Part shown: positions 1 to 64,000 of the stretch, piece after piece
Position numbering within the stretch: the first letter of the stretch is position 1
How the letters are laid out: every line of letters starts with the position of its first letter
Sequence record: PZ402300.1
Reading direction: 5' to 3' (one strand)
From: a phage
DNA length: 64,000 nucleotides
The notes under the pieces: model-generated
What the model was told of the DNA's origin: nothing
Database searches by the model: none
The model's input: the letters and a program-made list of their open reading frames with translations, nothing else
Translations under genes and position numbers: made by a program

Positions 1-690
1 ATGAGTGAACTTACTAAGCAGCAGATTATTAATGCCTTACCAGCTAACTTCAAAAACAGTGTAACCCAGGAGTTGGTAGACACAATTAACAACATAACCC
101 AAGACCAACTGGTTGCTGAGTCCTTCCGTGAAAACTTTATCTCCTACTCTGGTGTAATGAAGGAAGGTAAGTTTAAGACTCAGGACTACATGAATGCAGT
201 TCAGTATGTGACTTACAAACACATGGGCTACTCAAATAAGGAAGCCTACTTCAAAACATTCCCTAACCGACAAGCAGAACTTGTAGCACGAGGAACCAGT
301 GAGAAAGATATTAGTGCTTATGTATCTGCTTACCACAGAGGTAAGCTAGTTAACCTCATCATGGAACAAAGTTTGGTTCCAGTGTGGATTGTGAACCAGG
401 ACAACTATCAGAAGGCAATCAACGTTCAGGTTGAACTGATGACTACAGCAGCAAGCGAGAAGGTAAGATGCGATGCAGCTAACTCTATCCTTACTCACTT
501 AGCTAAACCAAAAGATCAGGTAACAAATATCAATCTGGACTTGAGAGAAAACTCTGGATTGACTGACCTCAAGGCAACACTTGCTGCATTAGCTGAACAG
601 CAGATTAATGCAATCAATAGTGGTGTACCTACTAAAGAGGTTGCTGGTTCTAAACTAGTACGTGCAGATGAGGACATTACAGATGTCTGA
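1..690 (+). CDS. hypothetical protein immediately upstream of terminase large subunit; possible small terminase subunit (may extend upstream of window)
   Basis: 229-aa ORF starting at position 1; 3' end overlaps the terminase start by 8 nt; no diagnostic motif seen. Confidence 0.3.
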   Translation: MSELTKQQIINALPANFKNSVTQELVDTINNITQDQLVAESFRENFISYSGVMKEGKFKTQDYMNAVQYVTYKHMGYSNKEAYFKTFPNRQAELVARGTSEKDISAYVSAYHRGKLVNLIMEQSLVPVWIVNQDNYQKAINVQVELMTTAASEKVRCDAANSILTHLAKPKDQVTNINLDLRENSGLTDLKATLAALAEQQINAINSGVPTKEVAGSKLVRADEDITDV

Positions 691-2272
691 GTTAATTAAA
701 CAGGAACTTGATGAATGGCTAGACCAGGTGGATTACTCCCACCTTAATTCTTCTAACTATGTTCCTAGTCAGTTTGCTCTTACCTTTGCCAACTTTATTA
801 AGTTGGTTAATGGTAAAGAAGGTGAATCCAACAAAACACCACCAGTTCACCTGAAGATGCTGGATAAAATGATTAGCCCGAACCAGTATGTAGTTAATCT
901 GTGCTTCCGTGGAGCAGGTAAGACTGCTGTGTTCATGGAATACTTTACTTTGTTCCTGGCAGTATTCGGTCACTTACCAAGCCTGGGTAAAGTAGAAGGA
1001 ATGATTTACGTATCCGACTCAATGGATAACGGTGCTAAGTCTGCTCGTAAGAACATTGAGTTCCGTTACAAGAATAGTGAGTTCCTCCAGCAATGGATAC
1101 CTGAAGCTACCTTTACGGATAACCTACTGGAGTTTCGTAATGTAGAAGGGCATCGTCTAGGTGTTAAGCTGTTCGGTGCTAAAACAGGTCTTCGTGGTAC
1201 GAAGATATATGGTAAGCGTCCTACACTCTGTGTACTGGATGACTTGATTAGCGATGGTGATGCTAACTCCAAGACTAGCATGGAAGCTATTAAGGATACC
1301 GTCTATAAAGGTGTTAACCATGCTCTTGACCCAACCCGTCGTAAAGTAATATTCAATGGTACTCCCTTTAATAAGGAGGACATTATCATCGAAGCAGTAG
1401 AGTCTGGTGCATGGGATGTAAACGTATGGCCTGTATGTGAGAAGTTCCCTTGTAGTAGAGAAGAATTTCAGGGTGCATGGGACGACCGTTTCTCTTACGA
1501 CTATATCAAAGCTCAATACGATATGGCAGTTAAGACTGGTAAGCTGGCAGGCTTCTATCAGGAACTTATGCTACGTATTAGTTCTGAGGATGAGAGACTG
1601 GTTCAGGATAGCGAAATTAGGTGGTATAGCAGACAACAGCTATTAAGGATGAAGTCCTGCTATAACTATTACATTACAACCGACTTTGCTACTTCGGAGA
1701 AACAGACCAGTGACTACAGTGTCATATCAGTTTGGGCTTATAGTTCTAATGGAGATTGGTTCTGGGTTGATGGTGTGGCTAATCGTCAGCTTATGGATAA
1801 AAACTTTGATGACCTGTTCCGTCTGGTTCAAGAATACCAACCACAAAATGTTGGGGTCGAAATCACAGGTCAACAAGGTGGGTTCATTTCACTTCTTCAG
1901 AAGGAAATGATTAACCGTAATGTCTTCTTTAACTTTGCATCCTCCGAGGGTGGTAAGCCGGGTATCCGTCCTGTAACCTCTAAACTGTCACGTTTTAATC
2001 TGGTAGTTCCATGGTTCAAAGCTGGTAAGATGTACTTCCCGGAAGAGTTGAGAGATTCAACTATTATGGGTTTGTTCATGGGCCAAATTAAACTAGCTAC
2101 CATTAATGGAATCAAAGGTAAGGATGACTGTATTGATACTATCTCCATGCTGGGTTATCTCAATCCCTGGAAACCACAAGCAGGTATTACTCTGGTGGAT
2201 AACAAAGGTGACCCAATGTGGGATGATGAAGAAGAAGATAGTGTTAACCCACTTCGTTCATACATTGTGTGA
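683..2272 (+). CDS. terminase large subunit
   Basis: Walker A-like CFRGAGKT near N-terminus; acidic-residue-rich C-terminal half; position at head of structural module; start moved to ATG 683 behind GAGGA. Confidence 0.7.
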   Translation: MSELIKQELDEWLDQVDYSHLNSSNYVPSQFALTFANFIKLVNGKEGESNKTPPVHLKMLDKMISPNQYVVNLCFRGAGKTAVFMEYFTLFLAVFGHLPSLGKVEGMIYVSDSMDNGAKSARKNIEFRYKNSEFLQQWIPEATFTDNLLEFRNVEGHRLGVKLFGAKTGLRGTKIYGKRPTLCVLDDLISDGDANSKTSMEAIKDTVYKGVNHALDPTRRKVIFNGTPFNKEDIIIEAVESGAWDVNVWPVCEKFPCSREEFQGAWDDRFSYDYIKAQYDMAVKTGKLAGFYQELMLRISSEDERLVQDSEIRWYSRQQLLRMKSCYNYYITTDFATSEKQTSDYSVISVWAYSSNGDWFWVDGVANRQLMDKNFDDLFRLVQEYQPQNVGVEITGQQGGFISLLQKEMINRNVFFNFASSEGGKPGIRPVTSKLSRFNLVVPWFKAGKMYFPEELRDSTIMGLFMGQIKLATINGIKGKDDCIDTISMLGYLNPWKPQAGITLVDNKGDPMWDDEEEDSVNPLRSYIV

Positions 2273-2278
2273 GGAACC

Positions 2279-2989
2279 ATGCAAAAATTATCGGAAGTAT
2301 ATCGTGGCTTGGCACTAAGTACCTTAAAAGGTACTGGTGCAGTCACTGATAACAGATTAGATATTGAACCGGATAGTAAGCCAGAAATATTGGCTGCTAT
2401 TAATGAGGGGCTGGTACGTCTGCATAGTCGTTTCCCTCTTAGGACTAATAACTGCATTGTGGAAATGAAGGAAGGTCGTACTGATTATCCCCTTCAATCC
2501 AAATATGCTTACTCCAGATTTACTAAGCCTACTCTTGAGATTCAATATCCATACATCATGGATGGGTTCATGAAACCTTTCCAGGATGATGTTATTAAAA
2601 TCTTAAATGTGTTTGATAACTCAGGGAATCGACGTAGACTGAACGACGATTCAGACCCTCATGCAATCTTCACCCCAAGACCGGATACTATTCAGTGTAT
2701 GCGACCTCGACACTTCGAGGCACTTAACGTAACTTATCAAGCTAAGCACCCAGTGCTTACGGGTGACGAAGAACAGGAAGTTGATTTAGCAGATACGCTA
2801 ATGACAGCACTTCATAACTGGGTGGGTTATCGTTACCACACTGGTTTGAATACTCCAGAGGCTAATGCTAAGGCAGCAGAGTATCTGCAAACGTATGAAA
2901 GCATCTGTGGTGAGGTTGTTGATTACGACCTGGCTAATGGAAGTATTTCAATTACCGAAACTAAATTTGAACAACGAGGATGGCGATGA
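2279..2989 (+). CDS. virion structural protein (hypothetical)
   Basis: 236-aa ORF with GAGGA upstream, between terminase and tail genes. Confidence 0.4.
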   Translation: MQKLSEVYRGLALSTLKGTGAVTDNRLDIEPDSKPEILAAINEGLVRLHSRFPLRTNNCIVEMKEGRTDYPLQSKYAYSRFTKPTLEIQYPYIMDGFMKPFQDDVIKILNVFDNSGNRRRLNDDSDPHAIFTPRPDTIQCMRPRHFEALNVTYQAKHPVLTGDEEQEVDLADTLMTALHNWVGYRYHTGLNTPEANAKAAEYLQTYESICGEVVDYDLANGSISITETKFEQRGWR

Positions 2990-5724
2990 ACGCACATACC
3001 CCCTTTGATGCAAATCAGGATTGGTCCAATCCTTACTGCCAGAACAGTTCCAATGACCCAATGGTAGATGCACTACTTGGTAATGCTTACCATGTGGTTC
3101 GAACTGTTTACTGTAACCTGGGTAACCTTAAACTCATTTATGATTTCTTGAATAAATATGGAATGGTGTTAGGTGTTCAATCAGAAACTGAACTGAAGGC
3201 CATGCCTACCCGTGCATCTTATGTACGACTATATGGTTTTGATAACACCAATAAGAGAGTTGTTACAGACTATCTGTATGTAGATGGTGATCGTACAGGT
3301 GTAATCCCGGATGACCCTTCCGCTACTGGTTCCTGGATTCTGGTTGCCACTTCTAATTCAGATAGTGGTGGAGATGATGGCGAAGGTAAAGCATCACCAC
3401 CATACATTCCATACTCATATAATAATGGTTCTGCTATTGGTGGTGAAACCACTATACCAGTACCTGCTGGTACGGTTGGCGTACCGATGATTGTAATTGA
3501 TGGCTATACCAACTTAGTTGGTTATGGTTTTACTTACGATGCATCTACACTAACTGTTTCTCTGGCTCAACCATTGGAACCTGGTGATGAAGTACATCTG
3601 TTCTTGACTGGTACTCCAGCAGTTCCTAATAACCCTAATGTGTCTGATTGGGTTCAGATCAACTGGTTGTACAACGGTGGGTATGCTTCAGGTGGTGAGC
3701 AAGTAATTGCTATTCCTTACACATTTGAGTCAGTACCGGCTATCTATAAGAATGGAGAACGTTACTACGCAGGTTTAGCAGATAAGTCTTATGCAGTTGA
3801 TGCTGCTAACCAACGTATCCTTTTAACGGAACCATTGGAAACTAACGACCGTCTGATTATCACGATTGGTGGTGAGTCTACTACTCTGGTCATGTCTGAC
3901 CGTACTGTACAAGAAGTAGCACGCTCAACCAATGTTAAGGATTCAGAAGTAATTCTTAGCTCTAATACTTCCCAATACCTCAATGGTATGAAGGTAGTGT
4001 ATGACGTAGTATCTCAAAAGAGTTATGGTTTACCTTCATTGCCTACTAACGTCTATATCAATAAAGTAGAGAATGGTCAGTTAACTTATTCACCAGGTAA
4101 TACTACTGTTGACCTGTTACCTGTTCCTGATTCCGGTAAAGAAGTAAAAGATTTACTAGCAAGCACTAATGGTGCGAACAGTGTAGTAACTACTTCTGGA
4201 GATACTGTACAAGAATATATTAATAATTATATTCGTGTATTTCCTACAGTTGCAGCCGTACAGTCAGCTACGAATGTTCATGTAGGTGATACTATTCGAG
4301 TTCGGGCTTATCATGCTGGTGTTCCTTTCTCTGGTGCAGAGTGGGTTAAAACTTCTGAGATAGCTGCAATCAATCAGCATCCTGTTAACTTACAACGCTT
4401 AGCATTCACCGATAATCAGGGGTATGTGTACACACTGGTACAAGACCCAATGGCTGGTATTAACATTGAACAGATTGGTGGTCGCCCTTACAATTCTGCT
4501 GATTTACCAGGTTGTGATACTTCTGCTTTGTGGCTAGCTTTGCTTAACTACAAGCGTACTATTCCAACAAGTCGCTTAACAATTAACTTACCAGCAAGGG
4601 AATACTACTCATCTAAGGGCATCCCTGTATATCAATGGACTACTGTACGTTCTTCTGGAAAGTTTGATACTCAATTCAGAATTGGTAAAGGTTTATGGAC
4701 TGAGGCTGAGATACCTCCTACTGGCTTTTCCGGTGCTAACACATTCTGGAGTACTAAATCTTTCCATTTCTCCATTGTGCATCCAGAAAATATTCATGCT
4801 TCTAATGTTAAACTAGAGGGCATTGATTTCGTTACTAATGCCGGGGAATCAACTGATTATGGGCTGTATTTCCCATACTTTAATGACGTTATTGTCAGCA
4901 ATGTTCGTAACATCGGGCAGGATATTGGCTTATACTACATCAATGGTTACTCCAGTATTTTCCATCGACACTTATCTACTGCACGGACTAATACTCCAAC
5001 TACTGCTGGTAGTTGGAGTGTTCGTTGCGTAGAACGTGTAGTTGGTGGTGGATGTGGTACAAGTATAATTTTTTCCCAATGTGGACATACCGACTATATT
5101 TTAGGTTGGTCTTTAACTGGCATGACTTATACCCACCTAGACACCTGTTATACAGAAGGCACTAAGTCTGAAGTTGTTGGTAACTTTATCGATTGCCCTG
5201 ATTTGGTAATTACCAGTTATGGTATCGAACGATTAACTTCAGCAAGAACAGCAGCATTAATTAAAATTACTAATGGTTCTGTAGTAATTAATGGTATTAA
5301 TGCTGCATACGCCGTTAATGCTAATAATAATACTTTCTTACATATTGATGGTAACTGTAAGTTTTCTGTTAATGGGTTAGATATGAAATATCTAGTCAAT
5401 GGTCCTACCACTGGCTTAATTTATACTAGCTCTAGTGCAGAAGGTTTCATCAGCCCGGTCGTTTACCCTACTACAGGTACATATGCAAACATCCTAGGTG
5501 CTAACACATTTATGCTGGGTACTGGTGGTAACGTTACCCCACAGACTGCAAGTGCTGCTGCTGCTAACTTCAACTCCCTAACTGATGCTATAAACACAGT
5601 TGGTAAGTTCCAGGGCAAAGGGATTTATGATCGTACACTGGGGTGTGTAGTGTACGCGTCTGATTCTACTCCTGAATCAGTATGGCGAAATGGTACTGGT
5701 GCTGTTGCTTATACCCCAGCTTAA
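2980..5724 (+). CDS. tail protein (tail fibre or tube-like), 914 aa
   Basis: Large Gly/Ser/Thr-rich ORF in tail module; followed by a hairpin at 5731-5748. Confidence 0.45.
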   Translation: MAMNAHTPFDANQDWSNPYCQNSSNDPMVDALLGNAYHVVRTVYCNLGNLKLIYDFLNKYGMVLGVQSETELKAMPTRASYVRLYGFDNTNKRVVTDYLYVDGDRTGVIPDDPSATGSWILVATSNSDSGGDDGEGKASPPYIPYSYNNGSAIGGETTIPVPAGTVGVPMIVIDGYTNLVGYGFTYDASTLTVSLAQPLEPGDEVHLFLTGTPAVPNNPNVSDWVQINWLYNGGYASGGEQVIAIPYTFESVPAIYKNGERYYAGLADKSYAVDAANQRILLTEPLETNDRLIITIGGESTTLVMSDRTVQEVARSTNVKDSEVILSSNTSQYLNGMKVVYDVVSQKSYGLPSLPTNVYINKVENGQLTYSPGNTTVDLLPVPDSGKEVKDLLASTNGANSVVTTSGDTVQEYINNYIRVFPTVAAVQSATNVHVGDTIRVRAYHAGVPFSGAEWVKTSEIAAINQHPVNLQRLAFTDNQGYVYTLVQDPMAGINIEQIGGRPYNSADLPGCDTSALWLALLNYKRTIPTSRLTINLPAREYYSSKGIPVYQWTTVRSSGKFDTQFRIGKGLWTEAEIPPTGFSGANTFWSTKSFHFSIVHPENIHASNVKLEGIDFVTNAGESTDYGLYFPYFNDVIVSNVRNIGQDIGLYYINGYSSIFHRHLSTARTNTPTTAGSWSVRCVERVVGGGCGTSIIFSQCGHTDYILGWSLTGMTYTHLDTCYTEGTKSEVVGNFIDCPDLVITSYGIERLTSARTAALIKITNGSVVINGINAAYAVNANNNTFLHIDGNCKFSVNGLDMKYLVNGPTTGLIYTSSSAEGFISPVVYPTTGTYANILGANTFMLGTGGNVTPQTASAAAANFNSLTDAINTVGKFQGKGIYDRTLGCVVYASDSTPESVWRNGTGAVAYTPA

Positions 5725-5730
5725 TACCAA

Positions 5731-5748
5731 GCCCCTCTCCGGAGGGGC
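5731..5748 (+). terminator. GC-rich hairpin after tail gene, terminator-like
   Basis: gcccctc-tccg-gaggggc inverted repeat immediately after stop codon; weak U-tract. Confidence 0.35.
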
Positions 5749-5774
5749 ATTACATAGAATAAAACGAGGTACGT

Positions 5775-7226
5775 ATGAAAGACATGTTTGCTCAAGGTGG
5801 TTCTGGTTCTGTTGGAATCAAAACCAATAAACAAGCTATAGCTAGACACTTTGGTGTTAAGCAATCTGATGTTGTTTATTTCTCTCCCGGTGTTCCCCTT
5901 ACCGGTTACAAAGTTATCTATGACAAAGAATCACAGAGGGCTTACTCATTACCCACCGACATTGGTTCAGGGGTGACTGCTGTAAGCCTTAGCAAACAGG
6001 CTGTCCTGGTTCATTCAGCAGGTACAGTTGATTTGGGGGAACTGGCTGCTACACGAAGAGAGTTTGTGAGCTTATCCGACTCGTTTGCTACTGGTTTGGT
6101 AGTAAATACCCGAAATGAGCTTTTGATGCATAATGGTATAGGATATACCTACTTAGGTGCTCTACCGGTAACAATTACCGCAGGAACTAACCCTGTTGGT
6201 AACTCTGATTGGAAACCGCAGACAGACCCTAATTTAAGGGGAGAGTTATCTACATATGGCATTGGCACTGGTTCTCAGATGGTGGATGGTTTGGCAGTAG
6301 AGTCACTTAACCTAACCTCACCACAGACTAACATAACCCCCCTTGGGCGACATGCGTTAGGTAAAAATGCTAGTGGTCTGGGTATGATGTATCGGGTAGT
6401 GGAATCAGCCGAAGCTTCAGCTGACGGTACTGTCGTCATAGACCGTACAGACGGCAATAAGTTGGTACTTAACATCACTGATTCAATTGATGTTCGGTTT
6501 TTTGCTAACGGTATGAGAACTGATCAGCAAATTCTACAGGCGGCATTAGACTATGCAGGTAGTGTTGCTGGATTCTGTGAAGTTAAGATAACTCCAAAAA
6601 ATTTAAATGGGGATCCATGGGTATTTTCCGGGCTTCATATTGGGCCAAAAACTATATTAAGTGGTGCAGGTGGCTGGCTTAAGTTTGCCGATAACATCTG
6701 TACCAATGCCTCTACATCATATTACCTCATCGAGAATTTTGACTCAGATGACGTGCACATAAGAAACCTCTACATAGACGGAAACCAGGTTAACAATACC
6801 CAGTATCTGGTGGCTGACATCCTTACATTTGGTGGCAATAGGTGTTCACTTACAAATGTATCTTTAGTTAATGCTCCCGATTCTGGATTAATGTTCGCTA
6901 CAACTAAGAACTGCTGGGTTAATGGCCTCTATGTAGAAAACACCCGTGACCTCGGAATCTATTTATCTGCTGGTGTAGTTGGTGGTACACGTAACTGTGC
7001 TATGTCCAATCTGGTGTTACGTAACTGCGCTCATGGAGCTATGGGGTTCAAACGCTATGTTGCTGATATTATTGTGGATAATGTTATAGCTACAAACTGC
7101 GGCAATGGAATAACGTTTGAAGGGTTTGAATCGGAAACCCCAGGCATGAACCCATCTAACATCACTATGAGTAACATACGCCTTCGTGATATTGGTTTCG
7201 GTTACAGAAGCGTAAGTGCGGCTTGA
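5775..7226 (+). CDS. tailspike-like protein with right-handed beta-helix repeats, N-terminal fragment truncated by a frameshifting duplication
   Basis: Repeated N-x-x-(V/I)-x-N/G-C motifs typical of pectate-lyase-like beta-helix; good RBS GAGGT; premature TGA created at 7224-7226. Confidence 0.6.
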   Translation: MKDMFAQGGSGSVGIKTNKQAIARHFGVKQSDVVYFSPGVPLTGYKVIYDKESQRAYSLPTDIGSGVTAVSLSKQAVLVHSAGTVDLGELAATRREFVSLSDSFATGLVVNTRNELLMHNGIGYTYLGALPVTITAGTNPVGNSDWKPQTDPNLRGELSTYGIGTGSQMVDGLAVESLNLTSPQTNITPLGRHALGKNASGLGMMYRVVESAEASADGTVVIDRTDGNKLVLNITDSIDVRFFANGMRTDQQILQAALDYAGSVAGFCEVKITPKNLNGDPWVFSGLHIGPKTILSGAGGWLKFADNICTNASTSYYLIENFDSDDVHIRNLYIDGNQVNNTQYLVADILTFGGNRCSLTNVSLVNAPDSGLMFATTKNCWVNGLYVENTRDLGIYLSAGVVGGTRNCAMSNLVLRNCAHGAMGFKRYVADIIVDNVIATNCGNGITFEGFESETPGMNPSNITMSNIRLRDIGFGYRSVSAA

Positions 7227-7300
7227 ACCCATCTAACATCACTATGAGTAACATACGCCTTCGTGATATTGGTTTCGGTTACAGAAGCGTAAGTGCGGCT
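7147..7300 (+). repeat. perfect 77-bp tandem direct duplication (7147-7223 and 7224-7300) inside the tailspike gene
   Basis: Two identical adjacent 77-nt copies read directly from the sequence; 77 is not a multiple of 3. Confidence 0.9.
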
Positions 7301-7936
7301 GAACGAGCTATCAGTTTCAACTACGCCAGTGGTATTCGTATCAATAACCTAAGTGTTCAGAATTGCTCTGGAGTTGGTATATTCTTTGGTGCTAATACCA
7401 ATACCGGCATTTTTATTAATGGTGCAAATTTAACTGGGTATGCTTCTAACCCACAAATAGCAACAAGTGGTGTACCGAACAATGATGGCATCCAATGCAA
7501 TGGTGCATCAGGATTTGAGCTTGTAAACGTTAACCTGGAAGGTTTCGCTAGATATGCTGCGTACTTCTTAAATTGCAGCAACGGTAGTGTGATCGGTGGT
7601 CGTTGGACTAATGCCCAGGCTAGCGGATATAATGCGTACAACGGCGCACGTGTAAATGCAGCCTGTAGTTTCACTAAGTTTACACCTGAGTTTATTAGTG
7701 GTGTTAGTGGCACGGATCTAGAGTGGTTTAACGGTGCAACGGGGATCACTAAAGATTTTATCTTAAACAATGCTACAGGACCGGCTAAGTATGGGTACGT
7801 CGCGGTATCTGGCCCTACCCCTGTAGCTACAGTAATACCCCGCTTCATAGGGCAAGAAGTATGGAGTATCAGCGCTAACTCATGGTGGAAGTCCCATGGC
7901 CTAACCTCCTCTGATTGGAAACAGATATCTAACTAA
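7223..7936 (+). pseudogene. C-terminal part of the same tailspike gene, out of frame because of the 77-bp duplication; only a TTG start in the ORF track
   Basis: Begins with the same 26 residues that end the upstream ORF; removing one repeat copy gives a single 694-aa ORF 5775-7936. Confidence 0.6.
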
Positions 7937-7937
7937 G

Positions 7938-7962
7938 CTAAGCCCCCAATTCGGGGGCTTTT
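7938..7962 (+). terminator. rho-independent terminator
   Basis: gccccc-aattc-gggggc hairpin followed by TTTT. Confidence 0.75.
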
Positions 7963-8179
7963 CTTATATAGAGTTTACTGTTTGCATTACCCTAACGGAT
8001 ACTGCTGTTAGGGTAATTACTTGCCCAAAGATATTAAGCATACCTAACTGAATACCATTCCCCATGGATTGATGCCAGACACTATGTCTGGATGTACCTC
8101 ATCATACTAAGTATTATCTAGGAGTCATCTTATGATATGACCCTATTGGGGACTCTAACTACACAACTACGGTAATATT

Positions 8180-8509
8180 ATGAATGAATCTGGTGAACTG
8201 CTCCTAGTCAGACTGGAGGAACGATTGAAGACTCTGTTTGAGAACCAGACAAGGGAAAGACAGGACCGTGAGAAACTGGAGGAAACTCTGGTAGAACTAC
8301 GGGATTCAATCAATGACATAGGTAATAGATTAAAGAATGTGGAGGATAGCTTAGCTAAGAATGAACCTACTATTGAAGAGTTCATTACCATTAAGCATAA
8401 AGTTGTTGGTGCTGGAATTTTCGGTAAGTGGGTGTGGGCTGGGGCAGGTGCAATTATTGGTGTATTGGCTGCTGCAAGACGGGAGATATTCGCATGGTTC
8501 GCAGGCTAA
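8180..8509 (+). CDS. coiled-coil protein with C-terminal transmembrane helix, first gene of lysis cluster
   Basis: Charged heptad-like N-terminal region, C-terminal hydrophobic GAGAIIGVLAAA segment. Confidence 0.4.
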   Translation: MNESGELLLVRLEERLKTLFENQTRERQDREKLEETLVELRDSINDIGNRLKNVEDSLAKNEPTIEEFITIKHKVVGAGIFGKWVWAGAGAIIGVLAAARREIFAWFAG

Positions 8510-8754
8510 AAAGAAAGGTAGAGTTAGTACCTAACTGGAAAAGATGCTGGAAATGGGCATCCATTCAGATTAGTACACTTGGTTTAATTATGTTTTCTGC
8601 CATAGATATCATACAGCCAATGATGACAGGATTACCTCGTCACATCCTGGAAGATATCCCCCATGGTTCCAATATTGCAATTGCACTGTTTGCCTTAAAT
8701 ATTGTAGGCAGATTAATACGTTTCCGACCAAAGGAAGATTCACATGAAAGCTAA
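8494..8754 (+). CDS. putative holin (two predicted TM helices)
   Basis: 86 aa with two hydrophobic segments; GGGAGA RBS before ATG 8494; directly precedes endolysin. Confidence 0.45.
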   Translation: MVRRLKRKVELVPNWKRCWKWASIQISTLGLIMFSAIDIIQPMMTGLPRHILEDIPHGSNIAIALFALNIVGRLIRFRPKEDSHES

Positions 8755-9379
8755 ACAGAAACTTGCTGCGAAAGGTGGTGCAGTGGGAGGAGTTGTCGCT
8801 GCTATCCTGGGGGCAGTGTTTTATATGGAAGGGGGTTATGTAAACAATCCTCGTGACCCAGGTGGGGAAACTAATCATGGTATTACTCAATCAGTTGCTA
8901 AGACTCATAAAGAAGTACTAGCTACTGAATACGGTTGGGATGGTTCTATGAAAGGTTTATCTAAAGAGATGGCTGCTGAGATATACATTGATGACTACGT
9001 ACTTAAGCCTAACTTCGTAGCCTTTGCTGATATATCTCCTGCTGTAACACACAAGCTGGTAGATGCTGGTGTTAACACTGGTGTAACCCGTCCTGCTAAG
9101 TGGTTGCAGTTATCTCTTAATGAGATGTCCCGTAATGGCAAAGACTACCCTAAAATACAGGTTGATGGTAAAGTCGGTACAAGTACTGTTAATGCATATA
9201 AAGCATTACAGAAAAAACGAGGCAAAGTTGCAGCATGTCAGGTAATGATTAAGTTACTTGATGCCAAACAACTGAACCACTACACCTCATTAAACATGCC
9301 AGACTTTACGTATGGTTGGGTAGCTAACCGAATAGGCAATGTGCCACTGGAGGCATGTAATGAAGATGCTAATCACTAA
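8744..9379 (+). CDS. endolysin, GH108-type N-acetylmuramidase with N-terminal signal-anchor (SAR-like) and C-terminal peptidoglycan-binding region
   Basis: EGGYVNNPRDPGGETNHGIT motif characteristic of GH108; hydrophobic N-terminus GGAVGGVVAAILGAVF. Confidence 0.7.
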   Translation: MKAKQKLAAKGGAVGGVVAAILGAVFYMEGGYVNNPRDPGGETNHGITQSVAKTHKEVLATEYGWDGSMKGLSKEMAAEIYIDDYVLKPNFVAFADISPAVTHKLVDAGVNTGVTRPAKWLQLSLNEMSRNGKDYPKIQVDGKVGTSTVNAYKALQKKRGKVAACQVMIKLLDAKQLNHYTSLNMPDFTYGWVANRIGNVPLEACNEDANH

Positions 9380-9866
9380 GGGTTGGCCTTATCTTCTGGT
9401 GGTGGTCCTAGGGGCCACCATTTACTTTTGGGGAAATTCCAATGGGCAGTCTACTGTTCAAAAGAAATGGGATGACCAAAAGGTTGAAGATCAGAAGGCA
9501 ATACAAAAAATACAGGACAAATACAATGCTCTCCAAAGAAACCATAGTTATGAAGTCGGGTTACTCACTTCCCGGTTGCAGACGGCTGAGAGTAATTACG
9601 CAAGCGAGCTTGCTCGCGTTAGCAGTGATTATGACAGCCGGATGCAACAGTCTGAAAGACGAGCATCGGTATATAAACGTCAAGCCGAAGCCGGAACCTT
9701 TGAGTGCAGAAGTCTTGCAAGCCATGCAGCCAGACTCGACAACAGTCTTGAAGAAGGCAGACGTTTGGTTGAAGAACTCAGGGCAACTGTTAGACTCCGT
9801 GACAGCCAACTAATTGAGTTGGGTAAACAGATTCAGGCTGACCGTAAACTTTTTGAACAGGAATAA
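9360..9866 (+). CDS. i-spanin (Rz-like)
   Basis: N-terminal TM helix followed by long charged coiled-coil region; GGAGG RBS before ATG 9360; follows endolysin. Confidence 0.55.
9550..9813 (+). CDS. o-spanin (Rz1-like lipoprotein) embedded in +1 frame inside the i-spanin gene; start uncertain (ORF track 9442)
   Basis: Lipobox-like LAVIMTAGC followed by Pro-rich sequence; fully embedded in another frame. Confidence 0.5.
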   Translation: MKSGYSLPGCRRLRVITQASLLALAVIMTAGCNSLKDEHRYINVKPKPEPLSAEVLQAMQPDSTTVLKKADVWLKNSGQLLDSVTAN

Positions 9867-9868
9867 CT

Positions 9869-12139
9869 ATGGAACACCAAGACACTTTTAAGCCTTTACC
9901 AGACCCGGCTCAATCAGAGAAGTTAACGGACTGGAAGAAGGAACCAAGTATCCAATTACTGAAAGGTGATTTGGAATCAGCTAAACCTGCTCACGATGCA
10001 ATCATGGCTCAGATTCGTGAGTGGAATGATTTGATGGAAGTTAAGGGTAAGGCTAAACCCCCAAAGGTTAAAGGACGTTCACAAGTCCAACCTAGACTGG
10101 TTCGCCGTCAGGCAGAGTGGCGTTATGCACCATTGTCTGAACCATTCCTCTCATCCAACAAACTCTTTAAGGTAACTCCCGTTACTTTTGAAGATGAGTT
10201 AGCTGCACGACAGAATGAACTAGTTCTTAACTACCAATTCCGTACCCAGCTTAATAAAGTAAAACTGGTAGATGATTACGTACACAGTGTAGTGGATGAT
10301 GGTACAGGTATTGCTCGTATTGGTTGGGAACGTAAGACTGTTAAGATTAAAACGGAAACTCCAGTATTCCAGCTGTATCCAATTGAGAACCAGGAACAAG
10401 CAGACATTCTTCAGCAGGCTCTTCAGCTTCAGGCAGAGAATCCTCGTGAATATGATGAAACAATGCCCGAAGATATTAAGGAAGCTGTTAACTACTTCAA
10501 TGAAACTGGAGAAGCTACCTATGCAATCCAGACTGGCGTTACTGAAGTAGAGGTAGAGAAGGCACTGGTTAACAGACCTACTGTTGAAATGCTTAACCCA
10601 AATAACGTAGTTATTGACCCAAGCTGTAATGGTGATTTGGACAAGGCTCTGTATGCAGTTATCTCATTTGAGACTTGCAAAGCAGACCTAATGAAGAACA
10701 AAGACCGTTACCACAATCTGGATAAGATTGACTGGGAAAGTTCCAGTCCTATGACTGATCCAGACCATGAAAGTAAAACTCCTGGTGATTTCCAGTTTAA
10801 GGATGCACTTCGTAAAAAAGTCATTGCTTATGAATACTGGGGATTCTATGACATCAATGATGACGGTTCACTTGAACCTATTGTTGCTACCTGGATTGGT
10901 TCTACTCTTATTCGTATGGAGAAGAACCCATTCCCTGACGGTAAGTTACCGTTGGTAGTTGTTCCCTATATGCCACGTAAACGTGAACTCTATGGTGAAG
11001 CTGATGCTGAACTGTTAGGGGATAACCAAGCAATTCTTGGTGCAACTATGCGTGGGATGATTGACCTGTTAGGTCGAAGTGCAAATGGTCAACGTGGTTA
11101 TCCTAAAGGGATGTTAGATACCCTTAACCGTCGTCGATATGACGATGGGCAGGATTATGAATACAACCCAATGCAGGGTAATCCTAGTCAGGCCATTATG
11201 GAGCACAAGTTCCCTGAGTTACCTCAGTCGGCAATAGTAATGACTCAGATGCAAAACCAGGAAGCAGAAGCACTAACAGGTGTTAAAGCATTTTCTGGTG
11301 GTGTAACTGGTGAAGCTTACGGTGATGTTGCTGCTGGTATTCGTGGTGTACTAGATGCAGCATCAAAACGTGAAATGGCAATCCTTCGTCGATTAGCTAA
11401 AGGCATGGCAGACATTGGTACTAAGATTTGTGCAATGAATGCTGTGTTCTTATCTGAGAAAGAAGTGGTACGTATTACTAATGAACAGTATGTAGAAATT
11501 AACCGAGAAGACCTTAAAGGTAATTTCGATATTGAAGTTGATATTAATACTGCTGAAATTGATAACCAGAAATCTCAGGATTTGAGCTTCATGGTTCAAA
11601 CATTAGGTAATACGGTTGATCAGACTATTACGTTATCTATTGTAGCTAAGATTGCAGAACTTAAACGTATGCCAGACCTCGCACATGAATTACGTACATG
11701 GAAACCACAACCAGACCTTATGGAAGAACAGCTTAAGCAGTTGGCAATTCAGAAAGCCCAGCTTGAGAATGAAGAGCTGAAAAGTAAGATTGCACTCAAT
11801 AATGCTAAGGCTAAAGAAGCTATTTCTAGTGGTGACCTTAAAGACCTGGATTATCTGGAACAGGAATCTGGTACTAAACATGCTCGTGATATGGAAAAAC
11901 AAAAAGCACAATCCCAAGGAAACCAGAACCTTCAGATAACTAAGGCGTTGACAACACCTACTAAAGAAGGTGAAACTACCCCCAACATATCTGCTGCTGT
12001 CGGATATAACGCTTTGACTAACGGGAACTCTTTACAGGAACGTGACTTAGCTGCACAGCAAGACCCGACTTATTCACTTAGTTCCCAGTATTATGACCCT
12101 AGCCAAGACCCAGCATCGGCTCTTGGTATGAACTTATAA
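9869..12139 (+). CDS. portal protein
   Basis: 756-aa ORF upstream of scaffold-like and capsid genes; size and position only. Confidence 0.55.
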
Positions 12140-12152
12140 GGCAGACCTTCAC

Positions 12153-12497
12153 ATGAGTAAAGAATCAACAATCGCAGGACTGGAACATCGACTGGAAGCT
12201 GCTAAAGGTGCAGTTGCACATGCAGAGGATGTACGTAAACTTCTGGAAAACCCACTGTTCCGTAAAGTAATCCTTCGTCAGTTCTGTGTGGAAGATTGTG
12301 CACGTTACGTGCAGGAGTCTGGTGACCCACTGCTTGAACCTAATAACCGTGCAGATGCACTTAACATGGCTCAAGCTGCTGGTCACTTACGTCGTTGGCT
12401 CGACCTCGCCATTCGTATGGGTGAGAATGAAGCTGACGTTATTCTACAGGTAGAAGAAGAACTTGATGCAGTTCGTGCTGAACCTGAAGACGAATAA
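12153..12497 (+). CDS. hypothetical protein (head module)
   Basis: 114-aa ORF between portal and scaffold-like gene. Confidence 0.4.
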   Translation: MSKESTIAGLEHRLEAAKGAVAHAEDVRKLLENPLFRKVILRQFCVEDCARYVQESGDPLLEPNNRADALNMAQAAGHLRRWLDLAIRMGENEADVILQVEEELDAVRAEPEDE

Positions 12498-12516
12498 TTA
12501 ACCGGAGATATTTCCT

Positions 12517-13737
12517 ATGACTACGGAAGCTGCAACCACAGCTTCCGACATTCTCGCAATGTCGGATGATGAGATTCTGAATATGGAAGCCCCAGCTATT
12601 ATTGCTGAGGAAGACACTTCCACTCAGAACAACCCAGAAACCAACGGCGTACAGACTCCTGATGAAGAAGTTGACCCCTCTGCTGTTGAAGACCTACCAA
12701 CCAAAGAAACTTCCCCTGAAACTGAACCAGTTGAAGATGATTCAGCAAATTCTTTAACTTCTGATAAAGTTGATGATAAAGTTGTTGACACAGAAGTTGA
12801 TAGTAACGGCAAGCCGATTACTAAAGCTGAACCTTCTACTACTGAACCAGGCCAGGAACAGAAAGAAGAAGGCAAACAGTCTGAAGGTCTGCCTGCTGAC
12901 TTCAACTATAAGGAAGGTTATGAGAAGTTGATGGCTCCTTTTAAAGCTAACGGCAAGATGATTACTCCCCGTTCTCCGGAGGAGGCCATTAGCCTGATGC
13001 AGATGGGTGCTAACTATACTCGTAAGATGCAAGAACTTCAGCCGTACCGTAAGGTAATGCTGATGCTACAGAACAACGGTTTAATGGATGAGGAAAAACT
13101 TTCTTTCCTGATTGACCTGGATAAGAAGAATCCTGAAGCCATTAAAAAGTTGTTGAAAGACTCTGGTACAGATCCTCTGGATTTTAATCCAGAAGAGGAA
13201 ATTAATTACCAGGGTGGCAAACACCGTGTTACAGACACCGAAGCAGATTTTGCAACCGAAATTGACGACTTAAAGTCTACTCAAGAAGGACAAGCTACAT
13301 TAGGTGTTATTAGCTCGACATGGGATGCTGCCAGTAAAGATGCTCTTTATCATAATCGTGGCTTACTCCAGACTATTCACGAACAGCGTGAGAATGGTAT
13401 TTATGACACCATTGCTAACGAAGTGAATCGTCTCCAGATGTTAGGCCAGATTCCGGTAGGTACTCCATTTATTCAGGCTTATAACCACGTTGGTAACCTC
13501 CTTGCACAGCAGGGTGCATTTAACCAAGTGGCTAAGCCTGAACCGGTACAAGCAGTTAAACCAGCAGTTCAGCCGGTAGTGCGTGTAGCACGACCTAAGC
13601 AGACTCTGGCTAATAACGAGCAAGCTAAAGCAGCTTCCCTTAATCGGGCTGCTACACGTAAAGCTACACCTATTGTAAACCCACTCGCTATGAGTGATGA
13701 AGATTTCGCTAAACTCCCAGTACCGGGTAGTCTTTAA
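12517..13737 (+). CDS. putative scaffolding protein
   Basis: Strongly acidic, low-complexity N-terminal half; directly upstream of major capsid protein gene. Confidence 0.4.
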   Translation: MTTEAATTASDILAMSDDEILNMEAPAIIAEEDTSTQNNPETNGVQTPDEEVDPSAVEDLPTKETSPETEPVEDDSANSLTSDKVDDKVVDTEVDSNGKPITKAEPSTTEPGQEQKEEGKQSEGLPADFNYKEGYEKLMAPFKANGKMITPRSPEEAISLMQMGANYTRKMQELQPYRKVMLMLQNNGLMDEEKLSFLIDLDKKNPEAIKKLLKDSGTDPLDFNPEEEINYQGGKHRVTDTEADFATEIDDLKSTQEGQATLGVISSTWDAASKDALYHNRGLLQTIHEQRENGIYDTIANEVNRLQMLGQIPVGTPFIQAYNHVGNLLAQQGAFNQVAKPEPVQAVKPAVQPVVRVARPKQTLANNEQAKAASLNRAATRKATPIVNPLAMSDEDFAKLPVPGSL

Positions 13738-13753
13738 ACAGGAATGAGATGAT

Positions 13754-14956
13754 ATGTTAAACTATAACGCTCCAATTGACGGTCAGAAATCTAGCATTGA
13801 TGGTGCTGGTTCCGACCAGATGAATACCTATTACTGGCTGAAGAAGGCTATTATTCAGTCCCGTAAAGACCAGTATTTCATGCCTCTGGCTAACACCGTT
13901 AACATGCCGAAGAACTACGGTAAGACTGTTAAGGTGTATGAATACGTTCCTCTGCTCGATGACAAGAACATTAACGACCAGGGTATTGATGCTAATGGTG
14001 CTACCATTGTTAATGGTAACCTGTACGGTTCTTCCAAAGACGTTGGTAACATCACTTCTAAACTGCCCCTGCTGTCAGAAAATGGTGGCCGTGTTAACCG
14101 TGTAGGCTTTACTCGTATTGCTCGTGAAGGCTCTATTCATAAGTTCGGTTTCTTCTACGAATTTACCCAAGAGTCCCTGGACTTTGATTCTGATGACCAA
14201 CTGAAAGAACACCTGTCTCGTGAACTGATGAACGGTGCTGTACAGTTGACTGAGGCAGTTCTCCAGAAAGACCTGCTGGCTGCTGCTGGTACTGTACTGT
14301 ATGCAGGTGCTGCTGTTTCTGATGCTACCATCACTGGTGAAGGTGATACCCCGTCTGTAGTTTCTTATAAGAACCTGATGCGTCTTGACCAGATTCTTAC
14401 TGAGAACCGTACTCCGACCCAGACTACTATCATCACTGGTTCTAAGCTGACAGATACCAAAGTACTTGGTGGTACTCGTGTAATGTACGTTGGTTCTGAA
14501 CTGGTTCCAGAACTGAAAGCGATGAAAGACCTGTTCGGTAACAAAGCATTCATCGAAGTTCAGCACTATGCTGATGCTGGTACTCTGATGAACGGTGAAA
14601 TCGGTTGTATTGATAAGTTCCGTATTATCCAGGTTCCTGAGATGCTTCACTGGGCAGGTGCTGGTAAAAAGGTTGGCACTAACCCAGGCTACCGTTCCTC
14701 TATGGTTAGTGGTGAAGAGCACTACGACGTATTCCCGATGCTGGTAGTTGGTGACGACTCCTTCTCTACCATTGGCTTCCAGACTGATGGTAAGTCTGTT
14801 AAGTTCACCATCATGACTAAGATGCCTGGTAAAGAAACTGCTGACCGTAATGACCCGTATGGTGAAACTGGATTCAGTTCTATCAAGTGGTACTATGGTA
14901 TTCTGGTTAAACGCCCAGAACGTCTGGCTCTGATTAAGACTGTTGCTCCTCTGTAA
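13754..14956 (+). CDS. major capsid protein
   Basis: 400-aa ORF after scaffold-like gene and followed by a strong terminator hairpin. Confidence 0.6.
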
Positions 14957-14966
14957 TAGTCATAAA

Positions 14967-14990
14967 TAAAACAAGGGGGACGTATGTCCC
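14967..14990 (+). terminator. terminator hairpin after capsid gene
   Basis: ggggga-cgtatg-tccccc hairpin followed by T-rich run. Confidence 0.6.
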
Positions 14991-15023
14991 CCTCTTAATA
15001 AAACTAAATGAACCACAGGAAAT

Positions 15024-15662
15024 ATGAACATGAGCATTAACGATAAACCGACCACTGACGTAGAAGTAAACGTACAGGGCAACGAAGATACCGTTAACGA
15101 TATTGCAATGCCTAGCGAACTTGAAGTTCTTAAGCAACGTGCAACGTTGATGAATATCAAGTTCTCTAACAACATTTCCGTTGAGAAGCTTCGCGAGAAG
15201 ATTGAAGCTGCACAAGTAAAAGATGAACCAGTAGTAGAAGCTGCTGTTAACCCATTGGGTGCTAATCAGGAATCTGGTGTTAAGAAGATGACCCTGGGTC
15301 AGAAGATTCGTGCAGAACAAACTCGACTGATTCGTGTACGTATCCAAAACCTTGACCCTAAAAAGAAAGACCTGCCAGGTGAGATTATCACCGTAGCTAA
15401 CGAATATATGGGTACTGTACGTAAGTTTGTTCCGTTTGGTGAAGTAACCGACAATGGTTATCATATTCCGTACTGTATCTACGAGTTCCTTAAAGAGCGT
15501 AAGTTCATCAACATTACGACTCGTAAAGGTAAGAATGGTTTACCGGATATCCGTGCAACCGAAGCACGTGAGTTCTCCATTGAAGTACTGCCTCCGTTGA
15601 CCGAAGCTGAATTAGCTCAGCTGGCTCAAGCACAGATTGCTGCTGGTAGCCTTAACGATTAA
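15024..15662 (+). CDS. hypothetical virion protein
   Basis: 212-aa ORF with AGGAA RBS. Confidence 0.4.
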   Translation: MNMSINDKPTTDVEVNVQGNEDTVNDIAMPSELEVLKQRATLMNIKFSNNISVEKLREKIEAAQVKDEPVVEAAVNPLGANQESGVKKMTLGQKIRAEQTRLIRVRIQNLDPKKKDLPGEIITVANEYMGTVRKFVPFGEVTDNGYHIPYCIYEFLKERKFINITTRKGKNGLPDIRATEAREFSIEVLPPLTEAELAQLAQAQIAAGSLND

Positions 15663-15682
15663 CGTATAAGCTACAGTTCAAC

Positions 15683-15720
15683 ACGGCTCACTGGGGTAAC
15701 TCCGTGGGCCGTTTCTTTTT
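15683..15720 (+). terminator. rho-independent terminator
   Basis: acggctcac/gtgggccgt imperfect stem followed by TTCTTTTT. Confidence 0.55.
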
Positions 15721-15738
15721 GAACCAAGAGGAATGATT

Positions 15739-16575
15739 ATGTCTTGTTCTGCTGAGGTAGAAGCTAACCGACTCCTAGAAGAGTTAACTAAGGGTGATGA
15801 CTTTACCCTTCCTGATATTGATATGTCTGGTCCTGAATGGGATATCCCTGGTGGGGATACTTCTCCAATCTTTGGTGCCATTACCAAAATAACCAATGAA
15901 TCTCTTACTACCCGTGAAGTAGGAGGTAGTGGTACGTTTGATGCATTAATGGAATCTGCACACAATCACCTTAAAGCTGAGTTTAAGGCTAACCGAATTA
16001 CAGGTGGTGAATATACCAAAGCCTATATTGCTATGATGGAATCATGCATGAGTAATGCTGTTCAGTTCTTACTTGGTCGTGACCAGGCATACTGGGCTGC
16101 TGCATTGGCACAGATTCAAGCAGTTACTGCTCGTGTTACATTGGCTACTTCTAAAGCTCAGTATGTGCTGGCTAAGATTCAAGCACTGTCTTCTAAGAGT
16201 GAATACGCTCTTACTAAGATGAAGATTGCTACTGAGTCCGAGACGTACTGTGCTGCACTGTTTAACGTCGACCAGATGTTACCCCAACAGCTTAAGCTGA
16301 TTACTGAACAGACCGAATCACAACGTGCACAGACACTGGATACTCGTACCGATGGTGCAGTAGTTAAGGGTTCTGTAGGCAAACAGAAAGAACTGTACTC
16401 CCAACAGATTACCTCTTACCAACGTGACGCAGAAGTTAAGGCATCTAAGTTGTTTACTGATGCATGGATTACTCAGAAGACTATTGATGAAGGCTTGAAT
16501 CCACCTAATGGTTTCACTAACGCAAGTATTGATACCATTTTGACCAAGTTGAAGTCTAACAACGGGCTGAACTAA
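15739..16575 (+). CDS. hypothetical virion protein
   Basis: ORF with AGAGGA RBS; start chosen at ATG 15739. Confidence 0.4.
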
Positions 16576-16576
16576 T

Positions 16577-19234
16577 ATGGGCTTATTCAGTGGGAAGACC
16601 AAAGTATACGTAGCATCCTCTGTCTATAACATGGCAGGGGATATACATAAACGTCCTAACTATATGAAGACCGTAGTTATTGGGAACATCATTTCCAATA
16701 CAGGATTCACTATGGCAGATACTATCTCTGATAGTTATCTGAATGGGCCTGGTATACGTATGCGACTGTTCTCCAGCTGGAGTAAGAACCACTATGATTC
16801 AGAAGTTGGTATGGCTGGTTCTTCATTGGGTGTACTAGCTAAGATTGACCCTACTGTAATAGAGGGTCAAATTACACCACCTGCTGGAGAGTCTGTCTAT
16901 GTTCAGGCAGCAGAGATTGGCTTTGCTGACTTTGAACAATGGTGTGACCAGTATCTTTATGAGAATGCCCCAAGTCGAATCATGGAACGATTCGATATAG
17001 ACATTAACGAAGATACCAATGAAATTACTATGACCTCCCTGGATGGAGGTTCTACTATTAAATTCACACCTACTAACTTTGAACCAGGTGCTTTGTATCT
17101 CTATGCTGATTACTCTTTCTATAAGTCTCCTACTACCAATCCACCAGTAGTAGGACCGACTACTGTCTATGATGATGAGGATGATTTACCATCCACTTTG
17201 CTATGGACTACCGTCTCAAGTGATACGACGGCTAATACAACCAATCTTACTAAGACCATACAGACTCATTCTGTTTACTCTGATGGTAGACCAGATGAAG
17301 ATAGTACTGTCACCGAACCAAGTGTGGATAACTGGAATTCCTACGTTAAGGTCTACCGTAGAGGATTCACTGAGAAACCTGATGATGTAACTGTAGTTGT
17401 ATCTGACAGGGTAATGACCCATAAAAAGTTTGGTGAGGTTCAATCCAGTACTACTGTAACTACTAATGTAGTTGATATAGGTGGTGGTGTTACTCGTACT
17501 GATACAATTACTACAACCACAGAGACACTGGTTCGTAAGTATTCATCCCAGACTACTCGTACCGATACTGAGATGACTTCTGTTGGTACACCTAAGATGC
17601 TTATTTATAAACATAACTCTGGTAATGTTGCACTGGATTCACTGTTTGAGACTGAGGCTACTGACAACCGATTCTACCCATTCATTCCAATAAGGAATGA
17701 TAAACGATGGGTAGAGAATGACCCAATCTACCCACACTGTAAGAAAGCTCTTTATAAAGCTACAGGTGGTAAGCTCAATGATGTAGTAACTGAGCTTAAG
17801 AAGAATAAGGATATAGGAGATATCCAATACATTTATGGCACATTCGGTGTATCTCTTAATTCCCCTGAGGATACTGCTAAGGAATACATCTATCGTTTCT
17901 TTCAGATGGCTACTGAAGCATTCCCACCTGACCCAACCTATCCGACTTTGGAAGCAGTGATTGCAGGTTATCAGGCAGCAAACGATGCAGTCGATGCATA
18001 CGTAAAATGGTGGAACAAGCCAGTAGGACAGCTTGCTGGAACACCTCCACCACCACTACCTGATTACCCAGTTATCCCCAAGAGGGAATTTAGAGTACAT
18101 AGTAGTAAACACTACAAGTACGATATGACCATTGGTTGGAACTACGTATCAGAAACCACACATTCTGGTAAAGCATGGTCTGGTGCTAAGCAGGGGCAAC
18201 TTCGATCCAGATATGCTGGAGATATAACTCTTACTCGCAAGAACATGAGGACAGTTCCTGGCTCCGGTTCTGCTAAGAAACTGGAGGTAACATACGCATT
18301 CTATTCAATGCAAGAGTATGAGTTACTTTGGCAGGATGGTAATAATTCCTACCGTAAACTCAGAATACTGGGTCTAAACCACAACAATAGGGTATATAAG
18401 AATAAGTCTGTACACATTGATGTTGCCGGGGCAATGGGTGATGCAGAAGAGAGTGGGTTCATTATTCCACTGCACACTAACATCTACCGATCCATGTCAC
18501 TGGTTCGTAGTACCCAATTATCCACTGCTTGCTCCTACTTAGTGATGAACTCATATAAGAAGGTTAAGAAGAAATGGTATCAGACCGGGGCATTTAAAAT
18601 TGTTGTTGTTGTGGTTGCTGTGGTTATCTCTGTATTTACAGCTGGTGCTGGTGGTGCAGGCATACTTGGGGCATATGGTGCAGTTGGTGCATCTCTGGGT
18701 TTTGTCGGATTAGCTGCTGTGATAGTTGGTGCTGTAGCAAACGCTATTGCTGGAATGATTCTGGTATCTATTATCACTGAAGTATCCGCCTCAATGTTCG
18801 GGGATAAGTTGGGATTTATTATTGCAGCTATTGCTTCAATGGTAGCTATGAATGTTGGTACTGCTATGTCTACAGGTACATCCCTATCTACCCTGGCAAG
18901 TGAAATGATGAATGCACAAAACATCATGCAGCTCACCAGTTCAGTAGGTAATGGTATTAGCCAGTATATTAATGCATCTACGGCTGCTACTATTCAGAAA
19001 GCAGAGAAAGTAATGCAGCAGTACAATACTGATATGATGGCAATCAATAAGCAGTATGAAGAAATGTTTGGTACTGCTGGACAGGGTGTAATTGACCCAA
19101 TGCAATTCGTGTCAATGGAGTCACTGGATTCATTCTTATCACGTACTCTCATGACTGGTTCAGATATAGCTGACCTGTCCCTAGATATGATAGGTAACTA
19201 CTCTGACATGACCCTTAATACTGACCTTGTTTAA
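16577..19234 (+). CDS. large virion protein with long hydrophobic Gly/Ala-rich segment (possible internal/ejection protein)
   Basis: 885 aa; residues ~670-760 are strongly hydrophobic and Gly/Ala/Val-rich. Confidence 0.45.
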   Translation: MGLFSGKTKVYVASSVYNMAGDIHKRPNYMKTVVIGNIISNTGFTMADTISDSYLNGPGIRMRLFSSWSKNHYDSEVGMAGSSLGVLAKIDPTVIEGQITPPAGESVYVQAAEIGFADFEQWCDQYLYENAPSRIMERFDIDINEDTNEITMTSLDGGSTIKFTPTNFEPGALYLYADYSFYKSPTTNPPVVGPTTVYDDEDDLPSTLLWTTVSSDTTANTTNLTKTIQTHSVYSDGRPDEDSTVTEPSVDNWNSYVKVYRRGFTEKPDDVTVVVSDRVMTHKKFGEVQSSTTVTTNVVDIGGGVTRTDTITTTTETLVRKYSSQTTRTDTEMTSVGTPKMLIYKHNSGNVALDSLFETEATDNRFYPFIPIRNDKRWVENDPIYPHCKKALYKATGGKLNDVVTELKKNKDIGDIQYIYGTFGVSLNSPEDTAKEYIYRFFQMATEAFPPDPTYPTLEAVIAGYQAANDAVDAYVKWWNKPVGQLAGTPPPPLPDYPVIPKREFRVHSSKHYKYDMTIGWNYVSETTHSGKAWSGAKQGQLRSRYAGDITLTRKNMRTVPGSGSAKKLEVTYAFYSMQEYELLWQDGNNSYRKLRILGLNHNNRVYKNKSVHIDVAGAMGDAEESGFIIPLHTNIYRSMSLVRSTQLSTACSYLVMNSYKKVKKKWYQTGAFKIVVVVVAVVISVFTAGAGGAGILGAYGAVGASLGFVGLAAVIVGAVANAIAGMILVSIITEVSASMFGDKLGFIIAAIASMVAMNVGTAMSTGTSLSTLASEMMNAQNIMQLTSSVGNGISQYINASTAATIQKAEKVMQQYNTDMMAINKQYEEMFGTAGQGVIDPMQFVSMESLDSFLSRTLMTGSDIADLSLDMIGNYSDMTLNTDLV

Positions 19235-19247
19235 CAGGAGAATCCCC

Positions 19248-19691
19248 ATGGATTTGTCATTCTTAACAGGCAACCAAACCCCACAGCCAGCTGCTATGTC
19301 TTGGATGTCTAATAACAATCAAAACTTTAATACCCCGGCTATGAACTATAATCCCGGTGCAGCTATTGGTATGGGTACGAATTTTGGAGCATCTGCCCCT
19401 AATACTTTCATGTCTGGCTCGGCTAGTCAGTTAGGCATGAACATACCTACCTTCCAATTAGGACTGGGTGCACTTGGTTCATTAGCTAATATCTACAGTG
19501 GTTTCCAGGCTAATAAGTTAGCCAAAGACCAGTTGAACTTTGCTAAGAGTGTTACTAACACTAACCTGAATAATCAGATTAAGTCTTATAACACTGCACT
19601 GGAAGACCGTGCTCGTAGCCGTGCTGTTGCAGAGAACCGTGACCAATCTACTGCTGATGCTTACATTGCAGCTAATAAATTAACCCGTTAA
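19248..19691 (+). CDS. hypothetical virion protein
   Basis: ORF with AGGAGA RBS; track start 19227 is TTG. Confidence 0.4.
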   Translation: MDLSFLTGNQTPQPAAMSWMSNNNQNFNTPAMNYNPGAAIGMGTNFGASAPNTFMSGSASQLGMNIPTFQLGLGALGSLANIYSGFQANKLAKDQLNFAKSVTNTNLNNQIKSYNTALEDRARSRAVAENRDQSTADAYIAANKLTR

Positions 19692-19703
19692 TAGGAAACC
19701 ATC

Positions 19704-21650
19704 ATGGCTCAAATTACATGGCGTAATGTTGATGCACCCAACTTCTCTGGAGTTGGTGACAGCATTCGCACATTTGGCAATATGATTGGTAACGCCACCT
19801 CCGGCTTAAGTGATGCACTGGGTAATTTCCAGAACGCTGCCAAGCAGGAGGCTGGCAATGCCGTCATGATGAATGCTATGCAGTATCAAGACCCTACTGA
19901 GTATCGTAATGCTCTGGCATCCGGTGCATTATTTCAGGGGGTTGATCCTTCATTGGTAAGCCAGCGTACTCTACAGAATCTGGATGAGCGAGCAGGTACT
20001 CTTCTGACTCAACAAGGTCAACAGGGAATCAATGACTACAATGCTTATCGTTTTGGTCGTTTACAGAATACTGACTCTGCATTAGATAATGCATCTCCAG
20101 CTATTCGTTTACTGTCTGAGGCTTATCAGTCTGGTGACCAGAACCGTATTAATGCTGCATTGAGTCAGACTCGTGAGGCACTGTCTGCACTTCCTGCTGA
20201 CCAACAACTGGATATGTTGAGTCGTCTGCAAGGTCAGGGTGGTCAGGCCATTAACCAAGCACAGAACCGTTTTGATTTGGGTGTGGCTCAGCGTAATGAT
20301 GCTGATTCACAAGCTGCATCCGGTATATTGACAGATATTTTCCGCAGTGCTTCTACGCCTATGGATGCTCTTACACTGGCAGAATCTGCCATGAAGAATG
20401 CTTCTCCTGGTGTACGTGCTGCAATTATGCGAGGTGTGAACCAGAGATTCCCAGGTACTTATGCCACGTCTGCTTCTGGCTCTGCTCCTGGTACTGCCGG
20501 TACTCGTTCTGGTTCTCCTTATGATGTAACCTACACTTTTGCTGCTACTGATAAGCCCATTACCGAGATGACTCTCGGTGAGGTTACTAATCATCAACAA
20601 ACTATGATTAATAACCCATCGCAAGGTCATTCTCCTGTAGGTGCATTCCAGATTAATAAAGCCACTCTGGAAGACTATGCTCCTAAGGTGCTTGGTTCAG
20701 ATTGGCGTAATCAGCAAATGACTCCTGAAGTACAGGACAAAATAGCTGAAGCAATCTTCAATGACCGTAAGAGTGGTAACCTTTCTAAGACTTGGGCTGC
20801 ATTGCCTGACCTGGGTGTAGGTGGTTATAAGGATATGCCTTGGAGTGAAGCACGTCAGTTAATTGCACAGGCAGAAGTAGGTGCATCCCTTGAACAGTTA
20901 CAGACCCAGCAAGTAGTCTCAAACATGGCAGGCAATACAGTTGCTGCTCGTCAGTCTGAAGATAATACTGGAACCATTACTGCTAACTATGCTCGTGCAT
21001 TACGTGATAACTCTACCATTGGTGAAGTAGCAGACCGTCTTCTTAAGGATGCTTTTAAAGGTTCTGAGAAAGGATGGATGATTGCTCGATTGAATGATGT
21101 TATGCAGGAATCTGGGCAGTCTCCTGCTGTAGCTGCTGAGATTCTTAAGCAGTCTACTACTAACGTACCGGAAAGAATGATTAGTCGGGCACTTGATGCA
21201 CTTAACCCGTTCATCTCCAATGAAGGTGGTAATGGTATTCGTATTGATGATACCGTTGCCAGAGAACTAGCACGTTCAGTACGACGTGGGGAAGGTATTG
21301 AAGCTACTGCTCGTGATAATGTTCTTACTCAGGTACAGGGTAATATTGCTAATGCCCAGAACCAGGTAAACCAAGCAGAAGCTTTGCTTGCTGATACCCG
21401 TCGTCGTGTAGCTGCTGGACAAAGTGGACTTGCTGCTACTATCCCTGCTCGTGAAGCTGAGTTAGCAAGAGCACGTGCTGCACTGGATGCTGCTGTTAAT
21501 ACTGTGGTAGCTAACCAGGGAAATCTGGTTCCACAGAACTTCCGTTCTAATGCTTCAGTAGAACGTGAGCGTAGTCGTGAAGATGAAGAACGAGCTAAAC
21601 GTTATCGAAAATTGGCAGAGGGTTTACCTCCCTATATGCAACCTCGATAA
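19704..21650 (+). CDS. hypothetical virion protein, 648 aa
   Basis: ORF with AGGAA RBS; precedes virion RNA polymerase gene. Confidence 0.4.
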   Translation: MAQITWRNVDAPNFSGVGDSIRTFGNMIGNATSGLSDALGNFQNAAKQEAGNAVMMNAMQYQDPTEYRNALASGALFQGVDPSLVSQRTLQNLDERAGTLLTQQGQQGINDYNAYRFGRLQNTDSALDNASPAIRLLSEAYQSGDQNRINAALSQTREALSALPADQQLDMLSRLQGQGGQAINQAQNRFDLGVAQRNDADSQAASGILTDIFRSASTPMDALTLAESAMKNASPGVRAAIMRGVNQRFPGTYATSASGSAPGTAGTRSGSPYDVTYTFAATDKPITEMTLGEVTNHQQTMINNPSQGHSPVGAFQINKATLEDYAPKVLGSDWRNQQMTPEVQDKIAEAIFNDRKSGNLSKTWAALPDLGVGGYKDMPWSEARQLIAQAEVGASLEQLQTQQVVSNMAGNTVAARQSEDNTGTITANYARALRDNSTIGEVADRLLKDAFKGSEKGWMIARLNDVMQESGQSPAVAAEILKQSTTNVPERMISRALDALNPFISNEGGNGIRIDDTVARELARSVRRGEGIEATARDNVLTQVQGNIANAQNQVNQAEALLADTRRRVAAGQSGLAATIPAREAELARARAALDAAVNTVVANQGNLVPQNFRSNASVERERSREDEERAKRYRKLAEGLPPYMQPR

Positions 21651-21666
21651 AATCTTACATACTAAT

Positions 21667-21692
21667 AAAGCCCCATCCGGGGCTTTTCTCTT
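21667..21692 (+). terminator. rho-independent terminator
   Basis: agcccc-atcc-ggggct hairpin followed by TTTTCTCTT. Confidence 0.75.
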
Positions 21693-21753
21693 ACATTCAC
21701 TTACTGTACAGTGAATCTTCTTATACGATATAAGTTTGAACAGGAATCATGCT

Positions 21754-24700
21754 ATGTCAACATTTGACCGTCTGGCAGGTTTCGCAGACAGCATCACTAC
21801 TGCTAAGCAAGTCGATGTCTCTACTGCAACCTCTCGGAAACAAGCTGAACAAGGGCAAAGCCCTTTCCAACTAACCCCACAGAACGCTTACCAATTACAG
21901 GCAGGTCGTGCTGGTGACTTAGGTGCTGGTGCATTTGACCCAGGTTCTATTCAGGCAGATTTTACTAATGCCTCCCCCCTTGAAATCGTAAACAAATATG
22001 GCAATGAGCAGGGAATGGACATTCTCAATGCTCGTGTCAATGCAGCTAATGCTGTTCGTCGTGATTTAACTAAGAGTCGTACATATGGTGAAGCACTTGG
22101 TGATACCCTTTTTGGTGTTGGTCTTGGTGTTGCTAATACCCTTGGGGGCATTGCTGCTCTTGGCACAGGTTTGGTCAATGATAATGCCGGGGCATCCATT
22201 GCTTCCGGTCTTGACTGGTTAAACAAAGGTGTACACAACCTACAGTCTGATGCACTGAATGCTCGTCGTAATGTAGTACAGAACCAGAACGTAATATCTG
22301 CACAGGAAAATGAGAAACTCTATAAGCAGGATGTTGCTAAAGGGGAAAGTGAACTCGTTGCTTCTCTGTCTCGCATTGGTCGTGATGCTTACGATTCCGT
22401 TGCTAACACTTTATCCAATGGTATGGCTGCTACAGATGGTCTGGCTGAGGGTGTTGGTTCTCTGTTTACAGGTGGTCCATTAATTCGTGGTGTATCTGCA
22501 CTTGGTAAAGTAATGGTAGGTGGGGATAAAGCTGTTAAGGGTATTACCTTAGCTGCTGAATTAGGTTCACGTCCTGCACGTACTGCATTAGCTACTGGTC
22601 GTGTTGCTGCACCTGCTATGGCAATTGGTGGTATGGAAGCTGGTGGTGCATACCAACAGACTGCTAATGAAATTATGGAAATGCCATTCAGTGAACTGGC
22701 TGCTAAATCTTCTGTATACCAACAGCATATTAAAGACGGTCTGCCTCCTGAAGAAGCTCGTCGTCAGACTGCATCTGAAACGGGTATTACTGCTGCTGGT
22801 TTAACTGCTCCGATTGCTGCTCTTACTGGCCCATTAGTATCCAAGTTTGAACTTAACCCACTTAAGGTAGGTTCACTGGCTGGTGCTGGTTCTAATATGC
22901 TACGTGAGACTGTAGAAGAAGGTATTCAGTCTGGTACAAGTCAGTTTGCACAGAACAAGGCAATTCAGGGTAATGTAGATGCTAATCGTGACCTGCTTAA
23001 AGGTGTTGGTGAACAAACCGGGCTTGGTGCATTGTATGGCTTTGGCTCTGCTGGAGTTGCTCAAGCTCCTGGTGCAACTGTTAAGGCTGCTGGTGCTGCC
23101 GTTGGTCCTGCTGTACGTACTACCCTGGCTGGTGCTTCTCTGGCTGGTAAGGCACTAGCAAAAGTAGCTTCTCCTATTACTAACATCCTGGTTCAACGTG
23201 GAGAAGAAGTAGCTAAACGTAACGAACAAGCATCCCCTGTATCAGACGCTACAGTTAATGCTGCTGCACAAGAAGCTACTGCTCAGGCAGAACAAGCGCA
23301 AGCAACTGTACAGGAAGCAGTAGATGCAATGGACATTTCTCCAGAAGAGAAAGCTGCTGCTACCCAATATGCTGCTGACTTAACTCAGGTAATGAAGTTT
23401 GACCCAGTAGAACTGGAACAAGCTAGTCCTGCAATCCGTGAAGCTGTTTCTGGTTCCACTAACCGTGTTGAAGCTATTCAGAAGATGGCTGACTTGGTTA
23501 ATACTGCTGAAGACCCTAATGTTCAAATGGAAGCTGCAATCCAGATGTATGACAACATCATGTCTATGGATAGCTTCATTAACCGTGACCCGGGTGCATT
23601 AGCTAATCTGGAACAAGGTTCTCCTGCTGCTAATATTGTTGACCAGTTCTCTGGTCTGATGGCTAACGTTCAGAATACACCAAAGGTACTTCGTGCATTC
23701 CGTGCTATTCATTCTATGATTCAGGAACAGGCTGAAGCAGGTAAACTGAAAGCTACTGAGGAAGCCAATCAAGCTCAGGCAAACAATATTGCTATGGCTG
23801 CTGATATGTCTCCAGAAGTACTGGATGCAGATTCAGTGAACATGGTTCTGAAACATGCAAGTGAAGGTAAGATTACACTGGGGAATCGTCAGCGTGCTGC
23901 CCTGCAATCTGCTGCTGCTCTATTGCAAGGAGCACGAGAATTTGACGCTAAAGCAGAAGAACTAGGCTTACGTCCTCAAGACATTGTTAGTAAACAGATT
24001 AAAACCGACGAATCTCGTTCTAATGAAGGCCAGTACTCTGCGTTGCAACATGCTAAACGCATTCGTTCTGCGTACAACTCTGGTAACTTCGATTTGGCTT
24101 CCGCTTATCTCGACGACTTTATGAAGTTCGCCCAGCACATGCAGAATAAGGTCGGAGCGTTGAATGAGCATCTGATTTCTGGGAATGCGGATAAAAATAA
24201 GTCTGTTCATTATCAGGCTCTTACTCCCTCGCGTGAATGGGTACGTAGTCGTACTGGCCTCGGTGTCAATCCGTATGATACCAAGTCGGTTAAGTTTGCC
24301 CAGCAAGTAGGACTGGAGGCCAAGACCGTAGCTGATATTGCTAACGCACTTGCTACGGCTTACCCGGAGCTTAATGTTTCTCATGTGAAAGTTACCCCAT
24401 TGGATTCACGTCTGGACAAACCTGCTGCCCAGGTAGTTAAAGAGTTCCGTCAGGGCAATCTTGATGCTGCTCAATCCCAACAGACCAATGAACCAGTGAA
24501 TCAGGTTGATGAAACTCCTGTTACGAAACAGGAACCAGTTACCCCTACTGTACAGACTAAACCCTCTGTTAGTGAAGCTGTTAAAACAGAATCCACTATT
24601 AAAGAGTCTAAACCACAGTCTGTAAAAGAACCTGAGAACCAGTCTGAAAAACAGGATGTTACCCTCACTAATGAGGATACCACTCAGGAAGTGGCTGAAA

Positions 24701-27700
24701 CTAAAACAGAAATGGAAACAGTGTTCCCTGTCTATAACAATGAAAAGACACCGAACCAGTTCATTAAAGCATTTTCTCTACCAGAAGAACCTAAGTCTCG
24801 TACCATTGGTTCTGAGTCTCCTCTGACCGATGTTAAGAAAGCACTGTCTTCTGCTGCTCGTTTCGAAGCATTCACTCAAAAAGAAAATAACGCCCTCACA
24901 AGTGATGTGATTAAGCGTTATCAGGACTTATTTGATTTTGGTGAAATTCTGAAGACTACCCTGTCTGACCGTCTGGCTAAGTTCCTTGCTAATAAGAATG
25001 TTGGTAAACGTTTTGCAGAAGGTACTGAGGCTAACCGTTGGGTAGGTGGTAAGTTACTTAACATCGTAGAAAAAGATGGTGACACCTTTAAGTTCAATGA
25101 CCAGTTGTTAGAGACTGCTGTACTTGCTGGTCTGCAATGGCGATTAACTGCTACACAGAATGCTGCTGTTAAAGACATGAAAGACGTAGCTGCTATTACT
25201 GGTGTAGAAGCATCTCTGCTACCAGAAGGCATTTTGGCTGATTTCGAAAATGCTCAGACATTGGTTGAAGCTACTAACTCACTGGCTCAAAAGATTGAAT
25301 CTTATTGGGGACTTAACCGTAATGCTGATGCACCACTTGGTTATACCAAGGGTATCCCAGTGGCAATGGCTACAGAGATTCTATCTTCTTTTATTGAGAT
25401 GGGTGTAGTTAAAGAGTCTATGCTGGATGTGTCTGAGATTGACCCAGAATCTAAAAAGACTGTTGGTCTGTATACCATTGATAAGTTAGAGGATAATGAT
25501 GCCATTAATAATTTCCCTACTGCTATTGAGGAAGCTGTCCTTGTAGAACCAGCAGAGAAACTGTACCTAGGTGATGATATTCCTTCCGTGGCTCCTACTC
25601 AGTTACGTAACCCTGCTGTCCGTAATACTCCAGAACAGAAAGCTGCTCTTAAAGCAGAACAGGCTACTGAGTTCTTTGTACATACTCCAATGGTTCAGTT
25701 CTATGAGGCGTTAGGTAAAGACCGTATCCTCGAACTGATGGGTGCAGGTACTCTGGATAAAGATTTACTTAATAAGAACCATGCTAAATCTTTGGAAGGC
25801 AAGAATCGTTCAGTAGAGGATTCTTATAACCAATTGTTCTCTGTTATTGAACAGGTAAGAGCACAGAGTGAAGACATTTCCACTGTGCCTATTCACTATG
25901 CATACAATATGACTCGTGTTGGTCGTATGCAGATGTTAGGTAAATATACCCCCCAATCAGCTAAGCTGGTTCGTGAGGCTATTTTACCTACCAAAGCTAC
26001 TCTGGATTTATCGAACCAGAACAACGAAGATTTCTCTGGCTTCCAGCTTGGACTGGCTCAGGCATTAGGTATCAAAGTTCATAAAATGACTCGTGAAACT
26101 ATGTCAGAGGAACTTACCAAAGCTCTGGAAGGTAAGCTGAAACCTGCTGTAGATATGATGGTTGAGTTTGATAAGTCTGGATACTTACCTACTGATGCAG
26201 TGGATATCTTAAGAACATCTCTGGGTAATGATAAATCCTTTGTGGCTCTCATGGCTCTTATGGAATATGCCCGTTACCTTAACAGTGATGACCGTGCCAA
26301 CTTTAATACTCCTTTGTACGTTGAAGCCGATGGGGTAACCAACGGACCAATCAACGCAATGGTATTAATGACTGGTGGTAAGTTCACTCCAAACTGGATT
26401 AAGAATACTGCCAAAGGTGGTTTGTTCTTTGGTAAAGCTGGTAAGACTATGAATGAGCATCATACGCAGGATGACAGTGTTGACCTGTATGAAGCATCTA
26501 CAAATAGTCTGCAATTCTATCTGAATGAATTACGTAATACTTACAGTAAAAATATTCCAGTTATAAACCAGATGGACCATCTCCAGAAGTTAATGAACTT
26601 GTTCATTAAAGACTTCAATCTTAAGGAAGACGGTACTCTGGACCTGAAGCGTGGTATCGCTAAAAACCCACTTACCATTACCATCTATGGTTCTGGTGCT
26701 CGTGGTATTGCAGGCAAGATGGTAAGTGCAATTACTGATACCATCTATGAACGCTTAAGCGACGTTCTGAAAGCCCGTGCTGTTGACCCTAACATTCCCC
26801 CAGCTATGGCGATGTTTGGTAAGGAGGCTGCGTCTGAGGCTGATGCTCAGGCTATGCTGGATACCTTCCTTACTTCTATGAAAGCGTTGACTGGGAATAT
26901 TCCAGCTAAGCGTAAAGGTAAGTTATTCATTAAGGAAGTAGACGGTGTTCTGACTGGTAAGTTAGACCCCCAGGAGTTTACTGTATCTGGTAATGCTCTT
27001 AAGAACTTACAAGAGAATATGCTGCATTTCTTTGTTGAGCCAATGAGGCAAAGTATCCGGTTCACTGTTGGTGAGGGGTTGATGCACTCTACTGAGAATT
27101 TGCAGAAAGCTACCCAGATTCAATCTCTGGTATTGCAGGATATGTTCCAACAAGCAGTACAGGCTAAGCTGGCAGAAAAAGAAAAAGACCCAACATGGAA
27201 GAAGGGTGATTTCTTAACGCAGAAAGAATTGAATGAAATCCAGAATAGCTTAGCTCCACTGGCTCCAATGATTAAGACTGGTTCCCAGACTTTCTACATT
27301 GCTGGAAGTGAGAATACTGACGTTGCTAACCAAGTATTGGCTACCAACTTAGATGACCGTATGCGTGTGCCAATGAGTATCTATGCTCCTTCGCAGGCAG
27401 GTGTTGCAGGTATTCCCTTTATGACCATCGGTACTGGTGATGGCATGATGATGCAGACCCTTTCTACTATGAAAGGTGCTCCGAAGAATACCCTGAAAAT
27501 CTTTGATGGTATGAACATTGGTATCAATGACATTACTGATGCAAGTCGTAAAGCTAATGAGGCTGTATATACTTCCTGGCAGGGTAATCCTATTAAGAAT
27601 GTATATGAGTCTTTCTCTAAGTTTGTTAAGAATGTTGATTTAAATAAGCTGTCCGATTCAGCAATAGATGCTATTGCAAAGTCTGCTTTAGACTTTGAGC

Positions 27701-30700
27701 AACGTGCTCATATTGCCAGGGTAGATGGTGATAGAGATTATAAAATTTCTATGATTAGAGATTCTGGTATTGCATTAATTGAGCGTAACCTACGTAACAT
27801 TGCTTTGGGTGTAGATATTCGTCACAAGGTAATGGACCAGGTACAGGTCACTGTTGACCAGATGGCTGCTGTTGGTGCTCCTTATGTGAACAACGGTAAA
27901 ATCTCTCTGGAAGGTCTGACTATAGACCAGCAAGTAGCCAAGCTGAACGAACTGTTTGATGCTGAATTAAACAAGCGTCGTGATGCAGTACGTGCTGCTA
28001 AAGCGGAACCAACGAAGGCAGAACCAGTGAAGGAAGTGCCGGTGAAAGTTGTACCAGCTATGGAGAAGGTAGGTCGTGTACTGAAGTCTGGTGTACGCCT
28101 GTTGTCTAATGCTGCTATTACTAAGCTGGCTAAAGAGATGTCTCCTGAACAGCAAGCAGTATTGAAAGAAATACAGAAATCTCTTGCTGCTAAAGACTAC
28201 AAGGTTGTTTACGGTACACCTTCTCAACTGGATGCCTACGCTATTGAGAAGAACATTACTCGCCCAGCACCAGAAGATATTGAAGCTGCTGAAGCAGGTA
28301 ATGCATATGGCTGGACTAACTTTGAAGATAAGACCATCTACTTAGTTACCCCTTCCTTAGAGACTTTGGTTCATGAATTAGTACATGCTTCTACTTTTGA
28401 ATCTGTACTGGCTCACTACGAAGGCACCCCTAATGAAGCTGTCCAGAACATTGAAGACCTGATGAACCAGTTCCGTGCTTTGGATGTTAAGGATGAATCC
28501 CCGGTAGTACGTGAAGCATATGCCGATGCACTGAATACCATTAATGGTCATTTGTCTAATGGCTTTATTGAACCAGCAATGGCTAAAGCTGCTGCACTGA
28601 ATGAGTACATGGCTTGGGGTTTAACCAACCGTGAACTTATTAGTAAGCAGAAGAAAACCACTGCACTTAAGACTATGGTTCAGGCTGTATATGAAGCAAT
28701 CAAACGTTTGGTATTCGGACGTAAGAAAGCTCCAGCTAATGCAGATGATATGTTCTCGGGCTTATTGTTTAACTCTGCTGTAGTTATGCGTGGGCAGGCT
28801 CCTACTGCTGCTGTAGCCAAAGACACTACCCTGTTCCATAACAAAGCATATGGTGACAATACTCGTCTGGAAGAGTTAGGGAAAACCTTCGATAAGTTGA
28901 TTACTGACTACATTGGTTCAGAACCAGTACAGCAAGTAATTCGTAAAGGTAAGTTTTCCGATGCAGTAGTGAATGCAACTAAAGTAACTCGTGATGTTCA
29001 GGCTCATGGCTTCACCATGAATATGCAGGAACAGCGTCTCTTTACTAACATTGTTGCTGCTCTCGCTACCGAGGCTGCTATTAACCCTGCTGCTCTGGCT
29101 CGTGCACAGGAATACTACACGCATGTTACTAAGAATCTGACTGTTGAAGCATTTATGTCTGACCCTGATAGTACTAACCCTGCTGACCGTTACTATGCAC
29201 AGCAGAAGTTCGATACCATCATGGGTGCTAACAACATTGAGTTTGATGCACAAGGTCGTTCTTCCTTACTGCCTACCTTTGTTGGTCTGGCAATGGTAAG
29301 CGAAGAGGTACGTAAGGTACTGGCTTATATTCCTGTTATGAAAGCAGATAAGAAATCAGGCAATACCGTTGATGCAATGCTGACTAATATCGGTACTGCT
29401 GCAATGGCTAGTTTGAATGCTCGTGTAGCAGGCGATACTAAAGCCACTAACGTACAAGAAGGTATGGATGCACTGGCTCAGACAATCATGCAGACCAGCC
29501 TTAATGCAGAGTCCTTCTATGATTCCGTTGCTACTCCTACCGGTAATGCTATTGACCGTGCTAACCAGTATCTGGTGGATTCTATTGATGTACTGTCTAC
29601 CCGTGCTTTAGAAGGTGCTCGTGAAGTTGCAGCTAATACCAAGAACCCATTGGTTAAAGGTGCTGCTCATGCTGCACAACTGGTAGCTGCTATTGCTACA
29701 GAGAAGAATGGTTCAATCGTAGCTGAGGGTGTTATGGCTGCAATGAACCAAGGTAAAGTATGGCAACCTTTCCATGACCTGGTTAATGACATAATCGGTC
29801 GTACTAAGAGCAATGCTTCTGTATACGATTTGATTAAAGCAGTACGTGCACAGGTACAAGCTGACCGTCAACAGTTCCGTGAACACCTACCTACCACTAT
29901 CGCATCCAAATTCAGCCGTAAGCTGACTAATGATGAGTGGAAAGCAATGCATACCGGTATGGGTAAAACTGACTTAGCTGTTCTGCGTGACACTATGTCT
30001 CTGGCTGAAATCCGTGACCTACTGACTGACCAAAAGATTGTTGACCGTGAGGTTAATAAACTGGAAGCAGATTTGCAGAAACAAGCAGGACGTAACTGGC
30101 CTCTGATTAATCGTAAATCTAAGCAACTGGCTCAGTACATGATTAATGGTACAGTCGGTAATAACCTGCTGCGTAATGCTACTGCAATTTCACGTTTGCT
30201 GGGTGAACGTAAGACTACACGTTCTGTTGTAGATGTAGCTCAGCTGGATAAACTGATTACTTTATATGCACTGGAAGCAATGAATAAGACTGACCGTGAG
30301 ATGTTATCTTCACTGGCTCAGACAGAAATTGAAGGTATGGACTTTGCTACATCTTACCTGGTTGGCCAGCGTAAAGATGAAATGGCTAAAGTCAAGTCTG
30401 ATAGTCGTGCAACTCTGAACCAGTACAAAGGGTATATTCCTGGTGAGACTAAACAGGGTGTTAACCTGATTGTTGCTGAAGATAGTCAGTTTGTTGATTT
30501 GATTGAGAAATCCTATGTACGTCTGGGGACTTATCAAGGTAGCTCTGCTAATCGTGGTCCAGCACGTAGTTACTACTTTGCACCAGTACAGGCACAGGCT
30601 CCATTCTCACAGGGTATCCTACAGAACGTTCGCAATACTGCTGGTGGTGTAGACCTCGGCACAGGCTTTACGATGGGAACCATGGTAGCCGGTCGTATTA

Positions 30701-32175
30701 CAGACAAACCTTCCGTAGACCGTATCACTAAAGCACTGGCTCGTGGTGAACGTGGTAATGAACCACTGCTGCCTGTATATGATGCTAATGGTAATGTGGT
30801 TGCTTACGAGCAATCCATTGACCCTAACATGCTGAAGCACATCGAGGGTGAGAACCATCTTGCTAGTGCAATCGGTGTATGGCGAGGTCGTCAGGTAGAA
30901 GAGGCTAAGGCTCAGCGTTTCAACGATATGTTGATTGAGAACCTGCATAGCATGTATGAGAACGACATTAAGATGTCTGCCTCTAATAAGTCCCAGTACG
31001 TTAACCTTCTTGGTTCTAAACTGGACCCAGTAACTGCTGATGCTCTTAAGCTGATGAACAGTGAAACACGTCAGAAAGCAGAAAGTCTGTTTGGCCCTGA
31101 TGAACTGTGGGTACGTCGTGACATGCTTAATGATGCTTTGGGTTATCGTGCAGCTTCTGTTGGTGATGCCTGGTCTGGTAATTCTCGATGGTCCCCAGAA
31201 ACACTGGATACCTTCAAGAAAGCTATGCTAGGTGTATTTGGTAACCGTGCTTATAAGTATGTAATGGGTGGTGAGAACCTGGTTCAGAACTTAGTTAAAG
31301 AAGCTAAAACCCTGATTGTAGTTAAGTCAGTGGTTGTACCTGCTGTTAACTTCTTAGCTAACCTTTACCAGATGGTTGCTCGTGGTGTACCTGTTAAGAA
31401 CATTGCTAAGAGCATTCCACAGAAGACTGCTGAGATTAACCAGTACCTGAAATCTCGTCTGCGTCAGGTAGATGCAGAAGCAGAATTACGTGCAGCTACG
31501 AATCCGAACCAGATTCGTAAACTTAAGGCTGAGATTCAGTCCATCACGGATAGTCATAAGCGTTTGAGTATCTGGCCTCTGTTAGAAGCTGGTGAGTTCT
31601 CTTCGATTGCAGATGCTGGTATTGGACGTGATGATATTCTGATTACTGAAGGTAAACTTCACGAATACATGGAAAAGCTGGCTGATAAGTTGCCTAAGTC
31701 TGTACGTAACGCAGGTCGTTATGCTCTTATCACTAAGGATACTGCTCTTTTCCAGGGTATCCAGAAGACGGTTGAGTACTCTGACTTTATTGCTAAAGCA
31801 ATCATCTATGATGAACTGACTCAGCGTAAAGGTAAGACTCGTGAAGAAGCACTTGGACGTGTAACGGAAGAGTTCATTAACTATGACCGTCTGCCAGGTC
31901 GCTTCCGTGGGTATATGGAAAGTGTTGGTCTTATGTGGTTCTACAACTTTAAGATTCGTTCTGCAAAAGTTGCAGTGTCCATGATTCGTAACAACCCAGT
32001 ACACGCTGCTATGGCTATGCTGGCCCCAACTCCTACCATGTTTGGTAACGTTGGTCTGCCTATTCAGGACAACATCTTTAGTATTGCTGCACAGGGCAAT
32101 CTCGGTTACTCATTCGGTTTCGGACAAGGCTTACGTGCTCATACCCTGAACCCATGGCTCAACCTCACTAACTAA
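21754..32175 (+). CDS. virion-encapsidated RNA polymerase (N4 vRNAP-like), ~3470 aa
   Basis: Giant ORF; internal T7-like motifs PLYVEADGVTNG (motif A-like), KRGIAKNPLTITIYGSG (motif B-like), FDGMN; AGGAA RBS before ATG 21754. Confidence 0.85.
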   Translation: MSTFDRLAGFADSITTAKQVDVSTATSRKQAEQGQSPFQLTPQNAYQLQAGRAGDLGAGAFDPGSIQADFTNASPLEIVNKYGNEQGMDILNARVNAANAVRRDLTKSRTYGEALGDTLFGVGLGVANTLGGIAALGTGLVNDNAGASIASGLDWLNKGVHNLQSDALNARRNVVQNQNVISAQENEKLYKQDVAKGESELVASLSRIGRDAYDSVANTLSNGMAATDGLAEGVGSLFTGGPLIRGVSALGKVMVGGDKAVKGITLAAELGSRPARTALATGRVAAPAMAIGGMEAGGAYQQTANEIMEMPFSELAAKSSVYQQHIKDGLPPEEARRQTASETGITAAGLTAPIAALTGPLVSKFELNPLKVGSLAGAGSNMLRETVEEGIQSGTSQFAQNKAIQGNVDANRDLLKGVGEQTGLGALYGFGSAGVAQAPGATVKAAGAAVGPAVRTTLAGASLAGKALAKVASPITNILVQRGEEVAKRNEQASPVSDATVNAAAQEATAQAEQAQATVQEAVDAMDISPEEKAAATQYAADLTQVMKFDPVELEQASPAIREAVSGSTNRVEAIQKMADLVNTAEDPNVQMEAAIQMYDNIMSMDSFINRDPGALANLEQGSPAANIVDQFSGLMANVQNTPKVLRAFRAIHSMIQEQAEAGKLKATEEANQAQANNIAMAADMSPEVLDADSVNMVLKHASEGKITLGNRQRAALQSAAALLQGAREFDAKAEELGLRPQDIVSKQIKTDESRSNEGQYSALQHAKRIRSAYNSGNFDLASAYLDDFMKFAQHMQNKVGALNEHLISGNADKNKSVHYQALTPSREWVRSRTGLGVNPYDTKSVKFAQQVGLEAKTVADIANALATAYPELNVSHVKVTPLDSRLDKPAAQVVKEFRQGNLDAAQSQQTNEPVNQVDETPVTKQEPVTPTVQTKPSVSEAVKTESTIKESKPQSVKEPENQSEKQDVTLTNEDTTQEVAETKTEMETVFPVYNNEKTPNQFIKAFSLPEEPKSRTIGSESPLTDVKKALSSAARFEAFTQKENNALTSDVIKRYQDLFDFGEILKTTLSDRLAKFLANKNVGKRFAEGTEANRWVGGKLLNIVEKDGDTFKFNDQLLETAVLAGLQWRLTATQNAAVKDMKDVAAITGVEASLLPEGILADFENAQTLVEATNSLAQKIESYWGLNRNADAPLGYTKGIPVAMATEILSSFIEMGVVKESMLDVSEIDPESKKTVGLYTIDKLEDNDAINNFPTAIEEAVLVEPAEKLYLGDDIPSVAPTQLRNPAVRNTPEQKAALKAEQATEFFVHTPMVQFYEALGKDRILELMGAGTLDKDLLNKNHAKSLEGKNRSVEDSYNQLFSVIEQVRAQSEDISTVPIHYAYNMTRVGRMQMLGKYTPQSAKLVREAILPTKATLDLSNQNNEDFSGFQLGLAQALGIKVHKMTRETMSEELTKALEGKLKPAVDMMVEFDKSGYLPTDAVDILRTSLGNDKSFVALMALMEYARYLNSDDRANFNTPLYVEADGVTNGPINAMVLMTGGKFTPNWIKNTAKGGLFFGKAGKTMNEHHTQDDSVDLYEASTNSLQFYLNELRNTYSKNIPVINQMDHLQKLMNLFIKDFNLKEDGTLDLKRGIAKNPLTITIYGSGARGIAGKMVSAITDTIYERLSDVLKARAVDPNIPPAMAMFGKEAASEADAQAMLDTFLTSMKALTGNIPAKRKGKLFIKEVDGVLTGKLDPQEFTVSGNALKNLQENMLHFFVEPMRQSIRFTVGEGLMHSTENLQKATQIQSLVLQDMFQQAVQAKLAEKEKDPTWKKGDFLTQKELNEIQNSLAPLAPMIKTGSQTFYIAGSENTDVANQVLATNLDDRMRVPMSIYAPSQAGVAGIPFMTIGTGDGMMMQTLSTMKGAPKNTLKIFDGMNIGINDITDASRKANEAVYTSWQGNPIKNVYESFSKFVKNVDLNKLSDSAIDAIAKSALDFEQRAHIARVDGDRDYKISMIRDSGIALIERNLRNIALGVDIRHKVMDQVQVTVDQMAAVGAPYVNNGKISLEGLTIDQQVAKLNELFDAELNKRRDAVRAAKAEPTKAEPVKEVPVKVVPAMEKVGRVLKSGVRLLSNAAITKLAKEMSPEQQAVLKEIQKSLAAKDYKVVYGTPSQLDAYAIEKNITRPAPEDIEAAEAGNAYGWTNFEDKTIYLVTPSLETLVHELVHASTFESVLAHYEGTPNEAVQNIEDLMNQFRALDVKDESPVVREAYADALNTINGHLSNGFIEPAMAKAAALNEYMAWGLTNRELISKQKKTTALKTMVQAVYEAIKRLVFGRKKAPANADDMFSGLLFNSAVVMRGQAPTAAVAKDTTLFHNKAYGDNTRLEELGKTFDKLITDYIGSEPVQQVIRKGKFSDAVVNATKVTRDVQAHGFTMNMQEQRLFTNIVAALATEAAINPAALARAQEYYTHVTKNLTVEAFMSDPDSTNPADRYYAQQKFDTIMGANNIEFDAQGRSSLLPTFVGLAMVSEEVRKVLAYIPVMKADKKSGNTVDAMLTNIGTAAMASLNARVAGDTKATNVQEGMDALAQTIMQTSLNAESFYDSVATPTGNAIDRANQYLVDSIDVLSTRALEGAREVAANTKNPLVKGAAHAAQLVAAIATEKNGSIVAEGVMAAMNQGKVWQPFHDLVNDIIGRTKSNASVYDLIKAVRAQVQADRQQFREHLPTTIASKFSRKLTNDEWKAMHTGMGKTDLAVLRDTMSLAEIRDLLTDQKIVDREVNKLEADLQKQAGRNWPLINRKSKQLAQYMINGTVGNNLLRNATAISRLLGERKTTRSVVDVAQLDKLITLYALEAMNKTDREMLSSLAQTEIEGMDFATSYLVGQRKDEMAKVKSDSRATLNQYKGYIPGETKQGVNLIVAEDSQFVDLIEKSYVRLGTYQGSSANRGPARSYYFAPVQAQAPFSQGILQNVRNTAGGVDLGTGFTMGTMVAGRITDKPSVDRITKALARGERGNEPLLPVYDANGNVVAYEQSIDPNMLKHIEGENHLASAIGVWRGRQVEEAKAQRFNDMLIENLHSMYENDIKMSASNKSQYVNLLGSKLDPVTADALKLMNSETRQKAESLFGPDELWVRRDMLNDALGYRAASVGDAWSGNSRWSPETLDTFKKAMLGVFGNRAYKYVMGGENLVQNLVKEAKTLIVVKSVVVPAVNFLANLYQMVARGVPVKNIAKSIPQKTAEINQYLKSRLRQVDAEAELRAATNPNQIRKLKAEIQSITDSHKRLSIWPLLEAGEFSSIADAGIGRDDILITEGKLHEYMEKLADKLPKSVRNAGRYALITKDTALFQGIQKTVEYSDFIAKAIIYDELTQRKGKTREEALGRVTEEFINYDRLPGRFRGYMESVGLMWFYNFKIRSAKVAVSMIRNNPVHAAMAMLAPTPTMFGNVGLPIQDNIFSIAAQGNLGYSFGFGQGLRAHTLNPWLNLTN

Positions 32176-32177
32176 AT

Positions 32178-32206
32178 GAAAAAGCCCCTCTAATGAGGGG
32201 CTTTAC
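32178..32206. terminator. bidirectional terminator between convergent late and early blocks
   Basis: gcccctc-taat-gaggggc hairpin flanked by A-run on one side and T-run on the other. Confidence 0.7.
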
Positions 32207-32207
32207 T

Positions 32208-32447
32208 TTAGAATCGAGAAATTCTCAATTCAAGTACACGGGCATATGCAGACATAGTATCTAATTGCGTGCGTAGTAATGCCTGGTCAAACTGGTCCAG
32301 TTTGGTAAATGTTTCATTTGTATTGATAAACACTGATAGATCATGAATTTTTTGATTCAGTGAACCCAATTCATCTAATACACGAAGTTGATGTGCTGCA
32401 AAAGATTTAGTCATGTGTTCCCCACATTTTAGGCTTACGCCCTTCAC
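32208..32447 (-). CDS. hypothetical protein
   Basis: 79-aa ORF; overlaps upstream ORF so start may be internal. Confidence 0.35.
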   Translation of the reverse strand: MKGVSLKCGEHMTKSFAAHQLRVLDELGSLNQKIHDLSVFINTNETFTKLDQFDQALLRTQLDTMSAYARVLELRISRF

Positions 32448-32640
32448 TTGGAAATTTACCAGTCTCTTTAATCTTCCGTAATGTTTCCTCTGATGGGAAC
32501 CACAGGAATGTGAAGTAAAGTTTCTTAGCTACGTAACGAGTTACTCCCAGTTTCTCTGAGATTTCATCAAATGAATATGTACGAACGGTATTGTTGAGAA
32601 TGGCCTCACGAACAACAGAAGTAATAGATACTTGTGTCAT
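32407..32640 (-). CDS. hypothetical protein
   Basis: 77-aa ORF. Confidence 0.35.
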   Translation of the reverse strand: MTQVSITSVVREAILNNTVRTYSFDEISEKLGVTRYVAKKLYFTFLWFPSEETLRKIKETGKFPSEGRKPKMWGTHD

Positions 32641-32763
32641 GCTATTTTCCTATAAATGAGAAAGCCCTCACTAGGAGGGCTTGTTTTGTTTTGGCTTCAT
32701 GAGCCTTACTACTTTGTCGGGTAGTTCAGTACCTTTCGGTAAAAACTACCTTACACCTTTGAA

Positions 32764-33144
32764 TCAGATTGTACAACCACCACCGTCACAGGTGTTGTTT
32801 TCTGCAAAGGAAGCCAATGCTTTAGCAGTCTCTTCTTTATCATGCAGTGCCTGACGTAGCAGGTAACCTTCTAATTCCCAAATCTTATTGAATGCATTTT
32901 CATATGCATACTGACGCCCCTTCTGCTCATCATAGATAGCTGGATCAACGCAGGCAGATACGCCTTCAACTTTGAATCCATTTTCCAGGATGATAATGCA
33001 ATAGGTTACCAGTCCCAGGTTAGCCAAATCATCTGCTGGAAGTGCAGAAGGGTCAACGAATGCAGACTTCACTGCATCAGCACCATTGAAATAGTAAACG
33101 CTCTTAATCTTAGCTTCGATTGCTTCTTTACTTACTGTTGCCAT
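32764..33144 (-). CDS. hypothetical protein
   Basis: ORF with GAGG RBS before ATG at 33144. Confidence 0.4.
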   Translation of the reverse strand: MATVSKEAIEAKIKSVYYFNGADAVKSAFVDPSALPADDLANLGLVTYCIIILENGFKVEGVSACVDPAIYDEQKGRQYAYENAFNKIWELEGYLLRQALHDKEETAKALASFAENNTCDGGGCTI

Positions 33145-33206
33145 TATTAACCTCATAGAGTGGTTTGAGTTTGTACTTAAACATGATTGTGTTTATTAAT
33201 ACTCAA

Positions 33207-33232
33207 ATAAAAAAATCCCTCCGAAGAGGGAC
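33207..33232 (-). terminator. rho-independent terminator downstream of tRNA region
   Basis: tccctc-cgaa-gaggga hairpin with poly-U on minus strand. Confidence 0.65.
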
Positions 33233-33470
33233 TTAGTAGCTTTAACGCAGCTAACGAGGCTAGGTCGTCAAACTACTATCACTAGTGTGCTAAGCGACGG
33301 TGGGTTGTTAGCCTGATAGTAGTAAGACGTAGGTTTGGATTTTTAAGTGTTACCTTCACTAGCGAAATTCCCATCGAGGGGAATAACAATACAATAGCAG
33401 CCACTGGACTGTCTTACCAGTGTTGTCTTTAGAGTGCGATGCAATCAGGACTATGTTACTGCTAAATGAG

Positions 33471-33544
33471 TACCCACTACTGGATTTGAACCAGTGACCT
33501 TCCGATTATTAGTCGGTTGCTTTCCCCGTCTAAGCTAAGTGGGC
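33471..33544 (-). tRNA. tRNA, 74 nt, no encoded CCA; anticodon loop CUAAUAA (anticodon read as AAU)
   Basis: 7-bp acceptor stem, D-arm GCUU/AAGC, T-arm ACUGG-UUCAAAU-CCAGU folded by hand. Confidence 0.6.
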
Positions 33545-33549
33545 ATAAA

Positions 33550-33625
33550 TGGTTACCCGGACAGGATTCGAACCTGTGTCCTAGTTGGTTTACTAGTGGG
33601 GCTTTACCACTAAGCCTACCGGGTA
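33550..33625 (-). tRNA. tRNA-like gene with encoded CCA; anticodon arm atypical, isotype undetermined
   Basis: Perfect acceptor stem UACCCGG/CCGGGUA, D-arm GGCU/AGCC, T-arm ACAGG-UUCGAAU-CCUGU; anticodon stem is palindromic CUAG with 8-nt loop UAAACCAA. Confidence 0.5.
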
Positions 33626-33828
33626 TTAATGAGTGAGTCATGCCAGGCTTTAACTGGCTCCTTCTTCGCAATCCTTACATACCCCTACATAATTATTGCG
33701 TTAAGCTTTTTTGTTTAAGTTTAAATGAAGGCGTTCTTGCTGACTCATAATTGGGTTGGGCGTTTGACGAATGACTAGTTCGTTACTACCCATTTGCCAT
33801 AAGTACCTGGCGACTTCGGATAACGGGG

Positions 33829-34000
33829 GATGGAATCGAACCACCAGTATTAAGTCTTATTCGTGCACCAAGCACGCTAGTAGATTACTCTACCGGAGGG
33901 AATCGAACCCTATCTACTTCACCAGACCCACCATAATTCTTCTAATTCAGAGTAGCACTGTTGCAGTCGTCACTGCTCATAGGTAAGGATTCGAACCTTA
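33829..34000 (-). other. three T-arm-like hairpins without identifiable acceptor stems (possible tRNA remnants)
   Basis: gatgg-aatcgaa-ccacc (33829-33845), gaggg-aatcgaa-cccta (33896-33912), taagg-attcgaa-cctta (33984-34000). Confidence 0.3.
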
Positions 34001-34062
34001 CAATACCGTTGGTTTGCAACGTCGCTGTACCTTTTCGCGTTCTATGCAATGCTACTTTGAAT

Positions 34063-34186
34063 TGGTTACCAGTGAGGGATTCGAACCCCCGGTTGGAGTC
34101 TATAGCTTACCGCAGCAGCCCTCCAATCTAGCGGTGTCACACTTAGCCCAAACTTGAACATGTCAAGCCATCTCGTGCAACTGGTA
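34063..34186 (-). ncRNA. tRNA-like element, 124 nt, with encoded CCA and exact 7-bp acceptor pairing
   Basis: T-arm GGGGG-UUCGAAU-CCCUC; acceptor ACUGGUA pairs perfectly with UACCAGU 107 nt away. Confidence 0.3.
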
Positions 34187-34188
34187 AT

Positions 34189-34254
34189 TGGTTCCGGCGT
34201 CTGGACTCGAACCAGAACACTCATGCCGTGCACGACACTAGTACCTACACCGGA
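34189..34254 (-). ncRNA. tRNA-like element, 66 nt including CCA, apparently lacking a canonical D-arm
   Basis: T-arm UCUGG-UUCGAGU-CCAGA; acceptor CGCCGGA pairs with UCCGGUG (one G-U). Confidence 0.3.
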
Positions 34255-34335
34255 ATTAATTGCCAGGGATTACACCTGGCTCCATCTGTTTTTATAGTCA
34301 CTCAGATATCGTCTGGACTTGTTGTGTTTGCATTC

Positions 34336-34434
34336 CACAACGGAAAGAGCACTGGAACTTGGGCTGGGTATTACCGCATGTCTTTCGACTTCGAACCAAG
34401 GCTGACATTACCCAATGCTCTTACCTGTTGTGTG
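34336..34434. repeat. direct repeat unit 1 (begins cacaacggaaag, ends cttacctgttgtgtg)
   Basis: Shares both terminal motifs with 34539-34624. Confidence 0.5.
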
Positions 34435-34538
34435 TTGTGGAGTGACGCACCATCTCACTCTTGAATGTTAACCCACTCCCAGCCCAGCAACACACGCTAC
34501 GGTTAAGATTATTGCGCGCGCTGTATGGTCTTGCTGGT

Positions 34539-34624
34539 CACAACGGAAAGGGCACTTAACAGAAGATAGGTCTGATTGCCTCGGATGATTTCTCAGTAGC
34601 CTAAATGCCCTTACCTGTTGTGTG
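34539..34624. repeat. direct repeat unit 2
   Basis: Same terminal motifs as 34336-34434. Confidence 0.5.
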
Positions 34625-35039
34625 CCCATTATTAATCACAGCGGGCCACTGCGCCGAATTTGTTTACAAGGAATCGGAAGACCCTGCTGACTTACAGGCT
34701 ATTACGCCACCATCAGAACAACATCATCGTTTGCATTTATGTTATTGGTTCGTTTCTAAAAAACCGCATAATCGCTTACGAAAACTATCAAAGAGTACAC
34801 TAAGCACAGGTAGCTATCCTGCCGTCTTCTCCATCTACACCGGCTACAGTGTAAACCTCCGCACGTTAGCTTAATGTACTCATTGATAGGATGTCATAAT
34901 AGGGGAGGGAGGACGAGTCCCTCTTTACCCTATGATTTAGTTTACATGTAAGACCTAACATTTCAATGCTGGATGGATAGCGTAATGAACTATCCGACAT
35001 TAATGGTTAATGTTGTGCTCAGCATGAGCGTTAGTTGAT

Positions 35040-35130
35040 AAGGGATCTGAAGCCTTATCCCAAAGATACTAACCTTTGGGATATAGCCTAAGATTCAGAA
35101 ATGGCCCCTATAGGGAGAGGCCATTGATTA
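35040..35130. promoter_or_regulatory. three consecutive stem-loops in long non-coding region (regulatory or origin-like)
   Basis: gataagg..ccttatc, tcccaaag..ctttggga, aatggcc..ggccatt inverted repeats back to back. Confidence 0.25.
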
Positions 35131-35600
35131 ACCCGAATGTTGCTTTACATTTGCTGTGATAACCCATTCTTAAAATAGTCTACCTGACGGATGGGCATCA
35201 ACCCTAGCGTCAGTGCCATACGGCAAAGATTAAGCTAAGAAAGGTTATGATAGGAGTTCCTATCTCAAAGGATTCTAACAGAACCCTTCACGATATTAAC
35301 TACTCAATGTGAAATTCTTTGATTCCTTCTACAGGTTCTACACCCAAGAAAAAGCTAATTTTTCCATTTAGTTTAGATTGAACCAATGGACTGGGGAGAG
35401 TATTCCAATCCACTGGTTCGGTTGTTGTTGTTACTCTGGCGGCTTGTCACCACCGTGTTTACCACTGCATTTCCACAGGATAATGACAGTGATGATAAAA
35501 GCTATGTATGGAGCCGACACGTCTATAATCCTGACCAGTAGTAGCATCAGGACTATAAACACTACCACACCTAGCAGCAGCTTCTGAGCCACCTACCAGA

Positions 35601-36041
35601 TTAACTACGTTTAAGGCCAGCGAACAGTGAAGGCTTAGTAGCAGGTTTCTCTGCTGGTTCTTCAGCCTTAACCTCTTCCTGCACAACTTCTTCTTGTGCT
35701 TCTGGTTCAGCTACTGCTTCTTCTTCAGGTTCCGGCGTAGAACTCTCGTTCGGACCACCAGTAGAGGTCTGGGCTTCTTCTACCTTTACCTCTTCTACCA
35801 CACCCCCAGTCTCTGGTTCTACCGGACGGTGTTTGGCTTCCTGTGGGTTCTTACGAGAACGGCGAGTTTTCTTCTCTACTCCCATGGGTGGAATATCTTC
35901 GTGAACCTCTTCGTTGATACCAACGGAGGCTGTACCGTCTGCATTGATGACAATATTAATGTCACCAGCAAGATTGATTTGATCATCGACATAAGCCTGT
36001 ACAGCAGCTTCTACTTCGGACTGGTTCAAAATGATTTGCAT
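35601..36041 (-). CDS. hypothetical protein with acidic low-complexity C-terminal tail
   Basis: 146-aa ORF; E/P/V-rich C-terminal half. Confidence 0.4.
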   Translation of the reverse strand: MQIILNQSEVEAAVQAYVDDQINLAGDINIVINADGTASVGINEEVHEDIPPMGVEKKTRRSRKNPQEAKHRPVEPETGGVVEEVKVEEAQTSTGGPNESSTPEPEEEAVAEPEAQEEVVQEEVKAEEPAEKPATKPSLFAGLKRS

Positions 36042-36042
36042 A

Positions 36043-36597
36043 TTACGCCTTTAATAACTTAATAAGGTTCTGGAAAGCTGGGAGATTTACACCAGCATGG
36101 ATTGCACCGATTGCATCAGCTAAGTGCTCATTCTTATTCAGAAGTTTGCCCTTCTTATCAGTGAGCCAGTTGGCTTCAGGATAGATGGCATGAGCAGCAC
36201 GAATCATCGTGTCCTTAGATGCAGTTTTATCACCGACCAGTGCAAGTTTGTTTTCAATTGGGGATACTTCAAAGATTGGACAACCCAATGCACGAAATGC
36301 ACCTATTAACCCTACGCATATGCCATAGGATTTCATACCATTAGCAGACTGAGAGCCTACCGGTACTTCTACGAATACTGCTTTAGCAGACCGTAACCAT
36401 TCCTCACAACCAAGAAACAAATCGTGAGCGGCTTGTATATCTTTGGAGTTGGTTCGAACTTGTTTGTTGTGGTCAACTTCAGTTTGAACCAGTTTAAGTT
36501 CGACCTGCTCGAAGACGCCGGACTCAATGTCCAGCATCCCACGAGCTAAACCCCAATTGCGGAGACTAATGTCTGCACCAACAATTGGGATTTTCAT
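36043..36597 (-). CDS. RuvC-like Holliday junction resolvase
   Basis: N-terminal IVGADISLRNWG, central VFVEVP, C-terminal EHLADAIGAI resemble RuvC catalytic motifs. Confidence 0.55.
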   Translation of the reverse strand: MKIPIVGADISLRNWGLARGMLDIESGVFEQVELKLVQTEVDHNKQVRTNSKDIQAAHDLFLGCEEWLRSAKAVFVEVPVGSQSANGMKSYGICVGLIGAFRALGCPIFEVSPIENKLALVGDKTASKDTMIRAAHAIYPEANWLTDKKGKLLNKNEHLADAIGAIHAGVNLPAFQNLIKLLKA

Positions 36598-37394
36598 TAA
36601 CGTTTACCGAACAGTGATTTACCACCAGCAGGAGTAGTACCTGTGCCAGCACCCGGTTTAGGAGGTAAGCCACCTTTACCATTACCACCAGCAGAACTCT
36701 TAGTCTTGTCACGAGTCTTGCCTTTGTTCTTTTCCAGCCATGCTGTAAAGAATACAGCCAGTTCTGGGGTCAGTTCTTTCTCAGCCTTCTCTGCTTCCTG
36801 AGCCTCGACGACTGTGACCAGCAGTTCCGGGTGAAACACTTTCTGAATCTCATTTACTTCACGAGTTTCACCGGAGTCAACGTAGCCGTTGTCACCTTTA
36901 ACCTGCTTGGATTCCAGAACCTTTTCCAGAGCGAAGGTGACAGTCTGTCCTACCAGGTCAACTGGAACCATGACAGATTTATTAACTTCTGCTTTAGCAT
37001 CGAAGTCATAGACTTTAACAATCTTCTCTTCGAAGTCTGCTTCAGGCAGTTCAGTACCGGTAGCCATCAGCATCATGTCGTTAATGACAGTGTAACCAGG
37101 CAGGAAGTATTCTTTACCGTTCTTCTCGTAAGTCGGCTTATTGCCTTTAGCATTACCAGAAGTGAAGTACACCTGAGCACGGAACTCACCGGCAGGTACG
37201 CCATCTGAGTTTTTCAGGTCATCAATGATTAACTGCATCCAGTCTGCACCAGAGTCAGCTTTGCCTACGTAAGCTACTTTTACATTACCGGTGTAGATAT
37301 CGGTTTCTTTTGCACCGAAGCCACCACCACCAAGGGAGTCTTTTACAGCTTCAACGTTTTTGGTTTTTTCTTTCAGATTACTGAACAATGACAT
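36597..37394 (-). CDS. putative single-stranded DNA-binding protein
   Basis: 265 aa with Gly-rich flexible C-terminal tail; sits in replication operon. Confidence 0.4.
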   Translation of the reverse strand: MSLFSNLKEKTKNVEAVKDSLGGGGFGAKETDIYTGNVKVAYVGKADSGADWMQLIIDDLKNSDGVPAGEFRAQVYFTSGNAKGNKPTYEKNGKEYFLPGYTVINDMMLMATGTELPEADFEEKIVKVYDFDAKAEVNKSVMVPVDLVGQTVTFALEKVLESKQVKGDNGYVDSGETREVNEIQKVFHPELLVTVVEAQEAEKAEKELTPELAVFFTAWLEKNKGKTRDKTKSSAGGNGKGGLPPKPGAGTGTTPAGGKSLFGKR

Positions 37395-37433
37395 ATGATT
37401 TTCCTAATAAGTGATTAACAACCAGGCAAACGC

Positions 37434-38186
37434 TTAAGCGTAGTATTCAGCCAGATGGTCTAAGAGTTTCTGGGCATCGTTGTCGATGTAAGTCTCGGAT
37501 TTATCGAACATACCCATTGGGGAACGAAGTCGTTTACCAACAGACTTCTTGGTTGGACGGGTCTGGAATACGTGCTTATATCCTAAGTCACGTTCTTCTT
37601 CCGTAATTTCTAACATCTTGTTCCCATACTTCTCCAGTTCTTTAATGTCTACACGTTCTGCGTAAACCACTGTAGAGAAGTAGGCTTCAAGCCCGTTATT
37701 CTTCAGAGAGCCTTTCACTGGGATGAACGTTTTCATCACACCAGCAGCTTCATCCAGTTCGTCTTTAGCATGAGCAGTAATAATTACTGGCTTACCAAAC
37801 TTAACGACTTTCTGTTGCAGCAGTATCTTAAAGAACTGTGCAAAATCACCCCAAGCCTTTTGTGTGTTTGCAGAAGGCAATACGTATTGAGATTCCAGCA
37901 TATCCATCATAAAGGTTGCTGAGTCAATGATGATACCATCGACATCATCTGCCATCTCCCCACCAGGAGATGCAACATCAAATGCTTCCCAAATCTGATA
38001 TGGGTCTTCGATGTTGTAGGTATTGAACTTATTACGGAAAGGCAGACGTTTACCTGCTTCAGTATTCAGATAGAGCCAGCGTTCCTGGTTCCGGATGTTA
38101 CGCAGTGATGCTGATTTACCACTCGCTGAGAATCCTGCAATCAGGATTAGCTGAGTGTTCATATCATTGGGAATTACTTCGGACAT
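37434..38186 (-). CDS. P-loop ATPase (recombination/replication-associated)
   Basis: Walker A AGFSASGKS near N-terminus. Confidence 0.5.
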   Translation of the reverse strand: MSEVIPNDMNTQLILIAGFSASGKSASLRNIRNQERWLYLNTEAGKRLPFRNKFNTYNIEDPYQIWEAFDVASPGGEMADDVDGIIIDSATFMMDMLESQYVLPSANTQKAWGDFAQFFKILLQQKVVKFGKPVIITAHAKDELDEAAGVMKTFIPVKGSLKNNGLEAYFSTVVYAERVDIKELEKYGNKMLEITEEERDLGYKHVFQTRPTKKSVGKRLRSPMGMFDKSETYIDNDAQKLLDHLAEYYA

Positions 38187-38242
38187 TATTTTTCCTCATT
38201 TAATTTAGGAGTCCTTCAAACCAAAGAAAGACTCCTGTTTGC

Positions 38243-40396
38243 TTACTTGCCAGCGAAGCGTTTAGCCACGGTGACCATTACGGTTGCATTCAATTCATCA
38301 TCTGGTAATGGATTAGCCAGTTTCTTATTGAATGAGTGGACGGCTTGCTGTACTCGGGCAAAATCCCAACCACTGTCAACCAATGCCAGTGCGTACTTAA
38401 TCATTTGATTATTACGATTACCGGTAGCAATACGACTAGCGAACCAACGCTCCAGATTATCCAACGACTGTACTTCCTTCATCTGGTTCTGGAACTGCTC
38501 GTTCTTACTAGTACGAGGAATAAAGTCACGCACGTCCAACAGATTTGCTTCAAGATTGTAATGATAAGAACCAGTCTCACAGGACATCCACTTCTTGGCT
38601 CGCTGGTTAGCAGATTCATCCGTTTCGAACGGTAGCCAAGACATAACGTTATTCATGAACTCTTTGTATTCCTCAGTGTCTAGGTGCAACTCATAGTTCA
38701 TTGGAATAATCAGTCGGAAGCGGTTCTCTTCATCAGAATGACGTTTAGTGGTATAGGTCATGAACTTATATTCCTTCATCAGTTCATGGCACGTATGCAG
38801 TGGCACTCCACCATCACAGTCAATAACAATCATGTTAAATCCTGGAATAACGTTCTCTTCAGAACGGTGTCCATTCTTCATGTGATGGTTTACCCAGTGC
38901 ATACCGGGAGCTTGGGTTAACACATGCAACTGGTCGAACGGTACACGTTCACCAATGTAGTCATAAGCAAAGCTATCACTATATGCCACTATCATCTCAT
39001 TGATGTCAGTTTCTTTCAGAGTCTCACCACGGAAGAACTCAATACCTTCGTTGAAGGTTTTCTTAATGATGATGTGCTGTTTGTAGCCCCATGCTGTAGC
39101 AAGGGTCATCATTTCATTACGAGCTGCATTGCCACTCTTATAGAACGGTAACGACTCCACCAAGTCAGCATGAGTTACTTCTTTACCTACAGAAGCAATG
39201 TACTTAGCCAGCTTCACATAAGCCTTCTCACGATTGAGGATTGTCTGAAATGCTGTTCCAGATTCTTCTACAAGTAGAATTGCTTGTTTAAGATGAGACA
39301 TCTCAATGAATGAACTTTGATCAACAAACGCCAGTGCACCTGCCAGCTTAAGTGCTTTGAAATAACGGTGGGAAATTTCAGCTTTACGAATATCTTCGTG
39401 GTCAGCCATAGCTTCTGCTTGTTTCTCACAATCAATTTTGTAAGCAATCAGAGCAATACCCACTGCATCTTCTACAACCATCTTAAAGCCGAATAAGTTT
39501 GGATCAGCCAGACTATGGAAATGGTTAGCCCACTTACCAAGAGTCTGTACGTTATCTTGTTTAATCAGGTTACGGTAGATTTCTTCCGGGGTTAGTGTTG
39601 CATGTGCTCTCTTGTCTAAGTGACCAATGGCAAACAGACAGCGACGTGCATACCCTATATCAAGAAAGCCATAGAACTGGTCCTCGGTCTGACCACCATC
39701 CAGTAGCTTACTTGGCGTACCAAACAGCAACAGGTTAGTTGGAGTTTTGCCATCCAATTCTTCGCCACGAATGCTTTCAGCAGTATTCTTGGTTAGTTTC
39801 TGTTTTACTTTTCCCTGGTCATATAACTCCAGGAACAAAGTTAGTACATCCATGTTAGCCAACAGGTTCGAACCAATTTCATCAATCTGAAGGTTAATTG
39901 AACCACACCCAGCCATTAACAGTTTATGGCGTAGCTGTTTAACTGCTGGTGGAGTACCGGAGTCAAATGTAAACGGATATGCTCCGGCACGTTTATACTC
40001 TGCTTCAACTTTATCAAACTCATCATTCTGGTCTGTACCCTGACGAGCAGCACGTTCGTTAGCAATCTTCCATAAACGGTCATTTGCAATGACGGGCATG
40101 GTGTCTTCCATAAAACGTTTACGGAATCCAGACATAAACCCGTCTTCAATGATATTTACTGAGTGACCTTTACCGAAACCAGATGTAGCCAACGCAATAG
40201 CGTAGATGTTTACCGGCAGGTCACCACGGTCTTTAGTTACAATGGTTGCACCCATGCAGGATGCCATTTTAGCCAAGAAGTAGGCTACTTCGACACGGAA
40301 GAATCCCCGGTCATTATTCTGGGTTTTATTGCAGAGCACATCTACGATTTCTTCAATCGCCGGATGATGCACTACTCCGGTAAGGTCAATACTCAT
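38243..40396 (-). CDS. putative DNA primase-like replication protein
   Basis: 717-aa ORF in replication operon; start chosen at ATG overlapping upstream stop (ATGA); assignment by size and context. Confidence 0.4.
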   Translation of the reverse strand: MSIDLTGVVHHPAIEEIVDVLCNKTQNNDRGFFRVEVAYFLAKMASCMGATIVTKDRGDLPVNIYAIALATSGFGKGHSVNIIEDGFMSGFRKRFMEDTMPVIANDRLWKIANERAARQGTDQNDEFDKVEAEYKRAGAYPFTFDSGTPPAVKQLRHKLLMAGCGSINLQIDEIGSNLLANMDVLTLFLELYDQGKVKQKLTKNTAESIRGEELDGKTPTNLLLFGTPSKLLDGGQTEDQFYGFLDIGYARRCLFAIGHLDKRAHATLTPEEIYRNLIKQDNVQTLGKWANHFHSLADPNLFGFKMVVEDAVGIALIAYKIDCEKQAEAMADHEDIRKAEISHRYFKALKLAGALAFVDQSSFIEMSHLKQAILLVEESGTAFQTILNREKAYVKLAKYIASVGKEVTHADLVESLPFYKSGNAARNEMMTLATAWGYKQHIIIKKTFNEGIEFFRGETLKETDINEMIVAYSDSFAYDYIGERVPFDQLHVLTQAPGMHWVNHHMKNGHRSEENVIPGFNMIVIDCDGGVPLHTCHELMKEYKFMTYTTKRHSDEENRFRLIIPMNYELHLDTEEYKEFMNNVMSWLPFETDESANQRAKKWMSCETGSYHYNLEANLLDVRDFIPRTSKNEQFQNQMKEVQSLDNLERWFASRIATGNRNNQMIKYALALVDSGWDFARVQQAVHSFNKKLANPLPDDELNATVMVTVAKRFAGK

Positions 40397-41373
40397 GATG
40401 GAAAATATCTCTCTCTTTGTTTGCAAATGGATGCTACAGGGCAGTACAGACAACGCTTAACCTGCCCCTCCACGACCTTGATAGCACCCTTGCCACCTTT
40501 TTCAGCCATGAAGATACGAGCAGATGCCATATCGTCAAAGTTTTTGGTACTTCTGGCTCCAGGTACATCTACCTTAGAAGCATCAGAGAAGTACTTGAAC
40601 TGTGGTTCTGTTCGCCACAACTCCTCGTCAGTACATTCAGGAATTTCTTCTTCAGGTGCATTCCAGTACTTCTCAATGAGGTGAATCTTCTCTTCTACCC
40701 AACGTTCAGTCTTATCGACAGATAGCAACGGAATATCCTTATGCATAATACGATTAGCAGGATAGTTCGGATTGCTATTAGCCATATGCTTCATGAAGTC
40801 AGTGAAGATGTAGTTAATACGAATTACATCCTCGGTAATGATGTCGTTGTGAATCCAACGATACAAGCTACCTTGTATCTTGTGTTCATCATCACGGGAA
40901 CCAGCAACCCAGGAATAGGTTGAGGTAGACTTAAAGTCTTGCAACAGACCTTCTGTTACGATGTCAAACTTACCACCGATAGTCCAACCCTTAACTACCC
41001 TGGTTCCACGTTGTTCAATGTAGATTGGGATAAGGTCAGGGTTAGCATCAAAGTCTGCTTTGGTTGGGTTAATTACTACTGCATCAATTACTCGCTGAGG
41101 ATACCCCAACTTTTTCAATGCAGTCTTATGACCTAGCTTCCAGGCTTTCTCGATAGAATCATGTAAACCAGTACCCATTGATGTGGAGACGAAATCCATA
41201 ACATCAATTGACTGGTCACTTAAATCTACACGATGTTTCATAACGATTTGCTTAATAGGCTTAAGCAATGTAGTAACAGACAGATACTTAGGATTGTCTA
41301 CGTAGTCATACTCGTCATGTAATAGCCATACAGCCAGAGCCAGTGAGACATCATGATTGTTGGTTATCTTCAT
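40393..41373 (-). CDS. putative PD-(D/E)XK-type nuclease with C-terminal Cys cluster
   Basis: C-terminal CxxC(x5)C motif (RCLYCPVASIC) typical of Fe-S containing RecB/Cas4-like nucleases. Confidence 0.4.
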   Translation of the reverse strand: MKITNNHDVSLALAVWLLHDEYDYVDNPKYLSVTTLLKPIKQIVMKHRVDLSDQSIDVMDFVSTSMGTGLHDSIEKAWKLGHKTALKKLGYPQRVIDAVVINPTKADFDANPDLIPIYIEQRGTRVVKGWTIGGKFDIVTEGLLQDFKSTSTYSWVAGSRDDEHKIQGSLYRWIHNDIITEDVIRINYIFTDFMKHMANSNPNYPANRIMHKDIPLLSVDKTERWVEEKIHLIEKYWNAPEEEIPECTDEELWRTEPQFKYFSDASKVDVPGARSTKNFDDMASARIFMAEKGGKGAIKVVEGQVKRCLYCPVASICKQRERYFPS

Positions 41374-41846
41374 CGGTAAATAATCCTGTATTTATGTACT
41401 TTACCCCAATGGATTGCTCCAATATTATCCGCATAATAGGTAAATGGTGGAGACGCCTCATGCTGGTCCTTGTACATAACCTCAATAAACGTGATCGGTT
41501 TAGTGAGTAGTGGTTTCTCATTGGAATAAATCCAATTACTCCACACAGAGTTAAGGACATTTTTGACTGTTGGCTCTTCTGCAATCTTCTCTTTAGCGAG
41601 AATACGATTAGCGTAATGAACCAATTTCTCACAGTCATAAACTGCGGTGTTTCCAGGTTTACCATTACCCATACGGGCAGCAGCATTTCGCCATAGAGCT
41701 TTAAAGGCACAACCTTCATCGAAGGTCATGCCCAGTGCTTGGATAATATCCTCACACTCTGCTTGGTATGGCTCTTGCTCTTCCCGTTGGGGATTCTTAA
41801 TTAGAACTACATAGTAGTTATTAAGACCACCGGAGAGCTTAGTCAT
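41370..41846 (-). CDS. hypothetical protein
   Basis: 158-aa ORF, 4-nt overlap coupling. Confidence 0.4.
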   Translation of the reverse strand: MTKLSGGLNNYYVVLIKNPQREEQEPYQAECEDIIQALGMTFDEGCAFKALWRNAAARMGNGKPGNTAVYDCEKLVHYANRILAKEKIAEEPTVKNVLNSVWSNWIYSNEKPLLTKPITFIEVMYKDQHEASPPFTYYADNIGAIHWGKVHKYRIIYR

Positions 41847-42151
41847 TATTCCCCCTTGGGAATCATGTTTGCCTGGAACTCTGGTTCAGACATCAGACCC
41901 AGGTTACTAAGAGACAGATAAACAATGTCTTTCAAATCAACTGAAGTGTCGAAACGTTGGTCCAGACTAATCTTCAGTGAGTGATTGGCACGAGCCAAAT
42001 CTTTATAGGTCACATAAGGTTCATCAGTGAGCAACATTGTGTTCATGGTAAGCAGGGAACCATCATCCACTTTAGGAAGCTGGAAAACTACCTGTGCTGC
42101 TACCATCCAATGATATTTTCTGACTACAGTTTCTTTAGTACTTTTGGTCAT
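41846..42151 (-). CDS. hypothetical protein
   Basis: 101-aa ORF, overlaps DNA polymerase stop by 4 nt. Confidence 0.35.
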   Translation of the reverse strand: MTKSTKETVVRKYHWMVAAQVVFQLPKVDDGSLLTMNTMLLTDEPYVTYKDLARANHSLKISLDQRFDTSVDLKDIVYLSLSNLGLMSEPEFQANMIPKGE

Positions 42152-44727
42152 GCGAATGCCTTTTGAATTATTTGACGAACTTCTTCTGGGGTAGCGTGAT
42201 TTGGAATTTCAATCTCGTTAGCCCACGTTGGGTAAAACAAGGATAGTTCCCCACCCAAACCAACTTCTGGATGAGCAATATCAGGATGGTCTTGCCAGTT
42301 AACGGCTTCAACCAAATGTTTGTTCGTGAACTGCAAGGTATCCATGTTGTCACGAATCATGAAGTACTGAGCATCGTGAATGTGAATACTAGGACGAATA
42401 TCTAACCTGAACTCACTGGCTCTGACTTTACGCATAAACTCTGAACCAGCACGGTTATTCAGTAGACACCAGCTTTGCCCTAAAGCATTACCAGCAGTTC
42501 TGCCTTCTGCTTCTGCTTCATACGGAGTCTTACATGTCCCACGTAATACCTGAGCCAGTAAAGGAGTACGCACTCTCAAACCGAATGCGGCAGTAACATA
42601 ACCAGTTTTGGCAGCTTCGTCTAGTTTAGCCTGAACCCACATGTCACTAACTACATAGAGGTCGTGATAACGTTTCTCTGTAGTCTTAGCCTTCTCTTCA
42701 GAGAAGCCACAGTTTTTCATTAAGCCCATATATGTACCACCATAAGTAAGCAAGAAGGTTGGAGCCTTCGAGTCACTACGTAATGATTTGTACTTATGCT
42801 GAATGGAGTTAATGGATTCTACTGTGTCTTCTATGTCTGGCATCTGCTCACCAAAGTAAGCATATGCACGGAGACTGTGTCCATCATAGCCATCGGTATA
42901 TACCTTAAGCTTCTGTGGGTCTTTAGTAGTTAAAGCTGAGATACGGTCTTCAAGGCTCGCAAAGTCCAGTCCACAAAAGATCCAACCTGGTGGTGCTTCG
43001 AAGCATTTCTTAATCTTCTTGGCGTATTTGGAACCAGACGGAATGGTTTGCAGATTTGGTTCAGAGGCGGATAATCTACCAGAAACCGTTCCCCCCAGAT
43101 TGAGGTTGCCGAATAGGTAGTGCCATCCATCCGGCCCAGGTTGGGCATTCCTGAAAGCTGGTATAAAGCTAGTGATAATCTTATCCACGAGCTTATAGTC
43201 GATAAGTGCATTGAGCAGTTCCTTAACATCTTCACTCTGCGTATGTGTTCGCAGTGCTTTAATAGTGTCACCGTCAGTAGCAGGTTGCTTGCTCTTAGTA
43301 AGACCAAGAACTGGTAAGCCAATATAATCAAATAACAGCTTCTGTAGTTGTGGACCGGAGTTAGGATTAAACTCGATATCACAATCAGCGAGTGTTACTT
43401 GTTTCTTTTTGAGCTTAGCATTCTTATCGTCTACCCATTCCTGACGAAGCATCAGGGTGAAGTTCTTCATGAGCTTAGACTCACGAATAGTTTTCAGAGC
43501 CTGGTTCCTGTCAGTTTCCATCTCCTTAGCTACCTGGTTAACGGTATCCATATTCATAGGCATACCGGTTAACTGCATCTGGATAATATCTTCACAGGCT
43601 GGCTTAAAGATGTTGTTGTAAACATCCAGTTGGTCATCAGCAATGAGAGTATCCCAGTGCTTCTCGTAGGTGTACCAGGTACACAGACCATCAATGAGGT
43701 TGTAGCGTAACAGTTGCTCATTAGGAATAAGACGAATGTCTTTAATATCATCCTGAGCATAGTTACCAGCATACTCCTGAGCCTGGTCTTTCAGACTAAG
43801 GTGATTACCAGCACAACTGTTAGTAGCCAGGTAGGTGATTAGCTTAGTACAGTCCCAATTACGTAGCATGATTTCCATGCCATGTAGTAAGCCTTCTGTA
43901 TCAATCAGGTTATCCATGAATAATTGATAGATAAGTACATACACGTCATAGCTAATGTTGTGATACATCTGCCGTTGGGTGTACTTAATGAAGAACTCAC
44001 GTAGAAGATTTCGAACAATATCATTTCTGTTGATACGCCCATATGGTGCTTCAGTAGCCCCAGGAATCGGCTCGTAGTCCACATTAAAGGCTATGCCTTG
44101 TGTCTTACTCCAACAGAATGTAATTGTCCCTATACCGGCGTTATAGTGCTTTAAACCGAATGCTTCAATGTCTATAGCCAATGGCTTATTCATCTCAAGC
44201 AACTGGTCTAGCCAGGCTTTAATCTTCTCTGGAGTATCCGGATAGGCTTCAAACTCAATGATTCCTTGACCTGGTTCTGCATACTGTCCACGAATGTGGT
44301 TAAGTAATGCATCCATACCCTGAGCAATCTTGGATTTTACTACAGGTGGGTCATAAAAGACCTGCCTGTAGCTAGGTGCATAGATAACCTTCTGCTTACC
44401 CCATACTGAGTCACAAACATAGCCGAGGTTAGCCTCTGCTTTAGCTTCTTTAGTCAGTATTTTGAAGTAATCAGAATCGGTACAGATAATGTACTGAGTC
44501 TCTGCATCATCCAGTACTTGTTGCAACTCCTGCTGTATGAACTCCTTAATTTCCCTTGCAGGAGTCTTCTTCTTGCCGGGGGCAGAATGAAGTTCAATGA
44601 AGATGAAATCTTCCATGCTTAGGTCATTAGGCAGCAGGTAGGTTTTAATCATCTCCTCCCTTCGGATTTGATGACCGAGGATAGCAATAGGATACTTACC
44701 CGTATCTTGAGAGGTGATGTAACGCAT
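42148..44727 (-). CDS. DNA polymerase, family A, with 3'-5' exonuclease domain
   Basis: Exo motif IDIEAFG; Pol A motif A DFASLEDRISA, motif B KAPTFLLTYG, motif C IHIHDAQ. Confidence 0.9.
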   Translation of the reverse strand: MRYITSQDTGKYPIAILGHQIRREEMIKTYLLPNDLSMEDFIFIELHSAPGKKKTPAREIKEFIQQELQQVLDDAETQYIICTDSDYFKILTKEAKAEANLGYVCDSVWGKQKVIYAPSYRQVFYDPPVVKSKIAQGMDALLNHIRGQYAEPGQGIIEFEAYPDTPEKIKAWLDQLLEMNKPLAIDIEAFGLKHYNAGIGTITFCWSKTQGIAFNVDYEPIPGATEAPYGRINRNDIVRNLLREFFIKYTQRQMYHNISYDVYVLIYQLFMDNLIDTEGLLHGMEIMLRNWDCTKLITYLATNSCAGNHLSLKDQAQEYAGNYAQDDIKDIRLIPNEQLLRYNLIDGLCTWYTYEKHWDTLIADDQLDVYNNIFKPACEDIIQMQLTGMPMNMDTVNQVAKEMETDRNQALKTIRESKLMKNFTLMLRQEWVDDKNAKLKKKQVTLADCDIEFNPNSGPQLQKLLFDYIGLPVLGLTKSKQPATDGDTIKALRTHTQSEDVKELLNALIDYKLVDKIITSFIPAFRNAQPGPDGWHYLFGNLNLGGTVSGRLSASEPNLQTIPSGSKYAKKIKKCFEAPPGWIFCGLDFASLEDRISALTTKDPQKLKVYTDGYDGHSLRAYAYFGEQMPDIEDTVESINSIQHKYKSLRSDSKAPTFLLTYGGTYMGLMKNCGFSEEKAKTTEKRYHDLYVVSDMWVQAKLDEAAKTGYVTAAFGLRVRTPLLAQVLRGTCKTPYEAEAEGRTAGNALGQSWCLLNNRAGSEFMRKVRASEFRLDIRPSIHIHDAQYFMIRDNMDTLQFTNKHLVEAVNWQDHPDIAHPEVGLGGELSLFYPTWANEIEIPNHATPEEVRQIIQKAFA

Positions 44728-44736
44728 AGCTTTACC

Positions 44737-45267
44737 TTAAAAAATCAGATGGGAAGCTGCATAGTACTCAATAGAGGGAAGAATCTTCTCATACTGTTTT
44801 ATTGCCATGGGATCCCCAGTAAGAGTCCAGGCTGCTTCACGAGTACGTGGCAGTTCCTTGTACTTACCAGTCTGGTCCTGAGCTATCAGGCATTCAGGCA
44901 AAGCATCACGTACATCCTGATAGGACATACAACCACGAACCAGGCGATAAACAGTCTGGTTCACAAGGTGTACTTCCATAATCAGACGACTGGAGGCTTT
45001 CAGATACTTGTCCATTGCAGGCCATAGTTCTGGATTAAGTGTTAATCGTTCACCGTAGGTTGGAGGTCTGGAAGCATTAGAACGCTGATAGAACTCCCCT
45101 TGATAAAGGAATCCAGCCGATACATCAATACCATTGATACGGTCGTTCTTATCAATGATACCGTTTAACACACTATCAAGACGAACCAGTTCCGCTAAGA
45201 ACAGGTGTTTGACTATCTCACTGCTATTGGCAACTTGACCAATAGTCGCTGAACCAATCTGAGGCAT
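44737..45267 (-). CDS. hypothetical protein
   Basis: 176-aa ORF. Confidence 0.4.
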   Translation of the reverse strand: MPQIGSATIGQVANSSEIVKHLFLAELVRLDSVLNGIIDKNDRINGIDVSAGFLYQGEFYQRSNASRPPTYGERLTLNPELWPAMDKYLKASSRLIMEVHLVNQTVYRLVRGCMSYQDVRDALPECLIAQDQTGKYKELPRTREAAWTLTGDPMAIKQYEKILPSIEYYAASHLIF

Positions 45268-45277
45268 ATATCCTCCC

Positions 45278-46588
45278 TTAGAAAGTTAGACCACCATACT
45301 TACTGGCAAGATTTCCATAGAACACTACTCGCTTACGGGCACGAGACACAGCGACGTAAAGCAGACGGGCAACCATATCGGGTTGGCGACAGCTTGAGAG
45401 GTCATTTGCATCAATGAAGATTGTGTCGTAAGTAGAGCCTTGTGATTTATGGACAGTACATGCATGAGTAGCACGTAGGTCTGGAATGGTTTCTTTAAGA
45501 CGAAAGTAAGGTTCCCAGTTCTTCTCTTTACCAAGCCACTTAACTAAACGGTTGAAGTATTCCGGGTCGGTAGGTACTGGAACTTCACTTACAATACCAC
45601 CATAACCAAGGTCCAGAGTACTGTCACGAACTTCTAGTTCCAGGTCACCCGTAACAGGAATCATGCGAGTACTACTATCCTGGTCGATAAGTTTTACGTC
45701 CTGCTCGATAGACAGACGATCATCCACACCTAAGTGAACAGCTGAGTTAGATACTAGTTGTTCACCGATGGAGTATTCACCCACGTAGCCATTGGCTTCA
45801 CGAATGTAGTTATTGTAATTAATAACCTGGTCATTTGTGTAAGCAACAATACGGCTATTGGTAGGTTGAGTGAAGTGACTGAGAACCAGTTTCTCCATCT
45901 CTTCCCCTTGTACCCAGTCAATGATGCCTGGAATACATTTAATAGGCAGGAAGCCTGTCTTACCTTCTACCGTATCACGCAATTGCTGGTGCAATGTTTT
46001 GAGTTCCGGTGCATCGGTACGCATCTGTTCAGTCAGATAGTGTGTTGGGATATTGCCTGCATATACTGGAGACTTATTCTCTTTAACAGGCAGAAGCTGA
46101 GAGGCATCGCCTACGAATACCAGTTTACACTGGTGAGTACCTTCACGAGCATACTTAAGTAACTGACGGTCAATCATGGATGCTTCGTCTACGAAGATGA
46201 TTTTGTTCTTCTTAATATTGAATGATTTAGACGGTACGACATTAGCCTCACCTGTCTTAAAGTCATTCTTAACAATCAGTCCCTGGAAGGAATGATAGGT
46301 AGATGTTGGACGCCCAGTAGCCTGAGCCAGAACTTCAGCAGCTTTGTTCGTGGTCGCAGTCATAACAACTTCGTTATACAGTGGCTTGGTTCCCATCAGA
46401 GAACAAGTTTCCATATATGCAGGCATAGTGTCATCAATGAGGTGCGACATCAGGAATGTCTTGCCAGTACCACCTGGGCCTGAAATTCCAAATTCGGTAG
46501 CATTAGGGTCGAGCAGGAAATCGAAGAACTCCTTCGCAACCGCTTCTTGCCCCTTGTTCAGCGGGGCTTTGGTAGGTTTGGAAAACAT
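45278..46588 (-). CDS. SF1 DNA helicase (Dda-like)
   Basis: Walker A GPGGTGKT; Walker B-like IIFVDEASM; C-terminal VHKSQGST. Confidence 0.8.
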   Translation of the reverse strand: MFSKPTKAPLNKGQEAVAKEFFDFLLDPNATEFGISGPGGTGKTFLMSHLIDDTMPAYMETCSLMGTKPLYNEVVMTATTNKAAEVLAQATGRPTSTYHSFQGLIVKNDFKTGEANVVPSKSFNIKKNKIIFVDEASMIDRQLLKYAREGTHQCKLVFVGDASQLLPVKENKSPVYAGNIPTHYLTEQMRTDAPELKTLHQQLRDTVEGKTGFLPIKCIPGIIDWVQGEEMEKLVLSHFTQPTNSRIVAYTNDQVINYNNYIREANGYVGEYSIGEQLVSNSAVHLGVDDRLSIEQDVKLIDQDSSTRMIPVTGDLELEVRDSTLDLGYGGIVSEVPVPTDPEYFNRLVKWLGKEKNWEPYFRLKETIPDLRATHACTVHKSQGSTYDTIFIDANDLSSCRQPDMVARLLYVAVSRARKRVVFYGNLASKYGGLTF

Positions 46589-46599
46589 TAAAATCTCCA

Positions 46600-46623
46600 G
46601 TAAAAAACCCTCCGTAGAGGGTT
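46600..46623 (-). terminator. rho-independent terminator
   Basis: aaccctc-cgta-gagggtt hairpin followed by poly-U on minus strand. Confidence 0.65.
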
Positions 46624-47080
46624 AGATGTAAGGGGTTAAATCCGGGGGAGTGTAGTCTTTCCCTTTCATAACTTTCTTATTCTCGTTGAAGACGGGTTCT
46701 CCATCTTCAAACTTAGAATAGTTTGAGCGATTGACTTCAGCCAATGCTCCAGGGACATTCATCCCAAGGAAAGTACCGACGCCAGTTGCTGTAACAATCT
46801 GGTCTGCCAGTGAGTCCAGTAGTTCTACTGAATCTTTGATAACAATATTGTTATCCTTTTTAAGCAGATTACCTACATGGTCAATTGCTGCCCGTAATGC
46901 ATCAATTTGTGAGGCACGTTCCAGGTTATTACTGGTAATAGCATTAAGCATTTCTGCTACTTCTTCCAGATGACAGCCAATCTGGGTACTAATATTTTTA
47001 CTTGTCGGATTTGGTACTGCTTTCCGGAACCAGGCTTCCGTATTTGCCAGCGTACAAACGGATGAACTTGTCATGCTCAC
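46622..47080 (-). CDS. hypothetical protein (possibly MazG-like nucleotide pyrophosphohydrolase)
   Basis: 152 aa; weak resemblance only; overlaps upstream ORF by 83 nt so start uncertain. Confidence 0.3.
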   Translation of the reverse strand: MSMTSSSVCTLANTEAWFRKAVPNPTSKNISTQIGCHLEEVAEMLNAITSNNLERASQIDALRAAIDHVGNLLKKDNNIVIKDSVELLDSLADQIVTATGVGTFLGMNVPGALAEVNRSNYSKFEDGEPVFNENKKVMKGKDYTPPDLTPYI

Positions 47081-47393
47081 TCTCTTGGTTAAGGTGGCGA
47101 TTGTTATATGCCTCCAGAATCAAGTCTCTTACATATGAGCGAATCTCATAAGCAGGACCAACTTGTTTTGATAGCCAATCAGCCACATGGGTTGGTAAAG
47201 GACGTAATACGTTTTCCATGAACGTCCGACGTGTATCGGCTGGTTCAATGTTTAGAGAACGCAATCGCAAAGTAACCGTAGTGGGGTGAACCCCCAACGT
47301 CTTAGCGATAGTTGCGAGGGACAAACCAACAGCATTCATACGAATGATGTCTTCATCAGTTGCTTTGCGATTACTTCTGAATACTTTAGACAT
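46998..47393 (-). CDS. putative DNA-binding protein (HTH)
   Basis: GLSLATIAKTLGVHPTTV helix-turn-helix-like segment. Confidence 0.4.
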   Translation of the reverse strand: MSKVFRSNRKATDEDIIRMNAVGLSLATIAKTLGVHPTTVTLRLRSLNIEPADTRRTFMENVLRPLPTHVADWLSKQVGPAYEIRSYVRDLILEAYNNRHLNQESEHDKFIRLYAGKYGSLVPESSTKSDK

Positions 47394-47455
47394 AGCTTAT
47401 TTCCTCTTCAAAGATAGCCTCACTTTATTATAAGTGAGGCTATTTGAACAGGCTA

Positions 47456-49504
47456 TTACTTAGCAGCTTTGACCAGCTTGGTAGCTAACTTAGCTTCTTC
47501 TTCAGTCAGACCCATTGCAGTGAATGACTTCTTAGCATGACGTTTGTAGTCTTGCAGGGCATGGCCTTTCTGATAGTCAGAGTACGTCATATCGTTCAGG
47601 ATGCTACGTAGATTATCAGCATGTTTACCAGACGGAGCTACTTTAGTGGCAGAAGCAGAGCGAGTAGGTTTAACTGTCTTATCCTGCTTAACAGCTTTAG
47701 GTGCAGGAATGCGAGTACTACGGATAGTAGCAATTGCATCCACCACATCGGAACTAACTCCTAAAGCAGCCCATGGCTTACGAGCCTTGCCTCGCATTTC
47801 CACAAGCAAATCAGCAGCAGCTAATTTATCTTCTGGTGTTGTTGCATTAAGGAACTCTTTAACCAGTTCCTGGATTTGTTCTTTCACAGTAGGAGCCTTC
47901 TTAATAACAGGTTTAAGGTCAGTAGCCTTCACTGGTTCAGCAGCTACAGCTTCATTTAGTGACTCTTCCATGTTCAGTGCTTCTTTACTAGCGACTGTAC
48001 GGAATTGTTCTACAGAACCAGATGTGAGATTAGTGTATTTGAGGTTAGTACCATAATGACCACCAACCATAATAAGTGTGGTAGGTGAGCTATGGTTCCC
48101 AACGATGGCATCATTAAGCAGTTTCTTACCTACTTCTGTCTTAGACAGGTAGATACCATTGTTAACGTTATTACGTTCCTCTTCCGGTAGTTCAGCAATA
48201 ATATGATATGCAGATACACGCATCTTATTGGTGCTGTACTGAGGAACAGCAAATACATCTTCCGGTGCTACTTTACCAAGGATGGTCACATTACCACCGA
48301 AGCCACGTAGATAGCTCATGGATGCTACGTGCAGACCGTTAGAACAATCCTGACGACGGTCAGGGTCTACCAGGTCTTCACGTACCTGCACTTTACAGCC
48401 TACCCATTGACGAATGTTACCCGAGTGACAGTCAACGAATACACGCTTACCGCCATTTACCTCTTTATACTTCAGACGTTTCAGGAATAGGATAGAACCA
48501 TCATCAGCAATAGGCAGTTCAGCAGTTTCCATGAATTTCATCAAGTCTTCCACTGAGTGCAGACGGTCTTTAATAACCGGAGCCAGACGCTCAAGGAACT
48601 TAGTAAAGCCCTTGTAGTCTTTCAGCTTGGCTGACTGACGTAAGTGACGATGCAGGTTCTCAACTCCGGGGATAACCCCATTGTTGGTAACAGCAACAAC
48701 TACTTCATCTTCCTTCACATCAGTGTGGAAGTTAGCATCATCAGTACTGATAGCACCCAATGCAGCTAGCTTCTCAGAAGCAGCAGCCAGCTTATCCTGG
48801 TTCGTAGTTTTAACTACTTCAATGTAAGGCAGTGGTGTTTGCTCACGACTGGTAAATACAATGTGTACTCCTTTGATGTGCTTAGCTTGTTTAACAAACT
48901 CACCCATTTCATCATCGGATACTGCACGGATTCCAATAGGCCATTCCCGTGCAAGGATGCGATTAGTATGGTCATAGCCCCAACCCAGTACGTCGTTAAT
49001 AAAACGAACCAGTGCAAGATGGTTATGGTCCTTATCCCAGCCAGTAACCCACATCAGATTGTCACGCCTGTCGTAGCAACCATTTGATATTGTTACTTCT
49101 GGTTCATTAGCCTGTACAGCCAGGAAGGTATCCATGGCTTTAGATACTAATGTCTTAGTAGGATTACCTAACTTAATATCTGAGACGATACGTGCAGGCG
49201 GAACACCTGTACCATCCTGGAAGAACTCTTTAAGTTTAGCTTTAGCTACCTTGAAGAAACGGACGAATCCGTTAGTGTTCTTCTCTGCTTCCAGATATTC
49301 AGTACGCAGGTTTATTTCCGGTGCAATGTTTACTTCTATTTGGTCTTTGGTAGTTCCCAGACCCTTGGTTTGTGCTTCAGATACGATGCGAGCAACCCGT
49401 GGGTCGCTCTGAGGATACACAACCGTGGAGCCATCAGGCTTCCACAGTGTAAGGTTACGACTGTCAACTGCCAGTGCAATGATAGAAATCAGTTCGATTT
49501 TCAT
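47456..49504 (-). CDS. hypothetical protein, possibly rIIB-like
   Basis: 682-aa ORF immediately downstream of rIIA-like gene; assignment by synteny only. Confidence 0.3.
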   Translation of the reverse strand: MKIELISIIALAVDSRNLTLWKPDGSTVVYPQSDPRVARIVSEAQTKGLGTTKDQIEVNIAPEINLRTEYLEAEKNTNGFVRFFKVAKAKLKEFFQDGTGVPPARIVSDIKLGNPTKTLVSKAMDTFLAVQANEPEVTISNGCYDRRDNLMWVTGWDKDHNHLALVRFINDVLGWGYDHTNRILAREWPIGIRAVSDDEMGEFVKQAKHIKGVHIVFTSREQTPLPYIEVVKTTNQDKLAAASEKLAALGAISTDDANFHTDVKEDEVVVAVTNNGVIPGVENLHRHLRQSAKLKDYKGFTKFLERLAPVIKDRLHSVEDLMKFMETAELPIADDGSILFLKRLKYKEVNGGKRVFVDCHSGNIRQWVGCKVQVREDLVDPDRRQDCSNGLHVASMSYLRGFGGNVTILGKVAPEDVFAVPQYSTNKMRVSAYHIIAELPEEERNNVNNGIYLSKTEVGKKLLNDAIVGNHSSPTTLIMVGGHYGTNLKYTNLTSGSVEQFRTVASKEALNMEESLNEAVAAEPVKATDLKPVIKKAPTVKEQIQELVKEFLNATTPEDKLAAADLLVEMRGKARKPWAALGVSSDVVDAIATIRSTRIPAPKAVKQDKTVKPTRSASATKVAPSGKHADNLRSILNDMTYSDYQKGHALQDYKRHAKKSFTAMGLTEEEAKLATKLVKAAK

Positions 49505-49508
49505 CAGA

Positions 49509-52076
49509 TTAGTTACCTTTCAGTTTATTTAGACGATTACGGTAGAGGGACTTAAACCCAGGAATATCCTCTGGATTCTTCTTGAGGTGTTTGACCAGAC
49601 TACCTAAGTCCAGCGTCTGTAGGATGTCATTTTTATTCCAGCTATAGCTGAATAATCCTTTGTAATCATTAAGTATTTGGAAATACTTATGATTGCGTGG
49701 ATTAACCATCATTGTATATGGCTCTAAGTCATCTACTGATTTAATACAACCCATTTCAACAAGTTTTTCTTTGTTGTCATGTGGGCGATTACGTAGAAAG
49801 TCGTATGCCCATTCATACTCTGGTTTAAAAATCAGATTCTGTAATGGTTTGAATGTTAGACCCAGTATGTCTAGAATTTCCCAGTATTCCCTGTCATCTA
49901 GTCCTACATATTCCAGAATACCAATACGGTGTTCAGTAACATATTTCTTAAATCCCTTACTGGAAATAACAGACATCAATTCGTTAAGACGAACGTCATC
50001 AATATGAATAGCACCTCGCCGTTTGGCCTTGTTAGCTTCGATTTGATTTCGGCAGACAACTGTCTCTGCTTTCATCTCATCGGATAACTCATACCATTTC
50101 CACATGGTTCCAATTCGAGCAGTCATTGGACTACCGGAACCAACCTGATTGGCTAGTACGTAGTACTTAGGCTGTTCTACCTCAACGAAACCATATTTCT
50201 CATGACGACTTGGGTCAGCAAATTCTTTCTGAATATACGGCTTGGGTTCCCAATCTCCATTTTTATTCCGCACCTGAGTAGCACCAAGAACTGCATTCAA
50301 TGAAATCAGAGCATTGGTTTTACCTCCTGCTTTGATTTTATTTACAGCTATTGTCTTAGCACGTTTCTCAGCAGCTATCCTAGCTTGCTCTCTGCGGAAG
50401 TTAGTTGGTTTGTCCCACTCATTATATTGAGTAAGGTCAATTACCCGATAACCCATAGCAGTGAACTTAGCTACAGCTTCTTCTGCTGCACCCTTCTTAG
50501 GACCAACGACGTGAACAAAAGCTGTACGCTCCAGGTCACCTCGGTTGTATTCCGGGAAGTATGAGAAAGAGTCTGCACAATCAGATAAACGTCGGGTAAC
50601 TACAACGTTCTTGGTAGTGAATATGCCAATACTCTGATGAGAGTTATGGAATATCCTAAAGTAGTCAGCGAGTTTACCCTTCTCCAAGTCAACACTGTTA
50701 CCCTGGTTCACTATGTAACCAGACCACTTAATACCAGTAGCTTTTAAAGCAGCAAGCTGGGGTAAGTGCAGATGACGATATATTAATTCATGGAATGGCG
50801 AGTATGTACTTTCTTCACGAGTATCCTTAAGTGCACGCATAGCTTTACCATAAAGCTTCTTAAGACCTGCATATTCAGGACGAGCTAATAATGCTTTATT
50901 AGATAAGTTACGCCAGTGCTTGATATGATGTTTACGTTGCTTAGCCCACAAGCTAGAGGACATATAGCGTTGAACAGTTCTGTCTGTAACAGCAAGTAGG
51001 AAAGACGGATATTCCCAAAAGCGGGTAGAGGATTCAGAAGCGTATTCTTCAACCTGTTTAATAGCTTCAGGAATCTTAGCTTTAATCTCTTTCTCCATAC
51101 GGTCTACTAAATCTACACACAGAGTAGTAATACCATCGTCAGTTAACTTCTGGTTAGACAGTGTTTCTCGGCTGGGAGCAATAGCTAGAGTATCTGGTGC
51201 AGCCTGAACTACTAAATTGTCAGCACCAATAATATTCATGAAGTTGAGGATAAGACCCACAGCCTCTTCACTAGCTGGGCTGGATACAATTGGGTACATT
51301 ACGTTACCGTAACGAACGAATATGTTACTGTTACCCATATATCTTTTATACCAGCTATCAGACATATCGTATGAACCAGGTTCAAATGACATGCCTAATG
51401 TATTCAGTAGAGTGTAGTCACCTTGTTGAATACTATTGCCTGCTTCTGTTTTAACAAGTTTAGGGATACTAAGCTCAGCTTTAATCTCACCGTTAAATAC
51501 AATTGATGTGATGTAATGCACGAAAGTATTTACATCATGCTTACCTAACTGGAATTTAACTTCCAGACCAGATTCCTCAGTAGGAATATTAGTAACAATA
51601 GGAACAATGCCAGGCTTACCATCATTCTCAATTGCAGCCTTAGCTACATTATATACCGACATTTTCCCTTGGTTCCATGAAGTAACCTGGAAGCTATCTG
51701 TATAAGCGAATGGGGATTTACATCCCAGACCAAAGCCACCAGTAACACTACTGTTAGACTTCTTAGTAGATGCACCATAGACACCATAAATGGAACCAAT
51801 GAGTTCATCGGGAATGCCATTACCGTAATCACGGAAGGTAATAAAGTTGTCTGTATCAATGGTGATACGAATAGGAGTATCAGTCTTGCCTGCTTCAATA
51901 TGAGCATCCCAACTGTTACAGATAGTTTCACGAACTACTGCCAGCGTAGGATTGTTATACAAGGAAGTACTTAATACGTGAAAGAATGTCGGATCATCAG
52001 AGATGCCAAAGGCAATCGTTTCTTTGCCACCCAGTGTCGCTGAGGTAGCTACTTCATTGGTGTCTGCAACTAACAT
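49509..52076 (-). CDS. rIIA: rIIA-like protein with N-terminal GHKL-type ATPase domain
   Basis: N-box-like ETICNSWDAH, G-boxes DYGNGIP and GGFGLGCKSPF in the N-terminal 130 aa. Confidence 0.55.
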   Translation of the reverse strand: MLVADTNEVATSATLGGKETIAFGISDDPTFFHVLSTSLYNNPTLAVVRETICNSWDAHIEAGKTDTPIRITIDTDNFITFRDYGNGIPDELIGSIYGVYGASTKKSNSSVTGGFGLGCKSPFAYTDSFQVTSWNQGKMSVYNVAKAAIENDGKPGIVPIVTNIPTEESGLEVKFQLGKHDVNTFVHYITSIVFNGEIKAELSIPKLVKTEAGNSIQQGDYTLLNTLGMSFEPGSYDMSDSWYKRYMGNSNIFVRYGNVMYPIVSSPASEEAVGLILNFMNIIGADNLVVQAAPDTLAIAPSRETLSNQKLTDDGITTLCVDLVDRMEKEIKAKIPEAIKQVEEYASESSTRFWEYPSFLLAVTDRTVQRYMSSSLWAKQRKHHIKHWRNLSNKALLARPEYAGLKKLYGKAMRALKDTREESTYSPFHELIYRHLHLPQLAALKATGIKWSGYIVNQGNSVDLEKGKLADYFRIFHNSHQSIGIFTTKNVVVTRRLSDCADSFSYFPEYNRGDLERTAFVHVVGPKKGAAEEAVAKFTAMGYRVIDLTQYNEWDKPTNFRREQARIAAEKRAKTIAVNKIKAGGKTNALISLNAVLGATQVRNKNGDWEPKPYIQKEFADPSRHEKYGFVEVEQPKYYVLANQVGSGSPMTARIGTMWKWYELSDEMKAETVVCRNQIEANKAKRRGAIHIDDVRLNELMSVISSKGFKKYVTEHRIGILEYVGLDDREYWEILDILGLTFKPLQNLIFKPEYEWAYDFLRNRPHDNKEKLVEMGCIKSVDDLEPYTMMVNPRNHKYFQILNDYKGLFSYSWNKNDILQTLDLGSLVKHLKKNPEDIPGFKSLYRNRLNKLKGN

Positions 52077-52103
52077 TTATTTACTCTCCAGATTAAATGT
52101 TGC

Positions 52104-52295
52104 TTACATTAGAACTTGTTTACACTTATTAAAAATAGCTTTACGAAGTTCAGCTTCTTCCTGTGGTTCATCATTAGGGTGGTAACCCAGTGGACTGTTT
52201 TGAAAAGCATTCATTAGGAATAAGACCTGATACTCAGTTAAGCCATTAATCTGAATGCTATACGTTTTCTCTGAGGCGATATTTACATTAGCCAT
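52104..52295 (-). CDS. hypothetical small protein
   Basis: Start chosen at internal ATG with AGGT RBS. Confidence 0.3.
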   Translation of the reverse strand: MANVNIASEKTYSIQINGLTEYQVLFLMNAFQNSPLGYHPNDEPQEEAELRKAIFNKCKQVLM

Positions 52296-52602
52296 TTCGT
52301 TTACCTGCCATTGCTTGAAGGACAAATACCACAGCGTCTGAAATTTGGTCATCAGTTGGTTCAACTAATTGACCGTTCTCATCATACATTTCTTTCAGAA
52401 GAGCATTCAGTTCAGCCATACCAGCCAGTATCATTTCCTTGCTTGGTTCCAACCATAACTTACGTTCTTCTGCTAGTGCAGCGATGCACATACATAGAGA
52501 AACAATGTTTGCAGGGCAAGCAGCAATATCACCTGTAACTGCAATCTCACTAAGCGGGACAGCCTTACCGGTTTTACTATGAATTACTTCAGGGTTAATC
52601 AT
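52288..52602 (-). CDS. hypothetical small protein
   Basis: Start chosen at internal ATG with GGAG RBS. Confidence 0.3.
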   Translation of the reverse strand: MINPEVIHSKTGKAVPLSEIAVTGDIAACPANIVSLCMCIAALAEERKLWLEPSKEMILAGMAELNALLKEMYDENGQLVEPTDDQISDAVVFVLQAMAGKRNG

Positions 52603-52807
52603 GGATTTGCTCCAGGTTATGGGCAGGAATAGGAAAGCATGGATAGTCACCGGTAGGGTCCAGTGTTACTGACACATGCAGTGTATTGGTCATTTGGGTT
52701 AACATCTGAGCAGCATTGAAATCATCCTGTATACAGGCATATACAATGTCACCCTTCTCACCCTCACACATTACGGGTGTGTCTTTGATACGGTATTTAG
52801 CAGGCAT
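52595..52807 (-). CDS. hypothetical small protein
   Basis: 70-aa ORF. Confidence 0.3.
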   Translation of the reverse strand: MPAKYRIKDTPVMCEGEKGDIVYACIQDDFNAAQMLTQMTNTLHVSVTLDPTGDYPCFPIPAHNLEQIHD

Positions 52808-52834
52808 ATGCCCTCCTGAAAGAGTTAATTGAAA

Positions 52835-52862
52835 CCAAAAAAAGACCTCCCGGGGGAGGTCT
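52835..52862 (-). terminator. rho-independent terminator
   Basis: gacctcc-cggg-ggaggtc hairpin with poly-U on minus strand. Confidence 0.7.
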
Positions 52863-52867
52863 TAGGT

Positions 52868-53107
52868 TTACTTACGAATTTGTTCTACATAGCGTATCAT
52901 TTGTTTTCTCGCTTCTTCTTGCTCACGAATTGCTTCGTAGTCACGAGCAAAGTAATAGACACACCATAAACCAATTTCACTTACAAAGAACAGAATACTT
53001 GCTCGAATGAACTGCATATCTGTTTCTACGACAAAGGCAATTTTGTATGCGTAGGTCAGTGTTAGTAAGGCACTAATTAGCATTGTGTATAGAGCTAGTT
53101 TTTTCAT
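52868..53107 (-). CDS. small membrane protein
   Basis: Two hydrophobic segments in 79 aa. Confidence 0.4.
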   Translation of the reverse strand: MKKLALYTMLISALLTLTYAYKIAFVVETDMQFIRASILFFVSEIGLWCVYYFARDYEAIREQEEARKQMIRYVEQIRK

Positions 53108-54048
53108 TCAGTAATAGTCTCGCCAGGGATTAATTTACGGAATTGGATAAAGTGAAGCAGGTTACCTGAGTACAGATTCCCTTCTTTATCCATGGATGTA
53201 ACACCTTGTTCCCATGTAACTGGGTTCATGTTATTCACATATTTCTCACCAAGGTTCATAGGCGTAGCTTGATGTTCCGTTGGAGAAGCATGAATAGGTT
53301 GGTTTTCCACTAACTTAGTAAATAAGCCAAGGTCTTCTTCAATAGTAGAAGGTCGTCCTTCAAAGTTGTTATATGAAGCACGGGCACAACGTGCAGCACT
53401 TACTTTAAGAAGTAGGCCATGCACTTCTGCATCACTTGGTTCATCGCGTGTAATTCGATTACGTTTGCAGAAATTGTAAGCCCCAACACGGTCAATATGA
53501 GCAATATACGGCATATGCCATTGTCCATACGGTAATGCCCTTGGTGTACTTTCTTCATGTGCCTTACGCATTGCTTGAGCCAGTTCACGAATCTCTGGTT
53601 GTGCATCTTTGTGGTCACGCAGTCCATAGAAATTAGCCCAGCTAGTTGAGGTTACCACCACACGGATATGTGTGAATGGTTCTAGAATACGGTTAACAAT
53701 CTGCTTATGTACTTGCCCACGACGTAGCTGTTCAGCATACACAGCAGCAGCAGATGCAGCGTTATCCCAGATAAACTTGGCATCCTCAATCTCCATAGGA
53801 GTGAGTTCTTTCTCTGCTTGCATACCTTTCTGGTTCTTGCCCCAGTGACTTGGCATCACTGGTTCATTACGAACCTGTTCGATAAGCTTAGAGGTGGGAA
53901 TAGCACGACTGCTTGAAGCGTTACGGTTAAATACACGGTGGGTCATAAACTCACTGTGAATGAATCTGGGATAAACCAATTCAAAGGTTGTGATACGGGT
54001 TCCTGTTTCTGGATGAACGGAATCTGCAATTACTGATGCCTTAATCAT
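53104..54048 (-). CDS. thyX: flavin-dependent thymidylate synthase (ThyX)
   Basis: ThyX signature RHR(x7)S in FMTHRVFNRNASSSRAIP. Confidence 0.75.
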   Translation of the reverse strand: MIKASVIADSVHPETGTRITTFELVYPRFIHSEFMTHRVFNRNASSSRAIPTSKLIEQVRNEPVMPSHWGKNQKGMQAEKELTPMEIEDAKFIWDNAASAAAVYAEQLRRGQVHKQIVNRILEPFTHIRVVVTSTSWANFYGLRDHKDAQPEIRELAQAMRKAHEESTPRALPYGQWHMPYIAHIDRVGAYNFCKRNRITRDEPSDAEVHGLLLKVSAARCARASYNNFEGRPSTIEEDLGLFTKLVENQPIHASPTEHQATPMNLGEKYVNNMNPVTWEQGVTSMDKEGNLYSGNLLHFIQFRKLIPGETITE

Positions 54049-54491
54049 TAGAATGACCTTAGATAGTTGGTGATACCACTTCTCGTCTCTGTGATTCTCT
54101 TAACCTGAACGTATACCAGCTTAAACTCACTACGGGGTAGTTCTTGTAATACTGCTACACCTTCAGTAAGGGCCACAGAACACGCTATAGCGGTTTCTTC
54201 TTTAAAGGAGTACAAGTCTTCATACATGAGGGCTTCATACTCTTTACGGAGCATACAGAGAGCATGTCTTGCTTTATCACTTACTTCTCGTGAACCAGCA
54301 GACATAGCTAAGCTGTATATGATAAAGACTTGTTCAAAAACAAAGTCCAGTAATCTATCAGGATTGTTAGTCCCCATGAATAGTTTTGTTGTGTAGGAAC
54401 GAGCTTTACGGTTGAGTTCATACTCATTCTCTATACCTTTCTTATAAAGAACATGTCTTTGTTCTCTTTTTCTTAGGAATGGGATACGCAT
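54048..54491 (-). CDS. hypothetical protein
   Basis: 147-aa ORF. Confidence 0.4.
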   Translation of the reverse strand: MRIPFLRKREQRHVLYKKGIENEYELNRKARSYTTKLFMGTNNPDRLLDFVFEQVFIIYSLAMSAGSREVSDKARHALCMLRKEYEALMYEDLYSFKEETAIACSVALTEGVAVLQELPRSEFKLVYVQVKRITETRSGITNYLRSF

Positions 54492-54874
54492 TAGTATTTA
54501 CTACCTCTTCTATACCAGGGGTAGTGGTGAGTAGTACTTTTACTCTTGAACAAGTCACGAGTAATGGGATTCTTTCGTAATTGCTCCAGGTATAGGTACA
54601 TGTGACCTTCTCCTGGATATGCCCAGAACTTATCTATGATTCGGTCTACCTTAGATTTCAGATGTGGTTCCGGGGGAATGTATGGATGAAAAGATCTGCT
54701 AGTAGTCCATCCTTTTTGAACAAGAACCTGCATTGCTGCATAAACATCAGGATCAATTCCATTATCTTCTACTAGGTCATGGATAGTTTTACCCAAAGTG
54801 AGTATTGCAGTTTGTTCTAGTTTACTTAAGTCCAGCCCATACAAGATAGACTTACCATTTCGTCTGTTTGTCAT
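54491..54874 (-). CDS. hypothetical protein
   Basis: Start moved to ATG 54874 (AGGT RBS) because upstream ATG lies inside a terminator hairpin. Confidence 0.35.
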   Translation of the reverse strand: MTNRRNGKSILYGLDLSKLEQTAILTLGKTIHDLVEDNGIDPDVYAAMQVLVQKGWTTSRSFHPYIPPEPHLKSKVDRIIDKFWAYPGEGHMYLYLEQLRKNPITRDLFKSKSTTHHYPWYRRGSKY

Positions 54875-54888
54875 AAGAGTACCTGTAA

Positions 54889-54915
54889 TTAAAAAGCCCA
54901 CGGGTTAGGTGGGCT
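54889..54915 (-). terminator. rho-independent terminator
   Basis: gcccac-gggttag-gtgggc hairpin with U-run on minus strand. Confidence 0.6.
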
Positions 54916-54990
54916 TGGGTTAGGAGATGGATAAGCAATGAGCTGGAAGTAACTTCCACAAGCACCACTATGTAATGATGCTTAGGTTAG

Positions 54991-55269
54991 TTACTCTTCT
55001 TTGCTGCCACCATTGGTTTGTACAACAGTTACATTTGTAACCTGGCTCTGGCCTTTGTTGGACAATGCCCAAATCAGTGCTACTACCCAGAATACTAGTG
55101 TCCAGCCTAATACGATATTGAGTACACCAATACCCCACTTAGAGGCATGACCTCGCGAAAAAGCAATGATAGTAGGGATAAGGTATACAGCTAATACAAA
55201 CAACATAACAAGGATTGCTGCTAAAGATTCCATGATGGTTCCTATGTGGGGTTGAGTTAGTTTCTTCAC
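54991..55269 (-). CDS. small membrane protein
   Basis: Two long hydrophobic segments. Confidence 0.4.
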   Translation of the reverse strand: MKKLTQPHIGTIMESLAAILVMLFVLAVYLIPTIIAFSRGHASKWGIGVLNIVLGWTLVFWVVALIWALSNKGQSQVTNVTVVQTNGGSKEE

Positions 55270-55306
55270 AGATAGCCCAACTATGTTGGGCTATTTAGGC
55301 AGCTAC

Positions 55307-55510
55307 TTACTCAGCATCTTTACTTGCAGGAGCAAGGGCTTTCTTCAGGTAACCACGCACAGAGCGATAGCTTTCTTTCACAGATACAGAACGACCATCA
55401 ATCAGATGGATTACAGCACCAGCCGGAGTTTCATCTACGTCTACTACGTTAGTTGCAACAATAGTTTTACGCATAGTGCTGTCGGTAGGGGTTACTTGAA
55501 ATACTGACAT
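55307..55510 (-). CDS. hypothetical small protein
   Basis: 67-aa ORF. Confidence 0.3.
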   Translation of the reverse strand: MSVFQVTPTDSTMRKTIVATNVVDVDETPAGAVIHLIDGRSVSVKESYRSVRGYLKKALAPASKDAE

Positions 55511-55519
55511 GTTGTTTCC

Positions 55520-56026
55520 TTATTTACTGCTTCTTGCAGCTACTGGTTTGTTTTCCTGGTTCATGTACTTGCCATTGTAATTAGCAGGTTCCTGAACCAG
55601 ATGAAATAATACTTGAGCTATCCCGGAACCAGCCGGGATATGTAATTTCTTACGACCATGATAGACCAGTTCAAGGGTAAGATACCCTTTCCATCCTGGT
55701 TCTATTACGGTATTGAACACTGATAGTGCACGTCTTGCCCATGTAGACTTATCGTGAACGATTGCTACACAGGAAGGAGACATGTTGAACTTCTCAATTG
55801 CTGAAGCCAATGTGAATTTACCGAAATGTCGTGATACTTGATTTCCATCAACGACCTTCACCATTGGAATCAAACCAAATAAGCGATAGAAGGTAATATC
55901 TTGTTTGATACGAATATCATAACCAGCTTCACCCAATCCATAGCTTACACCGTGCTCTGATACCTTACGGTCTGGGACGTCCAGCAACTGAGATGAACGA
56001 TATAGAGAATTACCATTAACAACCAT
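55520..56026 (-). CDS. dCTP deaminase / dUTPase-family protein
   Basis: GLGEAGYDIRI and EPGWKGYLTLEL motifs typical of dCTP deaminase family. Confidence 0.6.
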   Translation of the reverse strand: MVVNGNSLYRSSQLLDVPDRKVSEHGVSYGLGEAGYDIRIKQDITFYRLFGLIPMVKVVDGNQVSRHFGKFTLASAIEKFNMSPSCVAIVHDKSTWARRALSVFNTVIEPGWKGYLTLELVYHGRKKLHIPAGSGIAQVLFHLVQEPANYNGKYMNQENKPVAARSSK

Positions 56027-57213
56027 TATTTCATTCCTTTAGGGATATGAACTACCTCCCCAAAAGGTACGGTAGCATTGGGATTATTCAGAACACACCA
56101 GATGATAGGAATATCAAATGGCAATTCTTCCATAGGGTGAACATACATATCGGAGAATATGATTGCAGCGGTTGGCTTATTCTTAACAATCCATTCGCGT
56201 ACTGGTTCAAGGTTTGTACCACCACGACCAGTAATCTTAATCTCTTCAAAAGTATCTTCTTCAGTGATGTCTATCTCTTCCTGGATAACATCGTCGAAGG
56301 TGATTAGGGTCATCTTCTTAGGATTGAACTGGCTTTTAACGTAGGCAACCTCTGAGTTAAAACGCAGAGAGTCAGCACTACTGATGGAACCAGATACATC
56401 TTCAAAGTAGGCTAGGTGTCGCAAACGTCCTTCATCATCTTCCAAAGAAGGTAGATAGATATCAGTGTAACGACGGTTAGGTCTGGCCCACGTATAGTGA
56501 GTGTCATCAATGTCGGTAAAGAAGTTCATGAGTACTTCTTGCCATGGAACCACTGGTTTAAGGAATTGGGTAATAACCTCTTCCATACGACCAGCACCTT
56601 TACCAGGCATTGTTCCACCAGCCATTTTCTGGCTCTGCATTGCACGTACTACGTTGTTGACGACAGCACCCTGGGACTGCCCCGAAGTGGGGGATTTCAT
56701 GTCGCCAGCAAGACCTGCTCCAGCACCCCCTGACGGCTTCTGCCTTTTCTGAGGGTTTTTCATCAGGTCATCATAGATGTCTTCTTCGACCCACCCTTTA
56801 TATTGAGGGTCTTTGCAAATACCTTCATCAATACCAGTGAACTTGTAACCATCCTCCTCTAACTGAAGGTTAATGAAGTGATCACATGCCTGGTTCCAGA
56901 CTTCTGGGTCACGGCTTCCACGACGGATGTCATGTAGATATGCCACATGCCAGAGTTCGTGCATTAATACTGTTTCTCTTGCATCTGGACACATCCAGAT
57001 AAAGAAGTCTGGGTTGAAATGTAGTTCTATCCCATCAGTACATGCAGTGGGACAATCCTCACGTTTCCATGAGAATTTAAGACTACATAGTAATGAACCA
57101 AAAAAGGCTGCGCTGCGTCCCAGAAATGCCTGAGCCTGAATACGGTCATACTCACGCATGAGTTGTTCATCACTAAGAGTGTGCTGAGGAAATTGGTTCA
57201 TTGTTTTATCCAT
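56026..57213 (-). CDS. VWA-domain protein with HExxH metallopeptidase-like motif
   Basis: HELWHVAYLH motif; paired with downstream AAA ATPase. Confidence 0.45.
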   Translation of the reverse strand: MDKTMNQFPQHTLSDEQLMREYDRIQAQAFLGRSAAFFGSLLCSLKFSWKREDCPTACTDGIELHFNPDFFIWMCPDARETVLMHELWHVAYLHDIRRGSRDPEVWNQACDHFINLQLEEDGYKFTGIDEGICKDPQYKGWVEEDIYDDLMKNPQKRQKPSGGAGAGLAGDMKSPTSGQSQGAVVNNVVRAMQSQKMAGGTMPGKGAGRMEEVITQFLKPVVPWQEVLMNFFTDIDDTHYTWARPNRRYTDIYLPSLEDDEGRLRHLAYFEDVSGSISSADSLRFNSEVAYVKSQFNPKKMTLITFDDVIQEEIDITEEDTFEEIKITGRGGTNLEPVREWIVKNKPTAAIIFSDMYVHPMEELPFDIPIIWCVLNNPNATVPFGEVVHIPKGMK

Positions 57214-58258
57214 GAATGTAGCGAGAGATATTAGCAGCAGCCTTACGCCATTCAGAAGTAGCCTGAAGTTCTGGCAATGCTCTGCCTACTGTACGGAAGT
57301 ACAGAATCTTATGGGTGAACGTTTTAAAGCGTTCAATGTACTGAAGAACATCAGCGAAGTTCTCTTCAGTAGTCTTGTTAGCCAGATGGTTAACAGTAGC
57401 CCAGCATAGGTTGTTATCTTCCGGTAGTGCACAGCCTAATGGGTCTTTGACTACCTTTTCAATCGTAATGATACGATTGTACACCTGAGTAAACTGAACA
57501 AATTCTGTAGCCTTACCAGCAGTAACGTGTCCTGCGTAGTAAAGAGAATCTTCATCAGGCAGAGCACCTTCTGGCAGGTTCTTGAGGTCTTTGTTAACAA
57601 AGTCCCATGTACGAGGGCAACAGAACGTTTTATTCTTGTGGGCTGGGTCGAAGTCATGTAAATAACCTGGGTTAGCATGTAAGAATGCAACCAGACGTTC
57701 ATCCCATTGCTGAGGAATCATTACGTCTTCAACAAAGATGTCGAAGTTAAGTTCCATTTCAAAATGAACCACACGAGACTGCATTGCAGTACCTAGTGGG
57801 TTAACAATGGCACGGTCAGTGGCTTTGTTACCAGCACAGACAATCATCACATTAGGATGAAGTTTTTTCTGACCAGTCATGCGGTCCAGAATCAGTTTGT
57901 ATGCAGCAGCTACCACTTCTTTCTTAGCTGAGTTGAATTCGTCAAGGAACAAAATCCACCCGTTATATCCTTCTGGTACTTCATCTCCCTCAATGGGGAA
58001 TAAGTCAGCGAATGGAATAAACTCTGCACGGTCACCATTACGGAATGGCAGACCAGAAAGGTCTTCTGGGGCAGAAGTAGACAGACGATGATCTATCAGC
58101 TTCATACCAAATTCTTCTGCAATAGAACGAATGATTGCGGATTTACCCATGCCTGGAGATGAAGTCAGGAACGGTACGTTACCCGCTTTCAGAGCACGGA
58201 TAATAAAGTTGCGAGCTTGACGTGAATTACATACAGTCAAGGAGTCGATGTTTGCCAT
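57206..58258 (-). CDS. AAA+ ATPase (MoxR-like)
   Basis: Walker A SSPGMGKSAI, Walker B ILFLDEFN. Confidence 0.6.
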   Translation of the reverse strand: MANIDSLTVCNSRQARNFIIRALKAGNVPFLTSSPGMGKSAIIRSIAEEFGMKLIDHRLSTSAPEDLSGLPFRNGDRAEFIPFADLFPIEGDEVPEGYNGWILFLDEFNSAKKEVVAAAYKLILDRMTGQKKLHPNVMIVCAGNKATDRAIVNPLGTAMQSRVVHFEMELNFDIFVEDVMIPQQWDERLVAFLHANPGYLHDFDPAHKNKTFCCPRTWDFVNKDLKNLPEGALPDEDSLYYAGHVTAGKATEFVQFTQVYNRIITIEKVVKDPLGCALPEDNNLCWATVNHLANKTTEENFADVLQYIERFKTFTHKILYFRTVGRALPELQATSEWRKAAANISRYIHG

Positions 58259-58292
58259 TTACTTACTCTCCTAAAGCTAATGGAATTACTAA

Positions 58293-58619
58293 TTAAGATT
58301 TAATACATGGATATGCTGTATCAATTGCTAACAGAACCATGTCTGATGGTACTTTTACTGCATTAACCTTTCGGTCATACAGAATAATAGTGGCTACTTT
58401 GTCAAAGACATTTCCTAACTTTAAACTATCTGGTACGCAGTTCTTACCTGCCTCTACGCCCATAGTAACCATGCCCATGAAGTAACCCTGGTTCACAAAG
58501 TTTGCATTATTGGCTTTGTAGTCAGCAGCAGCGTCTAACAGAGTTTCACGGCTAGATGCTTGAGCATTGAATGACAGAACTGATAAAGCTACTACAGCAA
58601 CAGCAATTAAAGTTTTCAT
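58293..58619 (-). CDS. small secreted protein
   Basis: N-terminal signal peptide MKTLIAVAVVALSVLSFNAQA. Confidence 0.4.
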   Translation of the reverse strand: MKTLIAVAVVALSVLSFNAQASSRETLLDAAADYKANNANFVNQGYFMGMVTMGVEAGKNCVPDSLKLGNVFDKVATIILYDRKVNAVKVPSDMVLLAIDTAYPCIKS

Positions 58620-58805
58620 TTAGTTACCTTTTAACTCGTTGAGTTGAAGTACTCCGGTAGGGGTTAATGACCACCCAAGACCAGTATTGAACTGTACTAA
58701 GCCCAGCTTCTTAAGAGACTGTGCAGTTTTGTTATTACGGTTGCTGGTGGCAGAACCACCTTGAACCATACGAAGGAAGATTGCTTGGGACTGAGTTAAT
58801 TTCAA
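58620..58805 (-). CDS. hypothetical small protein
   Basis: 61-aa ORF. Confidence 0.3.
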   Translation of the reverse strand: MKLTQSQAIFLRMVQGGSATSNRNNKTAQSLKKLGLVQFNTGLGWSLTPTGVLQLNELKGN

Positions 58806-59011
58806 AGGTAATATCCTTCCAGGTTTATTGGTGTTACGAATGTACTTGCTGATAGACAGAAAGACTTACCAGTCTCTACTGCAACAGCAGCAGGTTTACC
58901 ATCAGGTAGGTGAATCTTTAGACATACCGTCTGGTTATAAATAAACCCATTAGCAGGCTCTACATCACCGAAAGTTACTTCATTACTTTCAGAACGATTT
59001 GTTACTTTCAC
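58802..59011 (-). CDS. hypothetical small protein
   Basis: 69-aa ORF, 4-nt overlaps. Confidence 0.3.
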   Translation of the reverse strand: MKVTNRSESNEVTFGDVEPANGFIYNQTVCLKIHLPDGKPAAVAVETGKSFCLSASTFVTPINLEGYYL

Positions 59012-59268
59012 TCATCTTCTCCTTCATCCGGTAGCGGTGACAAATCTACACCTAAATACTTCAGGCGTTTCTCTAAGTCATCTACCTTATTTTGATAAAA
59101 CGACAGTAGATCAGGAAGTATTCTTGTACGAGCTTGTGGTCCTAAATCCGTATCGTAGAAGGATACTTTCACCATATGTGGAGCTTTCTTCAAACTAGCT
59201 AATTGCTGACGGTTGTCGTTGTATTCTTCATACAATTTTTCAACCAAATGTATGTTATGAATATTCAT
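59008..59268 (-). CDS. hypothetical small protein
   Basis: 86-aa ORF. Confidence 0.3.
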   Translation of the reverse strand: MNIHNIHLVEKLYEEYNDNRQQLASLKKAPHMVKVSFYDTDLGPQARTRILPDLLSFYQNKVDDLEKRLKYLGVDLSPLPDEGEDE

Positions 59269-59486
59269 TTCTTCTCCGGTACGAACTGCATTACACAGTT
59301 TTGATTACGAGGGATATTAAGTTCACATTCATACTTGAGGGTTTGTGTTACAGAGTTTGGAGTATAACCAAAGTAGGTATTAGAAATAGCTACAAATCCT
59401 GCACCTATCAAACCACCGAGTAAGAATGAGAAGAATGCAATCTCTTTATACATTTCCTGGCTCCAGATGTAGAAAACCCCAGTCAA
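59265..59486 (-). CDS. small membrane protein
   Basis: One TM segment. Confidence 0.3.
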   Translation of the reverse strand: MTGVFYIWSQEMYKEIAFFSFLLGGLIGAGFVAISNTYFGYTPNSVTQTLKYECELNIPRNQNCVMQFVPEKK

Positions 59487-59514
59487 TGCTGGGGTTTACC
59501 TATCAGTTCATGCT

Positions 59515-59775
59515 TTATAGACCATGTGGTCGGCATAGACTACCCGAACCAAACGAACGGTGTCCAAGTCGGCCCAGGATTAGATTGCTTACTTCAGCAG
59601 CAGCACGACTGAACGCTTTAAAATCAAAGACTACGACACCAAAGAGTGGGGCTGCAATAGCAGCTACCATGACTGGCGTCAGGTCAATCAATGACATACC
59701 CAAGATTACATGGGCAGCGTAGGCAATTAAGCCCATTACAGCACCACAACCATATCCAATAGCAATTTTACGCAT
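59515..59775 (-). CDS. small membrane protein
   Basis: Two hydrophobic segments. Confidence 0.3.
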   Translation of the reverse strand: MRKIAIGYGCGAVMGLIAYAAHVILGMSLIDLTPVMVAAIAAPLFGVVVFDFKAFSRAAAEVSNLILGRLGHRSFGSGSLCRPHGL

Positions 59776-59830
59776 AGTTACCTTCTTAGTTAGTAGATTG
59801 ATACATATTCATATAACAGACAAACAATAG

Positions 59831-59862
59831 TCAAAAAAAGACCTCCCTTCAATAGGGAGGTC
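59831..59862 (-). terminator. rho-independent terminator
   Basis: gacctccc-tcaata-gggaggtc hairpin with poly-U on minus strand. Confidence 0.7.
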
Positions 59863-59912
59863 AAACTTGAGGGTTTCACTTCAGGGTTTATAACCCCAAA
59901 CAAAGAATACCC

Positions 59913-60809
59913 TTATTCTGCAACAGTAACAGGGATGGTTACATCGACAGTACCGTTGGTAACTACTACAGAAGTAGCATCACCAGCAGCTACTGGTTTA
60001 ACTGTCAGTACGTTACCGGCAATGGTAGCCGTAGCACGTCCAGACTCTGGAGCAGTCTTGATAGACAAAGCACCAGAAGAAGAACCAACAGGCATAGCAA
60101 CAATTGTTACGGTCTTACCATCAGTAGTATCGGCAGCAACAGACAGAGCCAGTGAAGCAGGAGTAGCTACCAGAGAGCTTGCTTCGTAGTAGCCTACAGC
60201 CAGCAAAGACTCATCTTCTACCGTGGTTCCATTAGCATCAGTAACAATCACCTTATAAGTACCGGCAGAGGCAGCTGTTACGTCTTTAAGAGTCAATGTT
60301 GCAGCAGCAGCGGATGGGTTAGTACTGGAGCTAATATCAGCGAATGCTGCACCAGCAGTATCAGCTTTGAACTGCCATTTATAAGTAAATGGTGCTTTAC
60401 CACCTGCTACATCAACATGCCAGTTAATATCTTCACCTTCGATAGCAGAGACTACACGAGGCAGTTTGGTAGCAATAGTCAGTCGTGGAGTAGCTTTCAT
60501 ATCAATAGAGATAGACTGCATATCTACGATATTGTTAGGCCAGAAGCCTTCTTCAGATGGGTCTTTAGCAGAGCGTTTATACAGCAGATCACGAACACCA
60601 TGGAAGATAACTAAGCTATCTGGGTAAGTGGCATCTGGGTGTATAAAAGTACCTACTTCTACGGAACCACCCGGGATAGAACCACTGGCATCCAGTACAG
60701 TTGCGACATTAGTGGTTTTGTTAAAACCTACTTTCAAAGTTGGCATATCAATTTCCTCATAAGTAAATGGCAGAGTTAGTATACATGACAGATAAAAAAA
60801 TAAACCCAC
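59913..60809 (-). CDS. Ig-like domain protein (candidate capsid decoration protein)
   Basis: Thr/Ala/Val-rich beta-strand repeats resembling bacterial Ig-like domains; good expression signals and terminator. Confidence 0.4.
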   Translation of the reverse strand: MGLFFYLSCILTLPFTYEEIDMPTLKVGFNKTTNVATVLDASGSIPGGSVEVGTFIHPDATYPDSLVIFHGVRDLLYKRSAKDPSEEGFWPNNIVDMQSISIDMKATPRLTIATKLPRVVSAIEGEDINWHVDVAGGKAPFTYKWQFKADTAGAAFADISSSTNPSAAAATLTLKDVTAASAGTYKVIVTDANGTTVEDESLLAVGYYEASSLVATPASLALSVAADTTDGKTVTIVAMPVGSSSGALSIKTAPESGRATATIAGNVLTVKPVAAGDATSVVVTNGTVDVTIPVTVAE

Positions 60810-60822
60810 CTAGTGGTGGGTT
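60793..60822 (-). terminator. rho-independent terminator
   Basis: aacccacc-tagt-ggtgggtt hairpin with poly-U on minus strand. Confidence 0.65.
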
Positions 60823-61036
60823 AGCTATTTACACAGTAAATAGCAAAAGCTATCCATCCTGTCATTACAAAGCAACCAAGTGAGTATGCCCCATAGTAGT
60901 AGTAAGCAAACTTAGACTTGTGGGCACGGACTATTGTAGTCAGAACCAGTACAGATAAAGCTATCAGTATTAACTGAAAGATTACTTCAAAAGTGATTAG
61001 CATAGTTGCTACCTCCAAGCAAAAAATATGCCTCAC
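60821..61036 (-). CDS. small membrane protein
   Basis: Two hydrophobic helices in 71 aa. Confidence 0.35.
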   Translation of the reverse strand: MRHIFCLEVATMLITFEVIFQLILIALSVLVLTTIVRAHKSKFAYYYYGAYSLGCFVMTGWIAFAIYCVNS

Positions 61037-61053
61037 TCCCGAAGGAATGAGGC
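61017..61053 (-). terminator. terminator after RNA polymerase gene
   Basis: gcctcactcc/ggaatgaggc imperfect hairpin with U-run on minus strand. Confidence 0.55.
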
Positions 61054-61060
61054 TAGTTTA

Positions 61061-61248
61061 TTAACTTAATGCATAATCTGTTTCAAGGATGTCCTGCCAG
61101 AGGCTGTCATCCAGCTTACCAGCAGAGAACTCTTGTCCCAGTACCTGAGTCAGGATGAATCCCAGTAAGTCACTCTTAGCAATGTCAGACAGAATCTGAT
61201 TGTACTGACGACGCAGGTCATTACCGTAGTTAGGATGGCATCTAAAAC
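61061..61248 (-). CDS. T7-like single-subunit RNA polymerase, exon 3 (C-terminal 62 codons)
   Basis: Spliced reading gives ...HD-CFRCHPNYGNDL...DILETDYALS, aligning with the T7 RNAP C-terminus HDSFGTIP...DILESDFAFA. Confidence 0.55.
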
Positions 61249-62216
61249 CATTAGTTAAACGAGTCGTTAGCTCGCCCTTACCTTCCATGATTAACATGGA
61301 AGCCATACGTAGCATCTGCTTCTTTACGAGCAAGCATTGCCTCCTCAAGTGTGTCATACGTACCCAGACCGATCTGTTTACGATTGACTGTGATGTGTGC
61401 CTGGAATCTACCAGAAGGTAATATTCTTACACCATTCACTTTGCTTGATGTATTACGTGATAAACCCATATTCATCTGGTTCTGTCTACTGGTTACATTT
61501 CTCAGATTAGACCAACGGTTGTCGTTTCTAATGTGATTGATGTGATCCACCTGGTTAGGTGTTTCCCCTGTTTCCATTATCCAGATTATTCGATGCAGTA
61601 AGTACTCTTTACGACCCAGACTAACAGATAAATAGCCTTCTTTGTGAGGATACCCCACAATTGTTCCGGCTAATCCACTAGCAGAGTCGTAACGATGAGT
61701 TACTAGCCCACTTTCTCTGTCATACCGTAAAACCTTCTTCAAAGATTCTTGGGTAATAGTATCCAAGTCTTTTATCAGGTTCTTACAGGTAGGACATAGG
61801 TGGCCTATTGGACTCTTTTTAGCATCATAGAAGTTGCAAACAAACTCACTAGAGCATTGCTTACAACTACAGATAGCTGTGTACTTACCAGTTTTACGTA
61901 ATATTTGGGAGTTATCTAACATATGGATTCCTTAGTAATTTTGCATACAATTTCAGATTGTATCCTAACCAAGGAAGTAAGTCTCCAGTTTTCACTGGAG
62001 TATCGGACTATATCATCACCCACTAATCAGTGGGGCAAGGCGCTTGGGTGGTCACTTGACTCACCTACTCTACTCACATACGAAATGTTTTCGATAGTCT
62101 CTGAACCTTCCCTCATGGAGGGCTTGGCTGCTGATTGGCATATCCATAGGACTTAGCTTTCCAGCAATTCACCTTGTTTTCGACACGGATTACTCCGTGA
62201 AGGATCATTTATGTTT
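61249..62216 (-). mobile_element. group I intron 2 with HNH-AP2 homing endonuclease ORF
   Basis: P gaattgctggaaag 62170-62156, Q aatcagcagcc 62136-62126, R gttcagagactatcg 62106-62092, S gatgatatagtccga 62017-62003; ends in G; boundaries +/- a few nt. Confidence 0.65.
61278..61922 (-). CDS. HNH homing endonuclease with AP2-like DNA-binding domain (intron-encoded)
   Basis: HNH motif DHINHIRNDNRWSNLR; AP2-like GVRILPSGRFQAHITVNRKQIGLGTYDTLEEA. Confidence 0.75.
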   Translation of the reverse strand: MLDNSQILRKTGKYTAICSCKQCSSEFVCNFYDAKKSPIGHLCPTCKNLIKDLDTITQESLKKVLRYDRESGLVTHRYDSASGLAGTIVGYPHKEGYLSVSLGRKEYLLHRIIWIMETGETPNQVDHINHIRNDNRWSNLRNVTSRQNQMNMGLSRNTSSKVNGVRILPSGRFQAHITVNRKQIGLGTYDTLEEAMLARKEADATYGFHVNHGR

Positions 62217-62824
62217 AATCATGTACAGTCATTACAGGGAATGGCTTCTTAGGTAAAGTATTGAGCATAGTCAGGATTACATCTGTATCAACCAATGCAA
62301 TGGTTTCTGAGTCCAGATAATCAAAGATACGGGTAGACAGAAAGCCTGATTTCTCATAGCTAGCCCACAGTGTATTAACCGTTTCATGACTAGCACCAGG
62401 GACAACTATGTATTCACCAGTTCCTTCACAGAGGGACTTAATATAGTTCACCTGGTTCACGTTGAAGTTACAACGACGCAGCATCTCACGTACCACCATC
62501 CCATCAATAGAGTGAGTGATGTTAGCAGAGAGCATACGGGTCTTCTCTTCAGTACCCTGAACCATACGAGTGATGTCGAATGGCTTACCTAAGAAGTTAA
62601 CAGTCTGTACTTCAGGAACCATGACCTTAATGACAGCATGGAAGTTGTCAGGAAGTACCCATACGTAACGGTTAGCATCAGGATTACCACATTGCAGTAA
62701 GAACTTGTTAAGTGCCCAAGGACCACTAGCAACAGTTTCCATTACATTCTCAAAAGTCTTGAGACGAATACCTTCACCGAATACTTCTTTAGGCTTGGCT
62801 TCTGAGCCGTAGAATGCAGTCATA
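62217..62824 (-). CDS. T7-like single-subunit RNA polymerase, exon 2 (motif B to catalytic HD)
   Basis: MTAFYGS aligns with T7 MTLAYGS; ends PVMTVHD aligning with T7 FALIHD; UAA stop sits at the junction. Confidence 0.65.
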
Positions 62825-63631
62825 CATTATGTTCAAGGGAGGTCGTTAGTCTCCCCCAGCAGCTTTACCTGCATCTCACTGTTACCAGTGAGTTCGGACT
62901 ATATCATCTAGACTGATAGTCTAGCCGGGCGCTTCGACCCACTTGGGCCTACTCTACTAAGTTCAGCTTTCGCTGCTTTTCGATAGTCTCTGCACCTTTT
63001 GGTTATTCAAAACAGCATCACACATATCAATAAAGTCATTGGTTGAGAGGTCACCCTTTGCTCGGTTTACACACCAAGCTAACCATTGAACATTACCAAT
63101 ACTGTATCCTTTACTTGGTTCTATCTGATCTAGTGATAGACACAAAGGATGCCCCGATTCAATTACTAAGGTTGCTCCAGTTAAAGCACATTTAAATTCC
63201 TGTGATTTAAGGATTTCAAATAAATACTCTACTGTACAATCTGGCATAGGCTTACCAAACTTTTTACACCGACTTCTTGCATCCTTTAGTCTATGGGAGA
63301 CTGCGGAATACCATTTACGGTGTTCTTTTGGTATTGCTTTACGAACTCCAGTTCCATTGTAACCTGGGTTCTTTTTACGCCATTCACGAGCTACAGCAGC
63401 CTTACAGGGTCTGCAACGATTCTCGTAATTAGTTTTGAATCCTGTGAGTGATTTTTTAGTCTCTGGGAATACTTCGATAGGAAGTAATTTTTTACATCGA
63501 CTACATGTTTTGAATTCTGACATAGAATGCTCCTTATTGAACTTTCTACGCTACCAACTTGGCTCATGATTGTCCACTAGGGATGTTCCATGAGTTCACC
63601 CGGTTTTAAGGCCGCCATGACTTAAAGGTTA
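62825..63631 (-). mobile_element. group I intron 1 with HNH homing endonuclease ORF
   Basis: P1: exon AGGCCGU pairs with GCGGCCU (63615-63609); P10 GUCAU/AUGAC; P gaactcatgg, Q caatcatgagcc, R 62996-62981, S 62908-62894; last nt G. Confidence 0.7.
62963..63523 (-). CDS. HNH-family homing endonuclease (intron-encoded)
   Basis: N-terminal CxxC...CxxC; C-terminal SLDQI..GY..GNVQWLAWCVNRAK motif; AAGGAG RBS. Confidence 0.65.
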   Translation of the reverse strand: MSEFKTCSRCKKLLPIEVFPETKKSLTGFKTNYENRCRPCKAAVAREWRKKNPGYNGTGVRKAIPKEHRKWYSAVSHRLKDARSRCKKFGKPMPDCTVEYLFEILKSQEFKCALTGATLVIESGHPLCLSLDQIEPSKGYSIGNVQWLAWCVNRAKGDLSTNDFIDMCDAVLNNQKVQRLSKSSES

Positions 63632-64000
63632 ACGGCCTGCTTAGTGTCACTACGCTTAATACGTGATGCTTCACCAAGGATGTCCAGCATCTTGTGATAG
63701 ATAACTGTATAGGCATCACGGCGTAATGGCTTACCATTCTCATCCATGTAGTTAACTACGTTACACAGTTCAGCAGCAGAGCGGTCACCAGTCAGACAGG
63801 CCAGTAACTGTAAGCCTGATGATGTAGCATCCAGAGCTACAGCATAACCAATAGGCTTACCTGCTTTCATATCTTTCCATGCATTTACACCTGCAAAGAA
63901 CAGAGCAGAATCCTCTGCTTCATCTACCAGATTAAGCAGGTTAGCTTCATTCTCATCGAACCAGGCAATACGTTCATCCCATGTCTTTTTATCTAAGCCA
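63632..64000 (-). CDS. T7-like single-subunit RNA polymerase, exon 1 (partial; continues beyond window end)
   Basis: LDATSSGLQLLA aligns with T7 FDGSCSGIQHFSA; RSDTKQAV aligns with T7 RSVTKRSV. Confidence 0.65.

What the first reader, a model, noticed from the sequence alone, without database searches (positions are those of the whole stretch)
34063..34254. Two adjacent tRNA-like elements with CCA and exact acceptor stems but wrong lengths
Both have canonical T-arms, encoded CCA and 7-bp acceptor complementarity, but one spans 124 nt (about 50 nt too long) and the other 66 nt (no room for a normal D-arm). They sit 2 nt apart, like the tight packing of the two tRNAs at 33471-33625. They could be intervening-sequence-containing or degenerate tRNAs, or tRNA-like decoys.
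Basis: seen in the sequence. Interest (0 to 1): 0.5.

Follow-up and report, generated by a model that had tools for sequence, protein, structure and literature searches.

The report
Non-decoding tRNA-like RNAs in N4-like phage
Two neighbouring genes in an N4-type coliphage encode conserved RNAs that keep the acceptor end and T arm of a tRNA but have the anticodon loop replaced by capped hairpins, so they are real tRNA mimics that cannot decode and whose role is still unknown.

Summary
B (34254->34189, 66 nt) and A (34186->34063, 124 nt) each have a 7-bp acceptor stem, a canonical T arm and an encoded ACCA end, and lie 2 nt apart. The window is a G7C/N4-like phage (Gamaleyavirus).

ARAGORN (default and intron mode) and all Rfam families at E<=10 find no tRNA here or at shifted coordinates.

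They are not decaying pseudogenes. Both recur in about 72 N4-like phage records. B is 66/66 identical in phage N4, where flanking DNA is 72-78% identical. Almost every stem substitution across relatives is compensated: 99.7% of cells paired in A, 98.1% in B.

The anticodon loop is replaced by tetraloop-capped hairpins (B G-UGCA-C, A C-UGCG-G). A also has a 55-nt invariant core.

A and B assort independently: their order is swapped in Klebsiella phage KP8, and some genomes carry only A or only B.

Most likely they are tRNA-derived stable RNAs matured by the tRNA-processing machinery and acting through acceptor/T-arm mimicry. Whether as decoy, processing signal or carrier is not shown. The closest analogue is T4 species 1 RNA.

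A larger side-finding lies 450 nt upstream: an unannotated tmRNA-like tag RNA, widespread in enterobacterial phages, with a box complementary to host ssrA.

The parts
34189..34254 (-). Element B, a 66-nt tRNA-like RNA. It has a 7-bp acceptor stem, the linker UAGG, one hairpin of about 10 bp capped by a UGCA tetraloop (in place of the D and anticodon arms), a T arm, and ACCA.
   Evidence: Sequence. RNAalifold independently gives the same fold. Double compensatory changes occur in the hairpin (2 pairs) and the T stem (2 pairs), with 98.1% of cells paired. B is 66/66 identical in phage N4.
34063..34186 (-). Element A, a 124-nt tRNA-like RNA. It has an acceptor stem, a conserved 5' region containing a 5-7-bp hairpin (CUUGA-CAUGU-UCAAG), a long irregular hairpin UUGGAG-GGCU...AGCU-CUCCAA capped by C-UGCG-G (an alternative pseudoknot ACCGC/GCGGU is possible), a T arm, and ACCA.
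   Evidence: Double compensatory changes occur in 3 acceptor pairs, 1 hairpin pair and 1 T-stem pair, with 99.7% of cells paired. Columns 41-96 are invariant apart from one G/A position across E. coli and Klebsiella phages.
34255..34319 (-). Leader conserved together with B. It contains an A/T-rich promoter-like stretch (GACTATAAAAAC) and the hairpin GCCAGG-UGUAAUC-CCUGGC (34280-34262). It ends in U at position -1 of B.
   Evidence: The block W1382-1515 (leader plus B) is conserved as one unit: 96% in N4, 84-94% in KP8, BaqKoxi and IME11. The promoter reading is inference only.
33550..33625 (-). Neighbouring full cloverleaf tRNA-like gene with encoded ACCA but an even-sized (6- or 8-nt) anticodon loop, so it is probably also non-decoding. 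It is the best non-self hit of the A model.
   Evidence: ARAGORN reports 'tRNA-??? (ac)'. Rfam tRNA scores 42 bits with an 18-nt unaligned anticodon block. Homologues in KP8 and BaqKoxi have a different loop that is also even-sized. R2 scores 35.6 bits.
33470..33544 (-). tRNA-Ile(AAU), the only canonical-looking tRNA of the cluster. It has no encoded CCA.
33818..33933 (-). Element C, a third over-long tRNA-like RNA (about 116 nt). It has a 5' strand (U)GGUGGG, an internal T-arm-like hairpin, the hairpin GUAGA-GUAA-UCUAC, the hairpin CGUGC-UUGG-UGCACG, a terminal T arm, and a 3' strand CCCCGUU-A-UCC with no CCA.
   Evidence: Alignment of 7 relatives shows compensated changes in the acceptor-like stem and in the GUAA hairpin. 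There are weak R2 hits to its homologues. Coordinates.
33944..34063 (-). Element X1, a structured cassette starting directly after A's CCA. A long closing helix (AAUUCAAAGUAGCAUUGCA / UGCAACAGUGCUACUCUGAAUU) encloses a T-arm hairpin (UAAGG-UUCGAAU-CCUUA). It has no CCA.
   Evidence: The structure was read by eye and not tested for covariation.
33213..33234 (-). Terminator-like hairpin followed by a U run, downstream of the cluster. It is the probable end of the transcription unit.
   Evidence: consensus scan only.

Best explanation
A and B are two separate, selectively maintained, tRNA-derived non-coding RNA genes. They lie in the tRNA/ncRNA island that N4-like phages (Enquatrovirinae) carry at the end of their replication-gene block.

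Proposed path, with each step marked:
- They are transcribed on the minus strand together with the neighbouring tRNAs (inferred).
- RNase P cuts at the 5' ends. This is inferred from a U at -1, a 7-bp acceptor stacked on a 5-bp T stem, and the ACCA tail.
- The 3' ends are trimmed back to the genome-encoded CCA (inferred).
- The products fold with an intact acceptor/T-arm half. This is shown by covariation.

The anticodon half has been rebuilt. In B it is a single hairpin of about 10 bp closed by a UGCA tetraloop. In A it is a long irregular hairpin closed by C-UGCG-G, plus an extra hairpin and a 55-nt sequence-invariant core. Neither has a 7-nt anticodon loop, so neither can read a codon; this follows directly from the sequence.

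The most likely mode of action is molecular mimicry of the tRNA acceptor/T-arm half. The RNA would engage a protein that recognises that half of a tRNA without needing an anticodon. Examples are a processing enzyme, a 3'-end- or acceptor-targeting host toxin or nuclease, EF-Tu, or a synthetase. The RNA could act as competitor, decoy, or handle. A's invariant core would add a second, sequence-specific contact.

Which partner is involved, and whether the RNAs are aminoacylated, is not shown.
For: Real and tRNA-like:
- Motif enrichment is 3 observed against 0.005 expected.
- Models built from A and B cross-hit true tRNAs.

Not a canonical tRNA:
- ARAGORN default and intron modes and Rfam tRNA at E<=10 are all negative.

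Under selection:
- About 72 phage records hold A and/or B; 37 hold both.
- The leader-plus-B block is 96% identical in N4 (B itself 66/66), where flanking DNA is 72.5-78% identical.
- A has an invariant core between E. coli and Klebsiella phages that are otherwise about 80-87% identical.
- In A, 5 pairs carry double compensatory changes and 99.7% of cells are paired. In B, 4 pairs do and 98.1% are paired. When partners are slid by 1-3 columns, pairing drops to 27-45%.
- RNAalifold reproduces the B fold exactly and most of the A fold.

Independent cassettes:
- Order is A then B in KP8 and B then A here.
- A-only genomes include F22 and PhAPEC7. B-only genomes include N4, IME11 and BaqKoxi.

Not protein-coding:
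- The overlapping 55-aa ORF (34066-34233) is broken by a 1-nt indel inside the B hairpin in KP8, IME11, BaqKoxi and CU10EC.

Precedent:
- T4 rnaC and rnaD are stable RNAs of 139 and 119 nt packed 1-6 nt from tRNA-Arg. rnaC carries a T arm.
Against: - No expression or end-mapping data exist, so transcription, processing and stability are all inferred.
- Only 9 (A) and 7 (B) distinct sequences were available, from closely related phages. The covariation is consistent but rests on few independent events.
- The near-identity of B between N4 and this phage could reflect recent cassette exchange rather than constraint.
- For A, RNAalifold prefers pairing positions 6-12 with 45-51, leaving only a 5-bp acceptor. 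The invariant columns cannot discriminate between this and the tRNA-like fold.
- G18/G19 of A may be paired inside the hairpin, so an elbow contact is unproven.
- No partner protein is encoded nearby.
- No aminoacylation identity set is recognisable: there is no G3:U70, and the discriminator is A73.
Confidence: 0.6

Rival explanations
1. Processing punctuation. A and B exist mainly as RNase P / RNase E recognition modules. They would define the ends of neighbouring RNAs, such as the tmRNA-like tag RNA upstream or the flanking cassettes, in the way tRNAs punctuate mitochondrial transcripts or mascRNA defines the MALAT1 3' end. They would have no function as free RNAs.
For: - Spacers are 0-2 nt, and each cassette begins right after the previous CCA.
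- In KP8 and F22, A follows the last pseudoknot of the tag RNA directly.
- In FelixO1-like and Erwinia phages the tag RNA is likewise followed by a tRNA.
Against: - Punctuation needs only an acceptor/T minihelix. It does not explain a 55-nt invariant core in A, compensated changes in the non-tRNA hairpins, or the conserved 65-nt leader of B.
- Genuine tRNAs could serve as punctuation and are available in N4.
Confidence: 0.2
2. Degenerate tRNA pseudogenes. They would be remnants of an ancestral tRNA array, like the 4-6 tRNAs still present in N4, KP8 and BaqKoxi. On this view they are now functionless and are merely carried along.
For: - Relatives carry real tRNAs at the same locus.
- Phage tRNA clusters often contain pseudo-tRNAs. 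Records annotate 'tRNA-OTHER' or 'pseudo' here, and KP8 labels B itself tRNA-OTHER.
Against: - Conservation exceeds that of neighbouring coding DNA.
- Substitutions in stems are almost all compensated.
- There are no length-changing decay products beyond one 1-nt loop indel.
Confidence: 0.07
3. Detached tRNA-like domains for trans-translation. B (or A) would be a tmRNA TLD-only RNA, like that of mycobacteriophage DS6A. It would either titrate SmpB or serve as the acceptor part for the TLD-less tmRNA-like tag RNA 450 nt upstream.
For: - B has the TLD layout: an acceptor stem, no D stem, a helix where the anticodon stem would be, a T arm, and ACCA.
- A tag RNA without any TLD lies in the same island.
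- TLD-only RNAs are known, and a similar molecule inhibits tmRNA (PMC4131195, PMC11915505).
Against: - There is no G3:U70; both elements have C3-G70.
- No tmRNA family hits A or B at E<=10.
- There is no significant complementarity of A, B or the leader to the tag RNA or to E. coli ssrA (p 0.37-0.96).
- The shared 9-mer between B and the tag-RNA tip is not significant (p about 0.11).
- The tag RNA occurs in 768 phage records, while A/B occur in only 72. N4 has B but no tag RNA, and F22 has the tag RNA but no B.
Confidence: 0.07
4. Intron-containing or otherwise canonical tRNAs that the programs miss.
For: The acceptor stem, T arm and CCA are perfect. A is about 50 nt too long, as an insertion would make it.
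Against: - ARAGORN in intron mode finds nothing. At low threshold it gives only composite calls spanning B plus A.
- No 5-bp stem with a 7-nt loop and U33 can be drawn in either element.
- Bacterial and phage tRNA introns are group I introns of more than 200 nt, and Rfam finds none here.
- B is too short rather than too long.
Confidence: 0.02

Closest known systems
Bacteriophage T4 species 1 and species 2 stable RNAs (rnaC, rnaD)
   Same: - They are over-long (139 and 119 nt) non-tRNA RNAs encoded inside a lytic phage's tRNA cluster.
- They are packed 1-6 nt from the neighbouring tRNA.
- rnaC has a canonical T arm (CCGGG-UUCGAAU-CCCGG) and terminal complementarity.
- Their function is still unknown (my own knowledge).
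   Different: - There is no sequence or model similarity. The A model hits T4 tRNA-Leu but not rnaC or rnaD.
- T4 rnaC has an imperfect terminal stem and no encoded CCA.
- A and B have perfect 7-bp acceptors and encoded ACCA.
TLD-only tmRNA of mycobacteriophage DS6A, and CDS-less plastid tmRNAs of about 65 nt
   Same: They are about 65-nt RNAs that retain only the acceptor/T-arm tRNA-like domain. The DS6A example is phage-encoded (PMC4131195, PMC11915505).
   Different: B lacks G3:U70 and does not match any tmRNA covariance model. The DS6A sequence itself was not compared.
mascRNA / MALAT1-type tRNA-like small RNAs (eukaryotic)
   Same: mascRNA is a roughly 60-nt tRNA-like RNA without a functional anticodon loop. 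It is made by RNase P/Z cleavage and carries CCA (my own knowledge).
   Different: It is eukaryotic and nuclear-encoded, and its CCA is added rather than encoded. There is no homology.
D-armless and armless mitochondrial tRNAs
   Same: They are short tRNAs (under 66 nt) that lack a D arm.
   Different: Those keep a 7-nt anticodon loop and do decode. B has a 4-nt loop. ARAGORN in mitochondrial mode does not call B at its own boundaries.
Canonical phage tRNAs of the same locus (N4 tRNA-Asn, Ser, Thr, Pro)
   Same: - The locus, strand and T-loop sequences are the same.
- They also have an encoded CCA followed by A.
- The A and B models cross-hit them at 21-33 bits.
   Different: They have full cloverleaves with 7-nt anticodon loops and Rfam scores of 50-77 bits. 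A and B score below Rfam reporting at E<=10.

Membership tests
Canonical elongator tRNA (cloverleaf; Rfam RF00005) | 7-bp acceptor stem, discriminator base, CCA end | tested here: met
   Both A and B. Acceptor pairs 3-5 of A covary.
Canonical elongator tRNA (cloverleaf; Rfam RF00005) | T arm: 5-bp stem and 7-nt UUCRANY loop | tested here: met
   B has UCUGG-UUCGAGU-CCAGA and A has GGGGG-UUCGAAU-CCCUC. Both covary.
Canonical elongator tRNA (cloverleaf; Rfam RF00005) | Anticodon arm: 5-bp stem and 7-nt loop with U33 | tested here: not met
   B has a hairpin of about 10 bp with a 4-nt loop. A has an irregular hairpin of at least 10 bp with a 4-nt (or 9-nt) loop.
Canonical elongator tRNA (cloverleaf; Rfam RF00005) | D arm with G18G19 | tested here: inconclusive
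   B has no D stem, only UAGG. A could form CACG/UGUG around AGAUGG, but these columns never vary, and RNAalifold prefers another pairing.
Canonical elongator tRNA (cloverleaf; Rfam RF00005) | Recognised by tRNA finders or the covariance model | tested here: not met
   ARAGORN default and intron modes, and Rfam at gathering threshold and at E<=10, all give no hit.
Intron-containing bacterial/phage tRNA | Group I intron core inserted in the anticodon loop, with exons forming a full cloverleaf | tested here: not met
   The only RF00028 hit is at 61983-62226. ARAGORN -i is negative. A's excess length of about 50 nt is too short for a group I intron.
tmRNA tRNA-like domain (including TLD-only forms) | G3:U70 alanine identity pair | tested here: not met
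   B and A both have C3-G70.
tmRNA tRNA-like domain (including TLD-only forms) | Match to tmRNA covariance models (RF00023, RF01849-51, RF04321, RF02544) | tested here: not met
   No hit on 34063-34254 at E<=10.
tmRNA tRNA-like domain (including TLD-only forms) | Binds SmpB and is alanylated | not testable with these tools
   Needs biochemistry.
T4-type stable RNAs of phage tRNA clusters (species 1/2) | Encoded within and co-oriented with a phage tRNA cluster, tightly spaced, not a decoding tRNA | tested here: met
T4-type stable RNAs of phage tRNA clusters (species 1/2) | Sequence or structure homology to rnaC/rnaD | tested here: not met
   R1 and R2 searches of the T4 locus hit tRNAs only.
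T4-type stable RNAs of phage tRNA clusters (species 1/2) | Accumulates as a stable processed RNA in infected cells | not testable with these tools
   No RNA data are available.
tRNA pseudogene | Relaxed constraint: uncompensated stem changes, indels, patchy loss | tested here: not met
   99.7% and 98.1% of stem cells are paired. There are 9 pairs with double compensatory changes. Cores are invariant.

The most novel reading that the evidence does not exclude
A and B, together with the odd-looped tRNA, element C and X1, would form a phage toolkit of anticodon-less tRNA mimics. Under this reading they manipulate host factors that read the acceptor end of tRNA: for example, they could blunt tRNA-end-targeting defence toxins or interfere with trans-translation. 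They would work alongside the neighbouring TLD-less tmRNA-like tag RNA, whose conserved box pairs with the host ssrA tag codons. The island would then be an RNA-only counter-defence and translation-hijack locus.
Probability: 0.12. Interest if true: 0.85.

Novelty: new variant of a known kind. Interest (0 to 1): 0.55.

Why it matters
Phage tRNA clusters are usually read as codon-supply devices, or recently as replacements for tRNAs cut by host defences. Here most members of the cluster, in a classic phage family that includes N4 itself, keep the acceptor/T half under selection but have lost the anticodon loop. This points to a function that does not involve decoding.

If the RNAs prove stable and have a defined partner, they would be bacterial-virus counterparts of the tRNA mimics known from eukaryotes and RNA viruses. 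They might also shed light on the T4 species 1/2 RNAs, whose function remains unknown.

There is a practical consequence too. Genome annotations of these therapeutic-candidate phages currently place spurious small ORFs, 'tRNA-OTHER' or nothing over these genes.

Tried and rejected
- ARAGORN with introns, mitochondrial mode and thresholds lowered to 70-80% gave only composite or shifted calls: tRNA-Pro with an 82-nt 'intron' spanning B plus A, and a 'tmRNA' built from B's 5' end and A's 3' end. I rejected these as artefacts.
- All Rfam families at E<=10 gave nothing on A or B.
- blastn of A plus B against 5,426 E. coli genomes gave no match, so there is no host homologue or target with long complementarity.
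- IMG/VR pattern scans gave only the same phage lineages.
- The single metagenome scan, with a 14-mer from B, returned 120 loci. Only one (L116) is a real B; the rest are chance matches. The pattern was too short for that collection.
- Protein-coding reading of the overlapping 55-aa ORF was rejected because of a frame-breaking 1-nt indel among relatives.
- The idea that the hypervariable tip of the tag-RNA helix is homologous to B's 5' end (shared CCGGUGUAG) was rejected. A Smith-Waterman score against shuffles gives p about 0.11.
- Base-pairing of A, B or the leader with ssrA or with the tag RNA is not above chance.
- An RNAduplex run timed out. I replaced it with an exact-complement search.
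- Pfam on ten neighbouring ORFs found no tRNA- or RNA-related protein.
- Literature searches for N4-like tRNA-like RNAs, phage tmRNA-like RNAs and the tag peptides found nothing specific.
Full report
CONTEXT. The window is an N4-like podophage of the G7C group (Gamaleyavirus, Schitoviridae). A 2.3-kb query around the finding matches PhAPEC5, EC1-UPM, St11Ph5 and many others at 82-94%. The 3,479-aa ORF at 21736-32175 is presumably the giant virion RNA polymerase typical of the family; I did not test this. The finding lies in a stretch of about 2.2 kb (33157-35377) with no ORF above about 90 aa. This stretch sits between a gp49/Sf6-gene-66 family gene (32764-33156) and the replication-gene block, all on the minus strand. 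ARAGORN and Rfam find two tRNAs there, both on the minus strand: 33470-33544 (Ile, AAU) and 33550-33625, which has an abnormal anticodon loop.

THE OBSERVATION.
- B (34254->34189, 66 nt): UCCGGUG-UAGG-[hairpin]-U-UCUGG-UUCGAGU-CCAGA-CGCCGGA-A-CCA.
- A (34186->34063, 124 nt): UACCAGU-...-GGGGG-UUCGAAU-CCCUC-ACUGGUA-A-CCA.
- They are 2 nt apart.

A strict scan asked for a perfect T stem, a TTCRANY loop, a 7/7-paired acceptor and NCCA. It finds three sites in the window (B, A and the odd tRNA) against 0.005 per shuffled window. No program finds a canonical tRNA here or nearby:
- ARAGORN default and intron mode give nothing.
- Rfam at gathering threshold gives nothing.
- All Rfam families at E<=10 give nothing on A or B.
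- Lowering ARAGORN's threshold yields only composite calls that splice pieces of B and A together.

CONSERVATION. A 241-nt query covering A and B hits 72 phage records, all N4-like phages of Escherichia, Shigella and Klebsiella.
- 37 records hold both elements.
- Some hold only the A part (F22, Mimir124, E20, PhAPEC7, ST4).
- N4 itself and its close relatives hold only the B part, at 97-99% identity.

In N4, B lies inside the tRNA cluster (Asn, Ser, Thr, B, another T-arm element, Pro). The GenBank record does not annotate that cluster at all. B is 66/66 identical between this phage and N4. The flanking DNA that still aligns is 72.5% and 78% identical.

Against Klebsiella phage KP8, A is 86.7% identical and the leader-plus-B block 84%. 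In KP8 the order is A then B, the reverse of this window. The elements are therefore independent cassettes that are reshuffled among phages. The shared ...ACCAAU junctions are a plausible recombination substrate; this is inference.

STRUCTURE AND COVARIATION. I aligned the 9 distinct A sequences and the 7 distinct B sequences.

For B, RNAalifold independently returns a 7-bp acceptor, one hairpin of 10 pairs with a 1x1 internal loop and a 4-nt loop, and a 5-bp T arm.
- Double compensatory changes occur at two hairpin pairs (U-A to C-G, C-G to U-A) and two T-stem pairs.
- 98.1% of cells are paired, against 28-45% when partners are slid.

For A:
- Three acceptor pairs change on both sides: UACCAGU/ACUGGUA, UAUCAGU/ACUGAUA and UACUGGU/ACCAGUA.
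- One pair of the CUUGA/UCAAG hairpin and one T-stem pair (G-C to A-U) also change on both sides.
- 99.7% of cells are paired.
- Positions 41-96 are invariant except for one G/A that switches a G.U to an A-U pair.

That core can form a nested hairpin: UUGGAG/CUCCAA plus GGCU/AGCU, extended by RNAalifold to a C-UGCG-G cap. It can also form a pseudoknot (ACCGC/GCGGU). With no variation, neither can be tested. RNAalifold also offers an alternative in which A's positions 6-12 pair with 45-51, leaving a 5-bp acceptor. The covarying pairs (3-5) fit both versions.

Neither element has a 5-bp stem with a 7-nt loop. Both end their 'anticodon' helix in a tetraloop. They therefore cannot decode, and they offer no anticodon loop to an anticodon nuclease.

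WHAT THEY ARE NOT.
- Not intron-containing tRNAs. There is no intron core. The only group I intron is at 61983-62226. B is too short rather than too long.
- Not decaying pseudogenes, given the conservation and compensation above.
- Not protein-coding. The 55-aa ORF at 34066-34233 is frame-shifted by a 1-nt indel in the B hairpin of KP8, IME11, BaqKoxi and CU10EC.
- Not tmRNA tRNA-like domains in the strict sense. Both have C3-G70 instead of G3:U70, and there are no tmRNA model hits.

ANCESTRY. Covariance models built from B (R1) and A (R2) recover all homologues at 85-160 bits. They also hit genuine tRNAs well above noise:
- R1 hits N4 tRNA-Thr at 28.2 bits and tRNA-Asn at 25.9 bits.
- R2 hits the odd tRNA at 35.6 bits, N4 tRNA-Ser at 32.9 bits and T4 tRNA-Leu at 25.0 bits.

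A is thus closest to long-variable-arm (class II) tRNAs. Both elements are tRNA derivatives. In phage VTCCBPA_322 the B position is occupied by a different 128-nt element with a perfect UCCAGGA/UCCUGGA acceptor and ACCA.

THE NEIGHBOURHOOD. A and B are two of at least five non-canonical tRNA-like cassettes on this strand.
- The cloverleaf at 33550-33625 has an even-sized anticodon loop (6 or 8 nt). Its KP8 and BaqKoxi homologues have a different loop that is also even-sized.
- Element C (33933-33818) carries two T-arm-like hairpins and compensated stems.
- X1 (34063-33944) has a T-arm hairpin inside a long helix.

Only tRNA-Ile(AAU) looks canonical. The recurring theme is retention of the acceptor/T half with loss or alteration of the anticodon loop.

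MECHANISM.
- Shown: the folds of the acceptor, the T arm and the replacement hairpins; the absence of an anticodon loop; purifying selection; cassette independence.
- Inferred: co-transcription with the tRNAs; RNase P cleavage (U at -1, a 12-bp acceptor/T stack, an ACCA tail); 3' trimming to the encoded CCA; accumulation as stable RNAs.

From this I commit to tRNA mimicry through the acceptor/T half as the mode of action. The RNA would be a competitor or decoy for a factor that recognises that half of tRNA, with A's invariant core as an additional specific contact. I rate the structural and genetic part as very likely. The specific decoy function is only the leading guess.

The main rival is a pure processing-punctuation role. 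It fits the tight spacing, and it fits the position of A directly after the tag RNA in KP8 and F22. It does not explain the invariant core or the compensated non-tRNA hairpins.

COMPARISON WITH KNOWN SYSTEMS. The best analogue is the pair of T4 stable RNAs, species 1 (rnaC, 139 nt) and species 2 (rnaD, 119 nt). They sit 1-6 nt from tRNA-Arg in the T4 tRNA cluster, and rnaC has a canonical T arm. There is no sequence or model similarity to A or B. TLD-only tmRNAs (mycobacteriophage DS6A; plastid forms of about 65 nt) share B's layout but not its identity elements. I found no paper describing these N4-family RNAs. GenBank records carry nothing, spurious small CDSs, or, in KP8, 'tRNA-OTHER' over B.

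SIDE-FINDING: A tmRNA-LIKE TAG RNA. About 450 nt upstream on the same strand, Rfam gives a sub-threshold tmRNA_permuted hit: 27.7 bits against a gathering score of 47, and 31-33 bits in relatives. ARAGORN at 80% threshold calls a permuted tmRNA with tag ANDDVVLMVA**.

The reading frame at 34734-34699 is GCA AAC GAT GAT GTT GTT CTG ATG GTG GCG TAA TAG. It has no in-frame ATG, GTG or TTG between an in-frame TAG eight codons upstream and the GCA; I read this directly from the sequence.

Across 12 N4-like relatives the last two codons are:
- GCG GCG, GCA GCC or GCT GCT (all Ala-Ala), or
- GTG GCG or GTC GCC (Val-Ala).

A divergent allele encodes ANEEAYLMVA. This is peptide-level constraint, and the tag resembles SsrA's ANDENYALAA.

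The module is preceded by a 20-bp helix with compensated changes and a hypervariable tip, and by a GNRA hairpin. It is followed by a hairpin and pseudoknots. No convincing tRNA-like domain is present in cis.

The module is not confined to N4-like phages. blastn finds it in:
- 768 phage records: T1-like, FelixO1-like, Mooglevirus, Erwinia phiEa21-4, Kuttervirus and P1-like, as well as N4-like;
- 487 plasmids, mostly non-mobilizable replicons of about 95-100 kb that look P1-like by size, usually matching over only 57 nt;
- 657 of 5,426 E. coli genomes. In the one chromosomal hit I inspected, it lies in a lambdoid prophage between the Q antiterminator gene and the holin gene.

It is not annotated as an RNA in the records I inspected. 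In Felix-like, Erwinia and P1-like phages it sits in or beside the tRNA cluster, and in four lineages a TTGACA-N17 promoter lies just upstream.

Tags in the other lineages are ANDNVFLAVA, ANDAQFLAVA, ANDSEVLMAA and ANDDLMMVAA, again with synonymous differences. ARAGORN at default settings reports a 749-nt 'tmRNA*' spanning several tRNAs in phage Mijalis. That call is clearly a mis-assembly around the same tag.

A conserved box near the RNA's 5' end, GUUUUCGU extended variably to CGUAGUUUUCGU or UAGUUUUCGUC, is the reverse complement of E. coli ssrA positions 96/97-104/108, which are tag codons GAC GAA AAC UAC.
- I verified the ssrA sequence in all 5,426 genomes.
- In all eight phage lineages tested, the longest exact complement to ssrA (8-12 nt) falls at that same site.

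A TLD-less tag RNA that can pair with the host tmRNA's own tag codons suggests interference with, or re-programming of, trans-translation. I could not take it further.

It is not an obligate partner of A or B:
- Its distribution is ten times wider than that of A/B.
- N4 has B without the tag RNA, and F22 has the tag RNA without B.
- There is no significant complementarity to A or B.

VERDICT. The 'tRNA-like, not canonical' reading is right; the intron and pseudogene readings are wrong. A and B are a new, conserved variant of the phage 'stable tRNA-like RNA' theme, with function unknown and mimicry the most likely mode. They are of moderate interest in themselves. The island they sit in, and especially the tag RNA, deserves a study of its own.

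Noticed in passing
window 34889-34604, minus strand (tag frame 34734-34699; helix 34889-34869 with 34805-34785; box 34789-34778; GNRA hairpin 34780-34767): An unannotated tmRNA-like 'tag RNA' with no tRNA-like domain.
- It has a resume-type frame encoding ANDDVVLMVA with no start codon.
- Relatives show synonymous or Ala/Val-only variation in the last two codons.
- It gives sub-threshold RF04321 hits.
- It is present in 768 phage records of many families, in 487 plasmids (mostly ~95-100 kb, non-mobilizable) and in 657 of 5426 E. coli genomes.
   Followed up: partly
window 34789-34778 (minus strand) against E. coli ssrA positions 96-108 (L152 357-369): The conserved 5' box of the tag RNA ((CG)UAGUUUUCGU(C)) is the exact reverse complement of host ssrA tag codons GAC GAA AAC UAC. 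In 8 of 8 phage lineages tested, the longest complement to ssrA (8-12 nt) maps to this same site. This suggests antisense pairing with the host tmRNA.
   Followed up: partly
window 33550-33625, minus strand: A cloverleaf tRNA with encoded ACCA but a 6-nt (or 8-nt) anticodon loop (CUAGU-AAACCA-ACUAG). Homologues in KP8 and BaqKoxi have a different loop that is also even-sized, and in KP8 this gene directly precedes the tag RNA.
   Followed up: partly
window 33470-33544, minus strand: tRNA-Ile with anticodon AAU and no encoded CCA. My own knowledge is that A34 is unusual for a bacterial-type Ile tRNA. It is conserved in many relatives.
   Followed up: no
window 33818-33933, minus strand: Element C, a roughly 116-nt tRNA-like RNA. 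It has two T-arm-like hairpins, a GUAA-capped hairpin with compensated changes (GUAGA/UCUAC, GUGGA/UCCAC, GUGAAG/CUUCAC) and a covarying terminal stem. It ends N-CC(U/C) rather than CCA.
   Followed up: partly
window 33944-34063, minus strand: Element X1. A T-arm hairpin (UAAGG-UUCGAAU-CCUUA) is enclosed by a long helix of about 19 bp. It begins immediately after A's CCA and is 96% conserved in IME11.
   Followed up: no
window 34539-34622 and 34335-34432, minus strand: Two paralogous long hairpins (CACAACAGGUAAGRGCAU ... GUGCYCUUUCCGUUGUG) with different interiors. The same unit flanks the tag RNA in a lambdoid prophage (L145 about 3925-3992 and 4176-4282) and in Mijalis and FO1a.
   Followed up: no
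window 34899-34966, minus strand: A sigma70-like promoter (TTGAAA-N16-TAAACT, 34966-34939) is followed by a minihelix-like hairpin: AUAGGG ... GAGGGA-CUCGUCC-UCCCUC-CCCUAU (34933-34899). It lies upstream of the tag RNA and is conserved in several relatives.
   Followed up: no
window 61983-62226, minus strand, with ORF 61278-61922 (minus strand): A group I intron (RF00028, 92.8 bits) lies directly upstream of an HNH endonuclease ORF (PF13392, E=1e-15). It follows a 202-aa ORF (62215-62823) with no Pfam match, so this is probably a mobile intron splitting a phage gene.
   Followed up: partly
L007 (phage N4, EF056009 32451-33130): The reference N4 record annotates no RNA genes in this interval. 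ARAGORN and Rfam find tRNA-Asn, Ser, Thr and Pro there, plus element B and one further T-arm element.
   Followed up: partly
L011 1437-1564 (Escherichia phage VTCCBPA_322): A different 128-nt tRNA-like cassette (acceptor UCCAGGA/UCCUGGA, T arm GGAGG-UUCGAUU-CCUUC, ACCA) occupies the position of B. The family of over-long tRNA-like cassettes is therefore larger than A and B.
   Followed up: no
L148 (Salmonella phage SJ3, Kuttervirus), about 700-1400: Around its copy of the tag RNA (tag ANDSEVLMAA) this phage has four T-arm motifs. None is called as a tRNA by ARAGORN, and none has a 7-bp acceptor partner within 160 nt.
   Followed up: no

What the first reader, a model, noticed from the sequence alone, without database searches (positions are those of the whole stretch)
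61061..64000. T7-like RNA polymerase gene split into three exons by two group I introns
The three minus-strand ORF fragments 63622-63870, 62215-62823 and 61061-61357 each align to consecutive parts of the T7 RNAP C-terminal half (motif after motif A, motif B, HD catalytic motif, C-terminal foot). They are separated by ~0.8 and ~1.0 kb inserts that each carry an HNH endonuclease ORF and group I core elements. An essential transcription enzyme interrupted twice by self-splicing introns is unusual for this phage type as far as I know.
Basis: partly seen in the sequence, partly recalled or inferred. Interest (0 to 1): 0.85.

Follow-up and report, generated by a model that had tools for sequence, protein, structure and literature searches.

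The report
Two self-splicing introns in phage RNA polymerase
The gene for the catalytic subunit of this N4-like coliphage's middle RNA polymerase is interrupted by two mobile group I introns, each carrying its own nuclease gene; this is real, but it is a familiar kind of selfish element, and one of the two has already been shown to splice in sister phages.

Summary
The window comes from a G7C-like (Gamaleyavirus, Schitoviridae) phage. Three minus-strand segments (64000-63632, 62824-62217 and 61248-61061) join into a protein colinear with N4 RNAPII large subunit gp16 (PDB 6DT7_B, E 2.7e-181).

- **Intron 2** (62216-61249, 968 nt) scores 92.8 bits against Rfam RF00028. It carries an HNH_3/AP2 nuclease gene downstream of P9.
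- **Intron 1** (63631-62825, 807 nt) misses the Rfam threshold (36 bits). It nevertheless has P1, P10, a U·G 5' splice site and a terminal G. Its core is supported by covariation: 33 of 67 pairs show compensatory changes across five phages. A PacI-like nuclease gene loops out of P6a.
- **Insertion sites:** the introns sit in catalytic motifs B and C.

A 2019 preprint showed by RT-PCR that an ~800-bp g16 insertion splices in G7C-like phages, with the same junction peptide (QAV|MTAFYGSEAK). Homologous introns at the same sites occur in at least seven other Schitoviridae lineages, mostly annotated as split genes. One other public contig carries both introns, and single-intron and intronless alleles also exist. 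The introns are 95-99% identical between phages whose exons are 73-83% identical, which points to horizontal spread by homing. This is a new member of a known kind, of modest interest.

The parts
63632..64000 (-). Exon 1 of the gp16 homologue (RNAPII large subunit), cut by the window edge. It encodes residues equivalent to G7C gp16 aa 19-141 plus 2 nt of the Val codon, and contains motif A (ALDATSSGLQ) and the first half of motif B (IKRSDTKQAV).
   Evidence: tblastn; blastn; alignment to N4 RNAP2 6DT7_B
62825..63631 (-). Intron 1, a group I intron of 807 nt. The 5' splice site follows U63632 (GGCCGU|UAACC). The last base is G62825 (AUAAUG|UAUGAC).
   Evidence: published splicing of the equivalent g16 intron
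63610..63621 (-). Internal guide sequence of intron 1, GUCAUGGCGGCC. GCGGCC pairs with the 5' exon GGCCGU (P1, U·G at the splice site). GUCAUG pairs with the 3' exon UAUGAC (P10).
   Evidence: read directly from the sequence; identical or near-identical in Burkholderia HN02 and Achromobacter JWAlpha
63553..63603 (-). Intron 1 5' core: P3 5' strand (63603-63597), P4-P5-P4', P6 (GCC) and P6a 5' strand (UUGGU, 63557-63553). There is no P2.
   Evidence: Rfam partial hit 63593-63537; covariation
63520..63551 (-). Hairpin that pairs the start codon of the intron 1 nuclease ORF and encloses its Shine-Dalgarno sequence (AAGGAG). It is a likely translational brake.
   Evidence: strand folding (-12.5 kcal/mol, z -4.3, 0/200 shuffles as good); the same hairpin with different stem sequences in 6 of 7 homologues
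62963..63523 (-). Intron 1 ORF of 186 aa, looped out of P6a: a PacI-like ββα-Me (His-Me finger) nuclease with a CxxC...CxxC pair. Its last codons (K V Q R L S) are encoded by the P6 3' strand, J6/7 and P7 of the ribozyme.
   Evidence: PHROG 1035 'endonuclease VII' 1e-31; no Pfam hit; AF2 pLDDT 82.7; Foldseek best hit PacI 3LDY; alignment A2
62825..63003 (-). Intron 1 3' core: P6a' (ACCAA), P6' (GGU), P7 (GACUA 62988-62984), P7.1, P7.2, P3', P8, J8/7, P7', P9, P9.1, a terminal hairpin (62857-62835, loop CUAACGA) and UUGAACAUAAUG ending in the terminal G.
62217..62824 (-). Exon 2. It encodes the second half of motif B (MTAFYGS) through the His-Asp of motif C (TVHD), plus the first nucleotide of the next Cys codon.
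61249..62216 (-). Intron 2, a group I intron of 968 nt. The 5' splice site follows U62217 (CAUGAUU|AAACAU). The last base is G61249 (CUAAUG|GUUUUAGA). Splicing rebuilds the codon U|GU = Cys, giving HDCFRCH.
   Evidence: Rfam RF00028 92.8 bits
61983..62216 (-). Intron 2 ribozyme core, P1-P9. The guide sequence AAAUGAUC (62210-62203) pairs with GAUU (P1) and GUUU (P10). P2, P3-P8 with P7.1/P7.2, and P9 are present.
   Evidence: cmscan alignment (hit 62226-61983, full model 1-253)
61928..61976 (-). Stem in which the Shine-Dalgarno sequence of the intron 2 ORF (AAGGAA) pairs with UUCCUU, enclosing a small hairpin.
   Evidence: strand folding (-15 kcal/mol, z -2.0); weak support
61278..61922 (-). 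Intron 2 ORF of 214 aa, an HNH_3 nuclease with an AP2-like DNA-binding domain. It lies downstream of P9, so the 3' splice site is about 730 nt from the core.
   Evidence: Pfam HNH_3 57.5 bits (cut-off 24.8), AP2 22.5 bits (below cut-off 33.3); PHROG 99 1e-58
61249..61277 (-). Intron 2 3' terminal element: hairpin CGAG-CUAACGA-CUCG (61274-61260), then UUUAACUAAUG ending in the terminal G.
   Evidence: equivalent hairpins in ZC08 and MIF8
61061..61248 (-). Exon 3 (including the stop codon): the rest of motif C (CFRCHPNYG) and the C-terminal ...DYALS.

Best explanation
The gene is the Gamaleyavirus homologue of N4 gp16, the catalytic large subunit of the heterodimeric T7-family RNA polymerase II that transcribes middle genes. 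Two mobile group I introns of the IA2-like type (with P7.1/P7.2) interrupt it. Intron 1 splits motif B between the 2nd and 3rd base of the Val codon before MTAFYGS. Intron 2 splits motif C one base after the catalytic His-Asp. After transcription each intron RNA folds. Its guide sequence holds the 5' exon (P1, U·G) and later the 3' exon (P10). Guanosine-initiated transesterifications then remove the intron and restore an uninterrupted gp16 mRNA. Unspliced RNA hits stop codons 2 codons (intron 1) or 0 codons (intron 2) after the 5' splice site. Each intron carries a nuclease gene outside the catalytic core: in the P6a loop for intron 1 (the arrangement recalled for T4 td), and downstream of P9 for intron 2 (the arrangement recalled for T4 nrdD/sunY, with a remote 3' splice site). 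These nucleases most likely cut intronless gp16 alleles of co-infecting relatives at the conserved motif B and C DNA, and repair from the intron-bearing copy spreads the intron (homing). Hairpins that occlude the nuclease start sites probably keep nuclease translation low. Shown here: exon colinearity, exact splice sites, the ribozyme structures, the nuclease folds, and introns more conserved than their host gene. Taken from the literature: in vivo splicing of the intron 1 equivalent. Inferred: self-splicing of this copy, splicing of intron 2, nuclease activity and targets, and translational control.
For: - **Host gene.** The spliced product is colinear with N4 RNAP2 (6DT7_B, E 2.7e-181) and 356/387 identical to G7C gp16. 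It matches Pfam RNA_pol.
- **Intron 2.** It scores 92.8 bits on RF00028 over the full model.
- **Intron 1.** P1, P10, U·G and the terminal G are read directly from the sequence. Across five phages 89.4% of cells are paired, against 30-41% when partners are slid. 33 of 67 pairs show double changes, and 0 of 500 shuffles reach the observed values.
- **Same insertion sites elsewhere.** Burkholderia HN02, Achromobacter JWAlpha, and Vibrio phi 1 and pVco-5 share the motif B site. Pseudomonas ZC08, Escherichia ZQ2 and Shigella Moonfish share the motif C site.
- **Introns more conserved than exons.** Against contig L012 the introns are 96.4% and 95.1% identical, while the exons are 80%, 73% and 83%. 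Against ZQ2, intron 2 is 99.0% identical and exon 2 is 79%.
- **All four allele states exist:** none (G7C), intron 1 only (L014, L015), intron 2 only (ZQ2, Moonfish), and both (this window, L012).
- **Published splicing.** RT-PCR, junction sequencing and the junction peptide QAVMTAFYGSEAK are reported for an ~800-bp g16 insertion in G7C-like phages N4G2 and Sz33.
- **Nucleases.** HNH_3 for the intron 2 ORF. PHROG endonuclease VII and a PacI-like fold for the intron 1 ORF.
Against: - Intron 1 does not reach the Rfam gathering score (36.1 against 50).
- No RNA data exist for this phage.
- I could not compare the N4G2/Sz33 insertion with intron 1 at sequence level, because those genomes were not among the hits. 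The match rests on host gene, size and junction peptide.
- Splicing of intron 2 has not been reported in anything I could find.
- The intron 1 nuclease has Gln where the HNH general-base His normally sits, so its activity is uncertain.
- The flanking exons showed no clear co-conversion tracts.
- The covariation set is small (5 sequences, two of them close relatives), and the ORF was removed by hand before alignment.
Confidence: 0.9

Rival explanations
1. A 'gene in pieces': the inserts are unspliced nuclease cassettes, and the RNA polymerase subunit is made as three separate polypeptides that assemble. This has been proposed for the Aeromonas phage Aeh1 split nrdA and for the unspliced g39 insertion of G7C-like phage 10Gb.
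For: Exon 2 starts with the conserved Met of motif B, so it forms a self-contained 202-aa ORF. GenBank records annotate the pieces as separate 'RNA polymerase' CDSs. The same preprint found a non-splicing insertion in g39 of phage 10Gb.
Against: Exon 3 has no start codon of its own. The only ATG-initiated ORF (from 61357) adds 36 unrelated residues and loses the Cys that splicing rebuilds. No Shine-Dalgarno sequence precedes the exon 2 ATG. The cuts fall inside motif B and one base after the catalytic Asp. Both inserts have complete ribozyme cores and guide sequences matching both exons. The g16 intron was shown to splice.
Confidence: 0.04
2. Only intron 2 is a working ribozyme. Intron 1 is a decayed or protein-dependent intron that no longer self-splices, so this allele depends on a host or phage factor or is defective.
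For: Sub-threshold Rfam score, no P2, a short P5, and an ORF that overlaps P7.
Against: All core helices are intact with compensatory changes among homologues. The intron is 96% conserved in eight independent contigs. The nuclease ORF is intact and its family well conserved. The equivalent intron splices in E. coli, both during infection and from a plasmid.
Confidence: 0.05
3. An assembly or chimera artefact created the double interruption.
For: None specific. The two-intron allele is absent from the 50,697 phage records searched.
Against: An independent NCBI contig (L012, JANDFC010000012.1, 74.8 kb) has both introns at identical positions, with diverged exons and an intact spliced frame. The junctions are precise to the nucleotide.
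Confidence: 0.01

Closest known systems
The g16 intron of G7C-like coliphages N4G2 and Sz33 (bioRxiv 10.1101/542787, 2019)
   Same: Same host gene (RNAP2 subunit A), same size class (~800 bp against 807 nt), an internal homing-nuclease ORF, no significant Rfam hit, and the same junction peptide QAV|MTAFYGSEAK. Splicing was shown by RT-PCR and by the size of the recombinant protein.
   Different: Those phages are reported with one insertion in g16, whereas this window has a second intron 608 nt downstream. Sequence identity to intron 1 could not be checked. The preprint gives no P1-P10 model and no covariation.
Group I introns of phage T4: td and nrdB (ORF in the P6 loop) and nrdD/sunY (ORF after P9, remote 3' splice site). 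Recalled from my own knowledge of Shub et al. 1988 and Michel et al. 1992.
   Same: An IA2-type core with P7.1/P7.2; nuclease ORFs looped out of P6a (intron 1) or placed 3' of P9 (intron 2); ORF start sites buried in RNA structure; insertion in conserved parts of essential enzyme genes.
   Different: The host gene is a T7-family RNA polymerase rather than a nucleotide-metabolism gene. The nucleases are ββα-Me/HNH types rather than the GIY-YIG I-TevI/II. Two introns occupy one gene of an N4-like podovirus.
The ΦPA3 gp210 intron in a multisubunit RNA polymerase β-subunit gene (Birkholz et al. 2024, PMC11620839)
   Same: A group I intron with an HNH nuclease interrupting a phage RNA polymerase gene right next to catalytic aspartates.
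   Different: A different polymerase family (multisubunit against single-subunit T7-like) and a jumbo phage. A competition role was demonstrated there and is only inferred here.
Split RNAP2 genes annotated in other Schitoviridae (JWAlpha/JWDelta, Vibrio phi 1, pVco-5/7, Burkholderia HN02/04/05, Acinetobacter XC38, Pseudomonas ZC08, Erwinia MIF8, Escherichia ZQ2, Shigella Moonfish)
   Same: Homologous introns and nucleases at the same motif B or motif C sites. Intron 2 is 99.0% identical to that of ZQ2 and 94.4% to that of Moonfish.
   Different: Each of these carries one intron. They are annotated or discussed as two RNAP2 genes or as a homing-endonuclease insertion, not as introns. XC38 and MIF8 have their introns 6-7 nt downstream of the sites used here.

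Membership tests
Group I intron (Rfam RF00028) | Covariance-model score at or above the curated gathering score (50 bits) | tested here: met
   Intron 2: 92.8 bits over model positions 1-253, at 62226-61983
Group I intron (Rfam RF00028) | Covariance-model score at or above the gathering score, for intron 1 | tested here: not met
   36.1 bits (E 7e-7 in a 3.2-kb search) plus a 16.7-bit fragment over P4-P6. The 561-nt ORF in L6a splits the core. The published G7C-set study also reports no Rfam hit.
Group I intron | 5' splice site after a U that forms a U·G pair with an internal guide sequence (P1), and 3' exon pairing with the adjacent guide bases (P10) | tested here: met
   Intron 1: GGCCGU/GCGGCC and UAUGAC/GUCAUG, 12 contiguous pairs. 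Intron 2: GAUU/UGAUC and GUUU/AAAU.
Group I intron | A terminal guanosine as the last intron base | tested here: met
   G62825 and G61249, fixed by alignment to intronless G7C
Group I intron | A conserved core P3-P8 with the P3/P7 pseudoknot and J8/7, maintained by compensatory changes | tested here: met
   Intron 1 family: P3, P4, P6, P6a, P7, P7.2 and P9 are 100% paired, and 33 of 67 pairs show double changes. Intron 2: CM alignment. Both carry GAUAUAGUCC (J8/7-P7').
Group I intron | Guanosine-dependent self-splicing of the RNA | not testable with these tools
   In vivo splicing is reported for the equivalent g16 intron in phages N4G2 and Sz33. Nothing is reported for intron 2.
HNH homing endonuclease | An HNH (ββα-Me) catalytic domain recognised by curated profiles | tested here: met
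   Intron 2 ORF: Pfam HNH_3 57.5 bits against a cut-off of 24.8. AP2 scores 22.5 bits, below its cut-off of 33.3.
HNH homing endonuclease | An HNH catalytic domain with the canonical His general base, for the intron 1 ORF | tested here: inconclusive
   No Pfam hit even at E 10. PHROG 'endonuclease VII' 1e-31. The AF2 model shows β-β-α at residues 128-158, and the best PDB fold hit is PacI (E 1.3e-3), followed by Cas9 and Gme HNH domains. The position of the canonical His is Gln133 in at least 90% of 30 homologues.
HNH homing endonuclease | Cleaves the intronless allele at or near the insertion site and promotes intron homing | not testable with these tools
   Indirect only: the introns are 95-99% identical between phages whose exons are 73-83% identical.
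[quoted passage not shown] | Full-length colinear similarity to gp16, with motifs A, B and C | tested here: met
   Residues 1-387 align to 19-404 of 6DT7_B with one 1-residue gap, E 2.7e-181. Pfam RNA_pol 37.7 bits. The location of the motifs in gp16 follows PMC4496689.

The most novel reading that the evidence does not exclude
The two intron nucleases act as weapons as well as homing devices. By cutting the DNA that encodes catalytic motifs B and C of the middle RNA polymerase in intronless co-infecting Gamaleyaviruses, a doubly armed phage would disable a rival's transcription programme and convert its allele, as shown for ΦPA3 gp210 against ΦKZ. A two-intron allele would then be protected against, and aggressive towards, both single-intron lineages. 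A weaker variant: splicing efficiency of two serial introns in an early transcript sets the timing of the early-to-middle switch.
Probability: 0.3. Interest if true: 0.5.

Novelty: new member of a known kind. Interest (0 to 1): 0.3.

Why it matters
**Practical value.** A whole set of Schitoviridae records annotate gp16 as two or three 'RNA polymerase' fragments plus a 'hypothetical protein' or 'endonuclease'. These should be re-annotated as one spliced gene with group I introns. The exact junctions given here make that possible.

**Biological value.**
- Motifs B and C of a T7-family polymerase are recurrent intron landing sites across at least eight Schitoviridae lineages.
- Closely related coliphages carry all four allele states (none, either intron, both). 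This makes a ready natural system for studying homing, marker exclusion and competition between N4-like phages.
- The intron 1 family shows why curated models miss ORF-bearing introns.

None of this changes how group I introns or N4 transcription are understood.

Tried and rejected
- **Pfam on the intron 1 ORF.** No hit at default thresholds or at E 10. A PDB sequence search gave only a chance UHRF1 hit. Classification came from PHROGs and a fold search.
- **Exact-sequence look-up of the intron 1 ORF.** Nothing on record. The 97%-identical cluster P0001 provided the context instead.
- **Co-conversion tracts.** I looked in the exons flanking the introns, comparing the window with L012. There is no clear gradient beyond the conserved motifs.
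- **Direct T7 RNAP alignment by phmmer against the PDB.** Only N4 RNAP2 was found. The motif mapping therefore rests on the N4 review and on known T7 motif sequences.
- **Willis et al. 2002.** The paper is not held in the library.
- **One literature search** failed on a term that was too short.
- **Agrobacterium OLIVR1.** Its nuclease homologue appears free-standing rather than inside RNAP2, so I left it out of the intron set.
- **Intein or group II intron.** Rejected: the ORFs are not in frame with the exons, and the RNA matches group I.
Full report
**What is there.** The window contains a 3,479-aa virion RNA polymerase ORF. Its right end matches G7C-like coliphages at 88-95% nucleotide identity (genus Gamaleyavirus, Schitoviridae). 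In G7C the corresponding gene is gp16, 'RNA polymerase RNAP2 subunit A', 405 aa and uninterrupted.

tblastn with G7C gp16 places aa 19-141, 142-343 and 344-405 on three minus-strand blocks. Nucleotide alignment against the intronless gene fixes the boundaries as follows:
- exon 1: 64000-63632, cut by the window edge
- intron 1: 63631-62825 (807 nt)
- exon 2: 62824-62217
- intron 2: 62216-61249 (968 nt)
- exon 3: 61248-61061

Joining the exons gives an open frame of 387 codons. It is 356/387 identical to G7C gp16. It aligns over its whole length, with a single one-residue gap, to the N4 RNAPII large subunit whose structure is solved (6DT7 chain B, E 2.7e-181).

The N4 sequence reads straight through both junctions (KQAIMTALYGS, TVHDCFRCLPNYG). 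The second splice rebuilds a Cys codon from U|GU.

**Are the inserts group I introns?**

Intron 2 matches Rfam RF00028 over the full model at 92.8 bits, against a gathering score of 50.

Intron 1 does not reach threshold. It gives one 36.1-bit alignment that partly runs through the ORF, plus a 16.7-bit piece over P4-P6. Read by eye, it has all the defining parts:
- **P1:** GGCCGU/GCGGCC, with U·G at the 5' splice site.
- **P10:** UAUGAC/GUCAUG directly adjacent, so the 12-nt guide GUCAUGGCGGCC pairs with the ligated exons.
- **Core:** P3, P4, a short P5, P6 and P6a, then P7, P7.1, P7.2, P3', P8, J8/7 (GAUAUAGUCC), P9 and two 3' hairpins.
- **3' end:** a terminal G.

The nuclease ORF loops out of P6a. 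I recall the same arrangement in T4 td.

I removed the ORF loop and aligned intron 1 with homologues from Burkholderia HN02, Achromobacter JWAlpha, and Vibrio phi 1 and pVco-5. Pair counts on that alignment were:
- 89.4% of cells form standard pairs, against 30-41% when partners are slid.
- 33 of 67 pairs carry changes on both sides.
- No shuffle out of 500 reaches the observed values.
- P3, P4, P6, P6a, P7.2 and P9 are 100% paired with compensatory changes.

The set is small and the alignment was prepared by hand, but the signal is strong.

Intron 2 has the ORF downstream of P9. A short terminal hairpin and the terminal G lie about 730 nt from the core, an arrangement I recall from T4 nrdD/sunY. 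Its guide AAAUGAUC pairs with GAUU (P1) and GUUU (P10). The 3' halves of the two introns are related to each other (134 nt at 69% identity).

**Where they sit.** The review of N4 polymerases places motifs A, B and C in gp16.
- Intron 1 lies in IKRSDTKQAV|MTAFYGS, the counterpart of T7 motif B (RSVTKRSVMTLAYGS, from my own knowledge).
- Intron 2 lies in TVHD|CFRCH, the counterpart of T7 motif C (VHDSFGT), one base after the catalytic Asp codon.
- Exon 1 contains motif A (LDATSSGLQ).

Translation of unspliced RNA stops after two extra codons at intron 1. At intron 2 it stops at once, at a UAA formed across the splice site.

**The nucleases.**

The intron 2 ORF (214 aa) is a Pfam HNH_3 protein with a sub-threshold AP2 domain.

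The intron 1 ORF (186 aa) has no Pfam match. The evidence for its class is:
- PHROG 1035 'endonuclease VII' at 1e-31.
- An AlphaFold model (pLDDT 82.7) with a β-β-α unit.
- A best PDB fold match to PacI, followed by Cas9 and Gme HNH domains, McrA, Hpy99I and T4 endonuclease VII.

So it belongs to the His-Me finger superfamily. The residue at the usual general-base His position is Gln in nearly all of 30 homologues, so I cannot say whether it is active.

Its invariant C-terminal K-V-Q-R-L-S is encoded by the P6 3' strand, J6/7 and P7 of the ribozyme (AAG GUG CAG AGA CUA UCG). This stretch is constrained both as protein and as RNA.

A hairpin pairs the ORF's AUG and encloses its Shine-Dalgarno sequence (z -4.3). 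It recurs with different stem sequences in six of seven homologues. In intron 2 the Shine-Dalgarno sequence pairs with UUCCUU (z -2.0). I read these as translational brakes, by analogy with the T4 intron ORFs. This is inference.

**How common is it?**

Intron 2 is 99.0% identical to an unannotated insert in Escherichia phage ZQ2 and 94.4% to one in Shigella phage Moonfish. A related intron occupies the identical site in Pseudomonas ZC08, where the spliced product reads HDCFAVHPN. In Erwinia MIF8 a related intron sits 6 nt downstream.

Intron-1-type elements occupy the identical site and codon phase in Burkholderia HN02/04/05, Achromobacter JWAlpha/JWDelta, and Vibrio phi 1 and pVco-5/7. In Acinetobacter XC38 the site is about 7 nt downstream.

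A search of about 5.8 billion proteins found 159 homologues of the intron 1 nuclease at E ≤ 1e-10. All 30 homologues I aligned end in K-[V/E/A]-Q-R-L-S.

The 97%-identical cluster (P0001) maps to 13 contigs, of which 8 were fetched. One of them, NCBI JANDFC010000012.1, is a 74.8-kb phage contig in a 'Salmonella enterica' assembly. It carries both introns at the same positions, and its spliced frame is intact. Two metagenomic contigs carry intron 1 only.

All four allele states therefore exist among close relatives. The introns are 95-99% identical between genomes whose exons are 73-83% identical. This is what horizontal spread by homing predicts.

**What is already known.**

A 2019 preprint on G7C-like horse phages (bioRxiv 10.1101/542787) describes an ~800-bp insertion with a homing-nuclease ORF in g16 of phages N4G2 and Sz33. 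The authors report:
- no Rfam hit;
- splicing shown by RT-PCR from infected cells, with the junction sequenced;
- a recombinant protein of spliced size;
- the junction peptide QAVMTAFYGSEAK.

That peptide is the junction I derive for intron 1, so intron 1 is in substance already described and validated. I could not align the two sequences, because those genomes were not among my hits.

A group I intron in a phage RNA polymerase gene next to catalytic aspartates is also known from ΦPA3, though in a multisubunit enzyme.

I found no description of the motif C intron or of a two-intron gp16.

**Rivals.** Three separately translated fragments are unlikely. Exon 3 has no proper start, no ribosome-binding site precedes the exon 2 ATG, and the cuts fall inside catalytic motifs. 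A decayed intron 1 is unlikely given its intact and covarying core and the published splicing. An assembly artefact is excluded by the independent contig.

**Verdict.** It is a new member of a well-known kind of element: one intron has been characterised before and the other is easily recognised. The value lies in correcting annotations, and in a natural four-allele system for studying intron homing and phage competition. Interest 0.3.

Noticed in passing
window 62966-62998 (minus strand); alignment A2: The last residues of the intron 1 nuclease (K-V-Q-R-L-S) are invariant across 30 homologues that are otherwise only ~50% identical. The P6 3' strand, J6/7 and P7 of the ribozyme (AAG GUG CAG AGA CUA UCG) encode them, so the stretch is constrained as protein and as RNA.
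   Followed up: partly
window 63520-63551 (minus strand); L004, L005, L006, L008, L012 upstream of the nuclease ORF: A hairpin pairs the nuclease start codon with an upstream CAU/CGU and holds the Shine-Dalgarno sequence in or near its loop. It is kept in 6 of 7 homologues, with different stem sequences. It probably limits nuclease translation.
   Followed up: partly
window 63125-63127 (codon for Gln133 of ORF 62963-63523): The ββα-Me motif of the intron 1 nuclease reads SLDQ...GN.QW...VNRAKGD. Gln sits where HNH enzymes have the general-base His, and this holds in at least 90% of homologues. Whether the enzyme is active, and by what chemistry, is open. The best fold match is PacI.
   Followed up: partly
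window 62835-62857 and 61260-61274 (minus strand); homologues in L004-L008, L011: Both introns end with a hairpin whose loop contains (C/U)UAACGA, followed by UU(G/U)AAC...AUG. The loop motif recurs in homologues with unrelated stems (not in ZC08). It may make a tertiary contact that docks the 3' splice site. No partner was identified.
   Followed up: no
L008 (Acinetobacter phage XC38) about 1862-2690; L011 (Erwinia phage MIF8) about 2493-3450: Related introns sit 6-7 nt downstream of the two sites used here (MT S|GYG in motif B; HDA|FGCH in motif C). The same motifs have therefore been invaded at neighbouring but distinct positions.
   Followed up: partly
L012 = NCBI GCA_026132285.1 JANDFC010000012.1, locus 6019-6507: A 74.8-kb N4-like phage contig filed under a Salmonella enterica assembly carries both introns. 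It also has an extra free-standing HNH_3 gene just after exon 3 that this window lacks.
   Followed up: no
GenBank/RefSeq records PQ613263, NC_070874, NC_023556, NC_028799, NC_055717, NC_055823, NC_048639, PP700702, PP079243: gp16 is annotated as two or three separate 'RNA polymerase' or 'hypothetical protein' CDSs, with no intron feature. The exon 3 CDS in ZQ2 and Moonfish starts at an ATG inside the intron and carries about 20 spurious N-terminal residues.
   Followed up: partly
window 33470-33625 (minus strand): There are two adjacent tRNA genes. The first is tRNA-Ile (anticodon AAT by ARAGORN; 64.8 bits in Rfam). The second scores 42 bits in Rfam, but ARAGORN cannot assign its anticodon ('tRNA-???').
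   Followed up: no
hits H42-H60 and H67-H90: Core segments of 75-190 nt from both introns match intron-like sequences at 73-85% identity. The matches lie in DNA polymerase genes of T4-like Aeromonas phages and of ~86-kb Salmonella and Escherichia phages, and in several Vibrio phages. The ribozyme cores therefore circulate widely between unrelated phage genes.
   Followed up: no

What the first reader, a model, noticed from the sequence alone, without database searches (positions are those of the whole stretch)
61249..62216. Intron 2: core precedes the HNH-AP2 endonuclease ORF; splice sites less certain
P, Q, R and S all lie in the first ~215 nt after the HD codons, and the 645-nt endonuclease ORF follows, ending ~28 nt before the proposed 3' splice site. 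The only G available for the guide sequence (GAUCC at 62206-62202) gives a short P1 with exon ...GAUU, so the 5' splice site is placed after 62217. Joining to 61248 yields HD-CFRCHP and restores frame, but P1 is only 4-5 bp.
Basis: partly seen in the sequence, partly recalled or inferred. Interest (0 to 1): 0.75.

Follow-up and report, generated by a model that had tools for sequence, protein, structure and literature searches.

The report
Self-splicing intron in phage RNA polymerase gene
A real, well-formed self-splicing group I intron carrying its own HNH homing-endonuclease gene interrupts the catalytic "HD" motif of the middle-gene RNA polymerase of an N4-like E. coli phage; the proposed splice sites are correct, and the element is an ordinary (though so far unannotated) example of a well-known kind of mobile phage intron.

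Summary
The finding holds. Window 62216..61249 (minus strand, 968 nt) is a group I intron (Rfam RF00028, 92.8 bits, E 1.5e-22) in the RNAP2 large-subunit gene of a G7C-like (Gamaleyavirus, Schitoviridae) phage. All core elements P1-P9, including P7.1 and P7.2 (IA-type), lie in the first 234 nt. A 214-aa HNH_3 + AP2-like endonuclease ORF follows, and 29 nt of tail end in the terminal G (61249). Seven intron-less relatives read ...VHD|CFRCHPNY without a gap at the proposed junction, so the splice sites are exact. The short P1 (4 exon bp plus 1 intron bp) is real. Among six homologous introns at this site the U·G wobble is invariant and three of the five P1 pairs change on both sides. The ORF sits in the loop of a long-range P9.1 helix whose 3' strand contains the ORF stop codon. 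A conserved terminal hairpin (P9.2) and (G)AAC..UG follow. The same intron is present in phages ZQ2 (99%) and Moonfish (94%), where it is annotated only as gene fragments. Relatives occupy the same site in Pseudomonas phage ZC08 and several metagenomic contigs, and a site 3 nt downstream in Erwinia phage MIF8. Verdict: new member of a known kind, modest interest.

The parts
62217..62824 (-). Exon 2 of the RNAP2 large-subunit gene (T7-RNAP motifs B' to C). It ends ...GTA CAT GAT T. The last four bases GAUU (62220-62217) form the exon strand of P1. U62217 with the first two intron bases forms an in-frame UAA.
   Evidence: blastn to G7C gp16 nt 423-1028; sequence; spliced translation
61249..62216 (-). 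Intron 2, a 968-nt group I intron (IA-type). The first base is A62216 and the terminal G is 61249.
   Evidence: Rfam RF00028 92.8 bits; junction fixed by 7 intron-less alleles; identical insertion in ZQ2 and Moonfish
61983..62216 (-). Ribozyme core: P1 loop and guide sequence UGAUC (62207-62203), P2 (62199-62184), P3, P4/P (62169-62161), P5 (62157-62138), Q (62136-62127), P6 (62127-62106), R/P7 (62106-62095), P7.1 (62094-62081), P7.2 (62065-62047), P3' (62040-62036), P8 (62034-62019), S/P7' (62016-62005), P9 (62000-61983).
   Evidence: cmscan alignment; coordinates; covariation with 97.1% of cells paired and 33 pairs changed on both sides, against 34-43% paired when partners are slid
61973..61981 (-). 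5' strand of the long-range P9.1 helix (CUUAC + UUCC), directly after P9.
   Evidence: Complementary to 61286-61277. Equivalent helices with different sequences occur in ZC08, MIF8, L079, L028 and (weakly) L073.
61928..61976 (-). Predicted hairpin in which UUCCUUGGU pairs with ACUAAGGAA, covering the Shine-Dalgarno sequence (AAGGA) of the endonuclease ORF.
   Evidence: RNAfold -15.0 kcal/mol. Analogous hairpins before the ORF in ZC08 and L073. This is inference only.
61278..61922 (-). Intron ORF of 214 aa: N-terminal four-Cys zinc ribbon, I-HmuI-like HNH_3 nuclease core, C-terminal AP2-like DNA-binding domain.
   Evidence: the ORF listing; Pfam HNH_3 1e-15 and AP2 1.4e-4; phrog_99 1e-58; profile hits I-HmuI 1U3E at 2.5e-4 and plant ERF AP2 at 0.006; invariant residues; 37 synonymous against 13 non-synonymous codon differences versus Moonfish
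61277..61286 (-). 3' strand of P9.1 (GGAAG GUAAG). It contains the ORF stop codon UAA (61280-61278).
61258..61276 (-). Terminal hairpin P9.2 (GGCGAG-CUAACGA-CUCGUU) with the family-conserved loop (C/G)UA(A/G)CG.
   Evidence: The same hairpin, with covarying stems, occurs in ZC08, MIF8, L073, L079, L028, window intron 1 and the ORF-less relatives L038, L039, L053, L060 and L085.
61249..61257 (-). 3' tail UAACUAAUG ending in the terminal G 61249. It matches the family consensus (G)AAC..N..UG| at a fixed 8-10 nt after P9.2.
61061..61248 (-). Exon 3 (CFRCHPNY...DYALS, stop). Its first four bases GUUU (61248-61245) can pair with intron AAAU (62210-62207) as a 4-bp P10.
   Evidence: blastn to G7C gp16 nt 1039-1218; translation; P10 by inspection
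61030..61053 (-). Intrinsic-terminator-like hairpin directly after the RNAP2 stop codon.
62825..63631 (-). Context: intron 1 of the same gene (807 nt). An endonuclease VII/HNH-like ORF (63523-62963) splits its core. It shares the P9.2 hairpin and ..AAUG| 3' end with intron 2.
   Evidence: Rfam sub-threshold halves of 36.1 and 16.7 bits; phrog_1035 1e-31; exon blastn

Best explanation
Window 62216..61249 (-) is a mobile, self-splicing group I intron of the IA type with P7.1 and P7.2. It sits in the gene for the large subunit of the phage's middle-gene RNA polymerase (N4 RNAPII type, homologous to the C-terminal half of T7 RNAP). It lies between the first and second base of the Cys codon that follows the catalytic His-Asp of motif C. 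Steps shown: the ribozyme core is intact and under structural constraint, and the splice junctions are exact. Steps inferred from established group I chemistry: the 5' exon end GAUU pairs with the guide sequence GAUC, giving a U·G wobble at the cleavage site. An exogenous guanosine attacks after U62217. The 3' exon start GUUU is held by a short P10. The terminal G61249 enters the G-binding site in P7, and the exons are ligated to give ...VHD-CFRCHPNY.... The 3' splice site lies about 730 nt from the core. It is brought back by a long-range P9.1 helix that closes around the endonuclease ORF, followed by the conserved P9.2 hairpin and the (G)AAC..UG tail. This layout resembles that of the T4 nrdD (sunY) intron, as I recall it. 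Ribosomes reading exon 2 stop at a UAA that spans the 5' splice site. The ORF encodes an I-HmuI-like HNH nuclease with a zinc ribbon and an AP2-like DNA-binding domain. It most likely cuts or nicks intron-less RNAP2 alleles (...CAT GAC TGC TTC CGT...) in mixed infections, so that repair copies in the intron and flanking exon bases (homing). The ORF stop codon lies inside P9.1 and its Shine-Dalgarno sequence lies in a predicted hairpin, so translation of the endonuclease and splicing are probably mutually antagonistic. That last point is inference.
For: Rfam RF00028 full-length hit, 92.8 bits, E 1.5e-22. Six homologous introns at this RNAP2 site give 97.1% paired cells and 33 of 65 pairs with changes on both sides. 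In 0 of 500 shuffles was this reached, and slid controls gave 34-43% paired. P1 has UG in 6 of 6 sequences and three covarying pairs. The exon/guide pairs are GAUU/GAUC, GACU/GGUC and GCGU/GCGC. Seven intron-less Gamaleyavirus alleles are colinear at the junction. Three synonymous changes (-2, +2, +5) are strictly linked to intron presence. Splicing both introns gives a gapless 388-column alignment to G7C gp16 with 357 identities. The long-range P9.1 recurs with unrelated sequences: ZC08 7 bp, MIF8 7 bp, L079 12 bp, L028 7 bp, window 5+4 bp. P9.2 and the tail are conserved in ORF-containing and ORF-less relatives. Between the window and Moonfish, the first 294 nt (ribozyme and pre-ORF leader) differ at 3 of 294 positions and the tail at 0 of 29, against 51 of 645 in the ORF. 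The ORF differences are 37 synonymous and 13 non-synonymous codons. For the ORF: HNH_3 1e-15, phrog_99 1e-58, I-HmuI 2.5e-4. The distribution is patchy: 3 intron-containing records among 64 related phage records.
Against: No RNA or biochemical data exist, so splicing and endonuclease activity are inferred. P1 (4+1 bp) and P10 (4 bp) are short. The window's own P9.1 is interrupted by a bulge, and its 5-bp Watson-Crick run is not unusual on its own (0.19 of random ORF 16-mers reach it). L073 has only 4 bp there. The AP2 match is below Pfam's threshold. In the window, ZQ2 and Moonfish, but not in other lineages, the exon-3 frame is open for 59 codons upstream of the 3' splice site and contains start codons.
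Confidence: 0.93

Rival explanations
1. Gene in pieces. A free-standing HNH endonuclease gene cassette split RNAP2. The fragments (ending ...VHD and starting before CFRCH) are translated separately and assemble without RNA splicing, as in the Aeh1 nrdA case cited in PMC5418858.
For: GenBank annotators of ZQ2 and Moonfish called separate 'RNA polymerase' CDSs. The ZC08 paper described the element only as a homing-endonuclease insertion in RNAP2. In the window the exon-3 frame is open upstream and contains ATG/TTG codons, one preceded by GAGGAGG.
Against: A complete, covarying group I ribozyme flanks the ORF. The insertion splits a codon (T|GT) directly after the catalytic Asp. ZC08, MIF8 and L073 have no in-frame start upstream of exon 3. 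The ribozyme is far more conserved than the ORF.
Confidence: 0.03
2. Decayed intron. The ribozyme no longer self-splices efficiently and needs a host or phage factor, or the endonuclease is inactive, so the element is a fixed relic rather than a mobile intron.
For: P1 and P10 are short. There are no functional data. The window's P9.1 is imperfect.
Against: All Rfam core positions are matched. The ORF is intact in five lineages, with invariant HNH and zinc-ribbon residues and an excess of synonymous change. RNAP2 makes the middle transcripts in N4-like phages (annotation of G7C gp15 and gp16), so a non-splicing intron should be lethal. Intron-containing and intron-less alleles coexist among phages about 93% identical, which suggests recent mobility.
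Confidence: 0.04
3. The intron is real but is spliced at other sites than 62217/61248.
Against: Shifting either junction by one base changes the ligated sequence, and only this join was found to reproduce the HDCFRCHPNY of intron-less alleles. U·G is invariant in six homologues. The terminal G lies at the family-conserved distance after P9.2.
Confidence: 0.01

Closest known systems
T4 nrdD (sunY) group I intron with ORF I-TevIII region; Michel et al. 1992, Genes Dev, 'Activation of the catalytic core of a group I intron by a remote 3' splice junction' (from my own knowledge, not read here)
   Same: A phage IA-type intron. The whole catalytic core precedes a long ORF placed in the P9.1 region. 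The 3' splice site lies hundreds of nucleotides downstream and is tied back by long-range pairing and a 3'-terminal domain.
   Different: The host gene differs (RNA polymerase, not anaerobic ribonucleotide reductase) and so does the ORF. The pairing partners were inferred here from covariation, not tested.
SPO1 DNA-polymerase intron encoding I-HmuI (PDB 1U3E)
   Same: A phage group I intron in a polymerase gene that encodes an HNH enzyme. A profile of the five intron ORFs hits I-HmuI at E 2.5e-4 over positions 87-169.
   Different: I-HmuI lacks the N-terminal zinc ribbon and the AP2-like C-terminal domain. The host is a Bacillus phage and the target is a DNA polymerase. Similarity is remote.
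HNH-AP2 homing endonuclease genes of T4-related and Xanthomonas phages (PMC2993671 Table 5; PMC2248197)
   Same: The same domain combination (HNH nuclease plus AP2-like DNA-binding domain) in phage mobile-element genes.
   Different: In PMC2993671 Table 5 those genes are counted in a column separate from the intron-encoded ones. Here the gene sits in the P9.1 loop of a group I intron. The AP2 match here is sub-threshold.
PhiPA3 intron endonuclease gp210 (Birkholz et al. 2024, PMC11620839)
   Same: An intron-encoded HNH endonuclease in a phage, where the enzyme attacks the intron-less allele of a co-infecting relative.
   Different: That is a jumbo phage. Competition was shown experimentally there and is only conjectured here.
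The same intron in Escherichia phage vB_EcoP-ZQ2 (NC_070874) and Shigella phage Moonfish (PQ613263); homologues in Pseudomonas phage ZC08 and Erwinia phage MIF8
   Same: ZQ2 is 99% and Moonfish 94.4% identical over all 968 nt at the identical site. ZC08 has the same site and architecture. MIF8 has the same architecture.
   Different: None of these records annotates an intron. The MIF8 copy lies 3 nt downstream. The window phage additionally carries intron 1.

Membership tests
Group I intron (Rfam RF00028) | Conserved catalytic core P3-P9 with P, Q, R, S elements and the P3/P7 pseudoknot | tested here: met
   Full-length cmscan hit, 92.8 bits against a gathering score of 50, E 1.5e-22. Covariation across 13 helices.
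Group I intron (Rfam RF00028) | P1 formed by the 5' exon end and an internal guide sequence, with a U·G wobble at the cleavage site | tested here: met
   GAUU|A pairs with UGAUC. UG in 6 of 6 homologues, 5 pairs 100% paired, 3 with changes on both sides.
Group I intron (Rfam RF00028) | Intron ends in a guanosine (omega-G) that precedes the 3' exon | tested here: met
   G at 61249. All homologues end ..UG| at 8-10 nt after P9.2.
Group I intron (Rfam RF00028) | Exon ligation restores an uninterrupted, conserved reading frame | tested here: met
   HD|CFRCHPNY is identical to 7 intron-less alleles. Gapless 388-column alignment to G7C gp16.
Group I intron (Rfam RF00028) | P10 pairing between the guide region and the start of the 3' exon | tested here: inconclusive
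   Only 4 bp in the window (GUUU/AAAU) and 3-4 bp in ZC08, L073 and MIF8. Position +1 pairs G·U or G-C with the same base that pairs with intron base 1. Too short for a statistical test.
Group I intron (Rfam RF00028) | Guanosine-dependent self-splicing of the RNA | not testable with these tools
   Needs in vitro transcription and splicing, or RT-PCR from infected cells.
Subgroup IA (phage-type, P7.1/P7.2) | Extra helices P7.1 and P7.2 between P7 and P3' | tested here: met
   A 50-nt insertion at that place in the cmscan alignment. Helices 10 and 11 show 4 of 4 and 6 of 7 pairs changed on both sides.
HNH homing endonuclease (I-HmuI-like, Pfam HNH_3) | HNH_3 nuclease motif | tested here: met
   HNH_3 E 1e-15, 57.5 bits against a cut-off of 24.8. 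Five of 5 homologues match. phrog_99 1e-58. I-HmuI 1U3E E 2.5e-4.
HNH homing endonuclease (I-HmuI-like, Pfam HNH_3) | Encoded within a self-splicing element, with patchy presence among close relatives | tested here: met
   The ORF lies in L9.1 of the intron. There are 3 intron-containing records among 64 related phage records.
HNH homing endonuclease (I-HmuI-like, Pfam HNH_3) | Cleaves or nicks the intron-less allele near the insertion site | not testable with these tools
   Needs a cleavage assay on the G7C-type target ...CATGACTGCTTCCGT....
HNH-AP2 subclass | AP2/ERF-type DNA-binding domain C-terminal to HNH | tested here: inconclusive
   Pfam AP2 22.5 bits, below the cut-off of 33.3. Three of 5 homologues match at E<=0.01, best 8.3e-6. 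The profile hits plant ERF096 at E 0.0058. Consistent but sub-threshold; no structure was predicted.

The most novel reading that the evidence does not exclude
The two catalytic motifs of the RNAPII large-subunit gene may be recurrent landing sites for intron and endonuclease elements across N4-like phages of Escherichia, Shigella, Pseudomonas, Erwinia and Burkholderia. The HNH-AP2 enzyme of intron 2 may act as a weapon that disables the middle-transcription polymerase gene of co-infecting intron-less relatives, in the manner of PhiPA3 gp210. Placing its stop codon inside P9.1 and its Shine-Dalgarno sequence in a hairpin would make endonuclease translation and splicing mutually exclusive, which would time nuclease production. 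The 3-nt site shift in MIF8 would then record retargeting of the same element to the nearest U when the Cys codon is replaced by Ala.
Probability: 0.25. Interest if true: 0.55.

Novelty: new member of a known kind. Interest (0 to 1): 0.3.

Why it matters
The practical value is correct annotation. The RNAP2 gene of this phage, and of ZQ2, Moonfish, ZC08 and MIF8, is one spliced gene, not three ORFs. The 81-aa 'RNA polymerase' CDS in the GenBank records is an artefact. Biologically, the finding adds the single-subunit-type RNA polymerase of N4-like phages to the list of essential phage genes invaded at catalytic motifs by group I introns. It also gives a clean natural set of intron-containing and intron-less alleles at about 93% identity, with intron-linked synonymous flank changes. 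That set could be used to test homing, co-conversion and inter-phage competition in an easily grown E. coli phage. It does not reveal a new mechanism.

Tried and rejected
(1) I looked for a base-pairing partner of the conserved P9.2 loop (C/G)UA(A/G)CG elsewhere in the intron. L8 is complementary in ZC08 (7 bp) and partly in the window. MIF8 and L073 have no equivalent, so no conserved tertiary pairing could be established. (2) I first read the conserved GGUUAGG before the ORF as the partner of the P9.2 loop. It is better explained as the 5' strand of a local hairpin covering the ORF's ribosome-binding site. (3) The hairpin CUUCCAUG/CAUGGAAG at the ORF 3' end is not conserved in ZC08 and is a by-product of the FHxNHG codons, so I rejected it as a structural element. 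(4) P9.0 pairing between J7/9 and the bases before the terminal G was not consistent between the window and ZC08, and I left it unassigned. (5) Literature searches for a described group I intron in RNAP2 of N4-like, Schitoviridae or Gamaleyavirus phages found none. PMC5418858 noted only an endonuclease insertion in ZC08 RNAP2, and PMC5746245 describes a td intron in a Vibrio N4-like phage. (6) The sigma-70 promoter scan found nothing convincing in front of the ORF. (7) I did not classify the host genes of the other 68 IMG/VR contigs that share the 22-mer.

Full report
**What is there.** The 3' end of the window, read on the minus strand, carries the gene for the large subunit of the middle-gene RNA polymerase (RNAP2) of an N4-like phage. 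Megablast of 61000-64000 finds 64 phage records, nearly all Escherichia and Shigella Gamaleyavirus (G7C-like Schitoviridae). Most of them match in three pieces that add up to the roughly 1.2-kb uninterrupted gene. G7C gp16 (405 aa) aligns to the window in three blocks: 63993-63630, 62824-62219 and 61240-61061. Another 24-kb stretch of the window is about 93% identical to the nearest phages, PD38 and Bp4. The source is therefore a distinct Gamaleyavirus.

**Check of the observation.** Rfam's group I intron model matches 62226..61983 (-) over its full length at 92.8 bits. The gathering score is 50, and E is 1.5e-22 for the whole window, both strands, against all 4227 families.
- P, Q, R and S fall at intron positions 48-56, 81-90, 111-122 and 201-212, and P9 ends at position 234.
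- A 50-nt insertion between P7 and P3' forms P7.1 and P7.2, the hallmark of IA-type phage introns.
- The ORF 61922..61278 has 214 codons. It matches HNH_3 at E 1e-15 and AP2 at E 1.4e-4, the latter below Pfam's cut-off.
- Its stop codon is followed by 29 nt up to G61249.

**Splice sites.** Seven intron-less alleles (G7C, HK2, 24-32N, PhAPEC5, SP5M, Bas96, St11Ph5) read GAC T|GC TTC CGT, the same protein with no gap. The three intron-containing alleles (window, ZQ2, Moonfish) read GAT T|GT TTT. The bases on either side of each junction differ, so shifting either junction changes the ligated sequence. Removing this intron and the upstream one yields 387 codons plus the stop. These align without gaps to G7C gp16 residues 19-405 and its stop, with 357 of 388 columns identical.

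**P1 is short but real.** I found the same intron lineage at this RNAP2 site in several other places.
- Pseudomonas phage ZC08 and Erwinia phage MIF8 carry it.
- A search for the core 22-mer GGTGAATTGCTGGAAAGCTAAG found four further IMG/VR contigs, L054, L064, L073 and L074.
- The exon/guide pairs are GAUU/GAUC (window, L054), GACU/GGUC (ZC08, L073, L064) and GCGU/GCGC (MIF8).

On an alignment of six of these sequences, RNAalifold recovers P1 to P9. Of 60 predicted pairs, 33 show changes on both sides. With P7 added, 97.1% of cells are paired. Slid controls give 34-43%, and none of 500 shuffles reaches any observed measure. In P1 the U·G is invariant (6 of 6), all five pairs are always formed, and three of them covary.

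The three synonymous differences strictly linked to the intron (-2 C to U, +2 C to U, +5 C to U) make the exon fit the window's guide sequence (U-A at -2) and a 4-bp P10 (GUUU with AAAU, 62210-62207). They are what co-conversion during homing would leave. In every lineage the last exon U and the first two intron bases form an in-frame stop (UAA or UGA), so ribosomes halt at the intron border.

**How the distant 3' splice site is defined.** ORF-less relatives in IMG/VR (L038, L039, L053, L060, L085) share one layout. After P9 comes a small P9.1 hairpin with a GAAA loop. Then comes a terminal hairpin with loop (C/G)UA(A/G)CG, then (G)AAC…UG|. In the ORF-containing introns the terminal hairpin and tail are retained next to the 3' splice site:
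- window: GGCGAG-CUAACGA-CUCGUU, then UAACUAAUG|.

The bases just after P9 are complementary to the bases just before that hairpin:
- ZC08: CUACCUG/CAGGUAG
- MIF8: CUUCAUG/CAUGAAG
- L079: a perfect 12-mer
- L028: UGCGAGC/GCUCGCA
- window: CUUAC/GUAAG plus UUCC/GGAA across a one-base bulge
- L073: only CUUC/GAAG.

Few random 16-mers from the same ORF reach the observed Watson-Crick run. The fractions are 0.015 for ZC08, 0.018 for MIF8, and none of 20,000 for L079 and L028. The window's longest run alone is unremarkable at 0.19. Mini-constructs with the ORF removed fold into P9 / P9.1 / P9.2 / single-stranded tail in all five RNAP2 lineages.

The ORF therefore occupies the loop of P9.1, and its stop codon lies inside the 3' strand of that helix. 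I recall the same layout for the T4 nrdD (sunY) intron. That recollection is a lead from memory, not a test.

**The intron and its ORF are both under selection.** Window and Moonfish differ at 3 of 294 positions in the first 294 nt (ribozyme and pre-ORF leader) and at 0 of 29 in the tail. One of the three differences turns a P9 G-C pair into G·U. The ORF differs at 51 of 645 positions, as 37 synonymous and 13 non-synonymous codon changes.

The five orthologous ORFs are 43-51% identical between lineages. They keep four N-terminal cysteines (a zinc ribbon) and the HNH residues. A profile of them hits the SPO1 intron nickase I-HmuI (1U3E, E 2.5e-4) and plant ERF AP2 domains (E 0.006). AP2 is found at E<=0.01 in three of five members. 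HNH-AP2 genes are a recognised class of phage homing-endonuclease genes. The 'HNH' part is solid. The 'AP2' part is likely but sub-threshold.

**Rival: exon 3 as a separate protein.** ZQ2 and Moonfish are annotated that way, with an 81-aa CDS starting inside the HNH ORF. The window has the corresponding open frame with start codons. In ZC08, MIF8 and L073 the frame is closed 3-10 codons upstream of the splice site and has no start codon. Combined with the intact ribozyme and a split codon next to the catalytic Asp, this makes a genes-in-pieces arrangement very unlikely.

**Other points.**
- A predicted hairpin pairs UUCCUU with the ORF's AAGGAA ribosome-binding site. This may limit endonuclease translation, but it is inference.
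- No terminator lies inside the intron on the coding strand. One follows the gene at 61053-61030.

**Comparison and novelty.** This is a textbook mobile group I intron with an HNH homing endonuclease at a catalytic motif of an essential phage gene. Its sequence is already public in ZQ2 (99%) and Moonfish (94.4%), but without intron annotation. The ZC08 paper noticed an endonuclease 'insertion' in RNAP2 without recognising a ribozyme. I found no paper that describes a group I intron in the RNAP2 gene of N4-like phages. I file it as a new member of a known kind, with interest about 0.3.

The most novel tenable reading is that the endonuclease is used for interference competition between co-infecting N4-like phages, as shown for PhiPA3 gp210. 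It would also include coupling between ORF translation and P9.1 formation. This reading is untested.

Noticed in passing
window 62825-63631 (-): Intron 1 of the same gene, 807 nt. The 5' exon ends ..GCCGU (63632) and pairs with the guide sequence GCGGC. The terminal G is at 62825. It lies between KQAV and MTAFYG (T7-RNAP motif B region). An endonuclease VII/HNH-like ORF (63523-62963, phrog_1035 1e-31) splits the ribozyme core, so Rfam sees only sub-threshold halves of 36.1 and 16.7 bits. It shares the P9.2 hairpin (loop ACUAACGAC) and the ..AACAUAAUG| end with intron 2. The nearest DNA relatives are in RNAP2 of Burkholderia N4-like phages HN02, HN04 and HN05 (73%), with none in E. coli phages of the collection.
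   Followed up: partly
L004 (Erwinia phage MIF8) 2490-3451: The same intron lineage (78.6% identity in the core, orthologous ORF) sits 3 nt downstream of the window's site: GAT GCG T|TC GGT, giving HDA-FGCH. Intron-less phage EK8 reads GAT GCG TTT GGT. That lineage has Ala (GCG) where the window has Cys (UGU), so the window's position has no U to form the U·G pair. The intron follows the next available U.
   Followed up: yes
L073 2488-5550 and L074 (IMG/VR contigs 3300011253_000949 and 3300011254_000585): These metagenomic N4-like contigs have RNAP2 interrupted at both of the sites used in the window: after aa 143 and after the HD motif.
   Followed up: partly
L013-L085 (73 IMG/VR contigs): The exact 22-mer GGTGAATTGCTGGAAAGCTAAG (P3/P4/P5 of intron 2) occurs in 73 viral contigs, and only 5 of these are in RNAP2. 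Blastn also links the core to introns in Felixounavirus DNA polymerase genes. The ribozyme lineage is widespread in other phage genes, both with and without ORFs.
   Followed up: partly
window 62218, 61247, 61244 (and 61243, 61241): Synonymous exon differences are strictly linked to intron presence. The three intron-containing alleles have GAT T|GT TTT and the seven intron-less alleles have GAC T|GC TTC. The window and ZQ2 also have AGA instead of CGT. This is consistent with co-conversion, or with adaptation to P1/P10 and endonuclease immunity.
   Followed up: yes
L001 3381-3626 and L002 1380-1625: The GenBank records of Moonfish and ZQ2 annotate exon 3 as an 81-aa 'RNA polymerase' CDS that starts inside the HNH ORF in another frame, and exon 2 as a truncated polymerase. 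These are annotation artefacts of an unrecognised intron.
   Followed up: yes
window 33471-33625 (-): Two adjacent tRNA genes (Rfam tRNA, 64.8 and 42.0 bits).
   Followed up: no
relatives of window 36000-60000 (e.g. Bp4 NC_024142): In several related phages DNA polymerase and DNA primase are annotated as two CDSs each. These may be further split or intron-containing genes. Rfam found no other intron in the window at the gathering threshold.
   Followed up: no
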